Part shown: positions 1 through 64,000 of the stretch, piece after piece
Position numbering within the stretch: position 1 is the stretch's first letter
Layout of the letters: the number at the start of each line of letters is the position of its first letter
Notes under the pieces: generated by a model
What the model was told of the DNA's origin: nothing
Database searches by the model: none
Seen by the model: only the letters and a program-made list of their open reading frames with translations
Source of the DNA: Candidatus Undinarchaeales archaeon
Lineage (GTDB): Archaea > SpSt-1190 > JASMDC01
NCBI GenBank assembly: GCA_030753015.1
Contig: JASMDC010000014.1
Location: 1-64,000, forward strand
Length of the DNA stretch: 64,000 bases
Reading direction: 5' to 3'
Position numbers and translations under genes: made by a program

Positions 1-1578
1 CCTAGTCCCATCGCAGTCGAGGGATTACCGCAAGGTTGGGACCAGCATGTCATCTACGACCATCCCATCATCTATCCCTCCTACCTGACCCTCGATGGGG
101 AGGGCAACGTGCTCGTCTCTTCCCGAGGGAACGGGAAGATACTGAAGATGGGGCCCGGAGGCGAGCTCTCGACCTTCGCCGACGTCAGCAAGCTGGGCGA
201 GGTCTTTGCCATGGGGTACCAGCCCGTCTCGGACCGGGTGATCATGACCACCATGATGACGGGGCTGTACGCCCTGTCCGATGGTGAGCTCTCAACGCTC
301 CAGATGTGGGGCGTCATGGCCAACGCCCTGGCCGTTGATCCCGACGACGACTCGTTCTACGGCTGCTCCATGGGGCAAGGGACTTCTCTTGTCCACTTCG
401 ACGTCGATGGGGACCGTATCGATACCATCGTCGAGGGGACGGAAGGGTGTTTCCAGGTCGTGCTCGATGCCGCGAACTATAAGCTCTATTACTCGGAGAC
501 GTTCCCCGGCCGCATCACGGCGGTCGACCTCGTCGACGGTACCCGGGAAGTTCTCGTCGAAGGGGTGGGCATACCCGGTACCCACGAGCCCATCGGGCTC
601 AGCCTCGACGGTGACGGTGTCCTCCATTCCTTCCCCAATGCCCATGGGCTGTTCAGGTACGAGGACGGGTCCTTCGAGAAGGTCATGGATTCCATCGCAG
701 GTGCGGGAGCGCTGCTCTGGTCATCGGCCCATGATGCGTTCCTGATGGCCAATGGCGTCGGGGCCAACGTCATCGCCTATGACCCGGCCACACGCACCGC
801 CGAGCATCTCACCCCCTACATGAACGCCATCGGCATCGTGGAGACGGTCGACGGTACGGTGCTGGTCTGTGACGGACACTACTTCGAGGGCCGCGTGCTC
901 TCCGTCAGCGGAACGGGTCTTGCTCCCTTCACCGAGGACCTGGATACCAACTGCCAGCACCTGGAGCGCGACGGTCGGGGGACCGTGTACGCCGGTATGG
1001 CCGAGGGCAGCATCTGGACCATCGGCGACGACGGTACCGCTTCTCTTTGGCTCGACCAGGTGTCCGACCGCCCCATCGTCTCCCTCCAGTACGATCCGCA
1101 CAACGACGCTCTTGTGGCCATCACCGGGGATCACCAGCGTTCGTCCGCCGAGGTCTGGCGCATCCCCATCGATGATCCCGATAAACGTGAGAAGGTGCTC
1201 GAGCTCGACGACGTGCGCATCACACCGGCCTTGCCCGCCGGCGCCGTGGACGCGTTGGGGAACATCTACGTGCTCGAGCGCCGGGCCAACGTCATCCATC
1301 GAATCGCCGACGGTGCCACGACTGCGACCGTGTTCGCCACGTCCGTGCTGGAGAACGAGGCGATCACCGTCCCCAAGATCGAGTACCTGTCGAAGGAGGA
1401 CGCGCTGCTCGTCAGCACCATCGTGACGTACGACCTCTGGCCGGTGGACGGGTCCGATAGGTCCATCTTCGCTCGCAACAGCGGCGCCGTGGACAACTTC
1501 GCGATCAGCGAGAACCCGGACGGCAGCATCGTTGCCATCCACTCGGGCCAGGTGTTCAGGTTCGTCCATGATGGATGA
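1..1578 (+). CDS. Beta-propeller protein (SMP-30/gluconolactonase/NHL-like repeats), 5'-truncated by window edge
   Basis: Frame is open from base 1 (PSPIAVEGLPQGWDQH...) into the 109..1578 ORF. Recurring ~40-aa blade motifs (LTLDGEGNVLV, LAVDPDDDSFY, LSLDGDGVLH, AVDALGNIYV). Confidence 0.7.
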   Translation, partial: PSPIAVEGLPQGWDQHVIYDHPIIYPSYLTLDGEGNVLVSSRGNGKILKMGPGGELSTFADVSKLGEVFAMGYQPVSDRVIMTTMMTGLYALSDGELSTLQMWGVMANALAVDPDDDSFYGCSMGQGTSLVHFDVDGDRIDTIVEGTEGCFQVVLDAANYKLYYSETFPGRITAVDLVDGTREVLVEGVGIPGTHEPIGLSLDGDGVLHSFPNAHGLFRYEDGSFEKVMDSIAGAGALLWSSAHDAFLMANGVGANVIAYDPATRTAEHLTPYMNAIGIVETVDGTVLVCDGHYFEGRVLSVSGTGLAPFTEDLDTNCQHLERDGRGTVYAGMAEGSIWTIGDDGTASLWLDQVSDRPIVSLQYDPHNDALVAITGDHQRSSAEVWRIPIDDPDKREKVLELDDVRITPALPAGAVDALGNIYVLERRANVIHRIADGATTATVFATSVLENEAITVPKIEYLSKEDALLVSTIVTYDLWPVDGSDRSIFARNSGAVDNFAISENPDGSIVAIHSGQVFRFVHDG

Positions 1579-1608
1579 ATGGGCGTACGCTCTACTCCTC
1601 GTTCCATT

Positions 1609-1743
1609 CGATAATGATCAAGGGCCCACAGACGCGGGTCCGCTTAGCGATTCCCAAGCGACGTATGGGCCACATGCTTCAGATGATCGGGGCCGTGTTG
1701 GTGGAGGGCTGAAGGCCCGGAGCCTGAAGTCCGGCCGTTATGT
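1609..1743 (+). repeat. attC-like imperfect inverted repeat, copy A
   Basis: Begins CGATAAT, ends GTTATGT. Shares blocks TCAAGGG, GACGCGGG, TAGCG, CGTGTTGGTGGA, CCGGnnGTTATG with 2747..2897. Confidence 0.6.
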
Positions 1744-1800
1744 GCTTTGGCCCCAATTAGATTATGATGGACACGGATAACAAGAAGGATCTTTAGACGA

Positions 1801-2323
1801 TCAGGACGGACATCTACTGCCACAGTCATCCATTTCCCCCATCCTGTCCCTGATCAGCTTCACCACTTCATCAGGCCTTGCCGTGGAGAACACCAGTTCG
1901 TCGAACCGCCGCCCCCTCATCGCGAGGACGATGCGAGGGCTACTGACATTGCTGAACACTAGCCGCCTTTTCCCGTCAACAGGGGCGAACTTGATGCCCG
2001 CACCACCGTACCGCAGAGCAGAGGTCTCGTCCAGCCGGGCGTCAGTGATATCCTTGAGGGGGACTATATACGAGATGAGGGCGTAAGCGACGGAGACATG
2101 GTCGTTGGTCATCCGTATGGTCAAGGTGCGAAAGATCACCAGTATCCCCAGGAAGAAGTATGAACAGGATGCCAAAAAGTGCTCTAGGGGCGGACCTGGT
2201 GCCCGTAACGCCCTCAATAAACTGGCGGATGAACATTAAGAGAAAGAGCACAGCCAAGGGTGCCAGTATGCGCTTTAGCCACTTCGAAGCGACATCCTCT
2301 TCGTAGACCGTGTCGAGAGACAT
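1801..2323 (-). pseudogene. Frameshifted small membrane protein (two TM helices plus a bPH-like C-terminal domain)
   Basis: N-terminus MSLDTVYEE...LFGILFILL is in ORF 2042..2323. C-terminus LGILVIFRTL...YGGAGI...LVFSTARPDEV is in ORF 1801..2217. A single +1 shift near 2150-2160 joins them into one coherent protein. Confidence 0.65.
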
Positions 2324-2440
2324 GGTTAGCGTTCTTCTATACGCTGCGATCCCTTTTGTGGGTGACCGTTCAGATTGGAGGATCGGGGGCCAAGGAGTAT
2401 TTAATATCGCCCCTCCTCAATGAACGTGAGGTTCTGGAGA

Positions 2441-2752
2441 ATGAAGAACACATGGAAGAACATCAAAGAGATGATCACGTATCCAGAAGGTGGGATAACA
2501 AGCAAGGTCATTGAAAAGAACGAGCTCGGGGATGTGACGCTCTTCTGCATGTCGGGAGGGACATCGATCTCGGACCATACGTCGACCAAGGCAGGATACA
2601 TCTATGTCATCGAGGGGAAGGGCACCTTCATCCTCGAGGGCGAGAAGATCGAGATGACGCCTGGGACCTTAATCGTTATGAGGTCGAACGCTGTCCATTC
2701 CTTGAGTGCACAAGAGAACACATCGTTCATCCTGTTGCTGAGGGACATCTAA
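2441..2752 (+). CDS. Cupin domain protein
   Basis: HTSTKAGYIYVIEGKG and NAVHSL cupin motifs. ATG 2441 follows GGAGA; TATA-like TATTTAAT at ~2398. Confidence 0.85.
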   Translation: MKNTWKNIKEMITYPEGGITSKVIEKNELGDVTLFCMSGGTSISDHTSTKAGYIYVIEGKGTFILEGEKIEMTPGTLIVMRSNAVHSLSAQENTSFILLLRDI

Positions 2753-2897
2753 CGGTCAAGGGTTTTCTTGACGCGGGCCCTGTCTAGCGGATTAGAGCGA
2801 AGTTCAGACTATCGAAGCTCGAGGAGCTACGGGCACGTGTTGGTGGAAGGCCGGAGCGTATAGCGGAGGCCTGGAACCGAAAACCCGGTTGTTATGC
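2747..2897 (+). repeat. attC-like imperfect inverted repeat, copy B
   Basis: ATCTAAC (RYYYAAC, overlapping the cupin TAA stop) ... GTTATGC. Inner arms GGGTTTTC / GAAAACCC are perfectly complementary. Confidence 0.65.
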
Positions 2898-2919
2898 GGC
2901 GGTTTCACTCCGTAATAAT

Positions 2920-3198
2920 TCATTCGATCCAGGAATAACCTTTTCCACGAGGAAAGATAAACGCGACCTTCACATCGAGCTCATCAACGATATAGACCGC
3001 ACGATAATCTCCCATTTTCAGACGGTAATAGGTACGTTTCTTCCCCTGTAGACGTTTGATATTAGCTCCCGGTCTGGATTGAAAGGGGTTCTTTTTCAGG
3101 CGACGTAAACGTTCCTTGATATACTTTTGAACCTCTTCAGGTCGTTGTTCTATGAATTTCCGTGCCGTCTGAGAGACAAGAACGTTATATTTCGTCAA
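2920..3198 (-). CDS. relE: Type II toxin, RelE/ParE family
   Basis: Basic ~92 aa with IKRLQG...YRLKMGDYRAVY...IFPRGKGY pattern. Probable TTG start at 3198 overlapping the antitoxin end. Lower GC than flanks. Confidence 0.85.
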   Translation of the reverse strand: MTKYNVLVSQTARKFIEQRPEEVQKYIKERLRRLKKNPFQSRPGANIKRLQGKKRTYYRLKMGDYRAVYIVDELDVKVAFIFPRGKGYSWIE

Positions 3199-3373
3199 GC
3201 GGTACGAACTCCTCGGTATCAAGAATACGATCGATCTCAGCGAAGAACATGGATTTCTGTGCGGTCTCGATAAGTCGTTGGATCAACATATCATAGGATT
3301 CTCCCTTTCGCCCTATCCCTTTGAGAGCTTCCCGGGTGTTTTTCTGGAGCTGGATGGTAGTCATTTCCGACAT
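3185..3373 (-). CDS. Putative antitoxin (RHH-like N-terminus, acidic tail)
   Basis: MTTIQLQKNTREALKGIGRKGESYDMLIQRLI and acidic tail EEFVPLDEI. Directly upstream of and overlapping relE, with an AT-rich promoter at ~3385-3425. Confidence 0.8.
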   Translation of the reverse strand: MSEMTTIQLQKNTREALKGIGRKGESYDMLIQRLIETAQKSMFFAEIDRILDTEEFVPLDEI

Positions 3374-3753
3374 ATGAACACCAGTTATATACAATTATAT
3401 GCAATTAAGTGGTATATATAATTTGTCCTTCCAGGGATCAATGTGAAATTGTACGCATATCCTGGTTATATCCGACATGCGACATTACGTGTGTGCCCCT
3501 TAAGCCGAGTGATATCCGAAAGCGACTTCGTATACACCACCTCACGGGGAAGATATCCGACATTCAGATAACATGTTGAATTGGACTATTATCCGGACCC
3601 CTCTGTTACTCCTGATCTCACTGTCGCAGAACCCCGACACACTTGTCCACGTTCCTATCGACGGTGGCACGCATGAGTGGTGGCTCCACCCCGATCCCCC
3701 GGAGTAGATTGTAGAGCCTGTTTCGGTGGTCGTCGATATACGTACGGCCGTAC

Positions 3754-4173
3754 CTACGATCCTTCGCGCCTTTTCTCGTGCGCGTAGATGCCGGTGACAA
3801 AGGCGCCTATGGTGCCCACGACCGCTCCTGTGCCAAGCGCTATCTCGTGCTCTGCCATCCAGTTGTCGGCGACGCGTTCGACGGCGTCGTCAGGAACCTG
3901 CACATACCCGCCGTCAGCGTCCTTGATGAAGTAGTTTGTGCCGGCAAATCCGTTGGAGTCGCTGTACACAAAGGTGCCGCTATTGTCCTCGAGGTGCGAT
4001 TTTTCCATGACCGCTCCCACGAAGCTCCCTATACCGACGACAGCAAGCCCTATCGTTGCGGCCGTCGCCACATCGGCTTTGCTCAGGTCGTCCGCGTACA
4101 CGCCGGTATCAGCTGACGCTGATGACGTGTAACCATCCGTTTCCAGGTCTATCTCATACATTGTGTATTCCAC
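3754..4173 (-). CDS. Acidic hypothetical protein with two Gly/Ala-rich hydrophobic segments
   Basis: 139-aa ORF with coding-like codon use, upstream TTAATAAA, two TM-like stretches. Confidence 0.6.
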   Translation of the reverse strand: MEYTMYEIDLETDGYTSSASADTGVYADDLSKADVATAATIGLAVVGIGSFVGAVMEKSHLEDNSGTFVYSDSNGFAGTNYFIKDADGGYVQVPDDAVERVADNWMAEHEIALGTGAVVGTIGAFVTGIYAHEKRREGS

Positions 4174-4438
4174 CTTTTCCCATGTCCTGAACCCAGCGGC
4201 GGGTCGAGCACTTTATTAACGATTTAGAACCACTGTGGTGGTACTCGGGCCACGGTAGTCCGTTTTCGGCACCCTTGTTCTATATGGCCATCGTGGTCTA
4301 TGGACCGGTCTCTCGGCCGCTATGTGGACCCGATGTAGAGATCCGATCTTTGGTGATCCGGCGGCGTGACCGCTCCGCCAAGCCCGCTCCAAAAAGCCAG
4401 CGGCGGTCCGAGGATACGATCAGTGGGTCCTATTCTCT

Positions 4439-5866
4439 CTAGCTGATGGCGCGCTTCCAGACCGTGCCGCTCGCGTTGTCCTCCAGCACGATCCCCATCT
4501 CCTGGAGCCGGTCGCGGATGGCGTCGGCCAAGTCCCAGTCCTTCACCGAGCGAGCCTCATCGCGAAGCTCGATGAGTAGCTTGATTAGACCGTCCGTTTC
4601 GGTATCATCGCTTCCAGTACCTTCCTTGAACTCCCAGAAAATGTTGAGGACGCCCCCGAGGTCCAGGAAGGTGCCCATCAGCCGCTTCAGGACGAGCCGG
4701 TTGGCCTTCGGGTTCTTCTTCAGGAACGCGTTCGCAGCGGACGCGAGCTCGAACAGCGCAGCTACTGCGCCAGCCGTGTTGAAGTCGCTGTCCATTGCCC
4801 GGGCGAAATCCACTTCCGCCTTGACCACGGCAGTTAGCATGCTCTCTTCTGCGGGTGAGAGCACTCCCTCGTCCGTAGCGTCCCTGGACAGTGCCTGGAG
4901 CGTCCGGACGGTGTTGCGCAATCTCTCGAGACCGCGCGAGGCCTCCTCGATCCCCTTGTCGGAGAAGTCGATGGGGCTCCGATACTGAGTGAGCAGCAGG
5001 AAGAACCTGACCGCCTCCGGCTCGAACTTCTCTAGCACCTCGCGGATCGTGAAGAAGTTATCGAGCGATTTTGACATCTTCTCCTTGTCGATTGTTATGA
5101 ACCCGTTGTGCAGCCAGTACCGGGCGAATGGTGCTTTCCCCGATGCCGCCTCTGCCTGTGCGATCTCGTTCTCATGATGTGGGAACACGAGGTCCGCGCC
5201 CCCTCCGTGGATGTCGAACGTGGACCCGAGATATTTCGATGACATCACCGAGCACTCGATGTGCCACCCGGGCCGTCCCTCGCTCCAGGGGCTCTTCCAT
5301 TTCGGTTCACCGGGCTTTGCAGCCTTCCAGAGGGCGAAGTCCCTCGAATGGCGCTTGAGGTCCGATGGCTCGTTGCGCATCTCGTCGATAGATATGTTCG
5401 AGAGCTTTCCATAGTCATCGAACGCCTCGACAGAGAAGTATACGTCGCCCCCCGCCTCGTAGGCGAACCCCTTCTCGATCAGGCCCTTTACCGTCTCGAT
5501 GATGTCCGGTATGTGCGCAGAGACCCTGGGATGCACGTCGGCCTCCCGTACACCGAGCGCCGACATGTCCTCGACGTACGCATCGATGAACGTCTTTGCG
5601 AGCTTGACGGGATCCTCTCCCTTCTCGTTCGCCCGTTTTATTATCTTGTCGTCGATGTCCGTGAAGTTCTGAGCATAGATGACGTTGAACCCCTTGCGCT
5701 CGATCCATCGTCGTATGACGTCGAACGCCACGTACGACCTGGCATGACCTATATGGCAGTAGTCGTACACGGTGGGCCCGCACACGTACATGCGTACGTT
5801 GTTCCCGTCCGCCGGCTTGAACTCCTGTTTCTCCCTGCCGAGTGTGTTGTACACGACGAGCGTCAT
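4439..5866 (-). CDS. cysS: Cysteine--tRNA ligase
   Basis: MYVCGPTVYD, HIGH, GRPGWHIECS, DIHGGGADLVFPHHENE, KMSKS. Start placed at ATG 5866. Confidence 0.98.
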   Translation of the reverse strand: MTLVVYNTLGREKQEFKPADGNNVRMYVCGPTVYDYCHIGHARSYVAFDVIRRWIERKGFNVIYAQNFTDIDDKIIKRANEKGEDPVKLAKTFIDAYVEDMSALGVREADVHPRVSAHIPDIIETVKGLIEKGFAYEAGGDVYFSVEAFDDYGKLSNISIDEMRNEPSDLKRHSRDFALWKAAKPGEPKWKSPWSEGRPGWHIECSVMSSKYLGSTFDIHGGGADLVFPHHENEIAQAEAASGKAPFARYWLHNGFITIDKEKMSKSLDNFFTIREVLEKFEPEAVRFFLLLTQYRSPIDFSDKGIEEASRGLERLRNTVRTLQALSRDATDEGVLSPAEESMLTAVVKAEVDFARAMDSDFNTAGAVAALFELASAANAFLKKNPKANRLVLKRLMGTFLDLGGVLNIFWEFKEGTGSDDTETDGLIKLLIELRDEARSVKDWDLADAIRDRLQEMGIVLEDNASGTVWKRAIS

Positions 5867-6015
5867 GCCTGCCGGTCGCTGAACAAGTCTTAAATGTGTG
5901 TCGTTAGGGTGCACTGCATCCTCTTTCTATGGATCCTACCCATCCATTGCTCGTAGACCGTTGATCGCTGAACGTGTGAAGGATGGGGTGAGGGAAAGGG
6001 GGGGAAGTACGGGGA

Positions 6016-6591
6016 CTAGATGTCCCCGTACCTGTCCGACAGCTTCTCGATGGTGGCCGTCAGCTGTTCGAGCTGCTTCTCGATCTTTCCACCGAAGTCC
6101 TTCAGACCGTTGGCTATGCCCTCGGACGCCTCGGTGAGGTGCATCATGCCCTCAGCCTGCAGGTATCCTGCCAGCGAGTTGGAGTAGAGATTGCCCAGAC
6201 TGTCACCGATGCTGTCGAAGTATCCACCGAACTTCGGCATCCCAGCATCCTCTGCGATCTTCTTGAACCCGCCGTACTTGGCCCGGGTCTCTCCCGCGAT
6301 CTCGCCCAGCATCTCGTTGACCCCTTCTTCGCCGTACTTCGCCTTCATACCGAAGGACATCAGGGTCATCGCGTCGCCGGTCATCTTCAGAGCGTTATAT
6401 ACCTGCTTGGCGTCCTTTCCGTGAGCCTGCTTGATATAGGCCTCGGCATTGTCCATCCAGTCCCCGCTCTCTTTGAGCTTCTCCCAGTTGGCCTTACCGC
6501 CTGCTATATCCTGGCCGTACTTTCCCAGGATGCCCATATAGCCTCCCAGGTCCTCTCGTATTCCGCCTGTATCAGGAGCATCAGCGTACAT
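6016..6591 (-). CDS. Hypothetical helical protein, tandem paralog 2
   Basis: 191 aa, about 76% identical by manual count to 6723..7298, no gaps. Own TATA and GGTGA RBS. Confidence 0.85.
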   Translation of the reverse strand: MYADAPDTGGIREDLGGYMGILGKYGQDIAGGKANWEKLKESGDWMDNAEAYIKQAHGKDAKQVYNALKMTGDAMTLMSFGMKAKYGEEGVNEMLGEIAGETRAKYGGFKKIAEDAGMPKFGGYFDSIGDSLGNLYSNSLAGYLQAEGMMHLTEASEGIANGLKDFGGKIEKQLEQLTATIEKLSDRYGDI

Positions 6592-6627
6592 GATTTGTCA
6601 CCAGCGAGTAGTAAATGTCTCCCCAGC

Positions 6628-6650
6628 TATATATATGTTTCGTTTTGGTG
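6628..6650 (-). promoter_or_regulatory. Archaeal BRE/TATA promoter of paralog 2
   Basis: Minus strand reads CACCAAAACGAAACATATATATA; conserved with the paralog 1 promoter. Confidence 0.7.
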
Positions 6651-6722
6651 CTACCGCTGGAAGAAGGAGTGAGGAGAAGGGTTGCGCGGGGACCTAGGTC
6701 CCCGCGCCCTGCCTTTATGGGG

Positions 6723-7298
6723 TCAGATGTCCCCGTATCTGTCGTTCAGCTTCTCGATCGTGGTCGCAAGCTGTTCGAGCTGCTGTTCGATCTTTCCACC
6801 GAAGTCCTTCAGGCTCTTTGCTATGCCCTCGGAGGCGTCGGTGAGGTGCATCATGCCCTCTGCCTGCATGTATGCAGAGATCGATCCGGAGTAGAGGTCT
6901 CCCAGACCGTCGCCGATCGACGCAAAGGCATCACTGAACTTCGGCATCCCTGCCTCTTCAGCGATCTTCATGAACCCGAGGTATCTGCCCCTTGTCTCTT
7001 CTGCCAGTTCGGCTGTCAGTGAGTTGACGCCCTCTTCGCCGTACTTCTCCTTCATGCCCATCGACATGAGCGTCGTCGCGTCACCGGTCGCCTTCAGTGC
7101 GTTGTACACTGACTTGGCATCGGAGCCATGGGCGCTTTTGATATAGGACTCGGCATTGCCTAACCAGTCACCGCTCTCCTTGAGCTTCTCCCAGTTGGCC
7201 TTTCCGCCTGCTATATCCTGGCCGTACTTCTGCAGAACGCCAGTATAAGATTCAAGGTCGTCTCGAATTCCACCCATATCAGGAGCATCTGCATACAT
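6723..7298 (-). CDS. Hypothetical helical protein, tandem paralog 1
   Basis: 191 aa, paralog of 6016..6591. RBS CTGGTGACAAA conserved in both. Confidence 0.85.
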   Translation of the reverse strand: MYADAPDMGGIRDDLESYTGVLQKYGQDIAGGKANWEKLKESGDWLGNAESYIKSAHGSDAKSVYNALKATGDATTLMSMGMKEKYGEEGVNSLTAELAEETRGRYLGFMKIAEEAGMPKFSDAFASIGDGLGDLYSGSISAYMQAEGMMHLTDASEGIAKSLKDFGGKIEQQLEQLATTIEKLNDRYGDI

Positions 7299-7334
7299 GT
7301 TTTGTCACCAGCAAGTGACGACACCCCCTTGTCG

Positions 7335-7356
7335 TTTATATACTTTTCGTTTGGTG
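7335..7356 (-). promoter_or_regulatory. Archaeal BRE/TATA promoter of paralog 1
   Basis: Minus strand reads CACCAAACGAAAAGTATATAAA. Confidence 0.7.
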
Positions 7357-7403
7357 TGAGACGTGCTGACAGACAGAACGGGACACGGGGCCGCATAAAG
7401 AGG

Positions 7404-9221
7404 CTAGGACTTTCTTGCGCCCTTTCCCTCGAAGTGGGCGAGGAAGATCGCCGCTGCCGACCAGGCCTGGGGATTGCAGGAGTGGCCACGGATGGTCGGT
7501 TCATCGCAATCGGCCCTCAGCACCTCGGGTATGGAGCCCATCTTCTCTATGACATTGACGTTGGCGGACTCGAGGCCGTCGGCGTAGGTGTCCTCTCCGT
7601 AGTTGCGGGCACCGATAGCGGCGAACGGGCTCTGGAACGGCCAGACGCCACCCAGGTGATACCCGTCGGGGGCATACGATCCGTGCTCCTTTGAGATGGT
7701 GCGCATACCGAACTTATCACCGAGGCGGTCGGGATCGGCGAGCACGTTGTCGATAAGGCGGTGCGCCTTGTCATCGTCGAAGGCACGGTAGTACAGGCCC
7801 ATGCATACGTCCGAGTTGACCGTCCGCACCTGGTCTCCGTCCTTGTCCAGAGCAATGGCGTACGCGTCGAGGTCGTCCATCCAGTACTTATCGTTGATAG
7901 TGAGCTTCAGCGCATCACGCTTGGATGCTAGAAAGACGCTGGCATCATCGACGCCGATGATGGACGAGAGTTTCGCGTTGGTGGTACTGTCCCCGGATGC
8001 GAGGCGGTGGAACTCCTCGTACATGCCGTAGAGACAGAGCTGGTCCCACAGCACACGTAGCGGCTGGTCCGGGTGCTGGCCTGCGGGATGGAGAACACTG
8101 TTGTCGGCGTCGCGCCAGGTGTGGTACCGGGTGAAGTACACAGGCTCGCCGGTGGCAGGGTCGCGGTCGTCCCCCTTGAACGAGAGGAGACCGTCAGTGT
8201 CCTCGTGGTCGCGGATGAACGTGAAGAGACGGCCGAGCTCGGAAGCACGGGAGTCGAGGAGGGCATCGTCATCCGCGATCCGTGTGTAGCGTGCGACCGA
8301 GATGCCCAGGAGCGGGCTCTCGTCGGTCCCGATGAAATTGGGAAAGCGCTTGAAGGAACTAGACTGGGTGAGCTCGTCGATGTTGTACTCGTGGACTGCC
8401 TTCCCGGGTTCCTCGGACTTGTGGTGGTCCATCTTGGTACCAAGACGGGTCAGGCGGAACTCGACGTTGTCACGGACGAGGTCCGGATCTACGTACACTA
8501 GACCGAAGTTGGTTATGTCAGAGTCACGCCCAAAGACGCTTGGGAACACGGGATAGCCGGCCACCAGCGCCCTCACCTGACGGTCGCCCTCGACCGGTAC
8601 ATAGGTGACGAGCTGTGCGATCGCGTCGACGGCACCCTGGAAGGCGTCGTCGTACCGGACGTTACCGCTGCTGGGAGCGGGCCGTGATGCGGCCCACTGC
8701 TGAGGATCGACGAACTCCTTGTCCGGGAACCGGTCGTCCACGGTGATGGAAAGGCCGCTCCTCCCATTGGATCGAGATGTGTCGTACGAGAACGAGCGCT
8801 CCACGCCGTCCAGGCCGGTCTTTTCGTACCGGTCGCCGACCTTCTCATAGGGAGGGCACTGAACAGAAGGCATCATGCCCCAGAGACGGTGCTGGAAGGC
8901 CGTCTCTCCCCGTGGTATGACCTCGTACTGGGCATCGGGCAGGTCCGTGGTGTCGTGGATGGTGTTGCCATCGTAGTTGATGGTCCGGGTGTACTCCTTG
9001 CCGCCTAGCTCGTAGGTCGCTTCGGCGCGGTCCTTATCGACGCTGGACGATACCATCCGGGCCTCGGTACGCAGCTCGTAGTCCAGGATCCAGTTCCCCC
9101 GGACGAAAACGTTCGAAGCGTTGACGACATCTAGCGGTCGGTCTCCCTCGATGAGCTCGTAGTTCTCCTCTCTAGGAGTCACGCTCCAGAGGTACCCATT
9201 GGAGATGGTGTCCAATTCCAC
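7404..9221 (-). CDS. Amylo-alpha-1,6-glucosidase / glycogen debranching enzyme family (alpha/alpha barrel glycoside hydrolase)
   Basis: VFGRDS, EEPGKAVHE, WRDA, YHLGGVWP, SCNPQAWSAAA motifs. GTG 9221 after GGGTGA is preferred because GTG 9254 is too close to the TATA. Confidence 0.8.
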   Translation of the reverse strand: MELDTISNGYLWSVTPREENYELIEGDRPLDVVNASNVFVRGNWILDYELRTEARMVSSSVDKDRAEATYELGGKEYTRTINYDGNTIHDTTDLPDAQYEVIPRGETAFQHRLWGMMPSVQCPPYEKVGDRYEKTGLDGVERSFSYDTSRSNGRSGLSITVDDRFPDKEFVDPQQWAASRPAPSSGNVRYDDAFQGAVDAIAQLVTYVPVEGDRQVRALVAGYPVFPSVFGRDSDITNFGLVYVDPDLVRDNVEFRLTRLGTKMDHHKSEEPGKAVHEYNIDELTQSSSFKRFPNFIGTDESPLLGISVARYTRIADDDALLDSRASELGRLFTFIRDHEDTDGLLSFKGDDRDPATGEPVYFTRYHTWRDADNSVLHPAGQHPDQPLRVLWDQLCLYGMYEEFHRLASGDSTTNAKLSSIIGVDDASVFLASKRDALKLTINDKYWMDDLDAYAIALDKDGDQVRTVNSDVCMGLYYRAFDDDKAHRLIDNVLADPDRLGDKFGMRTISKEHGSYAPDGYHLGGVWPFQSPFAAIGARNYGEDTYADGLESANVNVIEKMGSIPEVLRADCDEPTIRGHSCNPQAWSAAAIFLAHFEGKGARKS

Positions 9222-9317
9222 CCAGTCACCCGATGTCAGAATCAAGCTGCTCACCCGGTTTATAAGGTTTTAGGAACCCGGCCGGGGTGCATTCGACAGC
9301 TGTAGCTATCCATCATG

Positions 9318-9421
9318 CAAAAGGGAAACGGGGGCGGGAACCATAAAGGAATGGCAACCCACGGCAAAGCCAGGATCTTTCTCGCCGCCCCCTGGGGGAC
9401 CCGGGTGGCGTCGTGCCCCCC
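9318..9421 (-). ncRNA. Candidate structured small RNA (unknown family)
   Basis: TATA-like CTTAATTA ~29 nt upstream; GC clamps GGGGG/CCCCC and GGGGGCGG/CCGCCCCC; pyrimidine tail TTTCCCTTTT; no convincing ORF. Confidence 0.35.
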
Positions 9422-9493
9422 TTAGGATTCGAATATACTCCTGATGTAATTAAGCCTCGGGAATTATCGTATATACTGGCAAAGTAGAGGGGC

Positions 9494-11473
9494 TCAGTCC
9501 CTCTTTTTTCCCTTCATCGTCTTCGATGGGTGCTCGCCGAGCAGCTCGAGGGCCGCCTCGGCAGCGGACCTCACGAACGTGTCATCGTCATCCATGAGGG
9601 CGCCAAGCGCCTTCACAGCACCACGCTCGCCGATCCTACCAAGAGCGTCCGCGGCGTGTTTGCGAACATGCGGGTTCGTATCATTAGTGACCTTTACGAG
9701 GGACTTGAGCGAGGCGGGCGAACCTATACGACCGAGAGCCTCGGCAGCAGAAAGCCGCACCCGTCCGTTGATGTCCTTGAGAGTATCATGGAGGGCGTCC
9801 CTTGCGCGAACGTCGCCGATATGTCCGAGCGCTTCTGCCGCGCACCACCGCAGGTCCACGTATTCGTCCTTGAGCAGCCCGATGAGCGGGATCGTACCCC
9901 TCGAATCCCCGATGCGCCCAAGAGCTTCGGCCGCCGCCCATCGCACATCGTCATGAGCGTCGTTAATGAGGTCGAGCAGCGGTTCGACGGCGCGTACGTC
10001 ACCTGTGCGACCCAGGGCTTCCACGACCCTTGTGCGTATCTGTTCGTGATGGTTATCGACCATGCTGATGAGGGGCTCTACAGCTAGAGGATCGCCAAGC
10101 CTCCCGAGGGACTCCACGGCACAGAGCCGCACGTCCTCGTGCCTGTCCCGAAGAGCGGTGATGATCTTGCGAACAGCACGGGCGTCACCGATCCTACCCA
10201 GCGCCTCTACTGCGTAACGCCTTACGTATACGTGCTCGTCGTCGAGGATGGTGAGCAGTCCTTTGACCGAGGAGCGGCTCCCGATGCGACCCAGTGCCTC
10301 TGCAGCGGACCAACGGACGTGGCTGTTGTCGTCCTTCAGTGCCATGAGGAGATAGGGTGTGGCAGCTCGTATCGACAGTTGGCCCAGTGCCTCGGCAGCG
10401 CTCCAGCGCACGTGGCTGGACTCGTCCTTGAGCGCGTCCATGAGCGCGGAACCAGCATCCCTGTCTCCGATGCTACCAAGTGCATCTGCGGCATACCATC
10501 TCACTTCCTCGTACTCGTCCCGAAGGAGCACCAGGAGCGGCATGACCGCGGCTCTGTCACCGATCCGTGCCAAAGCCCCGGCGGCCGCACGCCTCACATA
10601 GATGTGATGGTCCTTGGTGCACTCATTGAGCGCAGTTACTGCATCCTTCGAGCCGATACGCCCAAGCGCTTCAGCGGCCTTGGCACGCACGTCACCGTCC
10701 TCATCGTCGATGACCGATTCCTTGAGGATAGGGACAGAGGAGTAGTCCCCGAACCTGCCAAGTGCCTCTGCGACATACTTGCGCACCTCGACGGACTGAT
10801 GCGTCACGAGTGCCGTTACCGGTTCGATCGCTCTCGCATCGCGTATGCGTATGAGCGACATGATCGCACCGACGATGATACGTTCGTTGGACGATCCCAG
10901 CTCCTTCAAGAGGTGGTCGACTGCGTCCTCGCCTATCTCCCCCAGTGCCATTGCGGCACCGTACCGTGCATAGATATAATCGTCATCGAGCGTTCTTATA
11001 AGCGGTGTGATGGCCCGCTTGTCCTTCAGGCGGCCGAGCGCCTCTGCAGCGTGCTTGCGCACCTCCTCGTCATCGTGAGCGAGCGCTCCGATGAGCGGCT
11101 CCACGGCCTTGTTGTCACCGATCCTTCCGAGGGCCAGTATGGCCGCGTGACGTTTGTCCTCGTCACCGGTCGAAAGGACACTGATTAGCGGATCGACAGC
11201 GTGCTTTCCGATCTTGCCCAGGGCGAGCGCGGCACCGTACCGGGCGTACATGTCCTTGTCGCCGAGCAGGTCGGTGAGCGGTTCGACCGCCTTGATGCTC
11301 CCAAGGTCACCAAGGGCGAGCGCCGCGAACTGTCTGATGGTCTGATCTTCATCACGGAGGGCTTCGATGAGGGGTCCGACCGCGCTCTCACCGATCGTGG
11401 CGAGAGCGTCCTCGCCCCCATCATGGTAGTTGATGAGTATCTCTCTGATACGTCTGTGAAGCTCCCCTTCCAT
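9494..11473 (-). CDS. HEAT repeat (PBS lyase-type) protein, about 20 repeats
   Basis: 31-aa repeat VRxxAAEALGRIGDxRAVEPLIxxLxD throughout. ATG 11473 after GGTGA. Confidence 0.95.
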   Translation of the reverse strand: MEGELHRRIREILINYHDGGEDALATIGESAVGPLIEALRDEDQTIRQFAALALGDLGSIKAVEPLTDLLGDKDMYARYGAALALGKIGKHAVDPLISVLSTGDEDKRHAAILALGRIGDNKAVEPLIGALAHDDEEVRKHAAEALGRLKDKRAITPLIRTLDDDYIYARYGAAMALGEIGEDAVDHLLKELGSSNERIIVGAIMSLIRIRDARAIEPVTALVTHQSVEVRKYVAEALGRFGDYSSVPILKESVIDDEDGDVRAKAAEALGRIGSKDAVTALNECTKDHHIYVRRAAAGALARIGDRAAVMPLLVLLRDEYEEVRWYAADALGSIGDRDAGSALMDALKDESSHVRWSAAEALGQLSIRAATPYLLMALKDDNSHVRWSAAEALGRIGSRSSVKGLLTILDDEHVYVRRYAVEALGRIGDARAVRKIITALRDRHEDVRLCAVESLGRLGDPLAVEPLISMVDNHHEQIRTRVVEALGRTGDVRAVEPLLDLINDAHDDVRWAAAEALGRIGDSRGTIPLIGLLKDEYVDLRWCAAEALGHIGDVRARDALHDTLKDINGRVRLSAAEALGRIGSPASLKSLVKVTNDTNPHVRKHAADALGRIGERGAVKALGALMDDDDTFVRSAAEAALELLGEHPSKTMKGKKRD

Positions 11474-11530
11474 AGAGGTCACCAGTTCCCGGGATTACCC
11501 CTCACGCCCCGTACCACCTAGGGACGCCGC

Positions 11531-12001
11531 CTACTTCTTCTTACCGCTCTTGGCAGCGGACTTCTTCGCCTTCTTCGGAGCTGACTTCTTCTCCGAGATG
11601 CGGGGAGAGTCCTCCCCCAGGAGGATCTTGGGGGATGAGATCGGTGGCGGCAGCTTGAGGTCCCGCGCGAGGTTGATGGAGAGGATGAGCGGGTCCTGCA
11701 ACATGGCCTGGAACACCCGTTCCTTGGCGGGCTTAAGGAGGTCGATGTTTTTGCCTTCTCCTACCAGGATGTTGTCGATACGCTCTCCCGAGATGATCAT
11801 GATGCCCTGTACATTGAGTATCCCGACGGAAGGTGCATAGTCGGTGATGAGCTGGAACCTAACTGCAACGGCATCCCGCCCGGCGAGCTTGATGCGTTCG
11901 ATTGCTGTGATGCCCGGCTTGGTCTGGATGGAGATCTCCTCGGCGGAGACCTCGTGATTACGCTTGCCGGCGACATCGGTGTACACGATCTGGATCGGCA
12001 T
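11531..12001 (-). CDS. Hypothetical archaeal protein with Lys/Ala-rich tail
   Basis: 156 aa; ARDLKLPPPI motif; upstream TTTAAA box. Confidence 0.7.
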   Translation of the reverse strand: MPIQIVYTDVAGKRNHEVSAEEISIQTKPGITAIERIKLAGRDAVAVRFQLITDYAPSVGILNVQGIMIISGERIDNILVGEGKNIDLLKPAKERVFQAMLQDPLILSINLARDLKLPPPISSPKILLGEDSPRISEKKSAPKKAKKSAAKSGKKK

Positions 12002-12058
12002 GGGATTCGCCCCGGTGTCAACATTTAAATAGGTATTCGCGGCCCGTGGCCGGTCCGT

Positions 12059-13885
12059 TCACGCCTCGTCCCTGCCCAGGAAGTCGAGCGGACACGCCTG
12101 AGCAAGGCACTTCCCGCACTTCGTGCATCGCTTATCATCCAGCATGAGCCGACCCAAGAAGGAGAGCGCGTCACAGGGGCATGCAGAGACACATATACCG
12201 CACCCCGTGCACGCACGGTCGCGCACGAGCACCTTGCACACGCTCTCGAGGATCTCGTGTACCCCCTCTCTCGTAAGATCCTCACCAAGGACATTGGCGC
12301 TGCCATCGGGTCCGATCATCAACGTGGCATCACGCATTTCGATGGTGATACCGTCCTCATTATCAACGACGCCCAGCATCGAAAGAAGGTGGCTGTCCTC
12401 CCATCCCTCGATCTTGACGTCGAACATGTTGACGTCCCCACCACCGCTCTCAGAGATGATGGTGGCCATAGGCGCACCGCCTTTAAGGCACTGCTTCTCA
12501 CCGTGGCCGTGGCGTCGCCAGCCACCTTGTGCCCATTCGTCGCCCAGATTGTGGCGTTTTGCATGCTCCTGGACGATGTCGTCCCAACGCTGCGCGAGGT
12601 CTGGGTGCGTCTCTGCCAGTCGCTTGAACCCCCACGCGCTGGACGAAGGGCACATCCAGCATCCGACACGCTCGTGACCTCGGTGGTACATGGGGTTCAC
12701 GGGCACCTTCTCGCGCAGGAGGTAGAGCCACACGTCCAGCCCGGTCCAGTCGAGGATCGGGTAGGCCGAGAGCTGGTTGGGGACCCATGGATTGCGGTCG
12801 ATCGGTGGACGTTTGGCCCGGGAGAACGACTCGTACTTCCGCTCGCCGCCGAAGGTCAGTGTCGATCCCCATCGCTCCCCGATGGTCCGGGAAACGGGAC
12901 CGAGCTTAGCGACCTTGCAGCACCACCGGTAGTCCATGGCGGGTGGTCCGAAGGTCTGCAGGTTGCGCCAGAAACCGTCACCTGCCGAGGCGACAATGAG
13001 CCTTTCCTCTAGGCCGAGCGCCTTGCATGAATCGTGCACGCACTTCACGGTCTCTTCGAACTCCAGCCCGGTATCAACGAAAAGGACGTCGAACTCCTCG
13101 AGCGCCTTCTTCGCGATAACAAGGGTCACCATCGAGTCCTTCCCACCGCTCATGGCCACGAGAGGGTGCCCCTTGTTCCGATGCACGGCCTTCCGCATGA
13201 AGGCCATGGCATGTCGCTCGATGTTGTCAAGACGACGCGAGTTGGCCTCGACAGCGTCATCCCATGTGGACGGTCCCAGGTCGTCACCGTCGGAACGTCC
13301 GAACCTGCGGACCTTCACGGCGACACCACGCTCTCTGGTGCCCATCTCATCGCCGTTCATGCGTGCCGTTCCAGTGGCCACGACACGACCGTTGACATGG
13401 ACATAGACCTCCTGTCCGTTACGGATCTCAGGATCTGCCCCGTCCACTCCCGGCCTGAGCAGGTCGCCATGTTCGAGGAACCTGACGACGTCCTCCTCGA
13501 TGGTCACGCTTCCACGTGCTCCACCATCGGCCAACCGCTGGGCACCGGCGATATAGAGCTTGCAGAACTCCACCCCGGCGTCGTCGGTCCCGATGATACA
13601 GAGCTTCACACCATCGGTCAGGATCTCATAGGCACAGTCGAAACCGGCAGTGCTGCTCATCACGGCCACCCGGTCATCCCGGAGGAGAGGTGCGCCGTAA
13701 CGCTCACTGAAGAACGCGTTGATGTGCTCCACATCCCAGGGGAACGCGGGCTTAGTGTCCGCCGGGGGCGTGAGGCTGATGGACCTCGGTTGCGCCTCAC
13801 ATCGTCCACATTTCCGGCCTATGACCGGTACGTTACACTGCTCGCACCAGCCCAGAGTGGTCTTTCCCAACACGGGCGCCGGCAT
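12059..13885 (-). CDS. PAPS reductase family protein with Zn ribbon, PUA domain and C-terminal 4Fe-4S ferredoxin domain
   Basis: WCEQCNVP...CGRC, PUA-like LLRPGV, SGGKDS, RWCCKVAK, RVGCWMCP, CTGCGICVSACP. Confidence 0.9.
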   Translation of the reverse strand: MPAPVLGKTTLGWCEQCNVPVIGRKCGRCEAQPRSISLTPPADTKPAFPWDVEHINAFFSERYGAPLLRDDRVAVMSSTAGFDCAYEILTDGVKLCIIGTDDAGVEFCKLYIAGAQRLADGGARGSVTIEEDVVRFLEHGDLLRPGVDGADPEIRNGQEVYVHVNGRVVATGTARMNGDEMGTRERGVAVKVRRFGRSDGDDLGPSTWDDAVEANSRRLDNIERHAMAFMRKAVHRNKGHPLVAMSGGKDSMVTLVIAKKALEEFDVLFVDTGLEFEETVKCVHDSCKALGLEERLIVASAGDGFWRNLQTFGPPAMDYRWCCKVAKLGPVSRTIGERWGSTLTFGGERKYESFSRAKRPPIDRNPWVPNQLSAYPILDWTGLDVWLYLLREKVPVNPMYHRGHERVGCWMCPSSSAWGFKRLAETHPDLAQRWDDIVQEHAKRHNLGDEWAQGGWRRHGHGEKQCLKGGAPMATIISESGGGDVNMFDVKIEGWEDSHLLSMLGVVDNEDGITIEMRDATLMIGPDGSANVLGEDLTREGVHEILESVCKVLVRDRACTGCGICVSACPCDALSFLGRLMLDDKRCTKCGKCLAQACPLDFLGRDEA

Positions 13886-13937
13886 GGGTCGGCGTGTAGC
13901 CAATAGACTTATATGCGTTCGGTAGGGCGAAACGCCC

Positions 13938-14615
13938 ATGCGGCCTCCCCTCCCCCATCCCCTGCTCAAGGCATTATGGGTCTTGAACCGGGCTGCTTGG
14001 CGACCGGACGGTGGGGAGCTGTCCCGTGTCCTTGGTATCCCCGAGGCATCGCTCGATGCGCTCGTTGACAACCTCGTGAACAATGGGCTTGCAGAACGTG
14101 ACCCTGAACAACGGGTCCATCTCACAAAGGCTGGCAGGAAGGAGCTCACGATCGTCCTCACGGCCGGTACCTTCGACATCCTTCATGGAGGTCACGTGTT
14201 CACCCTCGAGCGTGCCAAGGACTACGGGGACGTTCTCGCCGTGGTGATCGCACGTGATGCCAACGTTCGAAAGATAAAGGGACGTGATCCTATCCTCGAT
14301 GAGCAGGAACGGGTCACGCTCGTATCGGCCCTGAAGCCCGTGGACCTGGCCGTGCTCGGCGATATCGATGATCCCCTTCACCCGCTGCTAGACATCGAGC
14401 CCGACGTTGTCGTGCTCGGGTTCAACCAGCCCAAGGACGAGGAAGAGCTCCGCCGCGCGCTCAAAGAACACGGTCTGAGCCCGAAGATCGTGCGGTTCTC
14501 GGAGTACCGCGATGATCCGGGATCGTCCTCAGCGATCCTCAGGGAGGTCATCAGACGCTATCTCGAGGGCGAGCTCGCGCCCGTTATTGAGGACGATGGA
14601 CCGGAGAACGCCTGA
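13938..14615 (+). CDS. ribL: FAD synthase (cytidylyltransferase family) with N-terminal winged-HTH
   Basis: AGTFDILHGGH, VVIARD, PDVVVLGFNQ, SSSAI. N-terminal ELSRVLGIPEASLDALVDNLVNNGLA...LTKAG is MarR-like. Confidence 0.75.
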   Translation: MRPPLPHPLLKALWVLNRAAWRPDGGELSRVLGIPEASLDALVDNLVNNGLAERDPEQRVHLTKAGRKELTIVLTAGTFDILHGGHVFTLERAKDYGDVLAVVIARDANVRKIKGRDPILDEQERVTLVSALKPVDLAVLGDIDDPLHPLLDIEPDVVVLGFNQPKDEEELRRALKEHGLSPKIVRFSEYRDDPGSSSAILREVIRRYLEGELAPVIEDDGPENA

Positions 14616-14648
14616 ACTGGATCCACGCCGACGCCAGGAATGGCCCGC

Positions 14649-15956
14649 TCACTCGCTGTCCTCTTCCTTGTCGGAGAACCAGTGGCCCATGTAGGCGCGG
14701 CCCACGGCGTACGCTGCCTTGCAAGAGTCGACGAATCCGACCGCCTTTGCCCCGCCCCAGGCCATGCGGACCTTATCGCGCAAGGGGAGCTTGTCAGTGG
14801 CATCGAAGAAGGACTCCATGTCCTCGAGACGGAGGGAATCGTCCAGGGCACGCACCTGGATCTGGGAGAATGCTTCAGAGCTGCCGTACTTGACAAGGGG
14901 CTCGGCCAAGTCCATCATCTCCTCCACGGGCATCTCGATACCCTGCTTGATGAGGATGGGCATCAGTGTGTCCGAGAGAGGGTTCTTTTCCCGATAGGAT
15001 ATGGAATTAAGAGAGATTGCGTCGAGTTCGTCCTGTTCTAGAAGGTAGCCCACCTGTTCGGCCACACGCTCATGGCCCTTGAAGATAGAGTTGAAGCCAA
15101 GGGTGCAGAAGGGCGTCTGTCCACCGGCGTCACCCACCAGGAGCACACGGTCAGCGGCCTTCCTGTCCATCTGTCTCATGGGGATCACGCCATAGCACTC
15201 CTTGACGAGGTGGGAGCCAGCTACTTCAGGGTCCTTTGAGGCGAAATCCTCGTAGGCGTCCCTGAGCCCCTGGATCCATTCATCCTCGCTCTTCGCCGCG
15301 TACTCGTCAGGCTTGATCGTCTGGAACACCCAGGAAACACCCCGCTCCTCGGAGAGAGGGAAGTACTCCCCGAACACGTCGGTGTCGGCGTCACGGACGA
15401 CGACCAGGCCCGAAGTCGGGTCAGGGAACGATGCTCCCTCCACGTAGCCCCCGTAGGTGGGCACGTAGTAGTCCGGCTCCTTGTTCAGTCCGAGCTTCTT
15501 GGCTATAGGTGAGTTGTATCCGGTGGCATCGATGACGAGCCTGGCCCTGAGAGGGCCCGCATCAGTGTCGATCTCGACACCTTTGTCGGTGTAGGAGAGG
15601 TCACGGTAGGAGGTCTTTTCAAGGAGGTTGCATCCGTACGACTCCGCCTGGTCACGCCACTTTGCCATGACCTTCCCCTCGTCGACCAGTGCGCAGCCGT
15701 CACCCGCTGGCATGGGCTCTTCGATGTCGAGCGTCCTTTCGCCGGAGCGTAGACGGATACCGCCACGATACAAACGGTTGATGACCAGGTCGTCGTCAAC
15801 TCGGTACCCATCGGTCTCGAGTACGCCCCAGGCCTTGTCGGTATGGCCGATCTCTCCCCGCTCTATGAGGGCGACGTTGTAGTCCTGAGAGAGGTCCGCT
15901 GCAAGCGAGAGACCAGCCGGGCCTCCCCCGACAATGGCAACATCATACTCGTCCAC
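14649..15956 (-). CDS. FAD-dependent oxidoreductase, geranylgeranyl reductase / lycopene cyclase-like
   Basis: YDVAIVGGGPAG, VIDATG, YGVIP, LLVGDAGG. Confidence 0.8.
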   Translation of the reverse strand: MDEYDVAIVGGGPAGLSLAADLSQDYNVALIERGEIGHTDKAWGVLETDGYRVDDDLVINRLYRGGIRLRSGERTLDIEEPMPAGDGCALVDEGKVMAKWRDQAESYGCNLLEKTSYRDLSYTDKGVEIDTDAGPLRARLVIDATGYNSPIAKKLGLNKEPDYYVPTYGGYVEGASFPDPTSGLVVVRDADTDVFGEYFPLSEERGVSWVFQTIKPDEYAAKSEDEWIQGLRDAYEDFASKDPEVAGSHLVKECYGVIPMRQMDRKAADRVLLVGDAGGQTPFCTLGFNSIFKGHERVAEQVGYLLEQDELDAISLNSISYREKNPLSDTLMPILIKQGIEMPVEEMMDLAEPLVKYGSSEAFSQIQVRALDDSLRLEDMESFFDATDKLPLRDKVRMAWGGAKAVGFVDSCKAAYAVGRAYMGHWFSDKEEDSE

Positions 15957-16097
15957 TGTGTCGTCCCGCCGTAGTAACAGTTAATAAACCTGCCTTTGGG
16001 TGACAGTCGCAGTTTCTAGCAGATGGGCGTACGGGAAGCGATACTTAACGATAGGTTAACTAATTGTTAGCGCAGGTTTAACGCGTAATCCGGCCCT

Positions 16098-17144
16098 TCA
16101 GTACCCGATCCCCATGTCGTTCTCGTAGAGTTCGAGCACCTTTTCCTTGTCGAGCCAGGCCGAGCACATGACCGTGTCGGCCCCTCCATAGGGGATCCAG
16201 ATCTTGTCGCCCGCGTCCACGGCACCGCATGAGAACACCACGTTGGGGACACCGAGCGTCGGGTGACCCTCAGCCTCGTAGGGCATGTCCGGTGAGAGGA
16301 TAGGCTCGGTGTATCTCCACGTGCATTCGAGGGTGTCAGCGTCGAGCATGGCCACACCCAGACGGTAGTTCTTCTCCGGGTCCACACCATGGTAGATGAC
16401 GAGCCAACCGTGGCGAGTACGGATGGGAGGCGCGTTAGCACCGATCTTCTCGCCCTCCCACTCCTGAGTGCCCATCTCCATGACGATCCCTGCATCATCC
16501 CAGTGGACCAGGTCGTCCGAGTAGGCCACGTGCATGGAAAGGTCGGTGTTCGGTCGGTGCATCATGGCATACCGCCCGTTGACCTTCTCGGGGAAGAGGA
16601 AGGCGTCCTTGTTGCGCACGCCTTCGAAGCCCTCGATATCCACAGGCCCCTTCTTGTCGAAGGTGTGGAAGTCCTTGGTCGTGGCCAGACAGATGTGATA
16701 GTGGAACCCGTCCTCCGGATCGTCCCTGTGCTTGAGACCCGTGTAGAGCACGGCGTACTCGTCGGACCCGGGTATCAGGGTCGCTCTCGGGTCCTCCACA
16801 CCGATGTAGTCGAAGTCGCTGTCGGGCAGCATCACAGGAGCCTCCGAGCGCTCGAGCACGGTGTGCCCGTCGGATGCCACAACGACACGCTCGAACCTCG
16901 AGCGGGAGTAATCGTTCCATCGGTCGAGATGTTCGGGTTCGGGGACATGGTCATTAAGGTCGGCATCTCCATCGAAGAGCTTGCCCGGTGCGCCCTGGTC
17001 GCGCACGAGCAGGAGATACCCATCGTCCCACTTGACCGCCGCAGCGTTGAAAACAACACCGGAGCGGAAGGGATCGTCCTCCACAGGCTCCAAGAACGGA
17101 TTATGTTCATCCCTCTCTAAGAGGGAGTCCTCGACCGATACCAT
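16098..17144 (-). CDS. GH130 family glycosidase / beta-mannoside phosphorylase
   Basis: VFNAAA, GVEDPRAT, NKDAFLFPEKVNGRYAMMHRP, KIGANAPPI, WLVIYHG, VPNVVFSCG, YGGAD. Confidence 0.9.
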   Translation of the reverse strand: MVSVEDSLLERDEHNPFLEPVEDDPFRSGVVFNAAAVKWDDGYLLLVRDQGAPGKLFDGDADLNDHVPEPEHLDRWNDYSRSRFERVVVASDGHTVLERSEAPVMLPDSDFDYIGVEDPRATLIPGSDEYAVLYTGLKHRDDPEDGFHYHICLATTKDFHTFDKKGPVDIEGFEGVRNKDAFLFPEKVNGRYAMMHRPNTDLSMHVAYSDDLVHWDDAGIVMEMGTQEWEGEKIGANAPPIRTRHGWLVIYHGVDPEKNYRLGVAMLDADTLECTWRYTEPILSPDMPYEAEGHPTLGVPNVVFSCGAVDAGDKIWIPYGGADTVMCSAWLDKEKVLELYENDMGIGY

Positions 17145-17381
17145 GTACACCCCTGTGATTCCCGGCAGGGAAGCCTGCTTATATACATTTGCTCGTATGA
17201 TAACGGATACACTTCATCGACCGACATCGTTCCGAGCGAAGAACTCGATTATCAATGAAGGAAAGTACCACTTCCCCCCTCCCAATACCACCCTGCCGGT
17301 TAACCAGAAAGCTTTTAAGGGACCTGTCTTGCCGTTTTTCACTGAGACATCGAGCCGCGGTTCGATATTAGGGGACTGTAC

Positions 17382-19622
17382 ATGGAAGTCGAACGGGACA
17401 TCGTCGAAGAGACATCCCTTGAAGGGGAGTGGGCCTATCGCACTGACCGCTTCCATCTCGGCGGGTTGCGTGGGTATGCCCGCGAGGGATTCAATGACGA
17501 TGGCTGGGACACCATGAAGATCCCCTCGAACTGGTACCGAGAAGGGCTGGACCACTCCGGGACCGTTTGGTTCCGTCACGGTTTCGACATGCCCGAACGT
17601 GAGGACGGTGCCCGCTATCATCTCGTGTTCAAAAGCGTCGACTACAAGGCCGATGTGACCCTCAACGGCGAGAAACTCGGTTCCCACGAGGGCTACTTCG
17701 ACGAGTTCTCCTATGACGTCACCGACGTGATTAAGGACGAGAACTCTCTGGCCGTGCGCGTGGACTCACCAAAAGAGCCGTTCTTCTCCTACATAACCGG
17801 CAAGAAGTACATCAAGGGCGTGCTGGACCAGTGGGACTGCCGGCCCGGCGGGCTCGATCCCTTCAGGGGTCGGGACGCCAACACCGGCGGCATCTGGCGC
17901 GACGTGACCATCAAGCGTACGGGCGACTATGTCCTCGGCGACGTCAAGCTCACCCCGACGATCCGGGAAAGTGGCGCCGACATGTCGGTCACGGTCCCCA
18001 TCAAGGCCTACCGGGACGGGGAGACGACCGTCCGTGTACGCCTCACCCCCAAGAACTTCGAGGGCGAATCGTACGAGATCGAACAGACCGTCGATGTCAA
18101 GGAGGGCGAGAACGAGGCCAGGTTCGACATGTCCATGAACGGGGCCAAGAAATGGTGGACCTGGGACATGGGCGACCCAAACCTCTACAACTATGAGGTG
18201 GCCGTCGTCGACGGCGGGCGAGTATCCGACCGTGATACGGGCAATATCGGCGTACGTGAGTTCGAACAGCGCGAGGACGGCGGATGGTACCTTAACGGTA
18301 AGCCCCTCTTCGTGCGCGGTACCAACTACATCTCGACACAATGGATGAGCGAGGGCCCGTCCTTCTACGATCGCGACTTCGAGCTCCTCAGGAAGGCCAA
18401 CATGAACGGCGTGCGTGTTCACGCCCACATCGAGGACGACTCGTTCTACGACCGATGCGACGAGAACGGCATCCTCGTGTGGCAGGACTTCATCCTCCAA
18501 TGGAACTATGACCCCAAGCTCCAGGACAGGGCCGTAGGTATGATGCGCAAGATGGTCAGGAATCTGTACAACCATCCGTCCGTGATGGTGTACGCCTGTC
18601 ACAACGAGCCCATCTCCGTCGACAACATCGGGGACATGCTCGGATTCGTCTGGGAATCTTTGGGTTTCGGCCGTAAGACCGACAGCCCCGAGGAGGAGCA
18701 GCATCGACGGAACACGCTCATGGGTGCCCTGGACGGACGACACTGGCTGGTTCAGAAGGGTGTCGAGGAGTTCGATGAGGCCCTTCGTTCGGCTGCTGTT
18801 GAAGAGGATCCCACGCGGCTCGTAAAGGTCTCGTCCCCAACGACCGAGCACAAGTACTTCGGCTGGTACACGGGCGACTATCACCAGTTCCGTGAGGACG
18901 CGGCCAATGCCGAGCCCATCATCAGCGAGTTCGGTGCCCAGGGTCTCCCGGACATGGAGACCATGCGCCGGATATTCTCAGAGAAGGAGATGGAGCCCAC
19001 CAACTGGAACTACGCCAGGTCTTGGATGCCCAAGGACTTCCAACCGCTCCAGACCCACATGATCGCCGGTATCGAAAAGGGTGAATCCATAGAGGAGTTC
19101 GTCGCTAACTCGCAGGATTACCAGGCGCGCGTGAACAAGTTCGCCATCGAGAACTATCGCCGCCACAAGCACGAGCCCGTGACCGCGCTCTTCCAGTTCA
19201 TGTTCGTTGACTGTTGGGAGGATGCCATCACCTGGTCGCTCGTCGACTACGACCGGCGCCCGAAGCAGGCGTTCGAAGCCGTGGCCACCGCCTACCAGCC
19301 CGTGCTCGTCTCTGCCGATCAGGAGCATGAAAAGGTCAGGCTCGGGGATCGCATCGAGGTGCCCCTCTGGGTGACGAACGACCTCTACAAGGCGTACAGC
19401 GGCGCGTCACTGCGCGCGACGCTCGTTGACGCAGAAGGGAACGTTGTCAAGGAGCAGGAGTCCGTCATCGATGTCGATGAGAGCTCATCCAATGCTTTCG
19501 GTTCCCTGAAGTGGACGCCCGAGGCCGCCGGGGACTACAAACTAAGGCTTGAACTCGAAAAAGAGGGCGAGGTCCTGTCCCGCAACGAGTACGACTACGC
19601 GGTCAAAGAGCCAACTGCTTAG
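17382..19622 (+). CDS. GH2 family glycoside hydrolase (beta-mannosidase-like)
   Basis: VDYKADVTLNG, GGIWRDV, RGTNY, CDENGILVWQDF, NHPSV..HNEP (acid/base), ISEFG (nucleophile). Confidence 0.9.
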   Translation: MEVERDIVEETSLEGEWAYRTDRFHLGGLRGYAREGFNDDGWDTMKIPSNWYREGLDHSGTVWFRHGFDMPEREDGARYHLVFKSVDYKADVTLNGEKLGSHEGYFDEFSYDVTDVIKDENSLAVRVDSPKEPFFSYITGKKYIKGVLDQWDCRPGGLDPFRGRDANTGGIWRDVTIKRTGDYVLGDVKLTPTIRESGADMSVTVPIKAYRDGETTVRVRLTPKNFEGESYEIEQTVDVKEGENEARFDMSMNGAKKWWTWDMGDPNLYNYEVAVVDGGRVSDRDTGNIGVREFEQREDGGWYLNGKPLFVRGTNYISTQWMSEGPSFYDRDFELLRKANMNGVRVHAHIEDDSFYDRCDENGILVWQDFILQWNYDPKLQDRAVGMMRKMVRNLYNHPSVMVYACHNEPISVDNIGDMLGFVWESLGFGRKTDSPEEEQHRRNTLMGALDGRHWLVQKGVEEFDEALRSAAVEEDPTRLVKVSSPTTEHKYFGWYTGDYHQFREDAANAEPIISEFGAQGLPDMETMRRIFSEKEMEPTNWNYARSWMPKDFQPLQTHMIAGIEKGESIEEFVANSQDYQARVNKFAIENYRRHKHEPVTALFQFMFVDCWEDAITWSLVDYDRRPKQAFEAVATAYQPVLVSADQEHEKVRLGDRIEVPLWVTNDLYKAYSGASLRATLVDAEGNVVKEQESVIDVDESSSNAFGSLKWTPEAAGDYKLRLELEKEGEVLSRNEYDYAVKEPTA

Positions 19623-19629
19623 GACGCTG

Positions 19630-20175
19630 TCACGTCCGTGACATGGCTTTCTTCTTGTTCAGTGCGGCGTCGAAGGTCGATGAAAGGAGGTCCTGGTTTA
19701 TGGCAGCACTACCGTCCGGCTTCAGCTCGATGAGCCCCATCTTGTAGAGCACGGCCACGACGTACCCGCACTTCTCCTGGTCCATGCCCAGCGCCTCGGA
19801 GAGCTCCACGAGCGTCGACCGACCGAAATGACCGAAATAGGCGAACACGATCTTCTGGATAGAAGGCTGTCGCTCCGGGTTCTTGACGGTCGACATGATA
19901 TGCTGGACCGCCCCCCGGATATCCTTGGAGTAGTTCTCCTTCCACTCTTCCGGGAAGAGCTCCTTGTACAGTTTCATCCCCTTGTCGGTGAGAGTATAGA
20001 AGTTATCATCCTTGATGACGACGCCCTCGTTCCGAAGGACGCTCAGCGCTCGAGAAACAGATGCATAGCCGCTCTCCCTGCGGTTCGGAGCGTACTCCTC
20101 GACTATGTCGCCGACGATCTTGCGGGATATTCCGAGGCTCCTGATGACGTGACGTTGAACCGTTCCAAGCCGCAT
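19630..20175 (-). CDS. Putative DNA-binding protein with two winged-helix domains
   Basis: SVSRALSVLRNEGVV...YTLTDKG and TLVELSEALGM...LYKMGLIE. Confidence 0.65.
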   Translation of the reverse strand: MRLGTVQRHVIRSLGISRKIVGDIVEEYAPNRRESGYASVSRALSVLRNEGVVIKDDNFYTLTDKGMKLYKELFPEEWKENYSKDIRGAVQHIMSTVKNPERQPSIQKIVFAYFGHFGRSTLVELSEALGMDQEKCGYVVAVLYKMGLIELKPDGSAAINQDLLSSTFDAALNKKKAMSRT

Positions 20176-20354
20176 GGTACCACCTGTTAACAATGTGTTA
20201 TAGTGCCGTTACAGAAACGTTATGTTATTTGAATTTAAAGCTCAGACGACACCTTTTCCTTCACCCCCCAAGGTGAGGCGGCCACCCCCCAGGTACGCAC
20301 CTTGATGAGCGGGAACACAATCCGGTGAGACATCCCGGGACGGAGGTTGGGAAC

Positions 20355-20819
20355 ATGAAGACCGAGCAGTTATTAGAGTCCATCAAGAAAGCGTTCAGCG
20401 AAAGTGAATTCACCATGGCAGAGCTTCTAGATGCCATGTTCGACGAGTCAGACAAACCGCGTTCTAACACGAGCGAGTACCGTGCGATCATGCACGCGCT
20501 GCTCGCGATCGAGAAGTACGGTGGTATCAAGTCCCGCAAGATCGGGTCCATCAAGCACTATTCGCTCCCAGAGTACAAGCGGCCCAGCGAGCGCCCCAAG
20601 CGCAACCACGCTGATGAATACATGCGTATCCGCGAGATGGTCATCGAAGGCCTCCGGACAGGAAAGATCCCCATGTTCGGTGCCAATAAGGACGATCTCA
20701 GGGCGCTGCGCTACATCCAGGACAACATCGTCGAGCTAGTGCAGCGGGTGAACGCTCCGTACCAGCGTATCCAAGTCAGGCGGACGCCCCTGTACCTCGA
20801 GCTCAATCCCGTGATGTGA
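20355..20819 (+). CDS. Hypothetical protein, possible winged-helix
   Basis: GGAGG RBS before ATG 20355; FTMAELLD...LLAIEKYGGIKSRKIG is wHTH-like; divergent from 19630..20175. Confidence 0.55.
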   Translation: MKTEQLLESIKKAFSESEFTMAELLDAMFDESDKPRSNTSEYRAIMHALLAIEKYGGIKSRKIGSIKHYSLPEYKRPSERPKRNHADEYMRIREMVIEGLRTGKIPMFGANKDDLRALRYIQDNIVELVQRVNAPYQRIQVRRTPLYLELNPVM

Positions 20820-20915
20820 AGGGGTACACCCCCTTCCTCGCGAGACCCCGTGAGAACCATTATAAACTAGCAGGCTTGCGACCGGTCCCTGTACTCGATA
20901 TACCGGTCGTAAGCC

Positions 20916-21701
20916 ATGGTCGATCCTTCGCTACTCCTCATTCGCGGCATCGCCGGCGCTGCCATGGTGCTCACCGTGACCGCGCTCGCCGAGCGTGCAG
21001 GCCCACGTGTGGCAGGGGTCCTCATGGCCTTCCCCACCATGACGGCCATCAACCTTCATTTCATCGGGCTCTCTCACGATGCGACCTTTGCTGCGGAGAG
21101 CGCGACATGGAACCCCGTCGGGCTCACGGCCGACGTGTTCTTCGTTCTAGCATACGTCGCTTGTTGCCGACTCGCAACGGGGAACTCACGAAGGACAGAA
21201 GTGGCGATCGCGCTCATCGGAGCGCTTGCCGTACTGGTCACCTCCGTGTGGACGCTCGAGGCGATCGCTCCTGCTGCATTCATGGGCCGGCTTGCCGTCC
21301 TCGCATTCGCCATCGGTGTCCTTGCATTTCTCACACGCGACATCCCCGATAAGTCCACGACCTTGGTAGGCAGGGGTGCACTCGTCCCTCGCGCGCTCTT
21401 CGCAGGACTCGTCGTGGCGGGTGTCACACTGGCGGCCGATATGCTGGGCCCTGCCTGGGGCGGGCTCCTCTCCGCGTTCCCCGGCACTATCCTTCCGGTG
21501 CTCGTCCTCCTCCATCTGGCCCATGGCCACGAGGTCACGGATTCCGTCGTGAAGCACTCCTGGTCAGGATTCTCATCCACAGGCGTGTACGCGTTCATGA
21601 TAGCGAACCTCTACCCGGTATGGGGCGTGTGGGCCGGGACGGCCACCTCTCTAGTAGGTGCCACCCTTGTAGCACTGGTCCTGAACCTCATCCGCAAGTG
21701 A
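20916..21701 (+). CDS. Multi-pass membrane protein with internal duplication (DUF3147-like)
   Basis: Duplicated motif AERAGPRVAGVLMAFP / ADMLGPAWGGLLSAFP; about 8 TM segments. Confidence 0.7.
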   Translation: MVDPSLLLIRGIAGAAMVLTVTALAERAGPRVAGVLMAFPTMTAINLHFIGLSHDATFAAESATWNPVGLTADVFFVLAYVACCRLATGNSRRTEVAIALIGALAVLVTSVWTLEAIAPAAFMGRLAVLAFAIGVLAFLTRDIPDKSTTLVGRGALVPRALFAGLVVAGVTLAADMLGPAWGGLLSAFPGTILPVLVLLHLAHGHEVTDSVVKHSWSGFSSTGVYAFMIANLYPVWGVWAGTATSLVGATLVALVLNLIRK

Positions 21702-21739
21702 GGTATTTTTAAACCATAATGGTCCTTTCAGAGGGCACC

Positions 21740-22723
21740 GTGGCAGGGGAGAAGAAGGATTCGACGGACGAGGAAATCGAACTGAAGTCCAAGGATTCCA
21801 AGAAGGAACCAGGGGACAAGGAGTCGACCTCTAAGACTGAGGATTCGTCCAAGAAGACCGATAAAGAGGAAAAGGAGGCCACTCCTGAGGAAGAGGAGAA
21901 GGGCCAGGAAGAAGAAGAGGTGCCAAAGAAGAAGAAGGCTCGGAAGAAGAAGAAGGCTCCGAAGAAGGAGAAGGAACCCGTCGAAGCCCCGCCTAAGAAA
22001 GAAGAGGAAGAGGCCGTCGTCGAGTTGCCGATCGGGCGCATCATCTTCTACATAATCATCACGGTCCTTGCTGTATCCCTCATCCTCAAGGCATCCCCCC
22101 AGCTACGAACGGTCAGGTGCGACTATCTGGCTGACGACCCGGAGATGTGTTTACTCGATTCAGCTCTCGTGCTCGAGGACATCTCGCTCTGCAAGTCGAT
22201 CACGGACAAGGACGTGATCAATCAGTGCTACCGTACGCTTTCCTTCATCAAACAGGACATCGAGCCATGCAAACTGCTCGAAGAGACATCGGAACGGGAT
22301 GCATGTGTCGCGAACGTGGCACTGACGCTAAAGGACGTGAGCTTGTGCGCCGAGTCGGTCAACGTATCAGAGCAGGACCGCTGTACGACCAACGTCGCCA
22401 TGGAGAAGAAGGACCCGACACTCTGTTCAGGTGTGAAGGACCTGGGGCTCAGGACCACGTGCGAGGCAACTGTCTCTCAGAACCTGGACCTCTGTGAGCT
22501 CATCATAACAGGCCAGCGCGACTTCTGCATGCGCCACATAGCAACACGGACGGTCCAGCCAAAGCTGTGCCAGCGCATCAACGATAACTGGTACCGTGAC
22601 ATGTGCTATGGGTTCCTTGCCGTCGAGATGGCTGATCGCACCGTATGTGAGAGCATCATCTCCGCCTCGTACAAGGAGCGCTGCCTGGCGGCGTTCAACC
22701 AGGACGTGCTGACTCCGCCCTGA
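21740..22723 (+). CDS. Single-pass membrane protein: charged low-complexity N-terminus, Cys-rich repeat C-terminal domain
   Basis: E/K-rich N-terminus, TM IIFYIIITVLAVSLIL, then repeats D..LC..I.....RD.C. GTG 21740 after GAGGG (ORF track starts at 21719). Confidence 0.75.
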   Translation: MAGEKKDSTDEEIELKSKDSKKEPGDKESTSKTEDSSKKTDKEEKEATPEEEEKGQEEEEVPKKKKARKKKKAPKKEKEPVEAPPKKEEEEAVVELPIGRIIFYIIITVLAVSLILKASPQLRTVRCDYLADDPEMCLLDSALVLEDISLCKSITDKDVINQCYRTLSFIKQDIEPCKLLEETSERDACVANVALTLKDVSLCAESVNVSEQDRCTTNVAMEKKDPTLCSGVKDLGLRTTCEATVSQNLDLCELIITGQRDFCMRHIATRTVQPKLCQRINDNWYRDMCYGFLAVEMADRTVCESIISASYKERCLAAFNQDVLTPP

Positions 22724-22780
22724 GCGCGCTCATCCTTCACGAGGATGGGTTTTTATGTCTTCCAGCTCAAGCGCCGTCCT

Positions 22781-24004
22781 ATGGCCGCCCAGAGGCTCTA
22801 TGAGGACGATCCCTTCGGCGATAGCTTCACAGCACATGTCGTCGCTCTAGGAAAGGAAGGTGTAGTGCTCGATCGGACGCTCTTCCACCCCCAGGGAGGC
22901 GGACAGCCGGGTGACACCGGTACGCTCGTCTGGAAGGACGGAGAGACGACCGTTGTCGACGCCCAGGAATCGGGTGATGACGTCATCCATGTCCTTGGAC
23001 CCGACACTACTCCACCACCCGAGGGCACAGAGGTCACAGGCCGCATCGACATGGTCAGGAGAAGGGCCCTCATGCGTGCGCACACGGGCGAACATGTGCT
23101 CTTCCGTGCCATCGACAAGGTCACCAAGGGTGAGGCTGCGGTCAGCAAGATCGCGCTGGAGGAGGATGGTGGGAAGCTCTTCGTAGAGGGACATGACCTC
23201 GACTGGCCTGTCATTGCACAATCCCTGTTACAGGCGAACGACGCCGTGCTCAGTGACATAGCCGTTCATACCGAACTGTTACCCAAGGAGAAGGTCCTTG
23301 GCCAGCATCCCGATGCCCGCATCAAGGTCGAGCGCATAAAGGGCGATGTCGCCCGCGTTGTCGTTGTCGACGGTTTCGACGCAGCTGCGTGCTCCGGAAC
23401 CCATCTCAGGTCGACGGGAGAGATCGGCGCCATCGCCATCACGGGCAGGAACCGGACAGGCGGCAGTACCATTCTAAGCTTCCTCACAGGCGAGCGTGCC
23501 CGATCACACCTCATCGAGGCGACATGTCGGGTCGGTGAGCTCAGTGAACTGCTCAGTGCGGACCTCGAGCGTTTGAGGCCTACGATCGAGAACCTCATCA
23601 CCGAGAAGGAGGCGCTCTGGTCACGCTACAAGAGCGCGTCCAGCCATCTGGCACGGCTCAAGCTCGAACATATGGAGCCCGTGGAGATGTCAGGTCTGAA
23701 GCTCTACTGCGAGGTCCTTCCCCTCAAGCGTGAGGAGGTCATCAAGACCGTGAACCGTCTTATCGCGGGTCAGAGAACGGTCGCCCTCCTCGCCAGCGAT
23801 GATGAGAAGCCCTTCCTCGCTTTCGGATCCTCGGACGACGCTGGCGTCGACGTCTCCCCGGTCCTTCGCCAGGCCTGCTCGCTCCTTGGGGGCGGAGGTG
23901 GTGGGAAGCCGACGTTCGCCAGCGGTGGGGGCAAGTCCAGCGAACACCTCGACGATGCCATGGAGCTTGCGCGCAGCCTGATCGAGGAACAGGCATCCTC
24001 TTAG
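22781..24004 (+). CDS. alaX: Alanyl-tRNA editing protein AlaX with C-terminal DHHA1 (C-Ala) domain
   Basis: LDRTLFHPQGGGQPGDTG, HTGEH, CSGTH, GGGGGKPTFASGGG. Confidence 0.88.
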   Translation: MAAQRLYEDDPFGDSFTAHVVALGKEGVVLDRTLFHPQGGGQPGDTGTLVWKDGETTVVDAQESGDDVIHVLGPDTTPPPEGTEVTGRIDMVRRRALMRAHTGEHVLFRAIDKVTKGEAAVSKIALEEDGGKLFVEGHDLDWPVIAQSLLQANDAVLSDIAVHTELLPKEKVLGQHPDARIKVERIKGDVARVVVVDGFDAAACSGTHLRSTGEIGAIAITGRNRTGGSTILSFLTGERARSHLIEATCRVGELSELLSADLERLRPTIENLITEKEALWSRYKSASSHLARLKLEHMEPVEMSGLKLYCEVLPLKREEVIKTVNRLIAGQRTVALLASDDEKPFLAFGSSDDAGVDVSPVLRQACSLLGGGGGGKPTFASGGGKSSEHLDDAMELARSLIEEQASS

Positions 24005-24143
24005 GTCACGACGCGACCATCAGAATCCTCGAAGGTGCGCTCGAAACTGCACGGTTGGGGCAAAAGGAGAGTCTCGACGCGTTGCGTCGTCTTCGGGCAG
24101 CCATGAGCCAAGCTATTTAATTGTGTGGCCTGCACGCGCGCCC

Positions 24144-26018
24144 ATGACGGAGGCCAAACAATCCATCGATGCTGTCATTGAGGTATCGTTCGAGGGGGGC
24201 CACAAGGTAGGGGGCATCTATACGGTGCTCCTTTCCAAGTCCGAACAGATGCGACGTAATTGGGGCGATAATTACTTCCTCATCGGATTCTACTGGCCCG
24301 ACGATGCACGGACCGAGCTCGTACCCGAGGAACCACCTCCAGAGGTCGTTCCCGCTCTCAAGCGTCTTGCTGACAGGGGTATCATATGCCATTGGGGGCG
24401 CTGGGTCAGGGGTAGCAATGTGCGCCTCATCCTCGTGGAGGCCGGGGATTACATCATGAATGACGTACCGTCGGAGAACGGTGCCGATAAGCGTATCAAC
24501 ATCCTCAAGTGGGACCTCTGGAAGAAGTATGGCGTTGACTCCATGATGATGGGTCATGACTTCAACGAGCCCATCGGGTGGTCCACTGCATGCGGCGAGG
24601 TCATCGAAGAGCTCACTCAGTCTCCGTTGCTCAAGGGTAAGCGGGTCGTCGCACAGTTCCACGAGTGGCTCGCAGGAGGCGCCCTCCTTCATCTTCACAA
24701 GAAGAAATCACCAGTGGGCCTCGTGTTCACGACCCACGCTACTATCCTTGGTCGATCCATCGCCTCGTCCGGCCGGGACCTCTTCCGCATGGTGTTCGAA
24801 GGGTCCAAGAAGGGCTCTGTCGTCGATCCCCATGAGGCGTACAACTACAAGTGTGAGGGAAAACACTTGATGGAGGTGGCCTGTGCCAAGAACGCTGATG
24901 CGTTCACGACGGTCAGCAAGACTACCGCCAAGGAGGCTCAGTTCATCCTTGGCCAGAAGGTGGACGCTGTCCTGCCCAACGCTCTCGACTTCTCCACGTT
25001 CGGGTCCGCTCAGAAGCTCTCGGTGAGCCATGCCAAGAACAGGAAGAAGGTGAAGCGGTTCCTCCGATCGTACTTCGCTCCCTTCTACGACATAAACCTC
25101 CTGGGATGCCTCATCTTCTATACATGCGGACGGTACGAGTTCAGCAACAAGGGCATGGATATCTTCATCGATGCGCTCGGTGAGCTGAACAAGCGTCTGA
25201 AGAAACAGAAGGACACGAATGAGGTCTATGCCTTCGTCTGGGTCCCTTCCGGAATAGCCGGGATGAAGGACTGGGTGCTCCGCACAAAGGTCATGCTCGA
25301 CCGCATAGAGGAGCTGGTGGACGAGGAGCTGGAGAACGTCCGGTTCGAGCTCATCGACTCCATCACGTCCCAGGACATGAAGGCCTTGAAAAAAGGTACC
25401 AAGGTCTCCGACAGGTTCGTGGCCGATGTCACCGGTCTCGTGGGCCAGTTCAAGAGAGAAGGTGCGCCCCCCCACTGCGCCTTCAACCTCATGTACGATG
25501 AGAACCACGATATGGTCATAAACCATCTCAAGCGTGCAGGGCTCAACAACGGTCAGAAGGACAAGGTCCGCGTGATCCACTACCCCTCCTACCTGACCAA
25601 ATCGGACCAGGTGCTCGGGCTCTCCTATTACGAGGCCCTCAATGCAGGTGACATGGGCGTGTTCCCGTCCCGTTACGAGCCGTGGGGGTACACACCCGCC
25701 GAGGCCGCAGCACAGATGGCGCTCTCGGTGACCACTGATCAGGCCGGTTTCGGCCAGTTCGTGCTGGAGAACACCAAGGGCAAGAAGGGCAACGGCATCC
25801 AAGTGCTCGCCATGGAGGGCAAGAAGCGCTCCGACGTCGTCACTCAGCTAGCGGACTTCATGGAGGAGGTCGCACTCATGGACAAGGGCGACCTCATCGA
25901 GCTCAAGCTCAATGGCCGCGACATCGCCGAGCTGTCCGACTGGCGGCGGCAGATCGAGAACTATATCACCGCTTATGGGCTTGCACTAAAGGGCTCGATC
26001 AAGAGGGTCAAATCCTGA
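24144..26018 (+). CDS. Glycogen synthase, GT3 family
   Basis: EVSFEGGHKVGGIYTV, AQFHEW, FTTHATILGRSI, GRYEFSNKG, GVFPSRYEPWGYTPAE. Confidence 0.93.
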   Translation: MTEAKQSIDAVIEVSFEGGHKVGGIYTVLLSKSEQMRRNWGDNYFLIGFYWPDDARTELVPEEPPPEVVPALKRLADRGIICHWGRWVRGSNVRLILVEAGDYIMNDVPSENGADKRINILKWDLWKKYGVDSMMMGHDFNEPIGWSTACGEVIEELTQSPLLKGKRVVAQFHEWLAGGALLHLHKKKSPVGLVFTTHATILGRSIASSGRDLFRMVFEGSKKGSVVDPHEAYNYKCEGKHLMEVACAKNADAFTTVSKTTAKEAQFILGQKVDAVLPNALDFSTFGSAQKLSVSHAKNRKKVKRFLRSYFAPFYDINLLGCLIFYTCGRYEFSNKGMDIFIDALGELNKRLKKQKDTNEVYAFVWVPSGIAGMKDWVLRTKVMLDRIEELVDEELENVRFELIDSITSQDMKALKKGTKVSDRFVADVTGLVGQFKREGAPPHCAFNLMYDENHDMVINHLKRAGLNNGQKDKVRVIHYPSYLTKSDQVLGLSYYEALNAGDMGVFPSRYEPWGYTPAEAAAQMALSVTTDQAGFGQFVLENTKGKKGNGIQVLAMEGKKRSDVVTQLADFMEEVALMDKGDLIELKLNGRDIAELSDWRRQIENYITAYGLALKGSIKRVKS

Positions 26019-26113
26019 GCGCTGACGGATCGACCCGCAAGAAGCGGGTCAAGGAGCGTAAGCCGACCGAGAAGCTCGTCCCCAAGGATATACCCGAGGA
26101 CGAAGGCTCTTGC

Positions 26114-27685
26114 ATGAGCGTGCGGCGCGCGGTGTTCATCGCGCTCTTCACCACGGGCGCTGCCGCGATGATCTATGAGATAGTGCTCCTGCGGGAACTG
26201 GCCATCGTGCTGGGCGCCACCGAGACGGCTGCGGGCATCATCCTCTCCACCTTCATGGCGGGACTTGCCATCGGTAGCAAAGCGTTCGGTGGTTACTCGG
26301 AGCGTGTCGAGGACCCTACCGGCCTGTTCATCCGTATGGAGCTCGCGATCGCTGCCTGCGCCTTCTACCTCTTACCCATTGCACGGATGCTCCCGCAGGT
26401 CCATGACTGGACGGTCGAGCTGTTCATCGCAGTGATGGCCTTATTGCCGCCCACCATCCTCATGGGCGGTGAGCTGCCCGTGGCGGGACGATTGCTCGCC
26501 CAGGAGGACCGTCGGCGTGGCGAGGAGGAGCGGACGGGAGAATATATCGGCTACGCCTACTCGGCCGATACGCTTGGAGGTATCGTCGGCGCCGCTGCCA
26601 CGGGACTGGTCCTCATCCCCTATCTCGGCGCCATCAAGACTATGTTGCTGGGCGCGATGCTCAATGTGCTCTCCGGTGCTGTCCTTGCTGTGCGTCGGAC
26701 GCTCCCCCGAGGGGAAGTGCCCGTTATGGCCGCACTCCCTCTCGCCATCCTGCTCATCGTGGGCCTGCAGGCGATGGATATAACCAGCATCGAGCTTCAG
26801 CTCGTCAATCGCATCTACGAGTACCGTGTCATCTATACCGAGCAGACCGTTTACCAGCGCATCGATATTATCAACCACACCGATTTCGGAAAGTCCCTCT
26901 TCCTCAACGGGCAGCTCCAGATGACCGTCGAGGACGAGCCCATGTACCATGAGAACCTAATACATCCGGCCATGGTGGCCCATCCGTTGCCACGGCGTGT
27001 GCTCATCATCGGCGGAGGCGACGGGGGCGCGCTCAGGGAGGTGCTCAAGCACGGTCCCGAGGAGGTCACCCTCGTCGAGCTCGACGAGCGAGTGGTGAGC
27101 GTCGCGCGTGATCTCCTCCCCGAGGTGAACCAGGGCGCTTTCGATGATCCCAGGGTCACCCTTGAGTTCAACGACGGGCGTTACGTGCTCAAGTCGGCGG
27201 TCGAAGCTGGAAGAACGTGGGACGTGATCATATGCGACCTCTCCGATCCTACGACCGGACCGGTGGCCATGCTCTACACCCGTGAGTTCTACCAGCTGGT
27301 GAAATCGGCGCTGGACGATGGCGGTGTGTTCATCACCCAGGCGACCTCGCCCTATTGGTATCCCGATGCATACGCGTCCATCACCCGCACGCTGGCCGAC
27401 TCGTTCACAGTGGTCCATCCCATGGTAACATGGGTACCCACCTTCGGGATGTGGGGGTACGTGGTTGCTTCGAACGGTCCTGATCCTGCGACCATGTCCA
27501 CCGAAGAGATCATTTCGCGACTCCGGGAACGTGACATCACTACAACTCATTACACAGCGCGCGCACATGCACGCCTCTTCATCCTCCCGGGATCGGTCGA
27601 GACGGCCCTTGCGAATCCCAAGGTACCTGTATCAACCGACGACAATCCCTTCGTTCTCTATGCCATGCAAGAGGAGGACGATTAA
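26114..27685 (+). CDS. speE: Polyamine aminopropyltransferase (spermidine synthase) with N-terminal membrane domain
   Basis: About 7 TM segments then YQRIDI, LFLNGQLQ, YHENLIHP, VLIIGGGDGGALREVLKH, DVIICDLSDP, LYTREFY. May start at CTG 26015. Confidence 0.92.
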   Translation: MSVRRAVFIALFTTGAAAMIYEIVLLRELAIVLGATETAAGIILSTFMAGLAIGSKAFGGYSERVEDPTGLFIRMELAIAACAFYLLPIARMLPQVHDWTVELFIAVMALLPPTILMGGELPVAGRLLAQEDRRRGEEERTGEYIGYAYSADTLGGIVGAAATGLVLIPYLGAIKTMLLGAMLNVLSGAVLAVRRTLPRGEVPVMAALPLAILLIVGLQAMDITSIELQLVNRIYEYRVIYTEQTVYQRIDIINHTDFGKSLFLNGQLQMTVEDEPMYHENLIHPAMVAHPLPRRVLIIGGGDGGALREVLKHGPEEVTLVELDERVVSVARDLLPEVNQGAFDDPRVTLEFNDGRYVLKSAVEAGRTWDVIICDLSDPTTGPVAMLYTREFYQLVKSALDDGGVFITQATSPYWYPDAYASITRTLADSFTVVHPMVTWVPTFGMWGYVVASNGPDPATMSTEEIISRLRERDITTTHYTARAHARLFILPGSVETALANPKVPVSTDDNPFVLYAMQEEDD

Positions 27686-27786
27686 CGCTCATTATTCGAT
27701 CCCGGGGCCCTTCCGGTCGTGGTACGGACGCCCAATACGATCAGTACAATAGGTTTTTAAGCCACACCACCATAGGCTCTAACAGG

Positions 27787-28278
27787 ATGAGTGGGCACCT
27801 TATGCGTAGGAATCTCACCCTCGGCGATGGAGGTCAGTTCTCTCTTGAGTTCCTGCTCGCCCTCTCGGTCGGTGTCGTCATCCTCGGGTTCGCCGCGTTC
27901 CTCAACACCTACAACTGGCGCAACACGCGTACCAATCTCGACATCCGCGCGACCGAGTCCTTTGTCGACACGGTCGCTGCCAGGGTGTTCGAGGCCAAGG
28001 CCATGGGCAGTAACGCGTCGGTCCTTTCCATCCCCATGAGGGCGCCGGTTGCGGGCATTCGTATAACCAAGCGCGAGACCAATGATCCGGACATGACGGT
28101 GCTCAGGTTCCTCATAGAGGACCAGGAACGGTTCCCCTCCGGTGCGTTCATCGACAAGACCCTACTGTTGAACCCCGACCTCGTGCTTCCGGATAACACC
28201 ACTCTGTTCAACCAGAACGACATCATACTTGTATGGAGCGACAGGCAGGGCCGTATTCGTGTGGGTGATTCGCGATGA
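27787..28278 (+). CDS. Class III signal peptide (type IV prepilin-like) protein
   Basis: GG/QFSLEFLLALSVGVVIL with E at +5. Confidence 0.7.
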   Translation: MSGHLMRRNLTLGDGGQFSLEFLLALSVGVVILGFAAFLNTYNWRNTRTNLDIRATESFVDTVAARVFEAKAMGSNASVLSIPMRAPVAGIRITKRETNDPDMTVLRFLIEDQERFPSGAFIDKTLLLNPDLVLPDNTTLFNQNDIILVWSDRQGRIRVGDSR

Positions 28279-29084
28279 GGACCTCACGCAGGGGATCTGC
28301 GACTCAAGAGCTCCTCTTCATGGTCACGGTGTACATAATCGCTGTCGGATCCCTGGGCTCCTTCATGTCCATGCAGCACCGGCAATACTCCGCCCATGCT
28401 GACTATGAGAGCGCTGCCGTCACTGGCCGGCAGCTTAAAACGGCCATTGACCGTCTCTCGAGCCACAACGGCACGGTGAAGATGCACATACCGTGCAATC
28501 CGAACGAGACCGTCTCGATAGAGTCGGTCACTACGGGTAAGTTCATCATGATGATCGGTGAAGAGGAGATCACACGCTCCGTGCTCAGGGTCCACCCATC
28601 ACCGAACAGCACCATCGACTTCCAGCAACATTTCGCCCTCATCAGGTTCGACCTTTCCAATGATATGGCCGCGCGTATGAAGGAAGTGACGTGCGCCATG
28701 GGGTTCCAGCCCAATCCGAATCCCCCTGGCGGTGGTGGCTGTACACAGTTCTTGGACAAGCTCTTGCATATCTTCCTTGAGGGTGAGCTCTACCGCTCCA
28801 TCTACATATGTGAGGAACTGCACTGCAAGGCCGCAACGACACTCACCATCCACGTCACTTCGGATGATAACGACGTGCTCAGGAACGACTTCAACAAGAT
28901 CAAGTCCATCCTCGAGATGGAGGGCAAGGAGCTCCGCATCACCGTGACGAACAAGCGCAACCAGGATATCATCCTGTCGAGCAATAAAGGCAGTCTTCAG
29001 GACATGTCGCTATCACCTACGACCTGCACGACGGCGAGGTTCCAGACCCTGTGCGTCAGCTCCTACGACGGGAGATGCCCATGA
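28275..29084 (+). CDS. Class III signal peptide (type IV prepilin-like) protein
   Basis: RRG/SATQELLFMVTVYII; ATGA overlap with upstream gene. Confidence 0.65.
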   Translation: MRTSRRGSATQELLFMVTVYIIAVGSLGSFMSMQHRQYSAHADYESAAVTGRQLKTAIDRLSSHNGTVKMHIPCNPNETVSIESVTTGKFIMMIGEEEITRSVLRVHPSPNSTIDFQQHFALIRFDLSNDMAARMKEVTCAMGFQPNPNPPGGGGCTQFLDKLLHIFLEGELYRSIYICEELHCKAATTLTIHVTSDDNDVLRNDFNKIKSILEMEGKELRITVTNKRNQDIILSSNKGSLQDMSLSPTTCTTARFQTLCVSSYDGRCP

Positions 29085-29665
29085 TGCGGCGCAGGCTCGC
29101 TCTTGCCCGACGTGGGCAGGTCTTCGCCATGGATGGTCTGCTGGCGATAGTTATCATCCTGCTCCTCGTATCACTCATCCGCTCGGCCCGCACTCGTCTT
29201 GCCACCGAACGCTCCGAGTGGGCGGCCCGGTTCCAGCTGGAGAAGAACGCCAACGACCTCATCGACGCCCTGGTGCGAGAACCGGGTCAGCTCTTGAGCG
29301 GCGCTGTATGGGAATGCGTTCCACCGACATGTGCGGTCTCCACGATCAGACGCCCGGGTCTTGCCTACATCGATCCGGTCCGTAACCTTGAGAGACCATC
29401 AGTGCTCGATCAGCGCAAGGTCAATGCCTTCTTCACGGACCATGTCACCGACTCTGAGGAGCTCATCAAGGACTTCGCACCTTATGTCCATATACAACTC
29501 GCACCGAACCGTGGAGCTGGTGGCCTCACCATCGAGATCGGGGACACTAACCGCACGACCAATCCCCGACTCGAGAAGGTGAGCATCACACGGGTAGTTG
29601 TAGTGCTCGAACCCGGGAGCGGTTCGCGGCGCACGGAGTTCCTGACGCTCACGTTGGCCCAGTGA
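29081..29665 (+). CDS. Class III signal peptide (type IV prepilin-like) protein
   Basis: RRG/QVFAMDGLLAIVIILLLV; ATGA overlap at 29081 after GGAGA. Confidence 0.7.
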   Translation: MMRRRLALARRGQVFAMDGLLAIVIILLLVSLIRSARTRLATERSEWAARFQLEKNANDLIDALVREPGQLLSGAVWECVPPTCAVSTIRRPGLAYIDPVRNLERPSVLDQRKVNAFFTDHVTDSEELIKDFAPYVHIQLAPNRGAGGLTIEIGDTNRTTNPRLEKVSITRVVVVLEPGSGSRRTEFLTLTLAQ

Positions 29666-29666
29666 T

Positions 29667-30164
29667 TCAACCGCGCCGTGTCTTGACAAGGGCAACCTGG
29701 AAGCCAATGAATGCCAAGATTAGCACACCGATGAACACTGTCATCGATTCCTGCACGAACTTGAGCTTGAAACCCATATACACGAAGGTCAGCCCCCCGA
29801 TCGCGAAACAGGATCCTGAGACCACCTCGAGCATCCGGCCGAGCTTCTCCTGTTCTCGCATCCCCCTGTAATAGGTCGCGAAGAGGTAGCATACTGCCGC
29901 GAGGAAGAAGAACTGTGACGACCAGTAGTAGGAGGTGACAAGTTGGCCCAGAGTGTCGCGGGCCTTGTCGGCACCCTCGGAGAGCACGATGTACTCTGCC
30001 TTATAGGATACCATATTGACGCGGAATAGGATCGTGACCATGAAGAACCCGACAACGAGGCATACTGAGAAGGTGAGCCGCTCGATCGAGCGAAGCCGGT
30101 CCTCCAAAGCGACCAGCATCTCGAGGATCTTGTCCTGCCGCTCGTCCGACGTCTTCCCAGGCAT
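29667..30164 (-). CDS. Four-TM membrane protein
   Basis: MPGKTSDER start; four hydrophobic segments. The longer ORF-track start overlaps the divergent gene. Confidence 0.6.
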   Translation of the reverse strand: MPGKTSDERQDKILEMLVALEDRLRSIERLTFSVCLVVGFFMVTILFRVNMVSYKAEYIVLSEGADKARDTLGQLVTSYYWSSQFFFLAAVCYLFATYYRGMREQEKLGRMLEVVSGSCFAIGGLTFVYMGFKLKFVQESMTVFIGVLILAFIGFQVALVKTRRG

Positions 30165-30216
30165 GGCCTTGGCAGGTCCAACAAGCTTTATATTGATTCG
30201 CGGCATGCTCTCGACC

Positions 30217-31047
30217 ATGGGGTATCGGCGTATTCTGTTGGTCGCGGCGACCGTGCTCCTTCTTCTCGCTTCTGCCGCATGCGAGGTCACTGACGTGACG
30301 CTCACCTGTTCGATAGAGGGCGATACTTCTCGATGCGTACTCACGGGAGGGCGGACGCTCGAGCCCCACTTCGGTATCTTGCAGCGTGCACAGGAGCACT
30401 CCTTTGAGGGTGAAGACCTTCGATACACCGTTGATAACATCTTCCCCCTGGAGGGGCACGCGCTCCTGGTCGATATATTCGAACCTACCTGTATCCTGCG
30501 TGACCTTTCGATCACTTATGACCTCGGCTCTTACGAGGTGGTCATCGACAACAGCTCGATACGCTCTCTCCCCCTCCCCCCGGATCTGAGGGTCCTCGAA
30601 GGCAAGGTCGAGCTCAAACGGACCATCCATGACGGTACGCTCACTATCGTGGTCCCCCTTCGGCGACGACAGGGCCGTGTGCTCTCGTCCTTGTTCGATA
30701 TCTTTCTCGCGCTATATGCTGCAGCAATTATCATCATCATACTGGTCTTCTCCAGGTCCATCGAGAAGCAGCGTGAAAAAGAGACAACTCCGCGCACGAC
30801 CCGCGAGGACTTCTCATATCTTCTTGCGATGCTTACCAAGGACGAGGAGATGGTGCTCGATACACTGCTTGGGAGCGAGGGTATGACACAGCGTGAGGTG
30901 AGACGCACGACCGGCTTCTCCGCACCCAAGTTGACCCGCATCCTCGCAGGGCTCGAGGGACGCAGCATCATCCGTCGAGAACCCGTCGGAAGGACCAAGA
31001 AGGTCTACCTATCCGGCGAGGTGAAGTACCAGAAACGAGGGATGTAG
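30217..31047 (+). CDS. Membrane-anchored protein with extracellular domain and C-terminal winged-HTH (COG2512-like)
   Basis: Signal peptide, TM, then LTKDEEMVL...GMTQREV...FSAPKLTRILAGLEGRSIIRREPVGRTKKVYL. Confidence 0.8.
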   Translation: MGYRRILLVAATVLLLLASAACEVTDVTLTCSIEGDTSRCVLTGGRTLEPHFGILQRAQEHSFEGEDLRYTVDNIFPLEGHALLVDIFEPTCILRDLSITYDLGSYEVVIDNSSIRSLPLPPDLRVLEGKVELKRTIHDGTLTIVVPLRRRQGRVLSSLFDIFLALYAAAIIIIILVFSRSIEKQREKETTPRTTREDFSYLLAMLTKDEEMVLDTLLGSEGMTQREVRRTTGFSAPKLTRILAGLEGRSIIRREPVGRTKKVYLSGEVKYQKRGM

Positions 31048-31105
31048 TGTAAATTTGGGTTATTGAGCCCGAGGGGTTCTAGCCCTGTGGTGCCTGCTCC
31101 TGTTG

Positions 31106-32134
31106 CTATTGAGGAGCATACCCTTGCTCTGGCGCCTGTTTCCGATCTGGTTCCGACGGCCCTACGCCGTCCGCTTTATTCCCGACCTCTCCGGCCGCGA
31201 CATCGGCGATGAGGTTCTTGAAGCTGTCCTCGGATTTCGTTGCGGTCTTCATTTCCGCCCCTTCATTGAGCCCGGACGTGTACTTGTACTCGCCGCTGTA
31301 CGCGATGCAGTTCTTGCAGCAGTAGTTCGTACCGTCGTTGATGAAGCAAACCGAACACACCTTCGACTTGCACTGTGGGCACTCGAAGAGATCTTCCTTC
31401 TCCTCGTTGCACACAGCACATATATCGGCCTTCTTCCTCTTGATGATCCCCATCTTGTAGAGAACGATGACGATAGCCAGAACGATAACGATAAAACCGA
31501 TCGCGAACTGGGTCTGTGATGGATACCATGGGGGGGTCATCGTTTCGATCATCTCGGACGTGAGCCCGTAGTGAGCCTCCACGCGGATGAGAAGAATAGC
31601 AAGGGCGCTTTCTTCGACGGCGAGCACGACCTGGTTATCTCCGACCTGGAGAGAACAGTCACCTCCAGTGACGTTGAAAACGTGCCAGTCCTCATCAAGG
31701 ACAACACATTCATCGTGGGTGATCATTCCGCAATGCATCTCGATAATGCCCATGTCACAGCAGGACGCGGGATCCGTGTGATCGGTGCAGAATGAGACCT
31801 TTATCGATGTGCTGTCAAGCACGCCCTTTTCCCTGTCCGCTTCGACCGTGGTCCATATCTTGAGCCCGTCCACCTTCACGATCTCGGGAGTGCTCATGGT
31901 CAGGACTATCGGTGCTGAGCCATCCGCAGGGATGAACGCGGCAGCTTCCTTCGAATTGGCACTGCATATAGGTACGGATCCGGGCTGAGAGGGACATCGC
32001 ATCAGGTTATCGATGAGATTATCGACCCCTCTAGCCACGACGTAGTCTGCGGCACCCAGCGCTATCGAGAGAAGTAGTACTGCGACAATTACCCGCACTC
32101 CAGACCTTTCTCTCGATTTCATCAGGTCACTCAC
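31106..32134 (-). CDS. Secreted-domain membrane protein with cytoplasmic Cys-rich Zn finger
   Basis: Signal peptide, Cys-containing beta-rich ectodomain, TM plus KRKK, then CAVC...CPQC...CSVC...CCKNC. Confidence 0.7.
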   Translation of the reverse strand: MSDLMKSRERSGVRVIVAVLLLSIALGAADYVVARGVDNLIDNLMRCPSQPGSVPICSANSKEAAAFIPADGSAPIVLTMSTPEIVKVDGLKIWTTVEADREKGVLDSTSIKVSFCTDHTDPASCCDMGIIEMHCGMITHDECVVLDEDWHVFNVTGGDCSLQVGDNQVVLAVEESALAILLIRVEAHYGLTSEMIETMTPPWYPSQTQFAIGFIVIVLAIVIVLYKMGIIKRKKADICAVCNEEKEDLFECPQCKSKVCSVCFINDGTNYCCKNCIAYSGEYKYTSGLNEGAEMKTATKSEDSFKNLIADVAAGEVGNKADGVGPSEPDRKQAPEQGYAPQ

Positions 32135-32234
32135 CGCGTGCGCTGCCGCTGCGCTCTGCCAAATCAGAACGCTTTCTGTTTTATAAAACTGAGCCGGGAG
32201 CGGACTATTCTCATTCTATAGGTCAGATCACAGA

Positions 32235-32888
32235 TCAGACATCCCCGGTGCTCATCCTAGGTTCAGGTCCTACCCACGCCACCCGTTCCACCCACGTCAC
32301 CCACATGAGGAAGAGCACGAGTATGAGCCCCTCCCGCCAGAGGAAGGTATGCCATAGGTCGAACCACTCGGTCCCCCACCGGTGCACGATCCATGCAAGA
32401 GAGGAGAGCCGGACGATGTTCACCAGATAGATAACGGGGTATCCGATAGCGATCCCAAGGAGCCTACGGTGCAAGCTGGTCCCGGGAAGGGCGAACACCA
32501 GGGCGGTGAATGCCATGATCGACCGCCATCCAGTGCATGCTTCCACGATCTCGATGTACGTAACCAGGGGTTCTGCGGGGACGTGGAGGAGTATGCCCGC
32601 GGTGCAGGGCCCACACATGGTGATGTTCCCTCCGGCCATGCAGAAGTCCGTGCATCCCTGAACGAGCGTGGTCTCGCCACCGACGACCCGGGCGACGAAC
32701 GCTGTGTGGGAAGCGACCACTCGCTGGAGCGGTAGCAGGCCCACACCCGTGTCCAGTAGAAGGTAGAACGGGAGCGATAACGCGATGAACCGTAGCATGA
32801 AGAAGAGCACAAGGAGAAGCCGTCGGTCCGTATCCGTCGCCGGTTTGCCACCGAGACGCTCGAACGGCCTCACGAGCGGGTTCTCCAT
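32235..32888 (-). CDS. Archaeosortase/exosortase family transpeptidase
   Basis: IVEACTG (Cys), NIVRL (Arg), WHTFLW (His) triad in a multi-TM protein. Confidence 0.85.
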   Translation of the reverse strand: MENPLVRPFERLGGKPATDTDRRLLLVLFFMLRFIALSLPFYLLLDTGVGLLPLQRVVASHTAFVARVVGGETTLVQGCTDFCMAGGNITMCGPCTAGILLHVPAEPLVTYIEIVEACTGWRSIMAFTALVFALPGTSLHRRLLGIAIGYPVIYLVNIVRLSSLAWIVHRWGTEWFDLWHTFLWREGLILVLFLMWVTWVERVAWVGPEPRMSTGDV

Positions 32889-32979
32889 TGTTGACAGTGT
32901 GTCGGAGAATACATAAAAGCATGATGGCGCGGGGCCGCCCTCGATAACCTTAATAGGTTTAGGTGGCAGGTGTCGCACC

Positions 32980-34416
32980 ATGGCCTGGGATGGTGCCCTT
33001 GAGCAGGTTTCTGACGTTATATGGGAGATCCCCAGCGACCATGACATGAGGGTGCCGGTCCGTGTGTACGGGAGCAAGAGGATCGTCACCACCATGCGAC
33101 GGGACAAGACCTTTGAGCAGGCGACGAACGTGGCCAAGCTACCAGGGATCATCTCCCGGTCATTCGTCATGCCCGACGGCCATCAGGGTTATGGATTCCC
33201 TATAGGCGGGGTCGCCGCCTTCTCGCTCGAGGACGGCGTGGTCTCGCCCGGCGGCGTGGGATACGACATCAACTGTGGTGTCCGTCTCCTGACAACGCCG
33301 TTGACCGGTGAAGAGATCCGACCTCGAATCAAGGAGCTCCTTCCGACGCTCTTCAGGAACATCCCCTCCGGAGTTGGTAGCAAGGGCCGGTTGCGCGTTG
33401 GCGGACGTCAACTCGAGGAGGTCATGGAGCAGGGTGCACGCTGGGCCGTGGACAACGGTTACGGTACAACGGCCGACCTTGAGCACATGGAGGAGAGCGG
33501 ATGCATCGCGGGCGCTGATCCGAGCAGGATCGATGTACGGGCCCGGAAGCGCGGGGTACCCCAGTTGGGGACGCTGGGTGCCGGTAACCACTTCCTTGAG
33601 GTGCAGGAGGTTGCGGAAGTGTACGACGAGCATGCTGCCAAGGCCTTCGGCGTGGAGGAGGGGCAAGCGATGGTCATGCTCCATTGCGGCTCCCGCGGAT
33701 TCGGCCACCAGGTGTGCAGTGACTATGTGAAGATAATGCTCGCTGCGTCGCGAGCATATGGGATCACGCTCCCCGACAAAGAGCTGGCTTGCGCTCCACT
33801 TGGAAGCCGTGAGGCCGATAACTATCTGGCCGCGATGTTCTGTGCTGTCAACTATGCGTTCTGCAACAGGCAGGTCATGACGCACTGGGTGAGGGAGAGC
33901 TTCAAGCAGGTGCTCGGAGGAGATCCTGATCTGCGCCTTGTGTACGACGTGTGTCACAATATCGCCAAGCTGGAAGAGCACGATGTGGATGGCAAGCGGT
34001 CAATGGTGTGCGTTCACAGGAAGGGTGCGACCCGAGCCTTCGGTCCAGGACGTAGTGAGGTCCCTGCCGACTATCGGGACGTGGGTCAGCCGGTGATCAT
34101 TCCTGGTGACATGGGCACGGAGTCCTATCTCCTCGCAGGCACGGAAAAAGCCATGAGTGAATGCTTCGGTTCCACCTGCCACGGAGCGGGTAGGGTAATG
34201 AGTCGCCACCAGGCAGTTCGCGAGTTCGGAGGGAATGCGCTGAAACAAGAACTGTCCGACAGGGGTATCGCTGTAATGGCCACGAATCCGAAGATCCTTG
34301 CCGAGGAGGCCCCGGGCGCCTACAAGAACGTGTCGGCCGTGGTCGACTCAGTCCAAGTTGCAGGTCTGGCCCGTAAGGTTGCTCGTATGGTACCACTGGC
34401 CGTCGCGAAGGGATAA
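32980..34416 (+). CDS. rtcB: RNA-splicing ligase RtcB
   Basis: MPDGHQGYGFPIGGV, GYDINCGVR, GTLGAGNHFLE, HRKGAT, IPGDMG, STCHGAGR, EEAPGAYK. Confidence 0.98.
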   Translation: MAWDGALEQVSDVIWEIPSDHDMRVPVRVYGSKRIVTTMRRDKTFEQATNVAKLPGIISRSFVMPDGHQGYGFPIGGVAAFSLEDGVVSPGGVGYDINCGVRLLTTPLTGEEIRPRIKELLPTLFRNIPSGVGSKGRLRVGGRQLEEVMEQGARWAVDNGYGTTADLEHMEESGCIAGADPSRIDVRARKRGVPQLGTLGAGNHFLEVQEVAEVYDEHAAKAFGVEEGQAMVMLHCGSRGFGHQVCSDYVKIMLAASRAYGITLPDKELACAPLGSREADNYLAAMFCAVNYAFCNRQVMTHWVRESFKQVLGGDPDLRLVYDVCHNIAKLEEHDVDGKRSMVCVHRKGATRAFGPGRSEVPADYRDVGQPVIIPGDMGTESYLLAGTEKAMSECFGSTCHGAGRVMSRHQAVREFGGNALKQELSDRGIAVMATNPKILAEEAPGAYKNVSAVVDSVQVAGLARKVARMVPLAVAKG

Positions 34417-35204
34417 TGGCCATGGCACCCATTACCGGCCTCATCGTGGACATCGACGGTGTTGTCTACCGCGGCAGCACACCGTTGCCTGGCGCCATTG
34501 ACGCGATCAACGCGCTCTCGGAACGGCTCAAGGTCCTTTTCCTTACCAACAACTCGACACGTTCACGGGCCCAGTACCGTGAGAGGCTCTCATCCATGGG
34601 CATTGACATGGAGCGCTGTTCTGTACTCAACTCGTCACGGGCAACAGCACTGCACCTTTCCCGCTCCGGTATACACAGTACCCTAGTCATCGGGGAGAGT
34701 GGTCTTGTGGACGAGCTCGTGCTCGAGGGGATCCAGATCGTTGACCGCAATGCAGAGGCCGTTGTCGTCGGTCTTGACCGATCGTTCTCCTACGAGAAGA
34801 TGGCAGCAGGCCTCAGGGAGGTCCTGGGAGGTGCCACGTTCGTGGCAACGAATCCGGATCCCACAATCCCTGATGAGGAAGGCCTCCTCCCCGGCAACGG
34901 GGCCCAGGTCGCTGCCCTACAGCGTGCGTCCGGCGTGGAGCCGCTGGTTGTGGGAAAACCCGAGCACATCATCATGGACATCGCCCTGGACGAATTGGGT
35001 ACATCTCCCGAGCACATCCTCACGATCGGTGATAGGTTGGACACCGACATACTCGCAGGTATACGTGCAGGCACCAAGACATGTCTGGTGCTCACGGGTG
35101 CCACGGGGAGGGACGATCTGAAAGAGACGGACATCCGCCCCGACCACGTCCTTGAGAGCATCGCTGACCTACCTGCGCTCCTCGACTCCCTCGAACGCCA
35201 GTGA
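34416..35204 (+). CDS. HAD-IIA hydrolase (NagD family)
   Basis: DIDGV, FLTNNS, ATNPD, GKP, IGDRLDTDI. Confidence 0.93.
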   Translation: MAMAPITGLIVDIDGVVYRGSTPLPGAIDAINALSERLKVLFLTNNSTRSRAQYRERLSSMGIDMERCSVLNSSRATALHLSRSGIHSTLVIGESGLVDELVLEGIQIVDRNAEAVVVGLDRSFSYEKMAAGLREVLGGATFVATNPDPTIPDEEGLLPGNGAQVAALQRASGVEPLVVGKPEHIIMDIALDELGTSPEHILTIGDRLDTDILAGIRAGTKTCLVLTGATGRDDLKETDIRPDHVLESIADLPALLDSLERQ

Positions 35205-35370
35205 CACGGCGTTAGCGTAAAACCTTTAAGGCTGCGGCGAGATACAAAGTGGTGGTGGCGTCGTGACCTGGCGCGGCGTGCCTCCATGTGAGCCGTTCAT
35301 GTAACTCCCGGCGCACAGAGTGAACCTACGGGCTCCGTGAGACACAAGTCAGGGAAAATGGGGGGTCACG

Positions 35371-37176
35371 ATGGCAAAGGGTTCAACGAAAAAGGAACGG
35401 AACGTAAAGAAGGGTCTTTCTGAGGAGGAGTCACGCTACCGCGGACTGTTCGAGTATTCGCCCATATCCCTATGGGAGGAAGACTTCACGGCCCTTAAGA
35501 GCTTCTTCGATGACCTTCAGAAAAAGGGTGTCAAGGATTTCCGGAAGTACTTCGAGGGCCATCCCGAGGCGGTGGAAAAGTGCGCAGGCATCGTCAATGT
35601 CATCGATGTCAACAAGCGTACTCTCGACCTCTATAAGGCCAAGAGCAAGAAAGAACTGCTCTTGGGGCTCCCGAAGGTATTCGGTGAGGAGTCATTCCCT
35701 GTCTTCAGGGAAGAGATCATCGCGCTCGCTGAGGGAAAGACCACGTTCGAGAGCGAGGCGGTCAACAAGACCCTGAAGGGGGACCGCATCGGCATCCGTC
35801 TGAGCCTTGCCGTGGCACCCGGATATGAAGGAACGCTCTTCAAGGTCTTCGTTTCCATTCTCGATATCACCAAGCGTAAGCGAGCTGAGGCGGCGCTCAA
35901 CAGGAGGCTCAAGGTGGAGGAGACCATCACGGGGGTTTCGTCACGGTTCGTCAACGTGACCGACATGGACACCGCCATCACGGCCACGCTCGCTGACATG
36001 GGGACACTTTCCGGCGCCAGCCGCTCTTATCTGTTCAAGTTACGCGACGAGCAGCGCATGATGGACAACACCCATGAATGGTGCAGCAAGGGAGTAGAGT
36101 CCCAGAAGGAGAATCTGCAAGGTCTCCCTTCGGACATGTTGCCCTGGTGGATGTCAAAGCTCATGAAGCAAGAGCTCATCCACATCACTGACGTCTCGGA
36201 GCTGCCCAAGGAAGCCGCTGCCGAGCGAGAGATCCTCGAGGAGCAGGACATCAAGTCCCTCCTGGTGCTCCCGGTGTTGGTCGGGGGCGAGCTTTCTGGA
36301 TTCCTTGGCTTCGACAACGTCGAGGATATCGGGGAATGGAGCGAAGAGAACGTTACCCTCCTCAGGGTTGGGGCCGAGATCATCGGTAACGCCCTGGAGC
36401 GGCAACGGAGCGAGGAGGCTCTGAGGGAGAGCGAACAGCGCATCCGGCTCCTGTTCGACTGCGCGCCGGTGGGGATCCTCACATCTGACAAGACCGGCAC
36501 CATCCTTGCTGTTAATCCAGCCATCCTCAAGATCCTCGGTTCGCCCTCGGCGGAGGCCACGAAAGCGATCAACCTCCTTACCTTCCCCCCGCTGGTCGAC
36601 GCGGGTGTGTCTGCGGATTTCCGCCAATGCCTGGACACTGGCGAGATCACGGTCTCAGAGCACCCGTATACGACCGCTTGGGGGAAGAAGATCCACCTAC
36701 GGTACCACCTCTCGCCGATCAAGGATGAGGATGGCACCGTCGCCCGTGTGCTCGCCGTCGTCGAGGACTTCACCGCGCTGAAGGAAGCCCAGGACGCGCT
36801 CCGGACGAGCGAGGAGCTCTTCCGAGCGATCTTCGATCGCTCTGCGGTGGGTATCGCCCGCATGCACCTTGATGGTCGGATCTTCGAGACCAATCTTGCG
36901 CTCCAGCGCTTCTTCGGCTATTCTGGTGACGAACTACGTGGTAAGCTCGTGTTCGACCTCTCGCACCCGGAGGACATGCTCAAGGACTACGCCCTCCTCA
37001 AAGAGATGGTCGATGGGAAACGCGACCACTACCAGATCGAGAAGCGGTTCTTCAAGAAGAACGGCTCTGAGGTCAGGGGGAACCTCAACGCATCCATGAT
37101 GCACGATCCCACCGGTAAGCCGGAGTTCATCGTGGCAGTGGTCGAGGACATCACTGAGCGCAAGAACGCGAAATAA
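35371..37176 (+). CDS. PAS-GAF-PAS-PAS sensor protein without output domain
   Basis: YRGLFEYSPISLWEEDF..DITKRK (PAS), SRSYLF..NTHEWC..GFLGFDNV (GAF), two further PAS ending EDITERK. Confidence 0.88.
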   Translation: MAKGSTKKERNVKKGLSEEESRYRGLFEYSPISLWEEDFTALKSFFDDLQKKGVKDFRKYFEGHPEAVEKCAGIVNVIDVNKRTLDLYKAKSKKELLLGLPKVFGEESFPVFREEIIALAEGKTTFESEAVNKTLKGDRIGIRLSLAVAPGYEGTLFKVFVSILDITKRKRAEAALNRRLKVEETITGVSSRFVNVTDMDTAITATLADMGTLSGASRSYLFKLRDEQRMMDNTHEWCSKGVESQKENLQGLPSDMLPWWMSKLMKQELIHITDVSELPKEAAAEREILEEQDIKSLLVLPVLVGGELSGFLGFDNVEDIGEWSEENVTLLRVGAEIIGNALERQRSEEALRESEQRIRLLFDCAPVGILTSDKTGTILAVNPAILKILGSPSAEATKAINLLTFPPLVDAGVSADFRQCLDTGEITVSEHPYTTAWGKKIHLRYHLSPIKDEDGTVARVLAVVEDFTALKEAQDALRTSEELFRAIFDRSAVGIARMHLDGRIFETNLALQRFFGYSGDELRGKLVFDLSHPEDMLKDYALLKEMVDGKRDHYQIEKRFFKKNGSEVRGNLNASMMHDPTGKPEFIVAVVEDITERKNAK

Positions 37177-37236
37177 AGCGGGGAGTACGAAAGCTCAAGT
37201 CTACATTTATAAACCGGGGATCGGGCAATCGCCGGC

Positions 37237-38961
37237 ATGTCGCAGGCAGGGTATCGTTTCGTTGAGATAGATCCCGAGAAGCTCGACTTCTGGGAGGAGC
37301 GTCTTGACCTAGATCCTGCTTTCACAGAGATGCTATCCCACTACACTGCAGGAAAGGAGAGCTCTGCGCGCTTCACGGTCGCCTACGATACCGCGACCCT
37401 GGATGTCCAGGGTTACGGCCTCTCACTAGAGACCGAAGACAGCTCGGTGAACCTATTCAAGCCCGTGAGCGCGGCCACTTCTGAAGGGACCGTCATCGAA
37501 GAGGACGGAGACCGGCTCGTCGCTTCTCACGAGGAGCGGACCGTCACACCGCTCGCAGCGGTCGACATGGACGGACGCAGTCTGCTCATCTACTCTGACA
37601 TCGATCTCGAGAAGGAACTCGGTGCGTTCCAGTACGAGCGGAAGGAGGCTCACCGTCTCGGGGATATGCTCGTCGGCGAGGACTCGGGATTCCTTACGGA
37701 CATGTACGACTTCTTCGGTGTTTCTGCCGATGCCGAGGCGTTCGGTTTTGAGCCTGCAGAGACGAGCAAGCTATCACAGCTCAAGGAGTACATGGATGTA
37801 ATCGGTGAGGAGCCGGAGTATGCCGCGCTCCAAGTTGGTAAGATCATGCGTCGCATGGGTCAAGGGCTCGTTCAAGGTTCGCTCGTCGGTGTCGCCATGA
37901 GCATGGGTGCCGTATACGGTGTCGTAGGCTTCTTGGCAGCGACCCAACAGCTCGGACGGGACCAGATGGAGGCCGTCGCCGATGGCCTGGTCGGTAAATA
38001 CGTCGATGATGCGGTCAATTCTGAGAACCCTCGTGAATCGCTCAAGTCGCCCTATCTTGTCAAGAGCCTCTTCTGCGCTGCCAGCGGGGCCGCCACCTAT
38101 CTCATGCAACCTCAGTTCCTTGCCGGAATGGCCAATCCCGCTATCCCGCTCGCAGGACTATTCCTCGCCCAGCAGGCGACCGATGCGCTCGAGGACTCGC
38201 TCAACGATAAGATTGGTTTCGCCGTACGTGAGGAGCTGATCAAGAACTCCGAGAAGATGAAGGCCAAGGGCCATGACAAGCACTTCTATCAGCTCAAAGG
38301 GACCGAGGACATGGTCACCAAGTATGCTCGCATCGTCCCCTTCCTCGGTTCTGCTATCGCCACAGGTGCTCTCTTCGCGGCTGGTGGTGCGGTCTCCCCC
38401 CTCGCCTTCACGCTGGCGTCGATAGGCATCCCGATGTGGGCCGGAGGCAACATGGTCTGGTACGCTTACCGTTCCAAACCCGATGTGATGATGGAAGTGG
38501 ACGCCGACGAGTACCTCGTCCTCCAGGACGGATATGCTCTCGACTCGGGCTGGGAAATGAGGTTCGAGCGTCTCGAGGGCGATGAGGCCGTATCCTACAA
38601 TCTTGAGAGCCCAAAGGTCTACCACGGGAAGGACGGGAAGCTCAACATCCCGGTCGACCTGGGTGACGAGGAATGGGGCGTTCAGCTCAAATACGGCGGC
38701 GATGGGACGATGCCCGAGTACACGGAGGAGCGATCATTCATCAACAAGATGCCCGGATTCGTGCAGAAGATGGCGTTCTTCAAGGAGAAGGAGAGCTGGG
38801 ACATAGGGGAGGGCGACCTCCGCATAGGTCGCTACAGCACCGATGCCTACGACATGGTCAAGGTCGATGATCACACCTATGCTTTCGGTACGAAAGCGTA
38901 CATCGACCACCTGGAAGGTTCGCTCGTGAAAGAAGGTCCTGAGGACGCGTACGACATCTAG
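37237..38961 (+). CDS. Acidic hypothetical membrane protein
   Basis: 574-aa ORF, strong coding bias, several Gly/Ala-rich hydrophobic segments; TTTATAAA at ~37205. Confidence 0.7.
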   Translation: MSQAGYRFVEIDPEKLDFWEERLDLDPAFTEMLSHYTAGKESSARFTVAYDTATLDVQGYGLSLETEDSSVNLFKPVSAATSEGTVIEEDGDRLVASHEERTVTPLAAVDMDGRSLLIYSDIDLEKELGAFQYERKEAHRLGDMLVGEDSGFLTDMYDFFGVSADAEAFGFEPAETSKLSQLKEYMDVIGEEPEYAALQVGKIMRRMGQGLVQGSLVGVAMSMGAVYGVVGFLAATQQLGRDQMEAVADGLVGKYVDDAVNSENPRESLKSPYLVKSLFCAASGAATYLMQPQFLAGMANPAIPLAGLFLAQQATDALEDSLNDKIGFAVREELIKNSEKMKAKGHDKHFYQLKGTEDMVTKYARIVPFLGSAIATGALFAAGGAVSPLAFTLASIGIPMWAGGNMVWYAYRSKPDVMMEVDADEYLVLQDGYALDSGWEMRFERLEGDEAVSYNLESPKVYHGKDGKLNIPVDLGDEEWGVQLKYGGDGTMPEYTEERSFINKMPGFVQKMAFFKEKESWDIGEGDLRIGRYSTDAYDMVKVDDHTYAFGTKAYIDHLEGSLVKEGPEDAYDI

Positions 38962-38995
38962 GTGATCATTCCTCTACCTGATCAAGTAGGTTAGG

Positions 38996-39070
38996 TAGCG
39001 GGGGATGGATTTGAACCATCGATCTTCGGGTTATGAGCCCGACGGGCACTCCAGGCTACCCTACCCCGCT
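38996..39070 (-). tRNA. tRNA-Met(CAT), initiator type
   Basis: AGCGGGGTAGGGTAGCCTGG...TCGGGCTCATAACCCGA...GGTTCAAATCC...CCCCGCTA. A1-U72 pair, GGG/CCC anticodon stem, no intron, TATTTAAA upstream. Confidence 0.97.
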
Positions 39071-39130
39071 ATGGGATGAGCAAAAGAGGGCCGATAGTGT
39101 TTAAATAGGTATCGTTGGCGGCGTCCTTGA

Positions 39131-40780
39131 CTAAACGACAAGGGCGTTCTTGGTGATGTCCTCGAACTTGGCCTGCCACGCGGACACCTTCTCGGCGTCA
39201 GTGATCGTGCCCTCCTCCTTGAGCATGGAGGTGAGGTACACGAACTCCAGGGTGTCGCGCAGTAGCTGCTCGGCCTTGCGACCACGCTCGATCGTATTGG
39301 AGTCGCTCTGGTCCGCGAGCGCAGCGATGGCATATCCCGCGATATCGGAGGTCAACTTGTGGTAGTCCGCATCCGTTCCCTTCTCGGGTGCGAGACAGAA
39401 GTCGAACTTGGCCCAGTCCCCTTCCTCGATCGTACCGTCAGCGGTTATCTCCTCGACCACCTTGCCGTAGTCCGCCAGGGCGTTATTGATCCTGCGTGAG
39501 AGATCGTACTGACCGGACGTACCGAGCTTCATCTCCAAGAGGGTGCTGTATTTGTTGGCAGCCTTCTCGTTGATGCTCTGGTACTCGTTCCTGATGATGG
39601 TGTCTGCGAACCCGTCCGCTGCGACAACAAGGTCCTCACAATGCTCACGTTCCGATGTATGGATGTACTCCTTGAGCCGTTCCCGGTCGTCACCTTTTGC
39701 GGGATTGGCCCTGAGCACGCTGATGAGGAGAGAATACTCGTCGAGAGTGGAAGAGATGGTCGAGTGCATGTCACCGCGGAACTCCGGATCGTTCAGCAGG
39801 CCGTGGACCAATCCGTTCATGGCCTCGGACCCGAGGATATCATTGGCGAGGTTCCTTCCAGCCTTCGCGGCGACGTACTTGATCCGTGAGCTGCCGAGGA
39901 TGTCCTTTCCACGTTCGGTCTCAACACCCTTAGCATGCACGAATACCTCCTTGTCAACGATGTTGTCGGAGTCTACCGCGGCATAATTGAGCGCCTTATC
40001 TGCGATCTCCTTGTACGGGACTGCGGTCTCGAGGAGGTTGGAATCGAAAATCTCGTGATTGCCCGCCCAGGCCTTTGCAATGAACTGTGACGTCTCCTGA
40101 CCGATGAACCTTGACGTCGCACCTGACACCTGGTCACTAACGGTCTGCACCGTGGTGTCGATGACGTATTCGGCCATGTCGTTCGCGTAGCTGTCCAACT
40201 GCTCCTCGGGGACCTCTTTGGCCCGGCGGAGCTCGTGTCGGAACTGGTCGACGAGCTCTTGGCGATGGGTCTCGGCCTCGGTGCGCGCGGTGTTCGTTGC
40301 GTCCTTGACATAGTCCACCTGGTACTTGGCATCGAACTCCTTGACCACTTGCTTTGCTATGAGAGCATGTACGTCCCGATACTCACCATAATGGATATTG
40401 AACAGGCGTTGGATGCTCCCCATGACGAAGGGGTACGAGAGCCCAGCAGTGACGGTACATGTTGCCAACGCCCATGGCGCCGGTGATAGTGGACCGCCAC
40501 CGAGCATGAACCACAGGGCTCCGTTCTTGAACGCTGACTCCACGTACTTGGCCGGCTCGGCCTTCACGCCGTAGAACTCCGATTTGAAAGCACTCTTCAG
40601 TTCATCCATGGTATTGCCGTTGGCGTTGGATGCATTAGTGAGGCCATCGGACACGTAATCGTGGCACTTGGAGAATCCGTCAAGGGTGCTGTCACCCATC
40701 TGCCATGCCTTTCGCTCAGCAAGGTCGTAGGCGTTCTGACCGGCTATAGCGATCCTGTCGATATACTCCCCAACAGTCAC
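39131..40780 (-). CDS. Acidic helical hypothetical protein with one hydrophobic hairpin
   Basis: About 549 aa. GTG 40780 fits the distance from the AAAAGTATATAA box (ORF track start 40801). Confidence 0.7.
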   Translation of the reverse strand: MTVGEYIDRIAIAGQNAYDLAERKAWQMGDSTLDGFSKCHDYVSDGLTNASNANGNTMDELKSAFKSEFYGVKAEPAKYVESAFKNGALWFMLGGGPLSPAPWALATCTVTAGLSYPFVMGSIQRLFNIHYGEYRDVHALIAKQVVKEFDAKYQVDYVKDATNTARTEAETHRQELVDQFRHELRRAKEVPEEQLDSYANDMAEYVIDTTVQTVSDQVSGATSRFIGQETSQFIAKAWAGNHEIFDSNLLETAVPYKEIADKALNYAAVDSDNIVDKEVFVHAKGVETERGKDILGSSRIKYVAAKAGRNLANDILGSEAMNGLVHGLLNDPEFRGDMHSTISSTLDEYSLLISVLRANPAKGDDRERLKEYIHTSEREHCEDLVVAADGFADTIIRNEYQSINEKAANKYSTLLEMKLGTSGQYDLSRRINNALADYGKVVEEITADGTIEEGDWAKFDFCLAPEKGTDADYHKLTSDIAGYAIAALADQSDSNTIERGRKAEQLLRDTLEFVYLTSMLKEEGTITDAEKVSAWQAKFEDITKNALVV

Positions 40781-40838
40781 TGTCAAGGGACGGCATGGCA
40801 AGCTCCTTATATACTTTTCTTAGGTTGGATGGGAGCAA

Positions 40839-41705
40839 ATGAACGTCCAGTGCCTGTGCCTCGGGTCCGCGAATATCGATATGGTGGCCTCTGTCACACG
40901 GAATCCGCGCACGGACGAGAAAGTGAAGATCCAGGACATCTCCCAGTACTATGGCGGGAGCGCTGCAAACACGGCCACGTGCCTGGCGCGCCTGGGTGTC
41001 CGTACTGCTATGGTGGCCCGAGTGGGGAAAGACCATAACGGTGACCTCATCATCACACGGCTCGAGCACGAGGGCGTGATAACTGACCATGTCATCCGTT
41101 CGAAAGGAAAGAGCGGGTACACGTTCATCGGTCTCGAGCCCGGAGGTATGCGCGTCATCTATGATTTCAAGGGTACGAACGCCCTCCTCGATCCCAGGGA
41201 CGTACCACCCATCGCGGCAGATGTCCCCGTGGTGTTCGTTGCCGGTATCGACGAGCGCGGCATCGCTTTTGCGAAGGACGCGTTCCAGCGTGCACGCTAT
41301 TCCATCTTCGCGCCATCAGGGTACATGATCAAAGAAGGTATCGAGCCGCTCCTCGAGATCTCCGACCTCCTTATACTGAACGAGTACGAATGGGAGCTGG
41401 TACAGAAGGTGTCCCCCGGGTTCACCGGCGATGTCGTCATCACCAAAGGAGCCGAAGGCGCCCTCGCCATCATCGATGGTGAGGAGGTGCAGGTCCCCGC
41501 GTTCAGTGTGGAACCTGTTGACACAACAGGAGCGGGCGACGCATTCTGTGGCGGATTCATCTACGGCTTTATACAGGACCTCTCTACTGCCGAGCGACTT
41601 CGCTTGGGGTGTGCGACCGCCGCGATGAACACACGTGGCTATGGAGCACGGGGCGGGATGCCTATCCTTGAGGACCTTGAGAAGTTCCTGGAGGAGAACC
41701 GTTGA
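40839..41705 (+). CDS. PfkB family carbohydrate/nucleoside kinase
   Basis: GGSAANTA..LARLG, LNEYE, ITKGAEG, VDTTGAGDAFCGG. Confidence 0.95.
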   Translation: MNVQCLCLGSANIDMVASVTRNPRTDEKVKIQDISQYYGGSAANTATCLARLGVRTAMVARVGKDHNGDLIITRLEHEGVITDHVIRSKGKSGYTFIGLEPGGMRVIYDFKGTNALLDPRDVPPIAADVPVVFVAGIDERGIAFAKDAFQRARYSIFAPSGYMIKEGIEPLLEISDLLILNEYEWELVQKVSPGFTGDVVITKGAEGALAIIDGEEVQVPAFSVEPVDTTGAGDAFCGGFIYGFIQDLSTAERLRLGCATAAMNTRGYGARGGMPILEDLEKFLEENR

Positions 41706-42346
41706 GCGCCCGCATCATGGGTATCGACGAGGCCGGGCGTGGACCCGTTATCGGTCCGCTCGTCATCTGTGGTTTTGTGTACGACGAGAGCGTCGACCTC
41801 CGAGCACTGGGCGCAAAGGACTCCAAACAACTATCACCCACACGACGTGAGAAGTTAGCAGTAGGCCTTTTGGAGGTCGCTACTGACCATCGTCTATCGG
41901 TCATCACTGCCATAGACATAGACCAGAGGGACTGTTCCCTCAACGACCTCGAGATCAACCATATGGCGCGACTCATTGATGAACTGGCTCCGGACACTGT
42001 GTACGTCGACGCTATCCAAAGCGACTGTGCCGCGTTCCGGGACAAGCTCATGTCCCGTCTCTCGCATAAGTGTACTATCATCGCAGAGAACAAGGCGGAC
42101 GTGAAGTTCCCGGTGGTATCGGCAGCTTCGATCCTCGCCAAGGTCGAGCGCGATGCTGCGGTCGGGCGTCTGCGTAAGGAATACGGTGACATCGGTTCAG
42201 GGTATCCGTCCGATCCGACGACAAGACAGTGGTTGCGGGATTGGTACAGCTCACACGGCAGTTTCCCTCCCGTCGTCAGGCACACGTGGGCGACTATCAA
42301 AGAACTTCTCTCCGCTCGCAACCAACGATCACTGGACGACTTCTGA
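41702..42346 (+). CDS. rnhB: Ribonuclease HII
   Basis: GIDEAGRGPVIGP, DSKQL, VSAASILAKV.RD, GSGYPSDP, C-terminal PIP box QRSLDDF. Confidence 0.98.
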   Translation: MSARIMGIDEAGRGPVIGPLVICGFVYDESVDLRALGAKDSKQLSPTRREKLAVGLLEVATDHRLSVITAIDIDQRDCSLNDLEINHMARLIDELAPDTVYVDAIQSDCAAFRDKLMSRLSHKCTIIAENKADVKFPVVSAASILAKVERDAAVGRLRKEYGDIGSGYPSDPTTRQWLRDWYSSHGSFPPVVRHTWATIKELLSARNQRSLDDF

Positions 42347-42437
42347 ACGGGGCAAAACGCTCGTTGGGCACCCTAGACGGGAACCCCGGGCACCGTCCCC
42401 ATGCTTTTATATGTCTTTGGGGAAAGGCCCTGATTAG

Positions 42438-42617
42438 ATGCCCACTAAGACGTGCACAACGTGTGGCAAATCCATCGACCTTTCGAAGAAGAAGGAGCAG
42501 CATGCTTCCGTTCGTCTGGAGTACTTCCATCCGAACGGAAAGGACTTCGAACTAAAACGCACGTACTTCTGCTCGCAGGAATGTTTTGCTAAGAAGGTCA
42601 AGGGGGCCAAGAAGTGA
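42438..42617 (+). CDS. Small Zn-finger protein (TRASH/YHS-like), 59 aa, absent from ORF track
   Basis: MPTKTCTTCGKSID...TYFCSQECFAKKVKGAKK; TTTTATAT box upstream; GTGA overlap with next gene. Confidence 0.75.
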   Translation: MPTKTCTTCGKSIDLSKKKEQHASVRLEYFHPNGKDFELKRTYFCSQECFAKKVKGAKK

Positions 42618-43879
42618 ATCCCAAGGAGAAAGAATCAGAGGAACACGAGCCCGAGGTGCACGCATACGATAACATCCGTCGTGTAGGTGGTGAACTTGAA
42701 TCGTTCATCGTCGAGAAACGCGACGGTGAGTACGTACCGGCCCCTATTACAGATAAGATCTTCACTGACGGTCCCTTGATCGATATCGAGAACGTGGGTA
42801 CACTCGCCCGCGAGTTCCACCGGGACATGATCGAGTTCAATCCGGATCCCTGCATCTCGCTCCACGAACACTACGCGCGCCTCAAGACCATGTTCTGGGA
42901 GGCCGAGCTCATGGTCAAGAAAGTGAGGCCGAACGCAGAACTTGTAGGTCTCGCCCTTAACCAGATCAAGCCAGATCCCGCCCTCGACACCACCATCGAT
43001 GACGGCGAATATTCGCGCAAGTATGTCTACCCTTCGTCCCGCTACTACTCGTTCATCGACTACTATAAACAACTGGGTGACAAGGCCGTCCGCGAGTTCC
43101 TCTCCATGGGACTTGTTGTGTCCTACCAAGCGGAGTTCTCCGTACTTAAAGAGGAGCTGGCTCATCTCTACCACTTGAGGCGGAATTTGGTCCCTCTCAT
43201 GGTCGCCATTTGTAGCAATTCACCGACCCTAAACTACCCCGATCTCGTGCTCGACGGCCGGATAACGCTCTATCGCCGTAACTTCTCCCACGGCCATCAG
43301 CACATCGGGATCCCGACCTACATCCCTGAGGACTTCGACGACTATCTCGGCACCCTGGAGGGTCAGCCGCTCATCTTCGACGCAAAGGACGCCCGGGCAA
43401 AGCTCTCAGTAGACTATCGATGGGTCCGACTCAACGTCCCCACATCGGTCATCGTCGAACCACGGGAGATCGACAGTCAACCTTCTATCCTTGAGGACAT
43501 GGCACCCCAGGCCGCCCAGTTCGGTCTCATCGAGGAGAATCGCGACAATCCGTTAATCGACAGTGTGATGAAGGCCACGCCCGAAATGCTTGAGAAGAGC
43601 CTGACCTCGGCCGCCAAGAGCGGACTTGAGGGCGAGTTCTTCACATCAACGGGAAGCCGACCCATGTACGATATATGGGCCGAGCTGCTCGAGATAGCCG
43701 CTGTGAACCTGGAGGAGCGCGGATTTGGTGAGCAGATGTTCCTCAAGCCCTTCGAGCGCCGTATCAAACAGGTGAAGACGCCCGCCCAGGTTTTCATTGA
43801 GATGACACAGAAACGGGGTCTTACGAAGGCCATCGACCGCTTCGTGGAGTGCATGAAGACGGATAAGCCCCTCATCTAA
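42614..43879 (+). CDS. Glutamate--cysteine ligase / carboxylate-amine ligase family protein (divergent)
   Basis: GGELE, IEFNPDP, CSNSP, RWVR, VEPREIDSQP, TPAQ match GCS2-type motifs. Confidence 0.7.
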   Translation: MNPKEKESEEHEPEVHAYDNIRRVGGELESFIVEKRDGEYVPAPITDKIFTDGPLIDIENVGTLAREFHRDMIEFNPDPCISLHEHYARLKTMFWEAELMVKKVRPNAELVGLALNQIKPDPALDTTIDDGEYSRKYVYPSSRYYSFIDYYKQLGDKAVREFLSMGLVVSYQAEFSVLKEELAHLYHLRRNLVPLMVAICSNSPTLNYPDLVLDGRITLYRRNFSHGHQHIGIPTYIPEDFDDYLGTLEGQPLIFDAKDARAKLSVDYRWVRLNVPTSVIVEPREIDSQPSILEDMAPQAAQFGLIEENRDNPLIDSVMKATPEMLEKSLTSAAKSGLEGEFFTSTGSRPMYDIWAELLEIAAVNLEERGFGEQMFLKPFERRIKQVKTPAQVFIEMTQKRGLTKAIDRFVECMKTDKPLI

Positions 43880-44062
43880 CTGTGGCTAATCCCCATGTAA
43901 GTAAATAGGGAAGGCCGCCCAGCAAAAGCCGACCTTCCCCCGGTGGCAGGTCACGGACCGAGATGGCCCGTTTTGGGTGGTCGAATAAATTACTTCCTCC
44001 CCCCCTAACCACACTATAAAATAGAATAGTACATTTGGCGTATAAATTGCTAACGCCTCACA

Positions 44063-44109
44063 AGTATCCCTTTTTCCAAATCAGTATCCCTAAGTCATTA
44101 ATAGGGATA
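44063..44109. promoter_or_regulatory. Direct and inverted repeat array (putative operator)
   Basis: AGTATCCCT at 44063 and 44083; TATCCCTA-N9-TAGGGATA at 44085-44109. Confidence 0.4.
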
Positions 44110-44227
44110 ATTCCGCTTCGAATATCGCAGCCACTTTCTCCGGGCATGGCCGTAGTCCCCTATAAACAGTGATAATGGATCGGTCTCCCCCATCTGCTTA
44201 TAAAAAGACGGTCAATAGTGCCCCATC

Positions 44228-45556
44228 ATGACGGATGATGGCATGTCGGTTAGGTTCCATGGCTCCGGTCTCGAGGTGGGTCGCAGCGCCATCAGCGTCA
44301 GTGTCCCCGGTACGCGTTTGCTCCTCGACTGTGGGCTCAAGCTCGTTCCAGAAGGTGAGGAGCATCCTCTTGCGCTCGATGAGCTCACGGGAGAGCTGGA
44401 CGCCGTGCTCGTCTCCCATGCCCACCTCGACCATGTCGGCTATCTATCTGACTTTGTTGCGGCAGGCTATCACAATCCCATCTACATGACCGAACAGACT
44501 GCGCGGCTGACCCGACTGTTGCTCGAGGACTCGGCCAAGGTCAGGGAGATCCTGGGACACCACTCTCCAGATCCGGGCCCTGCGCTCGACCTGATCCAGC
44601 ACGTACGGCTGGAGGAGGAGGTCCGACTTCCCGGAGGCACTACCTTCTCCGCTCATCAGGCCGGTCATATCCCTGGTGCGGCTGGCCTCCTTGTACGGGG
44701 CAGGGGCAGGTCCATCTTCTACACAGGTGACATTTGTACACGTAAGCTCCACACCATCCCACCAGCAGAGCTACCACAGGGGCCCGTGGATTGCCTCATT
44801 CTCGAGTCCACGTACGGTGGGCTCAGTGATGTCCTCCCGACGATCGAAACACGTGACAGGGCGTTCATGGAGATGATCGGGACGGCTCTCGAACGTCGTG
44901 GTACGGTCCTTGTACCGTCCTTCGCGGTGGGACGGTCACAGGAGGTCATGCTCACCCTCCATGAACACAAGAAAGAGCTTCTGCACCACGGCAATGTCAG
45001 GGTCGTACCGTGCGGCGGCATGCTCTTCGGAGCCACCAAGGTCTACGACAAGGAGGCGAAAAGGCCTATCGGACTAGACACTAAGAATGGCCCGCTGTCA
45101 CCCATCCATATCCCCAAGAACCGCCGGATCGAGAAGGTCGCATCCGGCGAGTTCCCGACGATAGTCATCGCTACTGCCGGCATGCTTACCGGCGGCAGCT
45201 CACCCCGATACCTGCGACATCTTGCCGGTGATAGCCGGAACCTCATCCTCATCGTAGGATATCAGGCGGAAGGGACTCCCGGCAGAGAGCTGTTGGATGG
45301 TTCACGTCGGATAATGATAGACGGACAGCAAGTGGACATCAAGGCCGAGGTCGGATTCGTGAGCTTCTCGTCCCACACCTACCACGAGCAGTCCCTATCC
45401 CTGGTTCAGGATCTCTCTCCCGGGACCGTGCTCTGTAATCATGGAGAGCCATTGAAATGCGCTGAACTCGCCAGCGCGGTGGAGGAGCGGCTCGGGATCA
45501 AGGCCTCGGCGCCACCGAACGGTACGATGATCAGGGTGGCTGCACGTCCGACATAA
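44228..45556 (+). CDS. MBL-fold beta-CASP ribonuclease
   Basis: EVGRS, LLDCG, SHAHLDHVG, AGHIPGA, YTGD, ESTYG, VGRSQE, GYQAEGTPG, FSSH, NHGE. Confidence 0.93.
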   Translation: MTDDGMSVRFHGSGLEVGRSAISVSVPGTRLLLDCGLKLVPEGEEHPLALDELTGELDAVLVSHAHLDHVGYLSDFVAAGYHNPIYMTEQTARLTRLLLEDSAKVREILGHHSPDPGPALDLIQHVRLEEEVRLPGGTTFSAHQAGHIPGAAGLLVRGRGRSIFYTGDICTRKLHTIPPAELPQGPVDCLILESTYGGLSDVLPTIETRDRAFMEMIGTALERRGTVLVPSFAVGRSQEVMLTLHEHKKELLHHGNVRVVPCGGMLFGATKVYDKEAKRPIGLDTKNGPLSPIHIPKNRRIEKVASGEFPTIVIATAGMLTGGSSPRYLRHLAGDSRNLILIVGYQAEGTPGRELLDGSRRIMIDGQQVDIKAEVGFVSFSSHTYHEQSLSLVQDLSPGTVLCNHGEPLKCAELASAVEERLGIKASAPPNGTMIRVAARPT

Positions 45557-45596
45557 GGCCTTCGAGAACATGCTCAGGATAGTAACTTGTCCCGAC

Positions 45597-46595
45597 CTAC
45601 AGCTCGGAGTACTCCTCTTGACGACGGCGGATGATGATGTAGCGCATATAGAGCAACACCACGACGCCCGTGATGAGGATTATCGAGATGAGCAGGACCT
45701 GGACGAGGTTCTCGAAGTCAAGCTTCGCGATGTTATACTCCACGTGAGCGTCCCAGTAGATGTATATCATCTCCTGGGCCGAGTCGTGCTGTCCGATGAC
45801 CGAATAGGAGCGACGCGCGCTCTCAAGGGCGCTCTTCCCCTGGGCGTAGCGGATCATCTTGAGATACGACACTGAACCCGCGTAGTCCTGGATAATCTGC
45901 TTCCCTTCAGCGCTCTTCTCCAGGGCATTGGTCGTATGGGCCGTACAATCCTCTACGGCCTCTTTGTGGCGGGTGGCATACTCCTCTGCTCTGGCCGATT
46001 TGCACGTGCGTGCCCATGAAGAGACCCGATCGAGCACTTCGGCCTGACGACACACGTTCGGCTCACCTTCCACGATGGCGTCGAACACGGAGAGCGCGAC
46101 GAAGCAGATGTCCTCGTAGGTATCGTCCACGTTCGTGAGGACCTCGGTGACCTCCTCATGCTCGAAAGAGGCCACGGTGAGGTTCTGCCGGTCCTCGGCG
46201 AGTGCCTCGATATTGTCGGTTATGGTACTGAAGCTCTCGATAGATTGGGCCTGCTCGTATGCCATGGATGATGCTGTGACCGCCCAGTACGTATCTCGTG
46301 TGTGATTGATGAAGTCATAGGTGGACGAGAGGAAGGTGGCCCCGAAGGTACCGTCCTTGCCGGAAGGGAGAGTCTGCGAATCGCAGAGGTAGGAGAGGTC
46401 CCGGGCGAAGTGGCACACCGATGAGGCCGTTGGGATGTCGGTTATGAACGTATCCCGGTGGCCACGCGAGATTATCTCCGAGTAGAGATCGATGAGCTGG
46501 CGACACGGTCGCGGCTCCGCCAATACCGGCATCAGCATAACGAGCAGTACTACTGTCGCAATGACCAGTAAGCGGGTCGTTCCATTCGACCTCAC
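45597..46595 (-). CDS. Secreted helical protein with C-terminal membrane anchor (tubulin operon gene 5)
   Basis: Signal peptide, Cys-containing helical region, TM plus YMRYIIIRRR; GTGA overlap with gene 4. Confidence 0.75.
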   Translation of the reverse strand: MRSNGTTRLLVIATVVLLVMLMPVLAEPRPCRQLIDLYSEIISRGHRDTFITDIPTASSVCHFARDLSYLCDSQTLPSGKDGTFGATFLSSTYDFINHTRDTYWAVTASSMAYEQAQSIESFSTITDNIEALAEDRQNLTVASFEHEEVTEVLTNVDDTYEDICFVALSVFDAIVEGEPNVCRQAEVLDRVSSWARTCKSARAEEYATRHKEAVEDCTAHTTNALEKSAEGKQIIQDYAGSVSYLKMIRYAQGKSALESARRSYSVIGQHDSAQEMIYIYWDAHVEYNIAKLDFENLVQVLLISIILITGVVVLLYMRYIIIRRRQEEYSEL

Positions 46596-49471
46596 AGCTC
46601 AAGCACCTTCTGCGTCTTGATCCGATAACGCACGTACATACCTGTGATGATGACGGTGACCATGAACGCGAATGCCACGACGACATTGACCAGTGTCGAC
46701 CAGAGCATGGCCAGGTCCTCGCGTTCGCTCTCGATGATGATGAGCTCGTTCCGCACACGTTCCGCGTCCTCCGTGAGATTCAGGTACTCACTTCCTAAGT
46801 CCCCTACAATCTCCCTGTACTCTTTGATGACCCTGTCGTACTTCTCCAGCGCGCGAGGGGGGAGGATACGGTCGCCCAATGCCTCCTGTCTGAGACCTTG
46901 GACATTCTCATACTTCGTCGAGACCTCGTCGAGCTTGTCGATGATATTACAGCGCAGGTTCACCCGGCTGAAGAACACGTTGGCCATGGCACCGTTGTGG
47001 CGCAGACGCTCAGAACGTGTCGTGGGTTTCAGGCAGTAGTACCTTCCGACATCCTCGAACGTTTTCAGGAGGGTGGCATTGGCCTTCTCGCAGATCGGCC
47101 GCGCCTCCTCGATATCGATGCACAACACTTCGAGGTTGCGCTCGGTCGAACGCAAGATGGAGAGAGCGCGGACCGACGTGAGATTATGGCTCCGCTTCAT
47201 TTCGTTGAGGGTTAGGACGTTCGTCGAGAACACCGAGAAGGAAGATACGAGGGAGGCGGCTTTCGCCGACATGACCGGATCTTTCTTCGACCAGTCATCG
47301 CAGTGGACCAGGAAATCGCGCAGAGCCTTCTTCTCCTCTGGGAACCGTTTATCGATGAGCTTGATGTCGTCCCGGGCCTTCCGACAGCTCGGTGGGATGA
47401 TCTCGAACTCCATGGGTCTCTCATCGGCGGCCCGGTCATCGTTCAGGGCATCGATGACAAGGCCGATCGTGTAGTCCCCTCTCGGATCGGAGAAGTCGAA
47501 CCCAAGGCCTATTGGCAGCGTAAGGCGGCCCCCCTTGTCGATCTCGAACACGGGCGAGGGTACCTCTACTGCTTTGGCATGACGCACACACGCCTCCCCG
47601 GCCCCAACGGGGCAGGACCGGGCAACGACACTGAACGTTATGTTCCGGAGAGGGGTGAACCCGCCAACCTCTGCCAGGGTGAGGCTCGTGTTACCAGTGA
47701 TCGACGGCGGGCGTTCCTTGTAGAGCGTGAGCTTGTCCGGCATCTCGATCATGAGCTGTGGGTGGGGGATCGTGAAGGAGAATGGGACCGTCCGGTCACC
47801 ACGGTCAGGTATGGTAATGCGCAGCCCGCAGGTGTACTTATCTGGCGGGAGGTAATGGGGTACGTTCACCTCGAGGTCGAAGTCACCGGTCTCTTTTGCC
47901 GATACACCGATAGTCCCCTTAGCGACAGTGATGAATGTATTATTGAAATCACAGTCCACGATCTCGCCAGTAATCCCCTCAGCACAACCTCCATCGACCT
48001 CGATGATGGTTATGTTCTGTGACCGGAAATCCCCGCAAGGGAGCTCACGCATGTCCACATTCTCTGCCTTGAGGAGATAGTCAAAGCGTGGTACTTTGAG
48101 GAACAGGACTGTCTCTTTCTTTGCTTGTTCGGTCTTCGTGCGTGGATATGTCGCTGCTAGCCGGCCCGTGTACTCCCCCGCATTGATGTACTTGGGGACC
48201 ATGATATTCAGGGTACCGCTTATCCGGTCACCAGGGGAGAGGTTGTCGGTCTTTTCAGCTTCGAACTCGAATGTGAAGTCCTTGATATTGCCCGTTATGT
48301 CCAACTTGAGGTCACGAACGCAGCCGGAGGTGGATGGTACGTACAGCTCGATGGGCTGCTTGAGCTCCCCCTTGCAGGGTGCGTCGAGCCCGATCGACCG
48401 GGGGCTCAGACGGAGCTCTGGAGGTCGGACTGACACAGCTGCGGGGACCTGTAGCATTTCATCCCCGAAGCGGAGGTTGATCTTGTAATCATCCTGCTTC
48501 TCATCCTCGTCCTCCAGGAGCGTGAGGTTGCCCAGAGTGAAGTCGACAGTTACCTTACCGCACTTGGGGAGCGTGTAGCTCTTCGAAGTGAAGATGAACG
48601 GATGGTCGTCCATGTTCACGTCAACTTCGAGCGGCAGATCGAACACGCAGCAGCGGTCCTCGATGGTTATGGTCCGTTCCTCGTTACCACAAGCGTTCTC
48701 GAATGAGAATGTATCAGGGCTTACTCGTACGTCCAGCGCTGGCACGAACCGAATGTTCAGGTCCACGACGATCTCAAGGGCGTTCGAACCCTCGATCCGA
48801 AGGGGTGTCGAATAGGTCGTCCATGGTGTGAGCACCTGTACTGTCTTCATGTTGAGCGTGATGTATTGGACCTGTCCCGATCTGACCTCACTGAAGCTCA
48901 ACTGGTTCCCGAAGCGATCACCAAGGCTGATCTCCAGAGGACAATCCCCGTCCTCGTTACACATGTATGATGAGTCCAATTGTGCCACAACGTTGTACGC
49001 GTCGAGCTTACCCTGATTGGTCAGGGAAAGACTGTCCGTAACCTTGACGGCCCCGGAAGAGCGACATGGGATCTCGATGTCCTTTGCGTACTCTATCGGA
49101 ACGGTGCGGAGGTTGGCACGCGCTTTCGCTACGTTGAAGGAGACGTATGTGGACTTCGGGCTACCGGTCAGGTTGTAAGCCTCGATCTTTAGCTTGTAGC
49201 TGCCTGTGCTCAGCTTCCCGATCATTATCTCGTGGCTTGTGGACCAGGAAGCATCGGTCCCGAGGACACGACCCCGGTCGTCCTTGACCTGTGCCTGGGA
49301 GTTCTGATTGGTCGAGATCGTGATCGTGAGAAGGTCTGCATCGGTCGCATAATCATAGGGTTCCTTCGATGCGATGACCTGAGCGGAACTCGTGAACCTG
49401 AAGTCATCCGCCACGGCGGACAAGCAGAGGAGGATCGACAGAGCGAGTAGTATGCGCTGGTAGCGAGCCAT
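46592..49471 (-). CDS. Large surface protein: Ig-like beta-rich repeats, helical stalk, C-terminal TM (tubulin operon gene 4)
   Basis: Signal peptide, repeated PC...VP.Y...G.Y...L modules, helical C-terminal region, TM plus YVRYRIK; abuts the gene 3 stop. Confidence 0.8.
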   Translation of the reverse strand: MARYQRILLALSILLCLSAVADDFRFTSSAQVIASKEPYDYATDADLLTITISTNQNSQAQVKDDRGRVLGTDASWSTSHEIMIGKLSTGSYKLKIEAYNLTGSPKSTYVSFNVAKARANLRTVPIEYAKDIEIPCRSSGAVKVTDSLSLTNQGKLDAYNVVAQLDSSYMCNEDGDCPLEISLGDRFGNQLSFSEVRSGQVQYITLNMKTVQVLTPWTTYSTPLRIEGSNALEIVVDLNIRFVPALDVRVSPDTFSFENACGNEERTITIEDRCCVFDLPLEVDVNMDDHPFIFTSKSYTLPKCGKVTVDFTLGNLTLLEDEDEKQDDYKINLRFGDEMLQVPAAVSVRPPELRLSPRSIGLDAPCKGELKQPIELYVPSTSGCVRDLKLDITGNIKDFTFEFEAEKTDNLSPGDRISGTLNIMVPKYINAGEYTGRLAATYPRTKTEQAKKETVLFLKVPRFDYLLKAENVDMRELPCGDFRSQNITIIEVDGGCAEGITGEIVDCDFNNTFITVAKGTIGVSAKETGDFDLEVNVPHYLPPDKYTCGLRITIPDRGDRTVPFSFTIPHPQLMIEMPDKLTLYKERPPSITGNTSLTLAEVGGFTPLRNITFSVVARSCPVGAGEACVRHAKAVEVPSPVFEIDKGGRLTLPIGLGFDFSDPRGDYTIGLVIDALNDDRAADERPMEFEIIPPSCRKARDDIKLIDKRFPEEKKALRDFLVHCDDWSKKDPVMSAKAASLVSSFSVFSTNVLTLNEMKRSHNLTSVRALSILRSTERNLEVLCIDIEEARPICEKANATLLKTFEDVGRYYCLKPTTRSERLRHNGAMANVFFSRVNLRCNIIDKLDEVSTKYENVQGLRQEALGDRILPPRALEKYDRVIKEYREIVGDLGSEYLNLTEDAERVRNELIIIESEREDLAMLWSTLVNVVVAFAFMVTVIITGMYVRYRIKTQKVLEL

Positions 49472-50398
49472 TCAACCACGCCCCAGGAGCAGGAGCACCG
49501 CACCAGCGATGGCCAGTATCACCGACACCCCCAAGGCACCTAGGGCCACCGACCGGGGCTGGACGATGTTAGTGGAGCTTGTGAACGTTTTCCAGAACTC
49601 CACTTGTGCACGATACTTCCGATCGTAGGCGATTATGATAACGATCACCAGGAAGCATCCAACGAGCGCTGCCGGGGCTATCCGCGTCGTTACGAGCCCG
49701 GGAATGCGTGTGCTCTCATCCTCCAACAACATCTTAGACTTCTTGAGTTCCTCCTTGAAGCTCTCAAGAGGGGCCTCGGGCCCGAGCCCGGTAACTCCCA
49801 TTTCCTTGATGTTCTTCTGTGATGCTTCTCCGGCCTCGACGACACGCGACTCGTACAATGAGGGGTAGTCAAGAAGGAACTTGCGCTCGGGTTCAGTCAA
49901 GGCTGCGAGCTCTTCCGACGTCGGGACCGTGCCAATGCGCAGGTCCGCTGTATACCGGGAGAGCCTTAGGGCACGACTGGCGGTCATTACCGATTCATGT
50001 ACGCATGAGGGCCGGTCACATATCGTTGCCCAGGATATCTCCATCCAATCGGTGATTAGCGTGTCGACACGGGCTCCTGACTCGGACACCGCACGCGTCA
50101 CCTCTGAAATGAAGCCCGACATGACATGCTTGAAGGATTCCGGTGTGCAACCAGTAACTCCGCTGAGCGCCTGTTCTCCAGTCTCGCATATGGAGAGGTT
50201 AGCAAGGACCGGATCATCAACATATCCTTCGATGAACTTCGCGTCCATTTTTCCACGGACAGGTCTGATGAGATCGATACAATCCTTGGGAGCACCTTTA
50301 TCCGGTTCGCAAGCAGGTGGTTCGCCCTCGAACACGAACTGTGTACATCCACTGATGAGTACGAATGAGAGCAGGAGAACTGCGTACTTACTCTTCAT
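49472..50398 (-). CDS. Lipoprotein with two C-terminal TM helices (tubulin operon gene 3)
   Basis: MKSKYAVLLLSFVLISG/C lipobox; two C-terminal hydrophobic segments; 11-nt overlap with gene 2. Confidence 0.75.
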   Translation of the reverse strand: MKSKYAVLLLSFVLISGCTQFVFEGEPPACEPDKGAPKDCIDLIRPVRGKMDAKFIEGYVDDPVLANLSICETGEQALSGVTGCTPESFKHVMSGFISEVTRAVSESGARVDTLITDWMEISWATICDRPSCVHESVMTASRALRLSRYTADLRIGTVPTSEELAALTEPERKFLLDYPSLYESRVVEAGEASQKNIKEMGVTGLGPEAPLESFKEELKKSKMLLEDESTRIPGLVTTRIAPAALVGCFLVIVIIIAYDRKYRAQVEFWKTFTSSTNIVQPRSVALGALGVSVILAIAGAVLLLLGRG

Positions 50399-52325
50399 CG
50401 TCCTCACCCTCCCAATAGTCATCATCGTCGGCCTCAGTATCATCAACCTCGGCCTTCGCCTGTACGGCCTCGCTCGCCCCCTTGTTCGGCTCCTTGCTTC
50501 TCTTTGGGACGGGAGCTCCCCTTACAATGGCGAGTCCAAGAAGAGCGCCAAGCAGACCACCGAGCCCGAAACCGAAGAGGATACCGGGAACGCCACCGAC
50601 CGCGGCGTTCGTCTTGGCGTTCTTCGCCCGCTCGATCTCGACGACGGCACGCTGTCCAAGGAGGTCCTCTCGTTCATGGAGCGACTCCACGGAAACCGCG
50701 GCCATAGCAAGACTATCGAGCGCTACCGTCTCGATGCTCAATGAAGAGGAACTGCTCCCGCACCGGCCATCAGTGCAAGTGACGTTGATGTAAACTACAC
50801 AGGCGCCTCCGGTGGAGGAGTAAACTACGGTCCCGTTGACGTCCGCGCGGGCGGGTACGGTCCATCCCTCGTTGGCCGCTGTAAGGCCTTCTATCTTAAG
50901 GCCCGTAGCACAGCCTGCATTATCCGTGACCTTGAGGAGGCGTTCAAGGTCGGCCGGCACCGTCCCAGAGAGCTTGATCGAGAAGGGGTACCGTGATGCC
51001 ATCCCGGTGAAGGTGCGCTGTGACGTGGTACCAATATCCAGGCTCTGGACAAGTGGAGCTCGAACGAGGAACTCGGCGCATCCCTCGCCGGAGAGCCCCT
51101 TGATAACGGCACAAATAGCATGGAGACCTGCAGCGTCCGGGACGAGACCGAGGTCTTTGAGTGCATATGGTTTCCCAGATACGACCTGGAACACCTTGGA
51201 GGATGAGGCAAGGGTCTCACTGCTGGTAACGGTGATATTCAGAGGGAGGACGATGTCAGGAACGCCGGTGACCGTGACGGACGTCTCGACCGTGTCCCCG
51301 GGGAACACCTCGAGGCGATCGTGTGAGAAATATATGTGGAATGCTCCCGAGCCCAGCTGTGTGATGGGAGCACGGACCAGTGTCTCCACGGTCTCGTTGC
51401 GCTCGAACGAGTAGGTGACGTGTAGCATATCGGTGCCATTGAACAGCGGGCGGAGCGTGAGAGCGACGGTCGTTCCCGCGACAGGCTTCATCACAAGGAG
51501 CTCGGTCCGCTCCCCGTCCTTCCAGCTTCCGAGCACCTCGAAGGCCTCTGTGTTCACGGAGACGGTGAGGATGCGATCGGTGCGCTGTTCATTAGTGAAG
51601 ACCACTGTGGCGTTGAAGGTCTCGTTCCCCTGGAGGACCGTTGCAGTGGTCGTGAGTTCGGCCGTCGGCAGCACGGCGGGCACATCGACCTCAGGGCCTG
51701 TGACTTTCCCCTTGACCATGGCTTCGATCACGCACGTATCCAAGGTCACATCGCCCTCTCCAGTGGCCGTGAGCGTGATGGTGGTGGACCCTCCGCCAAT
51801 GGCGCGGAAGGAAGCGAGCTTCACGATGCCCTGAATCATGCTGGTGACGTTCTGAGCGTACTCGAGAGTAAGCACCGAGTCATCGAAATCCGCGGATACG
51901 TTCGCATCGGTAGCAAAGGCCCATGCGCTCACATCAAGGTTATCGCCGAGGTCCAGTGTGACAGATGCATCGGGACAGAGCAGACCCACAGGTTCTCGAG
52001 GCTTGATCTCGACCGTGGCCCACGTCCGAACGGTACCGGATGTGCGGTTGACGAGGGTGAGGTTGAGCTGTGGATTCTCTACAACAAGGCCATATGGCGG
52101 TGCCGTCACATTGACGATCACCTCGAAATTGGACCCTGCAGGTGGGAATGACACGGTCGCGTAGGATGCGGCGGACGCGGGATCCACATCTACGACAATA
52201 CCTTCGGTCGCTGTGACAGGCGGAAATGTACAGCTCTCGGACGAGCCCTCCCGAAGTGGGCCTAGCGAATCGCACGTCTTGAGTGCGAACGCTGGCGATA
52301 TCATTAGTGTAAAGAGGAGCACCAA
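50388..52325 (-). CDS. Thr/Val-rich Ig-like surface protein with C-terminal TM and acidic tail (tubulin operon gene 2)
   Basis: Signal peptide ending AFA, beta-rich ectodomain with many N-x-S/T sites, Gly-rich TM, tail DDTEADDDDYWEGEDDEE. True start may be ATA 52358. Confidence 0.8.
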   Translation of the reverse strand: MVLLFTLMISPAFALKTCDSLGPLREGSSESCTFPPVTATEGIVVDVDPASAASYATVSFPPAGSNFEVIVNVTAPPYGLVVENPQLNLTLVNRTSGTVRTWATVEIKPREPVGLLCPDASVTLDLGDNLDVSAWAFATDANVSADFDDSVLTLEYAQNVTSMIQGIVKLASFRAIGGGSTTITLTATGEGDVTLDTCVIEAMVKGKVTGPEVDVPAVLPTAELTTTATVLQGNETFNATVVFTNEQRTDRILTVSVNTEAFEVLGSWKDGERTELLVMKPVAGTTVALTLRPLFNGTDMLHVTYSFERNETVETLVRAPITQLGSGAFHIYFSHDRLEVFPGDTVETSVTVTGVPDIVLPLNITVTSSETLASSSKVFQVVSGKPYALKDLGLVPDAAGLHAICAVIKGLSGEGCAEFLVRAPLVQSLDIGTTSQRTFTGMASRYPFSIKLSGTVPADLERLLKVTDNAGCATGLKIEGLTAANEGWTVPARADVNGTVVYSSTGGACVVYINVTCTDGRCGSSSSSLSIETVALDSLAMAAVSVESLHEREDLLGQRAVVEIERAKNAKTNAAVGGVPGILFGFGLGGLLGALLGLAIVRGAPVPKRSKEPNKGASEAVQAKAEVDDTEADDDDYWEGEDDEE

Positions 52326-52361
52326 TCCAATTAGACGTATGGATCTAGGAGAAGCTATCGC

Positions 52362-53645
52362 CTACCCCCCTGAGAAGAACTCCATCTCAGTAACGTTATC
52401 AAAGAGCGCCTGTGCTTCATCCGGTGAAGTCTTGCTCGCTTCACGGAGGGTCTTGCGGGCCCAAGCGTTCCCCTTGACCTCGAGCTCCTTCAATCGCCCC
52501 ACGTCCTGCGGTCTGTAGGTGAAGGACGTTGTGACGGAGATCTCGGGATTGTCGGTCGGGACCACACCATGATGGAGCTCCTTACGAGTGAGGCGGCCCT
52601 CTTGGTCCTTGGTGATGGTCTCGAAGTATATCTTGTTCAGGTACTTCTTGTTCACCTTGAACACCATGGCGGCAGAGACAGGGAGCGTCTCTTCCAGCCC
52701 GGTCATGAGCTGTTTCGACCAGCACTTCATGGCCTCATCCGCGACCTGCTGAGTCTTGTCCTTTGATAAGAAGGGGAGCATCGTCTCCGAGAAGCTCAGG
52801 AACATCTGGCTACGTCCGATCGAGGCGATACCGGGCTTGCCCGGCATATAGGCAAGAGCTCGGATGTAGTCCGCAATGTCGAATGCGGGCAGGTTGAGCT
52901 TGCCCGTTGAGTCCTGGATGGACACGATGAGGTCGAGCACGAGGTTCTTAAGGGAGTCGACCACCATCTCGTTGAACACAGGTATCTTCTCGATGAAGGC
53001 GCCATGACCACGCTCGAGAACGACCTGGTTATCGACGACGATGAGCCCGTCGACGAGGTCGAGCATCTTGGTAATGTTCCACACGGCGTTCCAGGCACGC
53101 ATGTAGCCTTCGCTCTCCTCGGCAGGGAGCACTGCGACAGCGATGATGGGCGTGTTCGGGTAGATAAGCTTGAGGAACTCTGCGATCTTGGGTGCAGTAC
53201 CGGAACCCGTACCACCGCCAGCACCGAACGCCATGAGGATGACCGGAGGCCCGTTCTCACCCATCTTGAGGTGTAGGAAACGGCGGAACTCGGGCAGGAA
53301 CTCGTTCTGGTGTTCCTCGAGAAGGATGTGGCCCTTCCAAGGTGTAGCGCCCATCCCGCCCTTCACGCGACCTTCGAAGTCGGTCTGGTCGGTCTTTCCT
53401 AGGGCAGGAGCCACGCACGATCCGTCGATCCCGATACCCACGACGGGATCGAGCTTGAAGGCCTTGCGCAGGTTAGGGCAAGCGCGGTAGTAATCGGTGA
53501 ACCCTGATGTGATGCACACAGGAGTGATGAACACCGACGGGTCCTGTTTGAAGAAGTCAAGGAATGTCTTCTCACCCTTCAGGTTCATATACAGCTGGTC
53601 GAGTATCTTCATCCCGCACTGACCAAGTCCCACTGCACCGTACAT
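52362..53645 (-). CDS. Tubulin/FtsZ superfamily GTPase, divergent (CetZ/TubZ-like)
   Basis: VGLGQCG (T1), GGMGATPWKG (T3), GAGGGTGSG (T4), AVLP, IVVDN, FN, FDIADY (T7). Confidence 0.9.
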   Translation of the reverse strand: MYGAVGLGQCGMKILDQLYMNLKGEKTFLDFFKQDPSVFITPVCITSGFTDYYRACPNLRKAFKLDPVVGIGIDGSCVAPALGKTDQTDFEGRVKGGMGATPWKGHILLEEHQNEFLPEFRRFLHLKMGENGPPVILMAFGAGGGTGSGTAPKIAEFLKLIYPNTPIIAVAVLPAEESEGYMRAWNAVWNITKMLDLVDGLIVVDNQVVLERGHGAFIEKIPVFNEMVVDSLKNLVLDLIVSIQDSTGKLNLPAFDIADYIRALAYMPGKPGIASIGRSQMFLSFSETMLPFLSKDKTQQVADEAMKCWSKQLMTGLEETLPVSAAMVFKVNKKYLNKIYFETITKDQEGRLTRKELHHGVVPTDNPEISVTTSFTYRPQDVGRLKELEVKGNAWARKTLREASKTSPDEAQALFDNVTEMEFFSGG

Positions 53646-53666
53646 ATCTGATATATCGGGAGGGGA

Positions 53667-53676
53667 TTAATATTAA
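53667..53676. promoter_or_regulatory. Palindromic AT-rich box, probable shared promoter of the divergent tubulin and Ubl genes
   Basis: TTAATATTAA is a perfect palindrome in the 76-bp intergenic gap. Confidence 0.5.
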
Positions 53677-53721
53677 ATAGGTATTCGTGCCATTCCGTGA
53701 CGGATCCGGGGGCCGTGACCT

Positions 53722-55584
53722 ATGACAGGAATGTACTATATCCGTCTTGCTACCATTGATGAGGTCTTTCAGGTCCACCCCTTCGATCCCAACGATCCGG
53801 GACAACCCCTGCTCGAGAACTTCACACGCATCGTCGGTAGCGTCTACCACCTCTCGCGTATCTACAGGCTCAAGTCCATCGGTCTATACGTCCATTATGT
53901 ATTGGAGCGGGCCAAGACCTGGGTCACCGAGGAGGAGGGCGACTACGTGCTCAACGTCGAGGTGCCCACTACCTGGACCTATCCCAGTACCGTGGAGCTG
54001 CTCTCCGAGATGGCTGCGAGCAAGTATCGCGATAACAGGATGAAGCTCACAAAGCGGGCAGAGATGGGTATCAATCCCTTCCTCAACCAGGCCGTTTCCA
54101 GCATACAACGTATGCAGGTCTCCGAGCTACAAGGGCTCGTTGATATCCCGGATAACGTAGCACGGGCCTATATCGCCAAGCTTCGGGGTGAGCAGCAGAC
54201 CCTCCTTCGTAATCTTGTTATCGGCAAGCTCCTCGCGGCGGGGAAGCTCTACGCTACAACCCAGCAGGCAGATGCCCAGCACACCGTCTGCGTCCGATGT
54301 GGGAACGTCCTTGACCTGCAGCGAAACCGCTGCCCGAAGTGTTTCTCCGCCCACCAGGGCGTGAAGTTCCAGGTCTATGTGACCGCATGGCAGGATGGCG
54401 AACCGGGAAAAGATTTCCTTGTGTTCCCGATCGAACCTCTGAAATCGATCCTCCCCAATCCCACATCCCCTCTTTTCGAGCAGACAATGCTCAAGGAGCT
54501 CGTGCTCCAGCATTTCAAGATTAGCGGGGACAGCGAGGGCTTCGTGCTCATGGACCTGGACCGCTCGCAGGAAGGGACATGGGAGCGCACTAATCTCCTA
54601 CTTCACGGTCGGAGGCTAGCGCTTGTGCCCTCTGATCGCGCCCCGGACATCGACGATTCCGAGATCTACGCCCAGCTCCGTTTCTCTGATGTGTGCGCCG
54701 ACTTCATCCAGCTACGGGTGACTCTCCCCGGGAACAGAGGGACCGTGGCCCACTCGGTAAGCCCGGAGACGCGCCTCGGGGACGTCGCCGATGCGGTGGT
54801 CAATAAAGCGGGGCTCAAGCTGGCGGACACCATCCTTGTTCGTGGGGGGCATCCCCTTGACCGGGAGGGGACCGTGGGCCAGGTAGGGCTCGTCAGCGGG
54901 GAAGAGGTCACCGTACAGGCCGTAGCACAGATGGCCGTGTTCATCCCAGAGATCGGGGGTACGAAACGATTCGGTGTCCCCGGGCGGATCACTGCTGCCC
55001 AGGCCATCGACCTCCTCAAGACACGATGCAATCTGACAGGTGATTACGTGCTCTCACAGGGTTCGGTATTCCTTAATCCAGATCACATTATCGATCCTGC
55101 TGCGCTCAGCAAGGGTGCGGGATTGCGTCTCAACCAACTCATCACCGTTGGTATCCAGCTCGCGGGGAACGTTCATACCATCAGTGTCTCGGCCGAGTCG
55201 ACGGTCGGCGACCTGCTCAGCAATCTCAAGGTGCGCGTCGGTGTGAACGGAGTGCTCGTTGCCCAGCTCAAGGGTGCGGTCGTCCCTAGCACCACACTAA
55301 TTGGTGAGCTCGATCTCAAGAAGGGACAGAACCTCGCGGCCGTGGAACGTCAGGTCAAGATGATCAACCTAACCATCTCACCGATCGAGGGAGGGAAGGA
55401 CACCAAGGTATCCATAGCTGAGGACCAGACAGTCTCCTCGCTCAAAGTCCAGCTCCGTACGATGCTCGGTCTCCCCGATAGCTCACGCATGGACCTCGTT
55501 TTCGGGGAGAAGGTGCTCAAGGACGATGCATCCCTGATGGAGTCCGGTGTCGGGGAAGGCGCGAACCTCTTCCTCATGGGATAA
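53722..55584 (+). CDS. Zn-ribbon protein with four tandem C-terminal ubiquitin-like domains
   Basis: CVRC-x10-CPKC at aa ~190. Four ~73-aa beta-grasp-like units at aa ~329-620; the last reads TVSSLKVQLRTMLGLP..RMDLVFGEKVLKDDASLMESGVGEGANLFL. Confidence 0.75.
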   Translation: MTGMYYIRLATIDEVFQVHPFDPNDPGQPLLENFTRIVGSVYHLSRIYRLKSIGLYVHYVLERAKTWVTEEEGDYVLNVEVPTTWTYPSTVELLSEMAASKYRDNRMKLTKRAEMGINPFLNQAVSSIQRMQVSELQGLVDIPDNVARAYIAKLRGEQQTLLRNLVIGKLLAAGKLYATTQQADAQHTVCVRCGNVLDLQRNRCPKCFSAHQGVKFQVYVTAWQDGEPGKDFLVFPIEPLKSILPNPTSPLFEQTMLKELVLQHFKISGDSEGFVLMDLDRSQEGTWERTNLLLHGRRLALVPSDRAPDIDDSEIYAQLRFSDVCADFIQLRVTLPGNRGTVAHSVSPETRLGDVADAVVNKAGLKLADTILVRGGHPLDREGTVGQVGLVSGEEVTVQAVAQMAVFIPEIGGTKRFGVPGRITAAQAIDLLKTRCNLTGDYVLSQGSVFLNPDHIIDPAALSKGAGLRLNQLITVGIQLAGNVHTISVSAESTVGDLLSNLKVRVGVNGVLVAQLKGAVVPSTTLIGELDLKKGQNLAAVERQVKMINLTISPIEGGKDTKVSIAEDQTVSSLKVQLRTMLGLPDSSRMDLVFGEKVLKDDASLMESGVGEGANLFLMG

Positions 55585-55628
55585 ACGAAGATATTTATGC
55601 GATGGGCGGCATTAGTTTAGTTGGGGCA

Positions 55629-55769
55629 ATGGGAGAACATGAAAAAACCTACGGGTCGTACGTCATGAAGCTCCTTTTCCGGAGGAAGTACGAGGACTAC
55701 GAGGTCTTCCTCAAACGGAACAAGAAGGAGAAGAAGTTCTGGACCGAGAAGGACATCTTCGAAGAGTGA
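55629..55769 (+). CDS. Small charged hypothetical protein, 46 aa, absent from ORF track
   Basis: MGEHEKTYGSYVMKLLFRRKYEDYEVFLKRNKKEKKFWTEKDIFEE; host-like codon bias; TATTTAT box at ~55592. Confidence 0.5.
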   Translation: MGEHEKTYGSYVMKLLFRRKYEDYEVFLKRNKKEKKFWTEKDIFEE

Positions 55770-55884
55770 GCCCTACAAACGTATCACTTGTTCCCGAACG
55801 TTAATACAGCGTTATAGCTGGCGCTGCCCTCCGTTTTATAATGCTTTCCCCCCTCCACTCCCTAATCACAAGGGGGCCACTATC

Positions 55885-56958
55885 ATGCAATACAAAGACC
55901 AGATTCCTGCTATCGTGATCTCTGAAGGCGGCTTCGGAGACGGTCTGGGCAAGAGCGCCAACGGTCTCGCCCGCTTCTCGCGTAAGTACGCCCTCATGGG
56001 CATCGTCGACAGCAGACATGTAGGAAAGACCGCAGACCAGGTTCTCGAGGCGGCCAAGCCGATCCCTATCTTCGGTTCGATGGAGGAGGCCTATGAGAAG
56101 GCCGAACAAAAGCCACAGTGCATCATCATGGGGCTGGCTACCTACGATGGGATGTTCCCCCAGGAGTTAAGATCAATCTTCATCAAGGCCATGGAGATGG
56201 GCATGGACGTGGTCAACGGTCTCCACGAGTTCCTTACCGAGGACGAGGAGTTCATCCGGGTCATGGAACGGACCGGGAGGGATATCTGGGACATCCGCAA
56301 ACCGCCGAAGAAGCGCGAGATGAGAGTGCTCAACGGCGAGATCTACAAGAAGAAGACGCCGGTTGTGCTCCTCCTTGGTACCGATGGCGGTGTCGGAAAG
56401 CGCACGACCCAGATGTTCATGTTCGAAAAGCTCGAGGACCTCGGGATTTCTGTCCGCCTCGTAACAACGGGCCAGACCGGCGCCATGCAAGGGGCCCGGC
56501 ACCGCGTGGCCGTGGACGCTCTCCCGGCCGAGTTCATCTCGGGGGCCGTTGAGCGAAAGGTTGTCGATGCGTGTGAGCACGGTGACATCGTCATCGTGGG
56601 AGGTCAGGGGGCCCTGGATCATCCTGCTTACATCACAACGGCTTATATCATCCGTGGTTCGAATCCCGATGCGATCATCCTCCAAGTGCCGCCAGCACGC
56701 AAGACCCGGGCCGGTTTCTCCCAGTTTGAGCTCCCACCCGTGAAGGAGGCCATGTCCCTCATCGAGCACTTCGCCGGGACCAAGATCGTGGCCATATCCA
56801 TCAACCATGAAGGTATGAGCCGTGAGGAAGTCGACGCAATCGTGAAGGAGTACGAGGAGACCTTTGGTATCCCCACGTTCGATCCGATCTGGCACGGTGT
56901 CGATAAGGCCGTGGACACGATTGTCGGACTGTTCCCGGAGCTCACTCCTAATAAATGA
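55885..56958 (+). CDS. DUF1611 family P-loop protein
   Basis: KSANGL.R, GMDVVNGLHEFL, GTDGGVGKRTT, TGQTG, GQGALDHPAY. Confidence 0.9.
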   Translation: MQYKDQIPAIVISEGGFGDGLGKSANGLARFSRKYALMGIVDSRHVGKTADQVLEAAKPIPIFGSMEEAYEKAEQKPQCIIMGLATYDGMFPQELRSIFIKAMEMGMDVVNGLHEFLTEDEEFIRVMERTGRDIWDIRKPPKKREMRVLNGEIYKKKTPVVLLLGTDGGVGKRTTQMFMFEKLEDLGISVRLVTTGQTGAMQGARHRVAVDALPAEFISGAVERKVVDACEHGDIVIVGGQGALDHPAYITTAYIIRGSNPDAIILQVPPARKTRAGFSQFELPPVKEAMSLIEHFAGTKIVAISINHEGMSREEVDAIVKEYEETFGIPTFDPIWHGVDKAVDTIVGLFPELTPNK

Positions 56959-57047
56959 CGAAGGAGGCGCCCGTGAGTGGCCACCAACAGTATTAGCAGT
57001 CTTTGCCAGTTCATCACGAGCGGACGGTCCCGCGGAGCTTGATGAGA

Positions 57048-57947
57048 ATGGGAACGCCGTTGTTCTCGGTCATCATCCCGTCCATGGACAATAGCGATAC
57101 TCTGGAAAAAGTACTTGGAGCGCTCGTACGCTCTACGTTCAAGGACTTCGAGATCATCATCGTTCACGAGGGGGTACTTGAACCACATCTGCTTGCTGAC
57201 CATAAGGGCATCCCCATCACGGTCCTTAGGACCGACGGTCGATTGGGAGCCGGTCATGCAAGGAACATCGGGGCGAAGAAAGCGCAAGGCGAGGTCCTGC
57301 TCTTCCTCGATGCCGACGTGAAAGTCACTCCTGACACGCTCCAGATGATAAAGGACGACCTTGAGAACAAGGACATCTCGGCCGTCCAGACGGTGTACTC
57401 GAAGGATTGTCCTGTGGACAACTTCGCATCACAGTATCGGAACATCTACGAGCGCTATATGTTTGACAGGATCGATGAGAAGTACATTCAGGCCGCAAGC
57501 ACTCACTGCTTCGCTGTCCGCAAGGACCAGTTCATCGCGTTCGATGATGATCTCTTGACGGCAGAGGACGATGTGTGGGGATTCAGGTTGTATAAAAAAG
57601 GCCTGAGGATCCTATTGGATAAAGGTATCGAAGTAATCCATCTTAGGAAGTTCACGTTGTCGAGCATGCTCAAACGGAGCCTCATGATCTCCCGGTACAA
57701 GGCGATATCGGTCAAGCACTACAGGGAACAGGTCCAGATGGCTCCGAAAGCATCTCATCATCACTGGGGTAAGCTCCTCGGGGTCGTACTCTCTCCAGTG
57801 CCGCCTCTCTTTTGGATAGTCAATATCGGTTTCTTCGGTCTCGTATATCGGGAGAAAGGTCTCGGATTCCTGATGAACACGGTCATCTTTCACGAACTGA
57901 ACTTCTTGATGTTCCTATGCGGTATCATCTGGGGATTGATATGTTAG
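57048..57947 (+). CDS. Glycosyltransferase family 2
   Basis: FSVIIP, ARNIGA, LFLDAD, AEDD, C-terminal hydrophobic helices. Confidence 0.9.
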   Translation: MGTPLFSVIIPSMDNSDTLEKVLGALVRSTFKDFEIIIVHEGVLEPHLLADHKGIPITVLRTDGRLGAGHARNIGAKKAQGEVLLFLDADVKVTPDTLQMIKDDLENKDISAVQTVYSKDCPVDNFASQYRNIYERYMFDRIDEKYIQAASTHCFAVRKDQFIAFDDDLLTAEDDVWGFRLYKKGLRILLDKGIEVIHLRKFTLSSMLKRSLMISRYKAISVKHYREQVQMAPKASHHHWGKLLGVVLSPVPPLFWIVNIGFFGLVYREKGLGFLMNTVIFHELNFLMFLCGIIWGLIC

Positions 57948-58999
57948 GCAAGATCGTGTCGAAAAGGGATGCTCTTCCGGAGTACGTCACTCTCTTCGTC
58001 ACGAACAAATGCAATTGTAGATGCACACACTGCTTCCTTTGGAAGGAGCTCAACGATACCGAGGGCGAGCTCAACCTGGATGAGATCGAGCTTTTGTCCA
58101 AGAGCATGGGGCGCTTCGCCGTCCTCTCGCTGACCGGTGGGGAACCCCTCCTGAAAAAGGACCTGCTCGACGTCATCAGGACGTTCCACCGAAACAACAG
58201 GATGCGGTACCTCGTGATCCCCACCAACGGAACGGTCCCGGCACGCGAGCTTGTCGAGAGGGTGCTTGAGGATTGTCCCGGGCTCAGGATCAGGGTGTTC
58301 GTGAGCATTGACGATATCGGTGAACGTCACGACCTGATCAGAGGGCACGAGGGCGTTTTCGACAAGGCTGTAAAGACGTTCAAGGAGCTGCGCTCGATCG
58401 GGAACGAGCGACTGGAGCTCGGCACGATAACGACCTACTCGAGATTGAACGAGGACAGGATATTCACCATCCTCGAATGGTTGAGAGAGAACCTACGACC
58501 CGACATCACGAACTTCCCGCTCGTACGCGGTGATGTCTCGAATCCTACGATCACTGATATCGACATCGCCATCTACGAGAGACTGATGGAAGACGTGTTC
58601 CGGAGGACAAGCGGTAATCTTGTCGAGAGTGCCAAGGAGGTGATGACCCAGCTCACGATCCAGACGGTGAGGGAGAACAGGTACATCACACCGTGCTACG
58701 CAGGCAGTATCAACGCCGTCATCCGTGCCAACGGGGACGTCTACCCTTGTGAGCTCCTGGACCTGAGGATGGGTAATCTTCGGGAGAACGATATGGACTT
58801 TAGGAAGTTATGGTCGTCAAAGAAGGCAATCAGTGTCAGGGAGCGGATAACGAGCATGAAGTGCTTCTGCACACATGGATGCAACATGCTACCGAACGTG
58901 CTTTTCAATCCACGATACCATCCCCGGGTCATCTGTGTGTACCTCAGGAACCTGTTCTCGGGTAGCGATAGCGACGCTCCGGTCGATACGGACCGGTAG
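57941..58999 (+). CDS. Radical SAM protein with SPASM/twitch domain
   Basis: CNCRCTHC, LTGGEP, CYAG...GDVYPC, CFCTHGC; overlaps the GT2 stop. Confidence 0.92.
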   Translation: MLGKIVSKRDALPEYVTLFVTNKCNCRCTHCFLWKELNDTEGELNLDEIELLSKSMGRFAVLSLTGGEPLLKKDLLDVIRTFHRNNRMRYLVIPTNGTVPARELVERVLEDCPGLRIRVFVSIDDIGERHDLIRGHEGVFDKAVKTFKELRSIGNERLELGTITTYSRLNEDRIFTILEWLRENLRPDITNFPLVRGDVSNPTITDIDIAIYERLMEDVFRRTSGNLVESAKEVMTQLTIQTVRENRYITPCYAGSINAVIRANGDVYPCELLDLRMGNLRENDMDFRKLWSSKKAISVRERITSMKCFCTHGCNMLPNVLFNPRYHPRVICVYLRNLFSGSDSDAPVDTDR

Positions 59000-59010
59000 T
59001 CAATATGGGC

Positions 59011-60501
59011 CTAATGTTTAGCCCAGTCCCCGCTACGGCGCACGGCGTCCTGCCATCGGTCGTATAGTGCGTCCCGGTCGATGTCCTTCGGACTAAAAGT
59101 CTCGTCGGCCTGCCATAGCGAACGGATCTCGTCAAGACCGTCCCATACGTCAACTGCCAGTCCGGCAAGGAATGCCGCCCCAAGAGCGGTCGTCTCGAGC
59201 ACGCGCGGTCGCACGACGTCGACACCGAGGATGTCGGCCTGGAACTGCATCAGGAAGTCGTTGCGGGCCATGCCCCCATCCACGGTGAGATGCTTGGTTG
59301 GAGTTCCCGTGTCCCGCTCCATCGCTCCGACCAGGTCCCGGGCCTGGAACGCGACGGACTCGAGCGCAGCACGCACTATGTTGGCGCGTCCGGTGTCCCG
59401 CGTGATTCCGATGAGCAGACCACGGGCGTACTGGTCCCAGTGGGGTGCGCCCAGTCCGACGAAGGCCGGGACGAGGTAGAGCTCAGAGTGCTCTACGCTC
59501 TCCGCCATGGTGGCGGTCTCCTTGGCATGGTCGATCATGTTCACGCCATCGCGTAGCCACTGTACAACGGCCCCCGCGATGAACACGCTCCCCTCGAGTG
59601 CGTAGTTGGCCTTTCCTTCCTCGAGGCTGTAGGCCACGGTCGTGAGCAGACGGTTGTTGGAGGGAACTGCCTTGCGTCCGGTGTTTAGCAGAAGGAAGCA
59701 GCCAGTGCCATATGTGTTCTTCATCTCGCCTTCTTCGAAGCAGCACTGCCCGAACAAGGCACCCTGTTGATCGCCAACGACACCGCAGAGGGGTACTTCT
59801 GCCCCCACGATGGCGGGATCGGTATAACCGTAAACTTCGCTGGACGGCCGCGCCTCAGGGAGCAAGGCCATGGGGATATCGAGGATCTTGCAGAGCTCCT
59901 CGTCCCAGGCGAGCTTGTGGATGTTAAAGAGCATGGTTCTCGAGGCGTTCGTGTAGTCCGTCTTGTGGACCTTCCCTCCGCTCAGTCGCCAGAGGAGGTA
60001 TGTGTCCACTGTACCGAAGAGGAGGTCGCCACGTTCGGCCCGTTCCCGTGCACCGGGAACGCTGTCCAGGATCCACTTGACCTTGGTGGCCGAGAAGTAC
60101 GAGTCGGGGATGAGGCCGGTCCTTTGTGTGAACAGTTCTCCGTGACCGTCCGCGACCAGCTTGTCCACGATGCCCGAAGTGCGCCGGCACTGCCACACGA
60201 TAGCGTTGTGCACAGGCTTTCCGGTCTTCCGGTCCCAAACGATGGTGGTCTCCCGCTGATTGGTGATGCCGATACCGGCGATCGAGCTCAGGGAGATCTT
60301 TCCCCTGTCGAGCGCTTCTCGCAGGGAGGCGCGCTGGGCAATGAAGATGTCCTCGGGTCGGTGCTCCACCCATCCGGGCTTCGGGTACACCTGTTCGAAC
60401 TCCAACTGGCCGGACGCGACCTCACGCCCCTCTGCGTTCCAGATCACCGCCCTAGCGCTGGTCGTCCCTTCATCGAGCGCGATAACATACTTCTTCGTCA
60501 T
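59011..60501 (-). CDS. glpK: Glycerol kinase
   Basis: ALDEGTTSAR, GITNQRET, WQCRRT, YFSATK, GDQQ, KNTYGTG, PAFVGLGAPHWD, VDGG. Confidence 0.98.
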   Translation of the reverse strand: MTKKYVIALDEGTTSARAVIWNAEGREVASGQLEFEQVYPKPGWVEHRPEDIFIAQRASLREALDRGKISLSSIAGIGITNQRETTIVWDRKTGKPVHNAIVWQCRRTSGIVDKLVADGHGELFTQRTGLIPDSYFSATKVKWILDSVPGARERAERGDLLFGTVDTYLLWRLSGGKVHKTDYTNASRTMLFNIHKLAWDEELCKILDIPMALLPEARPSSEVYGYTDPAIVGAEVPLCGVVGDQQGALFGQCCFEEGEMKNTYGTGCFLLLNTGRKAVPSNNRLLTTVAYSLEEGKANYALEGSVFIAGAVVQWLRDGVNMIDHAKETATMAESVEHSELYLVPAFVGLGAPHWDQYARGLLIGITRDTGRANIVRAALESVAFQARDLVGAMERDTGTPTKHLTVDGGMARNDFLMQFQADILGVDVVRPRVLETTALGAAFLAGLAVDVWDGLDEIRSLWQADETFSPKDIDRDALYDRWQDAVRRSGDWAKH

Positions 60502-60647
60502 GGTCCACCTCACCCCTTACGACAGAAACGACCGATGTCGTCTGCATCGTCCCGCGCCATCGAGCACAACACCAACGGTTAAAAAGCTCACGGCGGGCCG
60601 CCCGCTCGGGACGAACAAATAAATAGGTGTAATGGGTGTTACTCCAT

Positions 60648-61517
60648 ATGGAGGGTACCTCTCGCACGTCCATCGCCCTCCTAGTAATATGGCTTCTATG
60701 TCTGCTCCTGGCCGCCTCCGCTGCACAAGCGGACGCGTGGGACTGCAGTTCACTCCCCAAGGGAACGTCTCATGGGCTCTGTATCTTCCAGCGGGCCGCT
60801 GCCGATAACGATTCAAGCGCGTGCGCGGGCATCGTGAACGACACCCTCCGAGAGACCTGCCTTCTCCACACGGGACCGGGACAGCCAGGTGGGGAAGCGG
60901 TCTGCAAGGACATCGTCCAGGACCAAGGACGAGATAGGTGTTACTGGGCACGGGCCCTCGGCCAGGGTGAAAGTAGGTTGTGCGAGAGTATCAGTAATCA
61001 TTTTACCCGCGACGCTTGTCGCACCCAGGTGGGCTCACAGATGGCCGATGTCGACCTATGCATGAAGGTAGTCGACACGGGTTGGCGCGCTCATTGCCTA
61101 TTCAACGTCTTCGGCTCCGGACGTCCCCGCTCCACCCGACACACTGACGACGTAGAACTGGTCTCCGAAGCCTTCGTACATGGCGACATCGTGGCATGTG
61201 GCGGTACCAAAGAGCCTCAGCTCGGGGCGTTCTGTCGGATCGCTCTCATCGTACGGTCCGGTGACGTGACCCCCTGTAGGACCGTTCCCTCCGAATCCTG
61301 GCGGGACATCTGCGTGGAGCTCATGGCGCTGCGCGGTGTCCCGGACGAGGCGTGCGCCAGCATCACGGACGCGTACCACCGCGATATCTGCTATACGAAC
61401 GGACCGATGTCCCTCAGCGATGTGACACGATGCAACATGATCCGTGACGCTGCACTCAGGTCGACATGCAATTCTGTCCGTACGAACTGGGTCCCCGCAC
61501 TGGCACCTGACCGTTAG
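60648..61517 (+). CDS. Secreted Cys-rich repeat protein
   Basis: Signal peptide then repeats C..I.....RD.CY; same repeat type as 21740..22723. Confidence 0.7.
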   Translation: MEGTSRTSIALLVIWLLCLLLAASAAQADAWDCSSLPKGTSHGLCIFQRAAADNDSSACAGIVNDTLRETCLLHTGPGQPGGEAVCKDIVQDQGRDRCYWARALGQGESRLCESISNHFTRDACRTQVGSQMADVDLCMKVVDTGWRAHCLFNVFGSGRPRSTRHTDDVELVSEAFVHGDIVACGGTKEPQLGAFCRIALIVRSGDVTPCRTVPSESWRDICVELMALRGVPDEACASITDAYHRDICYTNGPMSLSDVTRCNMIRDAALRSTCNSVRTNWVPALAPDR

Positions 61518-63124
61518 AATTGCCGGGCGATTACAGCCGGATAGCACATGCGCGCGTCCCCTGTGCAGCGTACGTGCTGGTCCGTTATATACTCGACCGA
61601 CCACTCCGCGTCCAACCGTGGGGCCACTGGTAGCAGCGAAGGTGAGAGAAGGTCCACACGGGCCTGATGGACCGCGGGCACGTCCTCCGACATGAACGGG
61701 ATGTGAAGAGCGTACCGCGCATCAGGGGGTGCGTCCACGTAGCCTGCTGCGGCCACGAACACGACCACTGCGGCAAAAGCCGCGAGATATGCCCGCACCG
61801 CCTCGCGACGTTCCATCCGGAGGAGGAGCGCCAGCCCCCGGCCCACAGCGAGCCCTAGCGGCGGGAGAGCGATGAACAGGAGCGATGTCTTGGGGGGGGC
61901 CCAGTTCTCGTTGAGGCCGAGGAACGTGAGCATGAGCAGGGTCCATGTCAGTAGGACGGGCCCAATTTCGTCCTTCCCACGCAGTACAAGACCAGCGGCC
62001 GCCAAGGGCGCAGCGACCAGTCCGAGTGTCCGGACCACGAGGAGAGGTAGGTAGAGGAACGATGGGAAAGGATAGCCCGGCGTCCGGACCACGACAGCAT
62101 AGAAGGGGGCGTTGAGCATACCGTACATGCAGAAGGAGAAAGGACCAAGGACATGGCGATACTGAGGAGGGCATTCATCCGCAGGGAGGGGACTGGTGTG
62201 TGCTTCGTGCACCAGGATCCGACCGAAGTTGAGCTGGTGGCCGAGCAACACGGGCGCGACGACAAGAGCGGCGCCCGTGCAGAAAGCGAGGAAGCGGGGT
62301 CCCCGTAGACCCGCCCCCCTCACGAGGTGGACAAGAACGGGAACGGTCAGGAGAACCGCTTCCTTCCGGTAGAAGTAGCAACTGCCGAGCGCAAGTCCAA
62401 CAAGGAGCCACTGGCGTGGCGAGCGAGCCTTGACGATTAGGTGTAGGAGGGCACATCCACCGAAGAGCGCGAGGAATGCGGTGATGAACGAAGCGAAGTT
62501 GAGCACCGTCCCGTTGAGCGAAAGGACCAGTGCGGCCACAAGGGAGGGGACAGGACTACTGGTAAGTGCACGTCCCGCGGAGTAGGTCAGCAGGAGGATG
62601 AGCCCGAGCACGGTCCCCATCACGAGGGGCTCGTTCGCAGGTCCCAGCAATGTGAGCATTGTATGCTTGTAGAGCGTAGCCCCGAGCGGGCGCATGCCGA
62701 AATGGAACGCTCCCGCACCCGTTACAAGGGGCAAGGTGTCGCCAGCGGCCTCGAGCTCCACAGGGACCGCCACGATGTTCCAGATAATGATGGCACTGGC
62801 GGCGGCGACTGCGAGCGCGTCGAAACGGTCGCTCTTCGATACCTGTACGCGACCACCAGTGAGAAGAGCACAGGCCACTGTGATGGCCACAGCGACCGCC
62901 ATCAGGAGCATGAGGCTAACTGGAAGGTACCCTACAAGGAAGAGTAGATAGGCACCAAGGGGTACCACGAGAATCCCCATGGTGAGTGAAAGAGCGCACC
63001 ATTCGAGGACCTTCCCGCGCCAGCGAGCCGCTCGGAGCAGCGATGCCCCGGGGAGCGCGAGCACGGGGAGCAGGAGGAAGACCCGGAACAGGCTTACAAC
63101 GGTCCACACCACGATAGAGCCCAC
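61514..63124 (-). CDS. Polytopic membrane protein, GT-C (PMT/ArnT-like) glycosyltransferase candidate
   Basis: More than 10 TM segments; GLALG...RKE pattern. Family assignment is tentative. Confidence 0.55.
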   Translation of the reverse strand: MGSIVVWTVVSLFRVFLLLPVLALPGASLLRAARWRGKVLEWCALSLTMGILVVPLGAYLLFLVGYLPVSLMLLMAVAVAITVACALLTGGRVQVSKSDRFDALAVAAASAIIIWNIVAVPVELEAAGDTLPLVTGAGAFHFGMRPLGATLYKHTMLTLLGPANEPLVMGTVLGLILLLTYSAGRALTSSPVPSLVAALVLSLNGTVLNFASFITAFLALFGGCALLHLIVKARSPRQWLLVGLALGSCYFYRKEAVLLTVPVLVHLVRGAGLRGPRFLAFCTGAALVVAPVLLGHQLNFGRILVHEAHTSPLPADECPPQYRHVLGPFSFCMYGMLNAPFYAVVVRTPGYPFPSFLYLPLLVVRTLGLVAAPLAAAGLVLRGKDEIGPVLLTWTLLMLTFLGLNENWAPPKTSLLFIALPPLGLAVGRGLALLLRMERREAVRAYLAAFAAVVVFVAAAGYVDAPPDARYALHIPFMSEDVPAVHQARVDLLSPSLLPVAPRLDAEWSVEYITDQHVRCTGDARMCYPAVIARQF

Positions 63125-63125
63125 C

Positions 63126-63587
63126 TCATTCCTCCGAGCCCTTGCTCAATCGCAAGCCCAGAGCACGTCCAAGGTCCCGGAGCCGTGCTTCATCCTTCGT
63201 CCCCGGTTGCCCCTTGACGAGCACTCCGGGACAGATCCTCACGAGCCCGACAGATGTGCTCAGTCTTTCCAACACCTTGACGACCTTCCCACCACCTCCG
63301 TGAGTACCGAACGCCACGAAAGGCTTACCATCGACGCGAGTGTCGCGGTATACCCGGTCGAAGAAGCACTTCACCTCTCCTGAGACATAGGAAAAGAAAT
63401 CAGGGCTCCCCAAGGCGATCCCGTCCATCCTGTCAAGGATATCCGGATCGAACATATCAGCAGGAACGGTCTCGACGCTCACACCTTCCACACCGAACGC
63501 ACCCTGGGCGACGAGCTCGGCGGCCCGCCGGGTGTTCCCCGAGCTCGAATGGTAGAGCACAAGGATGCGGCGACCGGGGGTCGACAT
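63126..63587 (-). CDS. Flavodoxin family protein (WrbA-like)
   Basis: YHSSSGNT, GIALGSP, KCFFDR, FGTHGGGG. Confidence 0.9.
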   Translation of the reverse strand: MSTPGRRILVLYHSSSGNTRRAAELVAQGAFGVEGVSVETVPADMFDPDILDRMDGIALGSPDFFSYVSGEVKCFFDRVYRDTRVDGKPFVAFGTHGGGGKVVKVLERLSTSVGLVRICPGVLVKGQPGTKDEARLRDLGRALGLRLSKGSEE

Positions 63588-63681
63588 GGGGAACAGTGGC
63601 GCGGTGAAGCTTTTTATGTCCTCCGTGACCGGTCTCCGACCCAAACACATACTTTTAAGCACGGACATGCCCACGGCCTAC

Positions 63682-64000
63682 ATGTTCATCGCCAAGGCCG
63701 AGGACGTTGACGAGCGCCCCGTGGAGATGGAGGGTGCCCGGGACATCACCATCCGATGGCTCATCGATCCAAAAGTGGGTGCAGAGAACTTTGCCATGCG
63801 CCTCTTCCGTCTTGAGAAGGACGGCTACACCCCATACCACCAGCATGACTGGGAGCATGAGGTCTTCGTGCTCCGGGGCGATGGTATCGTTCGGACCGAG
63901 GAGGGCGACCACAAGCTCGGCCCACGAAGCGTGATCTTCATGCCTGGCGGTAAGTGGCACCAGTTCCTCAACTCCGGTCCCGAGGAGTTCGAGTTCCTCT
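63682..64000 (+). CDS. Cupin domain protein, 3'-truncated by window edge
   Basis: MFIAKAEDV...IRWLI...NFAMRLF...TPYHQHDWEHEVFVLRG...WHQF. Confidence 0.9.
   Translation, partial: MFIAKAEDVDERPVEMEGARDITIRWLIDPKVGAENFAMRLFRLEKDGYTPYHQHDWEHEVFVLRGDGIVRTEEGDHKLGPRSVIFMPGGKWHQFLNSGPEEFEFL

Follow-up and report, generated by a model that had tools for sequence, protein, structure and literature searches.

A CetZ-like GTPase family genetically linked to surface proteins in several archaeal phyla, and a reduced version of its gene module in a marine archaeon

INTRODUCTION

Whether a tubulin-family GTPase encoded in one operon with surface proteins is linked to them more generally, or stands beside them by an accident of one genome, is the question raised by the locus described here. 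To our knowledge, the roles of archaeal tubulin-family proteins beyond FtsZ are largely open, and we know of no membrane partners of CetZ. The locus lies in the window, that is, the whole 64,000-nucleotide stretch of DNA analysed. Its host is a marine archaeon, a large-genome relative of the host-dependent Undinarchaeota, and DNA of this archaeon is present in runs from 11 studies.

RESULTS

Gene layout of the locus

A reading of this DNA made without database searches (the sequence-only reading) had placed six ORFs here, five of them on the minus strand with overlapping or abutting ends, and all of these are present. The minus-strand operon (45597-53645; ORFs checked in the sequence) consists of five tightly packed genes, one for a tubulin/FtsZ-superfamily GTPase and the others for four proteins that are secreted and membrane-anchored. 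The features, with the evidence for each, are as follows.

52362-53645, minus strand: CetZ-like tubulin-superfamily GTPase, 427 aa, gene 1 of the operon (Pfam Tubulin, AF2/Foldseek)
50388-52325, minus strand: 645-aa type-I membrane protein (hydropathy, ESM-Atlas leads)
49472-50446, minus strand: 324-aa lipobox protein with a C-terminal TM hairpin (lipobox, hydropathy, hhalign)
46592-49471, minus strand: 959-aa protein of the B family (hhalign, BLASTP, HMM)
45597-46595, minus strand: 332-aa type-I protein (hydropathy; size, topology and position)
53646-53721, no strand: divergent intergenic region, the 76-bp gap between the GTPase gene and the Ubl gene, with TTAATATTAA (sequence)
53722-55584, plus strand: 620-aa cytoplasmic Zn-ribbon/multi-Ubl protein (Pfam, repeat HMMs, Cys positions)

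The operon junctions are, in order, +36, -59, 0 and -4 bp, and the -59 bp junction becomes -11 bp if the lipoprotein starts at an internal ATG. The flanking genes scanned are ordinary chromosomal genes (DUF1611, GT2, radical SAM, beta-CASP RNase and GCS2), and GC content shows no shift along the region. In one RNA library, where contaminating DNA is possible, short contigs with 100% identity cover parts of four genes, and the uncovered parts of the locus carry no information on expression.

The GTPase is closest to CetZ by sequence profile and predicted fold

The sequence-only reading had taken the 427-aa product for a tubulin/FtsZ-like GTPase, and profile, motifs and predicted fold all bore this out. 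The protein matched Pfam Tubulin (PF00091) with 74.8 bits (cut-off 33, E 1.4e-20), and it carries GQCG at residue 8 (a T1-type loop), GGGTGSG (T4) at residues 143-149 and a T7-like xDxxD (D256 and D259). GGGTGSG and the T7 Asp pair were invariant in the aligned family sequences (26/26). The AF2 model (pLDDT 87.9, pTM 0.89) contains the complete two-domain fold with GTPase domain, H7 and C-terminal domain. When it was used in Foldseek, ranks 1-4 were occupied by CetZ1, CetZ (two chains) and CetZ2, with a probability of 1.00 to CetZ, FtsZ and tubulin chains. Since the fold and the nucleotide-binding and T7 motifs are complete, the GTPase should polymerise and hydrolyse GTP like its relatives.

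When the family profile was searched against the PDB, the CetZ structures 4b46, 3zid and 4b45 scored 8e-33 to 6e-29, the best of them, 4b46 (8e-33), aligning over the full length including the C-terminal domain. FtsZ structures were found at <=1e-19, and TubZ and RepX scored far below CetZ. With the single sequence the margin was small (CetZ 4e-10 vs BtubB 2e-9). By sequence profile and predicted fold, the GTPase is closest to CetZ, a specific likeness that the sequence-only reading did not contain. In the tree its family formed a clade of its own with an SH-aLRT of 100, and the window GTPase grouped with that of genome G040 (SH-aLRT 88), the other reduced lineage with the GTPase and the surface proteins A and B described below. 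We call the protein CetZ-like rather than CetZ because the tree held no named CetZ sequences.

The family is small, rare and archaeal, being found in 15 of the 401 sampled genomes, and one member lies on an Altiarchaeales contig. At three Altiarchaeota "type 2" loci (L114, L116 and L117) the family GTPase adjoins large soluble proteins, and no A or B gene was found nearby. Some family sequences gave the impression, in the alignment, of being strongly acidic and haloarchaeal-looking.

Two other identities were considered and rejected. Against the canonical FtsZ model TIGR00065 the GTPase reached 41.4 bits, far under the cut-off of 295.2. FtsZl1 and FtsZl2 do not fit a protein of 427 aa with T7 present, a full C-terminal domain and no vWA, OmpA or GTPase neighbours among the genes scanned. 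Three true FtsZ genes lie elsewhere in the genome (405-447 bits against the TIGR00065 cut-off of 295), and cell division is therefore covered by other genes.

A recurrent pair: the GTPase and the largest surface protein

The 959-aa protein has a signal peptide, Ig-like domains, a stalk low in Pro and Gly, a TM segment at about 919-941 and an 18-aa tail. It aligned with the B family in hhalign over residues 373-617 (97.3%, E 1.8e-11) and with the G040 protein in BLASTP (4e-9), and it was the sole match of the B HMM in the genome (E 1.3e-13 among 22,376 six-frame ORFs). By these comparisons it is a member of the B family, the partner of the GTPase family. We defined the module as a family GTPase and a B-family protein in one locus, and the window locus holds both.

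Among the 401 sampled genomes, a B-family match at E<=2.4e-14 was present in 15/15 genomes with the GTPase family and in 0/386 others, a co-occurrence inflated by kinship because the 15 positive genomes amount to about four independent lineages. The best B match among the 386 genomes without the GTPase was 2.5e-11 and was confined to the Ig region. The loci with a family GTPase (n=50) contained B in 30 cases, A in 29 and C462 in 28; a second tubulin-like gene was present in 32 and a beta-propeller protein in 24. Because co-occurrence was perfect at the level of the sampled genomes and the two genes were neighbours in 30 of the 50 loci, the link between the GTPase and the envelope protein is supported, on sequence evidence, as no accident of this genome. 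At least these two, the GTPase and the largest surface protein, are by homology a recurrent pair in several distant archaeal phyla. The sequence-only reading had expected all six genes to travel together; this linkage was found for the GTPase and B, but for the Ubl, 645-aa and 332-aa proteins no relatives were detected outside the genus.

In other phyla the module comprises 6-8 conserved genes. Its further members are a second tubulin-like protein, C462 (2-TM with a cytoplasmic domain), a beta-propeller surface protein and A, a type-I protein of ~320 aa. Gene order is kept in the phylum of genome G017 (38 genomes) and in metagenome loci, and FG-GAP/PQQ beta-propellers occur in module proteins of other lineages. 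The A and B genes abut or overlap in all lineages, the window included. Within each lineage, again including the window, the A and B tails are alike, both having aromatic/basic residues beside the membrane and acidic motifs at their ends.

The window locus has no second tubulin-like protein, C462, small 2-TM protein or beta-propeller protein. No HMM match to C462 or the A family was found anywhere in the genome. The best second-tubulin match in the genome, on contig C75, grouped outside the second-tubulin clade, and beta-propeller matches were located only away from the window locus. Judged by gene content and homology, the window contains a reduced, divergent version of the module. The larger module with its second tubulin-like protein was not part of the sequence-only reading. 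That reading had also not recognised the arrangement as a described system; in agreement with this, literature searches, with the supplements of PMC9856176 and PMC9871819 outside their scope, found no published description of the module.

The other surface proteins match module members mainly in topology

Signal peptides and TM segments were assigned by our own Kyte-Doolittle scan instead of a dedicated predictor, and each surface protein showed an N-terminal hydrophobic signal and at least one C-terminal TM segment. The ectodomains are rich in Cys and N-glycosylation sequons, and the cytoplasmic tails are short (17-45 aa). Ig-like domains had been proposed from the sequence for the 645-aa and 959-aa proteins. 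Pfam matches were only sub-threshold, ESM-Atlas gave leads of 0.83-0.85 to CARDB/NEW3/FixG_C arrays for both, and homology adds to this for the 959-aa protein, as a B-family member passes Pfam NPCBM_assoc. The 332-aa protein and the stalk of the 959-aa protein were called helical from composition alone.

The 645-aa protein has a signal peptide, a probable Ig-like array (Atlas leads of 0.85 to NEW3/CARDB/FixG_C arrays), 12 N-glycosylation sequons, a TM segment at about 574-600 and a 45-aa acidic tail. It had no Pfam match above threshold, no homolog detected outside the genus among the other loci, and no more than 6% in hhalign against the A, B, C462, E844 and second-tubulin families. A complex prediction of the GTPase with its tail (598-645) scored 0.01 and was informative in neither direction.

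The 324-aa protein carries the lipobox ISGC at 31-34 and TM segments at 250 and 298. In hhalign it aligned with the module's L family (83.7%, E 8e-6) over 91 columns including the TM segments, the aligned part being helix-TM-loop-TM, and it shares topology and the side of the GTPase with L in metagenome loci. A direct HMM search with the L family at 1e-4 missed it. The lipoprotein is probably the counterpart of L.

The 332-aa protein has a signal peptide, a TM segment at about 292-315 and a short basic/acidic tail that resembles the tail of the 959-aa protein. Its size and topology are those of the A family, and its gene likewise overlaps the B gene. In hhalign no similarity of sequence to A proteins was found (0.3-12%), and no value for any of the module families compared (A, B, C462, E844 and second tubulin) exceeded 12%. 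In the homolog search it had near-identical orthologs in the same genus and none beyond. From position and topology only, the 332-aa protein would be the counterpart of A; like the 645-aa protein, it matches module members in topology only.

The Ubl protein is confined to one genus

The 620-aa protein is cytoplasmic and consists of a helical N-terminal region, a CxxC...CxxC pair at 190-207 and four tandem Ubl-like repeats. A Zn ribbon and four Ubl domains had been read from the sequence. The CxxC pairs are present (Pfam DZR only E=0.053) and the last repeat (556-619) passes both PF00240 (34 bits vs 25.4) and PF11976 (35.1 vs 23.8), but of the other three repeats two gave weak Ubl matches and one none when taken singly. 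A profile of all four repeats, to which the strong last repeat contributes, returned from the PDB hardly anything but Ubl chains (best 8e-8). The single-sequence AF2 model had a pLDDT of 31.9, and the assignment of the repeats rests on the HMMs instead.

The protein ends in a single Gly without a C-terminal di-glycine. A conjugatable Ubl of the ubiquitin/SAMP type was rejected on this ground and on the absence of E1, E2 or JAMM genes among the flanking genes scanned.

In the homolog search, near-identical orthologs were found in the same genus only. No Ubl-like domain was present in the 49 other loci (48 outside the genus) or elsewhere in the genome, and hhalign with the same five module families as above gave <=0.3%. 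By homolog distribution, the Ubl protein is a genus-confined neighbour and not a conserved component of the module.

The intergenic region contains TTAATATTAA at 53667-53676, its single copy in the window. Taken alone it is not significant (0.15 copies expected; at least one copy in 12 of 100 shuffles). It is identical in a same-genus genome, in which the region is 95% identical overall. TTAATATTAA is likely a TATA-like element shared by the two divergent genes.

DISCUSSION

A filament tied to its own envelope proteins is the favoured reading

We favour, with moderate confidence, a reading of the locus as a rapidly evolving and reduced form of the conserved archaeal module, in which a CetZ-like GTPase and its own envelope proteins are encoded together. 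The GTPase would polymerise into filaments along the cytoplasmic side of the membrane, and B, the A-like 332-aa protein, the lipoprotein and the 645-aa protein would assemble into a hetero-oligomeric surface complex. The filaments may position, cluster or anchor this complex by contacting the short cytoplasmic tails, directly or via an adaptor. A GTP-driven cytoplasmic polymer would in this way control the placement of an extracellular Ig-like/stalk assembly, and its role could be in adhesion, in cell-cell or cell-surface contact, or in envelope patterning. We infer, and purely so, that filament and envelope complex are physically coupled and that the tails bind the GTPase. The weakest step is that the Ubl protein might be a lineage-specific adaptor that replaces the 2-TM cytoplasmic and second tubulin-like proteins; such a role rests on adjacency in one genus, because its orthologs are same-genus only and the other loci have no Ubl.

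Another reading, rather unlikely in our judgement, separates the parts: the GTPase would have a part in cell shape or motility, like Haloferax CetZ1, and the surface proteins would merely be made at the same time, for example in a morphological switch. Passages of Brown and Duggin 2023 (PMC9856176) place CetZ genes near cell-surface and type IV pilus genes and leave direct binding unreported. The surface proteins here resemble common archaeal CARDB/NEW3 arrays, and tails of 17-45 aa are very short. Co-regulation does not usually have so strong an effect, however, as the phyletic match of GTPase and B (15/15 vs 0/386), and gene order conserved across phyla and A/B tail motifs matched lineage by lineage also count against it.

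It is more doubtful that the filament drives membrane remodelling or biogenesis, such as budding, vesicles, protrusions or local insertion and export, with the surface proteins as cargo or coat. Remodelling has been proposed for divergent tubulin-family modules, where FtsZl1 occurs with vWA, OmpA-family and GTPase genes (Makarova and Koonin 2010, PMC2875224, in its gene-context passages), and passages of PMC10927574 describe CetZ as enriched in haloarchaeal vesicles but vesicle production as unchanged in CetZ knock-outs. Among the Pfam matches of the operon products and the flanking genes scanned there was no ESCRT, vWA, OmpA or secretion ATPase. The present data fail to separate remodelling from the favoured filament-envelope reading.

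To the full model of the sequence-only reading, in which all six genes are one system and the four-Ubl protein is the adaptor between filament and tails, we give little credence. The pair is divergent, its shared 76-bp control region is kept in the sister genome, the Ubl protein is cytoplasmic with protein-binding Ubl repeats, and the window lacks C462 and the second tubulin, which an adaptor could replace. Against this, Ubl orthologs are same-genus only, no Ubl was found in any of the other 49 loci, YukD is matched only below threshold (E 0.055), and the two genomes with the adjacent genes are 97% identical at the locus and not independent evidence. The six-gene system as a whole was not supported, as no homologs of the Ubl, 645-aa and 332-aa proteins were detected beyond the genus.

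A mobile, viral or defence island with a TubZ/PhuZ-type segregation protein is hardly credible: tubulin-family proteins are known on plasmids and phages and the GTPase family is patchily distributed, but PADLOC gave 0/6 matches and PHROGs one marginal match (E 0.005), the flanking genes scanned include no integrase or replication gene, the GC content is level, and TubZ and RepX score far below CetZ.

Significance

Transmembrane and surface proteins of its own accompany this CetZ-like family. Their genetic linkage to the GTPase is kept in several phyla, and it offers concrete, testable candidates for a connection of archaeal tubulin-like filaments to the envelope. A reduced version of it is carried by a widely occurring marine archaeon. 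According to a passage of Brown and Duggin 2023 (PMC9856176), Natronomonas pharaonis has a "non-canonical" TSF protein. Should a genetically tractable haloarchaeon carry the module, the hypothesis would be open to a direct test there.

Comparison with known systems

The resemblance to integrins is one of architecture. As in the linkage of integrins to the cytoskeleton, Ig-like type-I proteins with short tails are encoded together with a cytoskeletal polymer; unlike there, the polymer is tubulin-like instead of actin, talin- or kindlin-like adaptors are lacking, and no homology is claimed. An integrin-like linkage by analogy, with Ig/propeller type-I hetero-oligomers on stalks, co-evolving tails and a dedicated tubulin-family polymer of one or two subunits, seems unlikely to us. 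Through its GTP-driven dynamics the filament would act from inside the cell on adhesion or on contact with other cells or hosts, and the module could be an apparatus for cell-cell contact in this archaeon.

YukD/EsaB of type VII secretion share with the 620-aa protein Ubl domains that lack a C-terminal di-glycine. The match to YukD in Pfam (E=0.055), however, is below the cut-off, and neither an EssC-type ATPase nor a WXG gene turned up in the operon or the flanking genes scanned.

FtsZl1 and FtsZl2 are likewise divergent tubulin-family GTPases whose gene context predicts membrane-protein partners. According to the family descriptions in PMC2875224, FtsZl1 has ~1000 aa with a coiled coil, an alpha-helical C-terminal domain and no recognisable T6-H7, in a context of vWA, OmpA-family and another GTPase, and FtsZl2 is proteobacterial with an alpha/beta C-terminal region of ~300 aa.

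FtsZ with SepF-type anchors is similar in that a tubulin-fold polymer is tied to the membrane via partners and has a short conserved C-terminal peptide. The partners here, by contrast, are extracellular Ig/stalk proteins, and no divisome proteins are among them.

Surveys describe CetZ-like proteins with tubulin-like N-terminal blocks in Altiarchaeota and Halobacterota, in contexts of "unknown and unrelated" genes and coiled-coil proteins (passages of Santana-Molina et al. 2023, PMC9871819, and of PMC9856176). The present family, which has an Altiarchaeales member, is comparable to their "CetZ-like" or "non-canonical TSF" groups. The conserved module of A, B, C, E and second tubulin has no description in the main text of PMC9871819, where neither "transmembrane" nor "membrane protein" occurs.

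CetZ itself is the nearest known system. The GTPase has only ~20% identity to CetZ structures and belongs to a separate, well-supported clade, and passages of the CetZ papers report no dedicated, conserved set of membrane-protein partners such as is present here. CetZ is nevertheless the best match by profile and fold, with a full-length alignment, a GQCG-type T1 loop, T4 and T7, and an envelope-associated function has been proposed for it as well (a passage of PMC9856176).

Organization of the locus

All six open reading frames described by the sequence-only reading were confirmed exactly in the sequence read-out: five on the minus strand and one divergent gene, 76 bp from the first of them.

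Genes of the locus, read downstream from the GTPase gene, followed by the divergent gene
52362-53645, minus strand: 427-aa GTPase, first gene
50388-52325, minus strand: 645-aa protein, second gene
49472-50446, minus strand: 324-aa protein, third gene
46592-49471, minus strand: 959-aa protein, fourth gene
45597-46595, minus strand: 332-aa protein, fifth gene
53722-55584, plus strand: 620-aa ubiquitin-like (Ubl) protein, divergent from the GTPase gene

The junctions of the five minus-strand genes are, in order, +36, -59, 0, and -4 bp, and the second becomes -11 bp if translation starts at an internal ATG that precedes the signal peptide. This tight packing argues for one transcription unit. A palindromic box had also been claimed for the 76-bp gap; TTAATATTAA is indeed present there as its sole copy in the window, but 0.15 copies are expected by chance, and its presence does not by itself reach significance. 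Its position, 21 bp upstream of the GTPase start codon, would suit an archaeal TATA element. The sister genome of the same genus has it unchanged, but within a spacer that is itself 95% identical. The GC content is level across the locus. Its flanks are ordinary chromosomal genes (beta-CASP RNase, GCS2, DUF1611, GT2 glycosyltransferase, radical-SAM/SPASM protein, and FGGY kinase), and no defence or phage signal was found for the locus. The sole Rfam match in the window was one tRNA gene (38996-39070, minus strand).

The GTPase is CetZ-like

The 427-aa GTPase is complete with intact motifs and matched Pfam Tubulin with 74.8 bits (cut-off 33). It was rejected as FtsZ, scoring only 41 bits with TIGR00065 against the 295 required. 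Five further tubulin-family genes were found in the genome, three true FtsZ (405-447 bits) and two other divergent forms, so division is covered by genes other than this one. A word-seeded search of 5.8 billion clustered proteins returned only 4 matches for the GTPase, and an exhaustive search yielded 24 representatives at E<=1e-10. About 25 family GTPases could be aligned over the full length at ~30% identity, with GGGTGSG and the xDxxD T7 loop invariant among them.

When the family profile was compared with the PDB, the best matches were three CetZ entries, 4b46 (8e-33, residues 1-393), 3zid (4e-31), and 4b45 (6e-29), versus <=1e-19 for FtsZ and about 1e-15 for tubulins. The AF2 model of the window GTPase, built with the family alignment as input, was confident (pLDDT 87.9, pTM 0.89), and its best four Foldseek matches were CetZ1, CetZ (two chains), and CetZ2, with tubulins and FtsZ two to three orders of magnitude behind. 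In a tree of 54 rows with the genome's own FtsZ genes as root, the family formed a clade with SH-aLRT support of 100. Within this tree, the window GTPase, that of the sister genome, and a 73%-identical metagenome protein shared a long branch, which adjoined the protein of another archaeal genome, G040, with support of 88. Judged by profile and predicted fold, the GTPase is CetZ-like, a label that is not an assignment inside canonical CetZ.

The C-terminus of the GTPase (window 52362-52400) carries an acidic/aromatic peptide followed by a Ser-Gly-Gly end, and several relatives have a Leu-Phe-Asp/Lys-type motif or Gly-Gly near the end. By analogy with FtsZ, this may be a partner-binding peptide.

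Distribution of the GTPase family

Using the family profile at E<=1e-50, we detected the GTPase in 15 of the 401 archaeal genomes sampled around the window. It was present in 23 of 38 genomes from the phylum of G017 (matches at 7e-85 or better), in 5 of 61 from the phylum of an Altiarchaeales genome, and in the sole genome of the G040 phylum. Within the window's own phylum, only the two same-genus genomes carried it (2/17), and it was absent from all 15 others, which are 0.6-1.2 Mb in size. On a contig titled Methanoperedens (L021, 2519-3752) the GTPase was split between two neighbouring frames, which match profile positions 2-195 and 192-388 and reflect either a frameshift or an assembly error. 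The family-profile matches in G063:C41 and G062:C143 each contained one in-frame TAG, which may be a stop crossed by a match running on into the following gene, an error, or recoding.

A conserved envelope module accompanies the GTPase in other phyla

Neighbourhoods of up to 20 kb around family members were taken from genomes and 25 metagenome contigs, and their ORFs were called, clustered, and turned into HMMs. In the G017 phylum the arrangement was nearly invariant: genes for E, B, and A lay on one strand, and the opposite strand carried the GTPase, then C462, then a second, weakly tubulin-like protein. Many metagenome loci had a single co-linear operon in place of these two strands, in the order GTPase, small 2-TM protein, L, C462-like, second tubulin, E-like, A, and B.

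Components of the module
E (G017 phylum): beta-propeller surface protein with signal peptide and TM, Pfam PQQ_2
B (G017 phylum): about 673 aa, with signal peptide, NPCBM_assoc Ig-like domain, stalk, and C-terminal TM
A (G017 phylum): about 321 aa, with signal peptide and C-terminal TM
C462 (G017 phylum, after the GTPase): two N-terminal TMs and a cytoplasmic domain
L (metagenome loci): signal peptide and C-terminal TM hairpin

The collection comprised 58 loci including the window, with short duplicate loci of the same places left uncounted. Eight loci without a called family GTPase of at least 180 bits (L101-L103, L120, L129, L130, L138, and L143) were dropped, leaving 50. Among these, the second tubulin-like gene was found in 32, B in 30, A in 29, C462 in 28, E in 24, and L in 11. 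The partnerless loci were mostly short contigs or had the GTPase close to a contig end; the real exceptions were three Altiarchaeota loci with large soluble neighbours (L114, L116, and L117).

Two Altiarchaeota genomes, G084 and G083 (L113 and L115), had two family GTPases that are paralogues: A-family, second-tubulin, and FG-GAP/CBS membrane proteins are encoded next to one, and soluble proteins of 870-1590 aa next to the other. B lay 13.5 kb off on the same contig and was present on another contig as well. One of the dropped loci, L101 (G034:C17, about 8556-14105), contained five tandem tubulin-like genes of 324-342 aa on one strand, an array that recalls the 'quasi-tandem' Halo.Tub arrangement noted in PMC9871819.

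The partnership of the GTPase with B proved conserved and exclusive. A B match at E<=2.4e-14 was obtained in 15/15 GTPase-positive genomes, and the best across the other 386 of the 401 genomes was 2.5e-11. The match was <=1e-130 in 13 of the 15, 12 of these 13 coming from lineages in the query alignment; the independent cases were the window genome, its sister, and the Altiarchaeota genome G447 (9.6e-132). Seven of the 386 GTPase-negative genomes gave partial matches to the N-terminal Ig-like region of the B model, in proteins of 435-2053 aa. This co-occurrence is read as a strong pattern to which no statistic is attached, because the 15 positive genomes amount to no more than about four independent lineages.

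The window locus is a reduced and divergent member

The four proteins co-encoded with the window GTPase are exported and membrane-anchored, with tiny cytoplasmic tails. The 959-aa protein matched the G040 member of the B cluster by BLASTP (4e-9 over 230 residues) and the B family by hhalign (97.3% probability, E 1.8e-11, residues 373-617). A B HMM made without the window protein, run against the 22,376 six-frame ORFs of the genome, matched this protein and no other (E 1.3e-13). These sequence comparisons place the 959-aa protein in family B. The 324-aa lipobox protein shares its topology with L, lies on the same side of the GTPase, and matched L by hhalign in the C-terminal helix-TM-loop-TM part (83.7%, E 8e-6); it is probably the counterpart of L.

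The 332-aa protein resembles A in size, topology, and position, directly after the B gene and overlapping it. No sequence or profile similarity to the A family was detected, and a homologue search returned same-genus orthologs only. Its tail and that of the 959-aa protein are alike, with an aromatic-Arg-Tyr juxtamembrane stretch and a Glu-Leu end. Similarly, the tails of the A-like and B proteins of G040 both end in an EEIFE motif, and those of A and B in the G017 phylum share a Trp/Arg-x-x-Asp stretch and, behind it, a Gly-(Asn/Asp)-Glu/Val-Leu-Val end. No relatives of the 645-aa protein were found outside the genus; its tail has a conserved acidic/aromatic end peptide behind a variable linker. 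For the 645-aa and 959-aa proteins, Atlas leads pointed to CARDB/NEW3/FixG_C Ig arrays at 0.83-0.85, below the trustworthy level.

C462, the second tubulin, E, and the small 2-TM protein are absent from the window locus, and neither the C462 nor the A HMM had a match across the whole genome. The G040 locus, whose GTPase is the nearest tree relative of the window GTPase outside its own group, is also reduced, containing B, an A-like protein, a 212-aa protein, and the GTPase, with the contig end falling inside B.

Elsewhere in the window genome, a second divergent gene of the tubulin family, for a 422-aa protein, lies on contig C75 (about 2943-9826; L005/L050), with genes for two type-I membrane proteins (659 and 521 aa) a few kb away. 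Its product groups with the genome's own C117 paralogue, outside the window GTPase family, and the locus may be another tubulin-envelope pairing.

The divergent Ubl protein

The Ubl protein has two CxxC pairs at 190-207 and then four repeats of ~75 aa. The last repeat scored above the Pfam cut-off for ubiquitin and Rad60-SLD; two of the others gave weak Ubl matches and one gave none. A profile of the four repeats matched almost exclusively Ubl chains. One Gly alone closes the C-terminus, and the flanking genes include no E1, E2, or JAMM genes. The protein looks like a non-conjugated Ubl scaffold. The homologue search found orthologues in the same genus only, and the repeat profile had no match elsewhere in the genome or in any of the 49 other loci. 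The earlier inclusion of this protein as a sixth component of the system was not supported, its link being adjacency and a shared spacer within one genus, and a role as adaptor is unlikely.

Source organism and traces of expression

The window assembly comprises 117 contigs totalling 3.85 Mb, with completeness of 98.9% and contamination of 5%. The same locus occurs in a same-genus genome ('Candidatus Undinarchaeota archaeon') at 97% protein identity. These two genomes measure 3.6-3.85 Mb, versus 0.6-1.2 Mb for the 15 others sampled from the phylum. They represent either a large-genome, probably free-living relative of a DPANN group, or a case in which classification or binning is off, given the 5% contamination.

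The 10-kb locus was near-identical in marine/seawater metagenome runs from 11 studies. One metatranscriptome library contained eight short contigs 100% identical to the window region. They map within the genes for the 959-aa protein, the 645-aa protein, the GTPase, and the Ubl protein, and within two flanking genes. These contigs hint only weakly at expression, since carried-over DNA could explain them.

A possible mechanism and comparison with known systems

The GTPase and B very probably act in one system. We propose that the GTPase would polymerise beneath the membrane and bind the tails of an A/B-centred surface complex, directly or via adaptors, thereby controlling the placement or clustering of that complex. 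A and B tail motifs are alike within a lineage and different between lineages, as would follow if a single co-evolving cytoplasmic partner bound both tails. Taken as a whole, we lean slightly towards this mechanism; direct coupling between filament and tail is a more tentative element, with odds somewhat against it. The extracellular Ig-like/stalk assembly, together with the beta-propeller proteins elsewhere, suggests a role in adhesion or contact.

Among described relatives, FtsZl1 and FtsZl2 are ruled out by the definitions of Makarova and Koonin (PMC2875224): FtsZl1 has about 1000 aa and a coiled coil, lacks T6-H7, and has vWA/OmpA/GTPase neighbours, and FtsZl2 is proteobacterial. Superfamily surveys have noted 'non-canonical TSF' proteins, among them one of Natronomonas pharaonis (PMC9856176), and, for Altiarchaeota and Halobacterota, 'CetZ-like' groups with surroundings given as 'unknown' coiled-coil genes judged 'unrelated' (PMC9871819); the words 'transmembrane' and 'membrane protein' are absent from the main text of the latter. 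Full-text searches of the literature yielded no account of conserved type-I membrane partners for a CetZ-like GTPase; supplements, outside that coverage, may list family members. Compared with these systems, the GTPase and its partners are best seen as a tubulin-superfamily cytoskeletal system with a dedicated envelope module not described before, of which the window locus is a reduced, divergent member.
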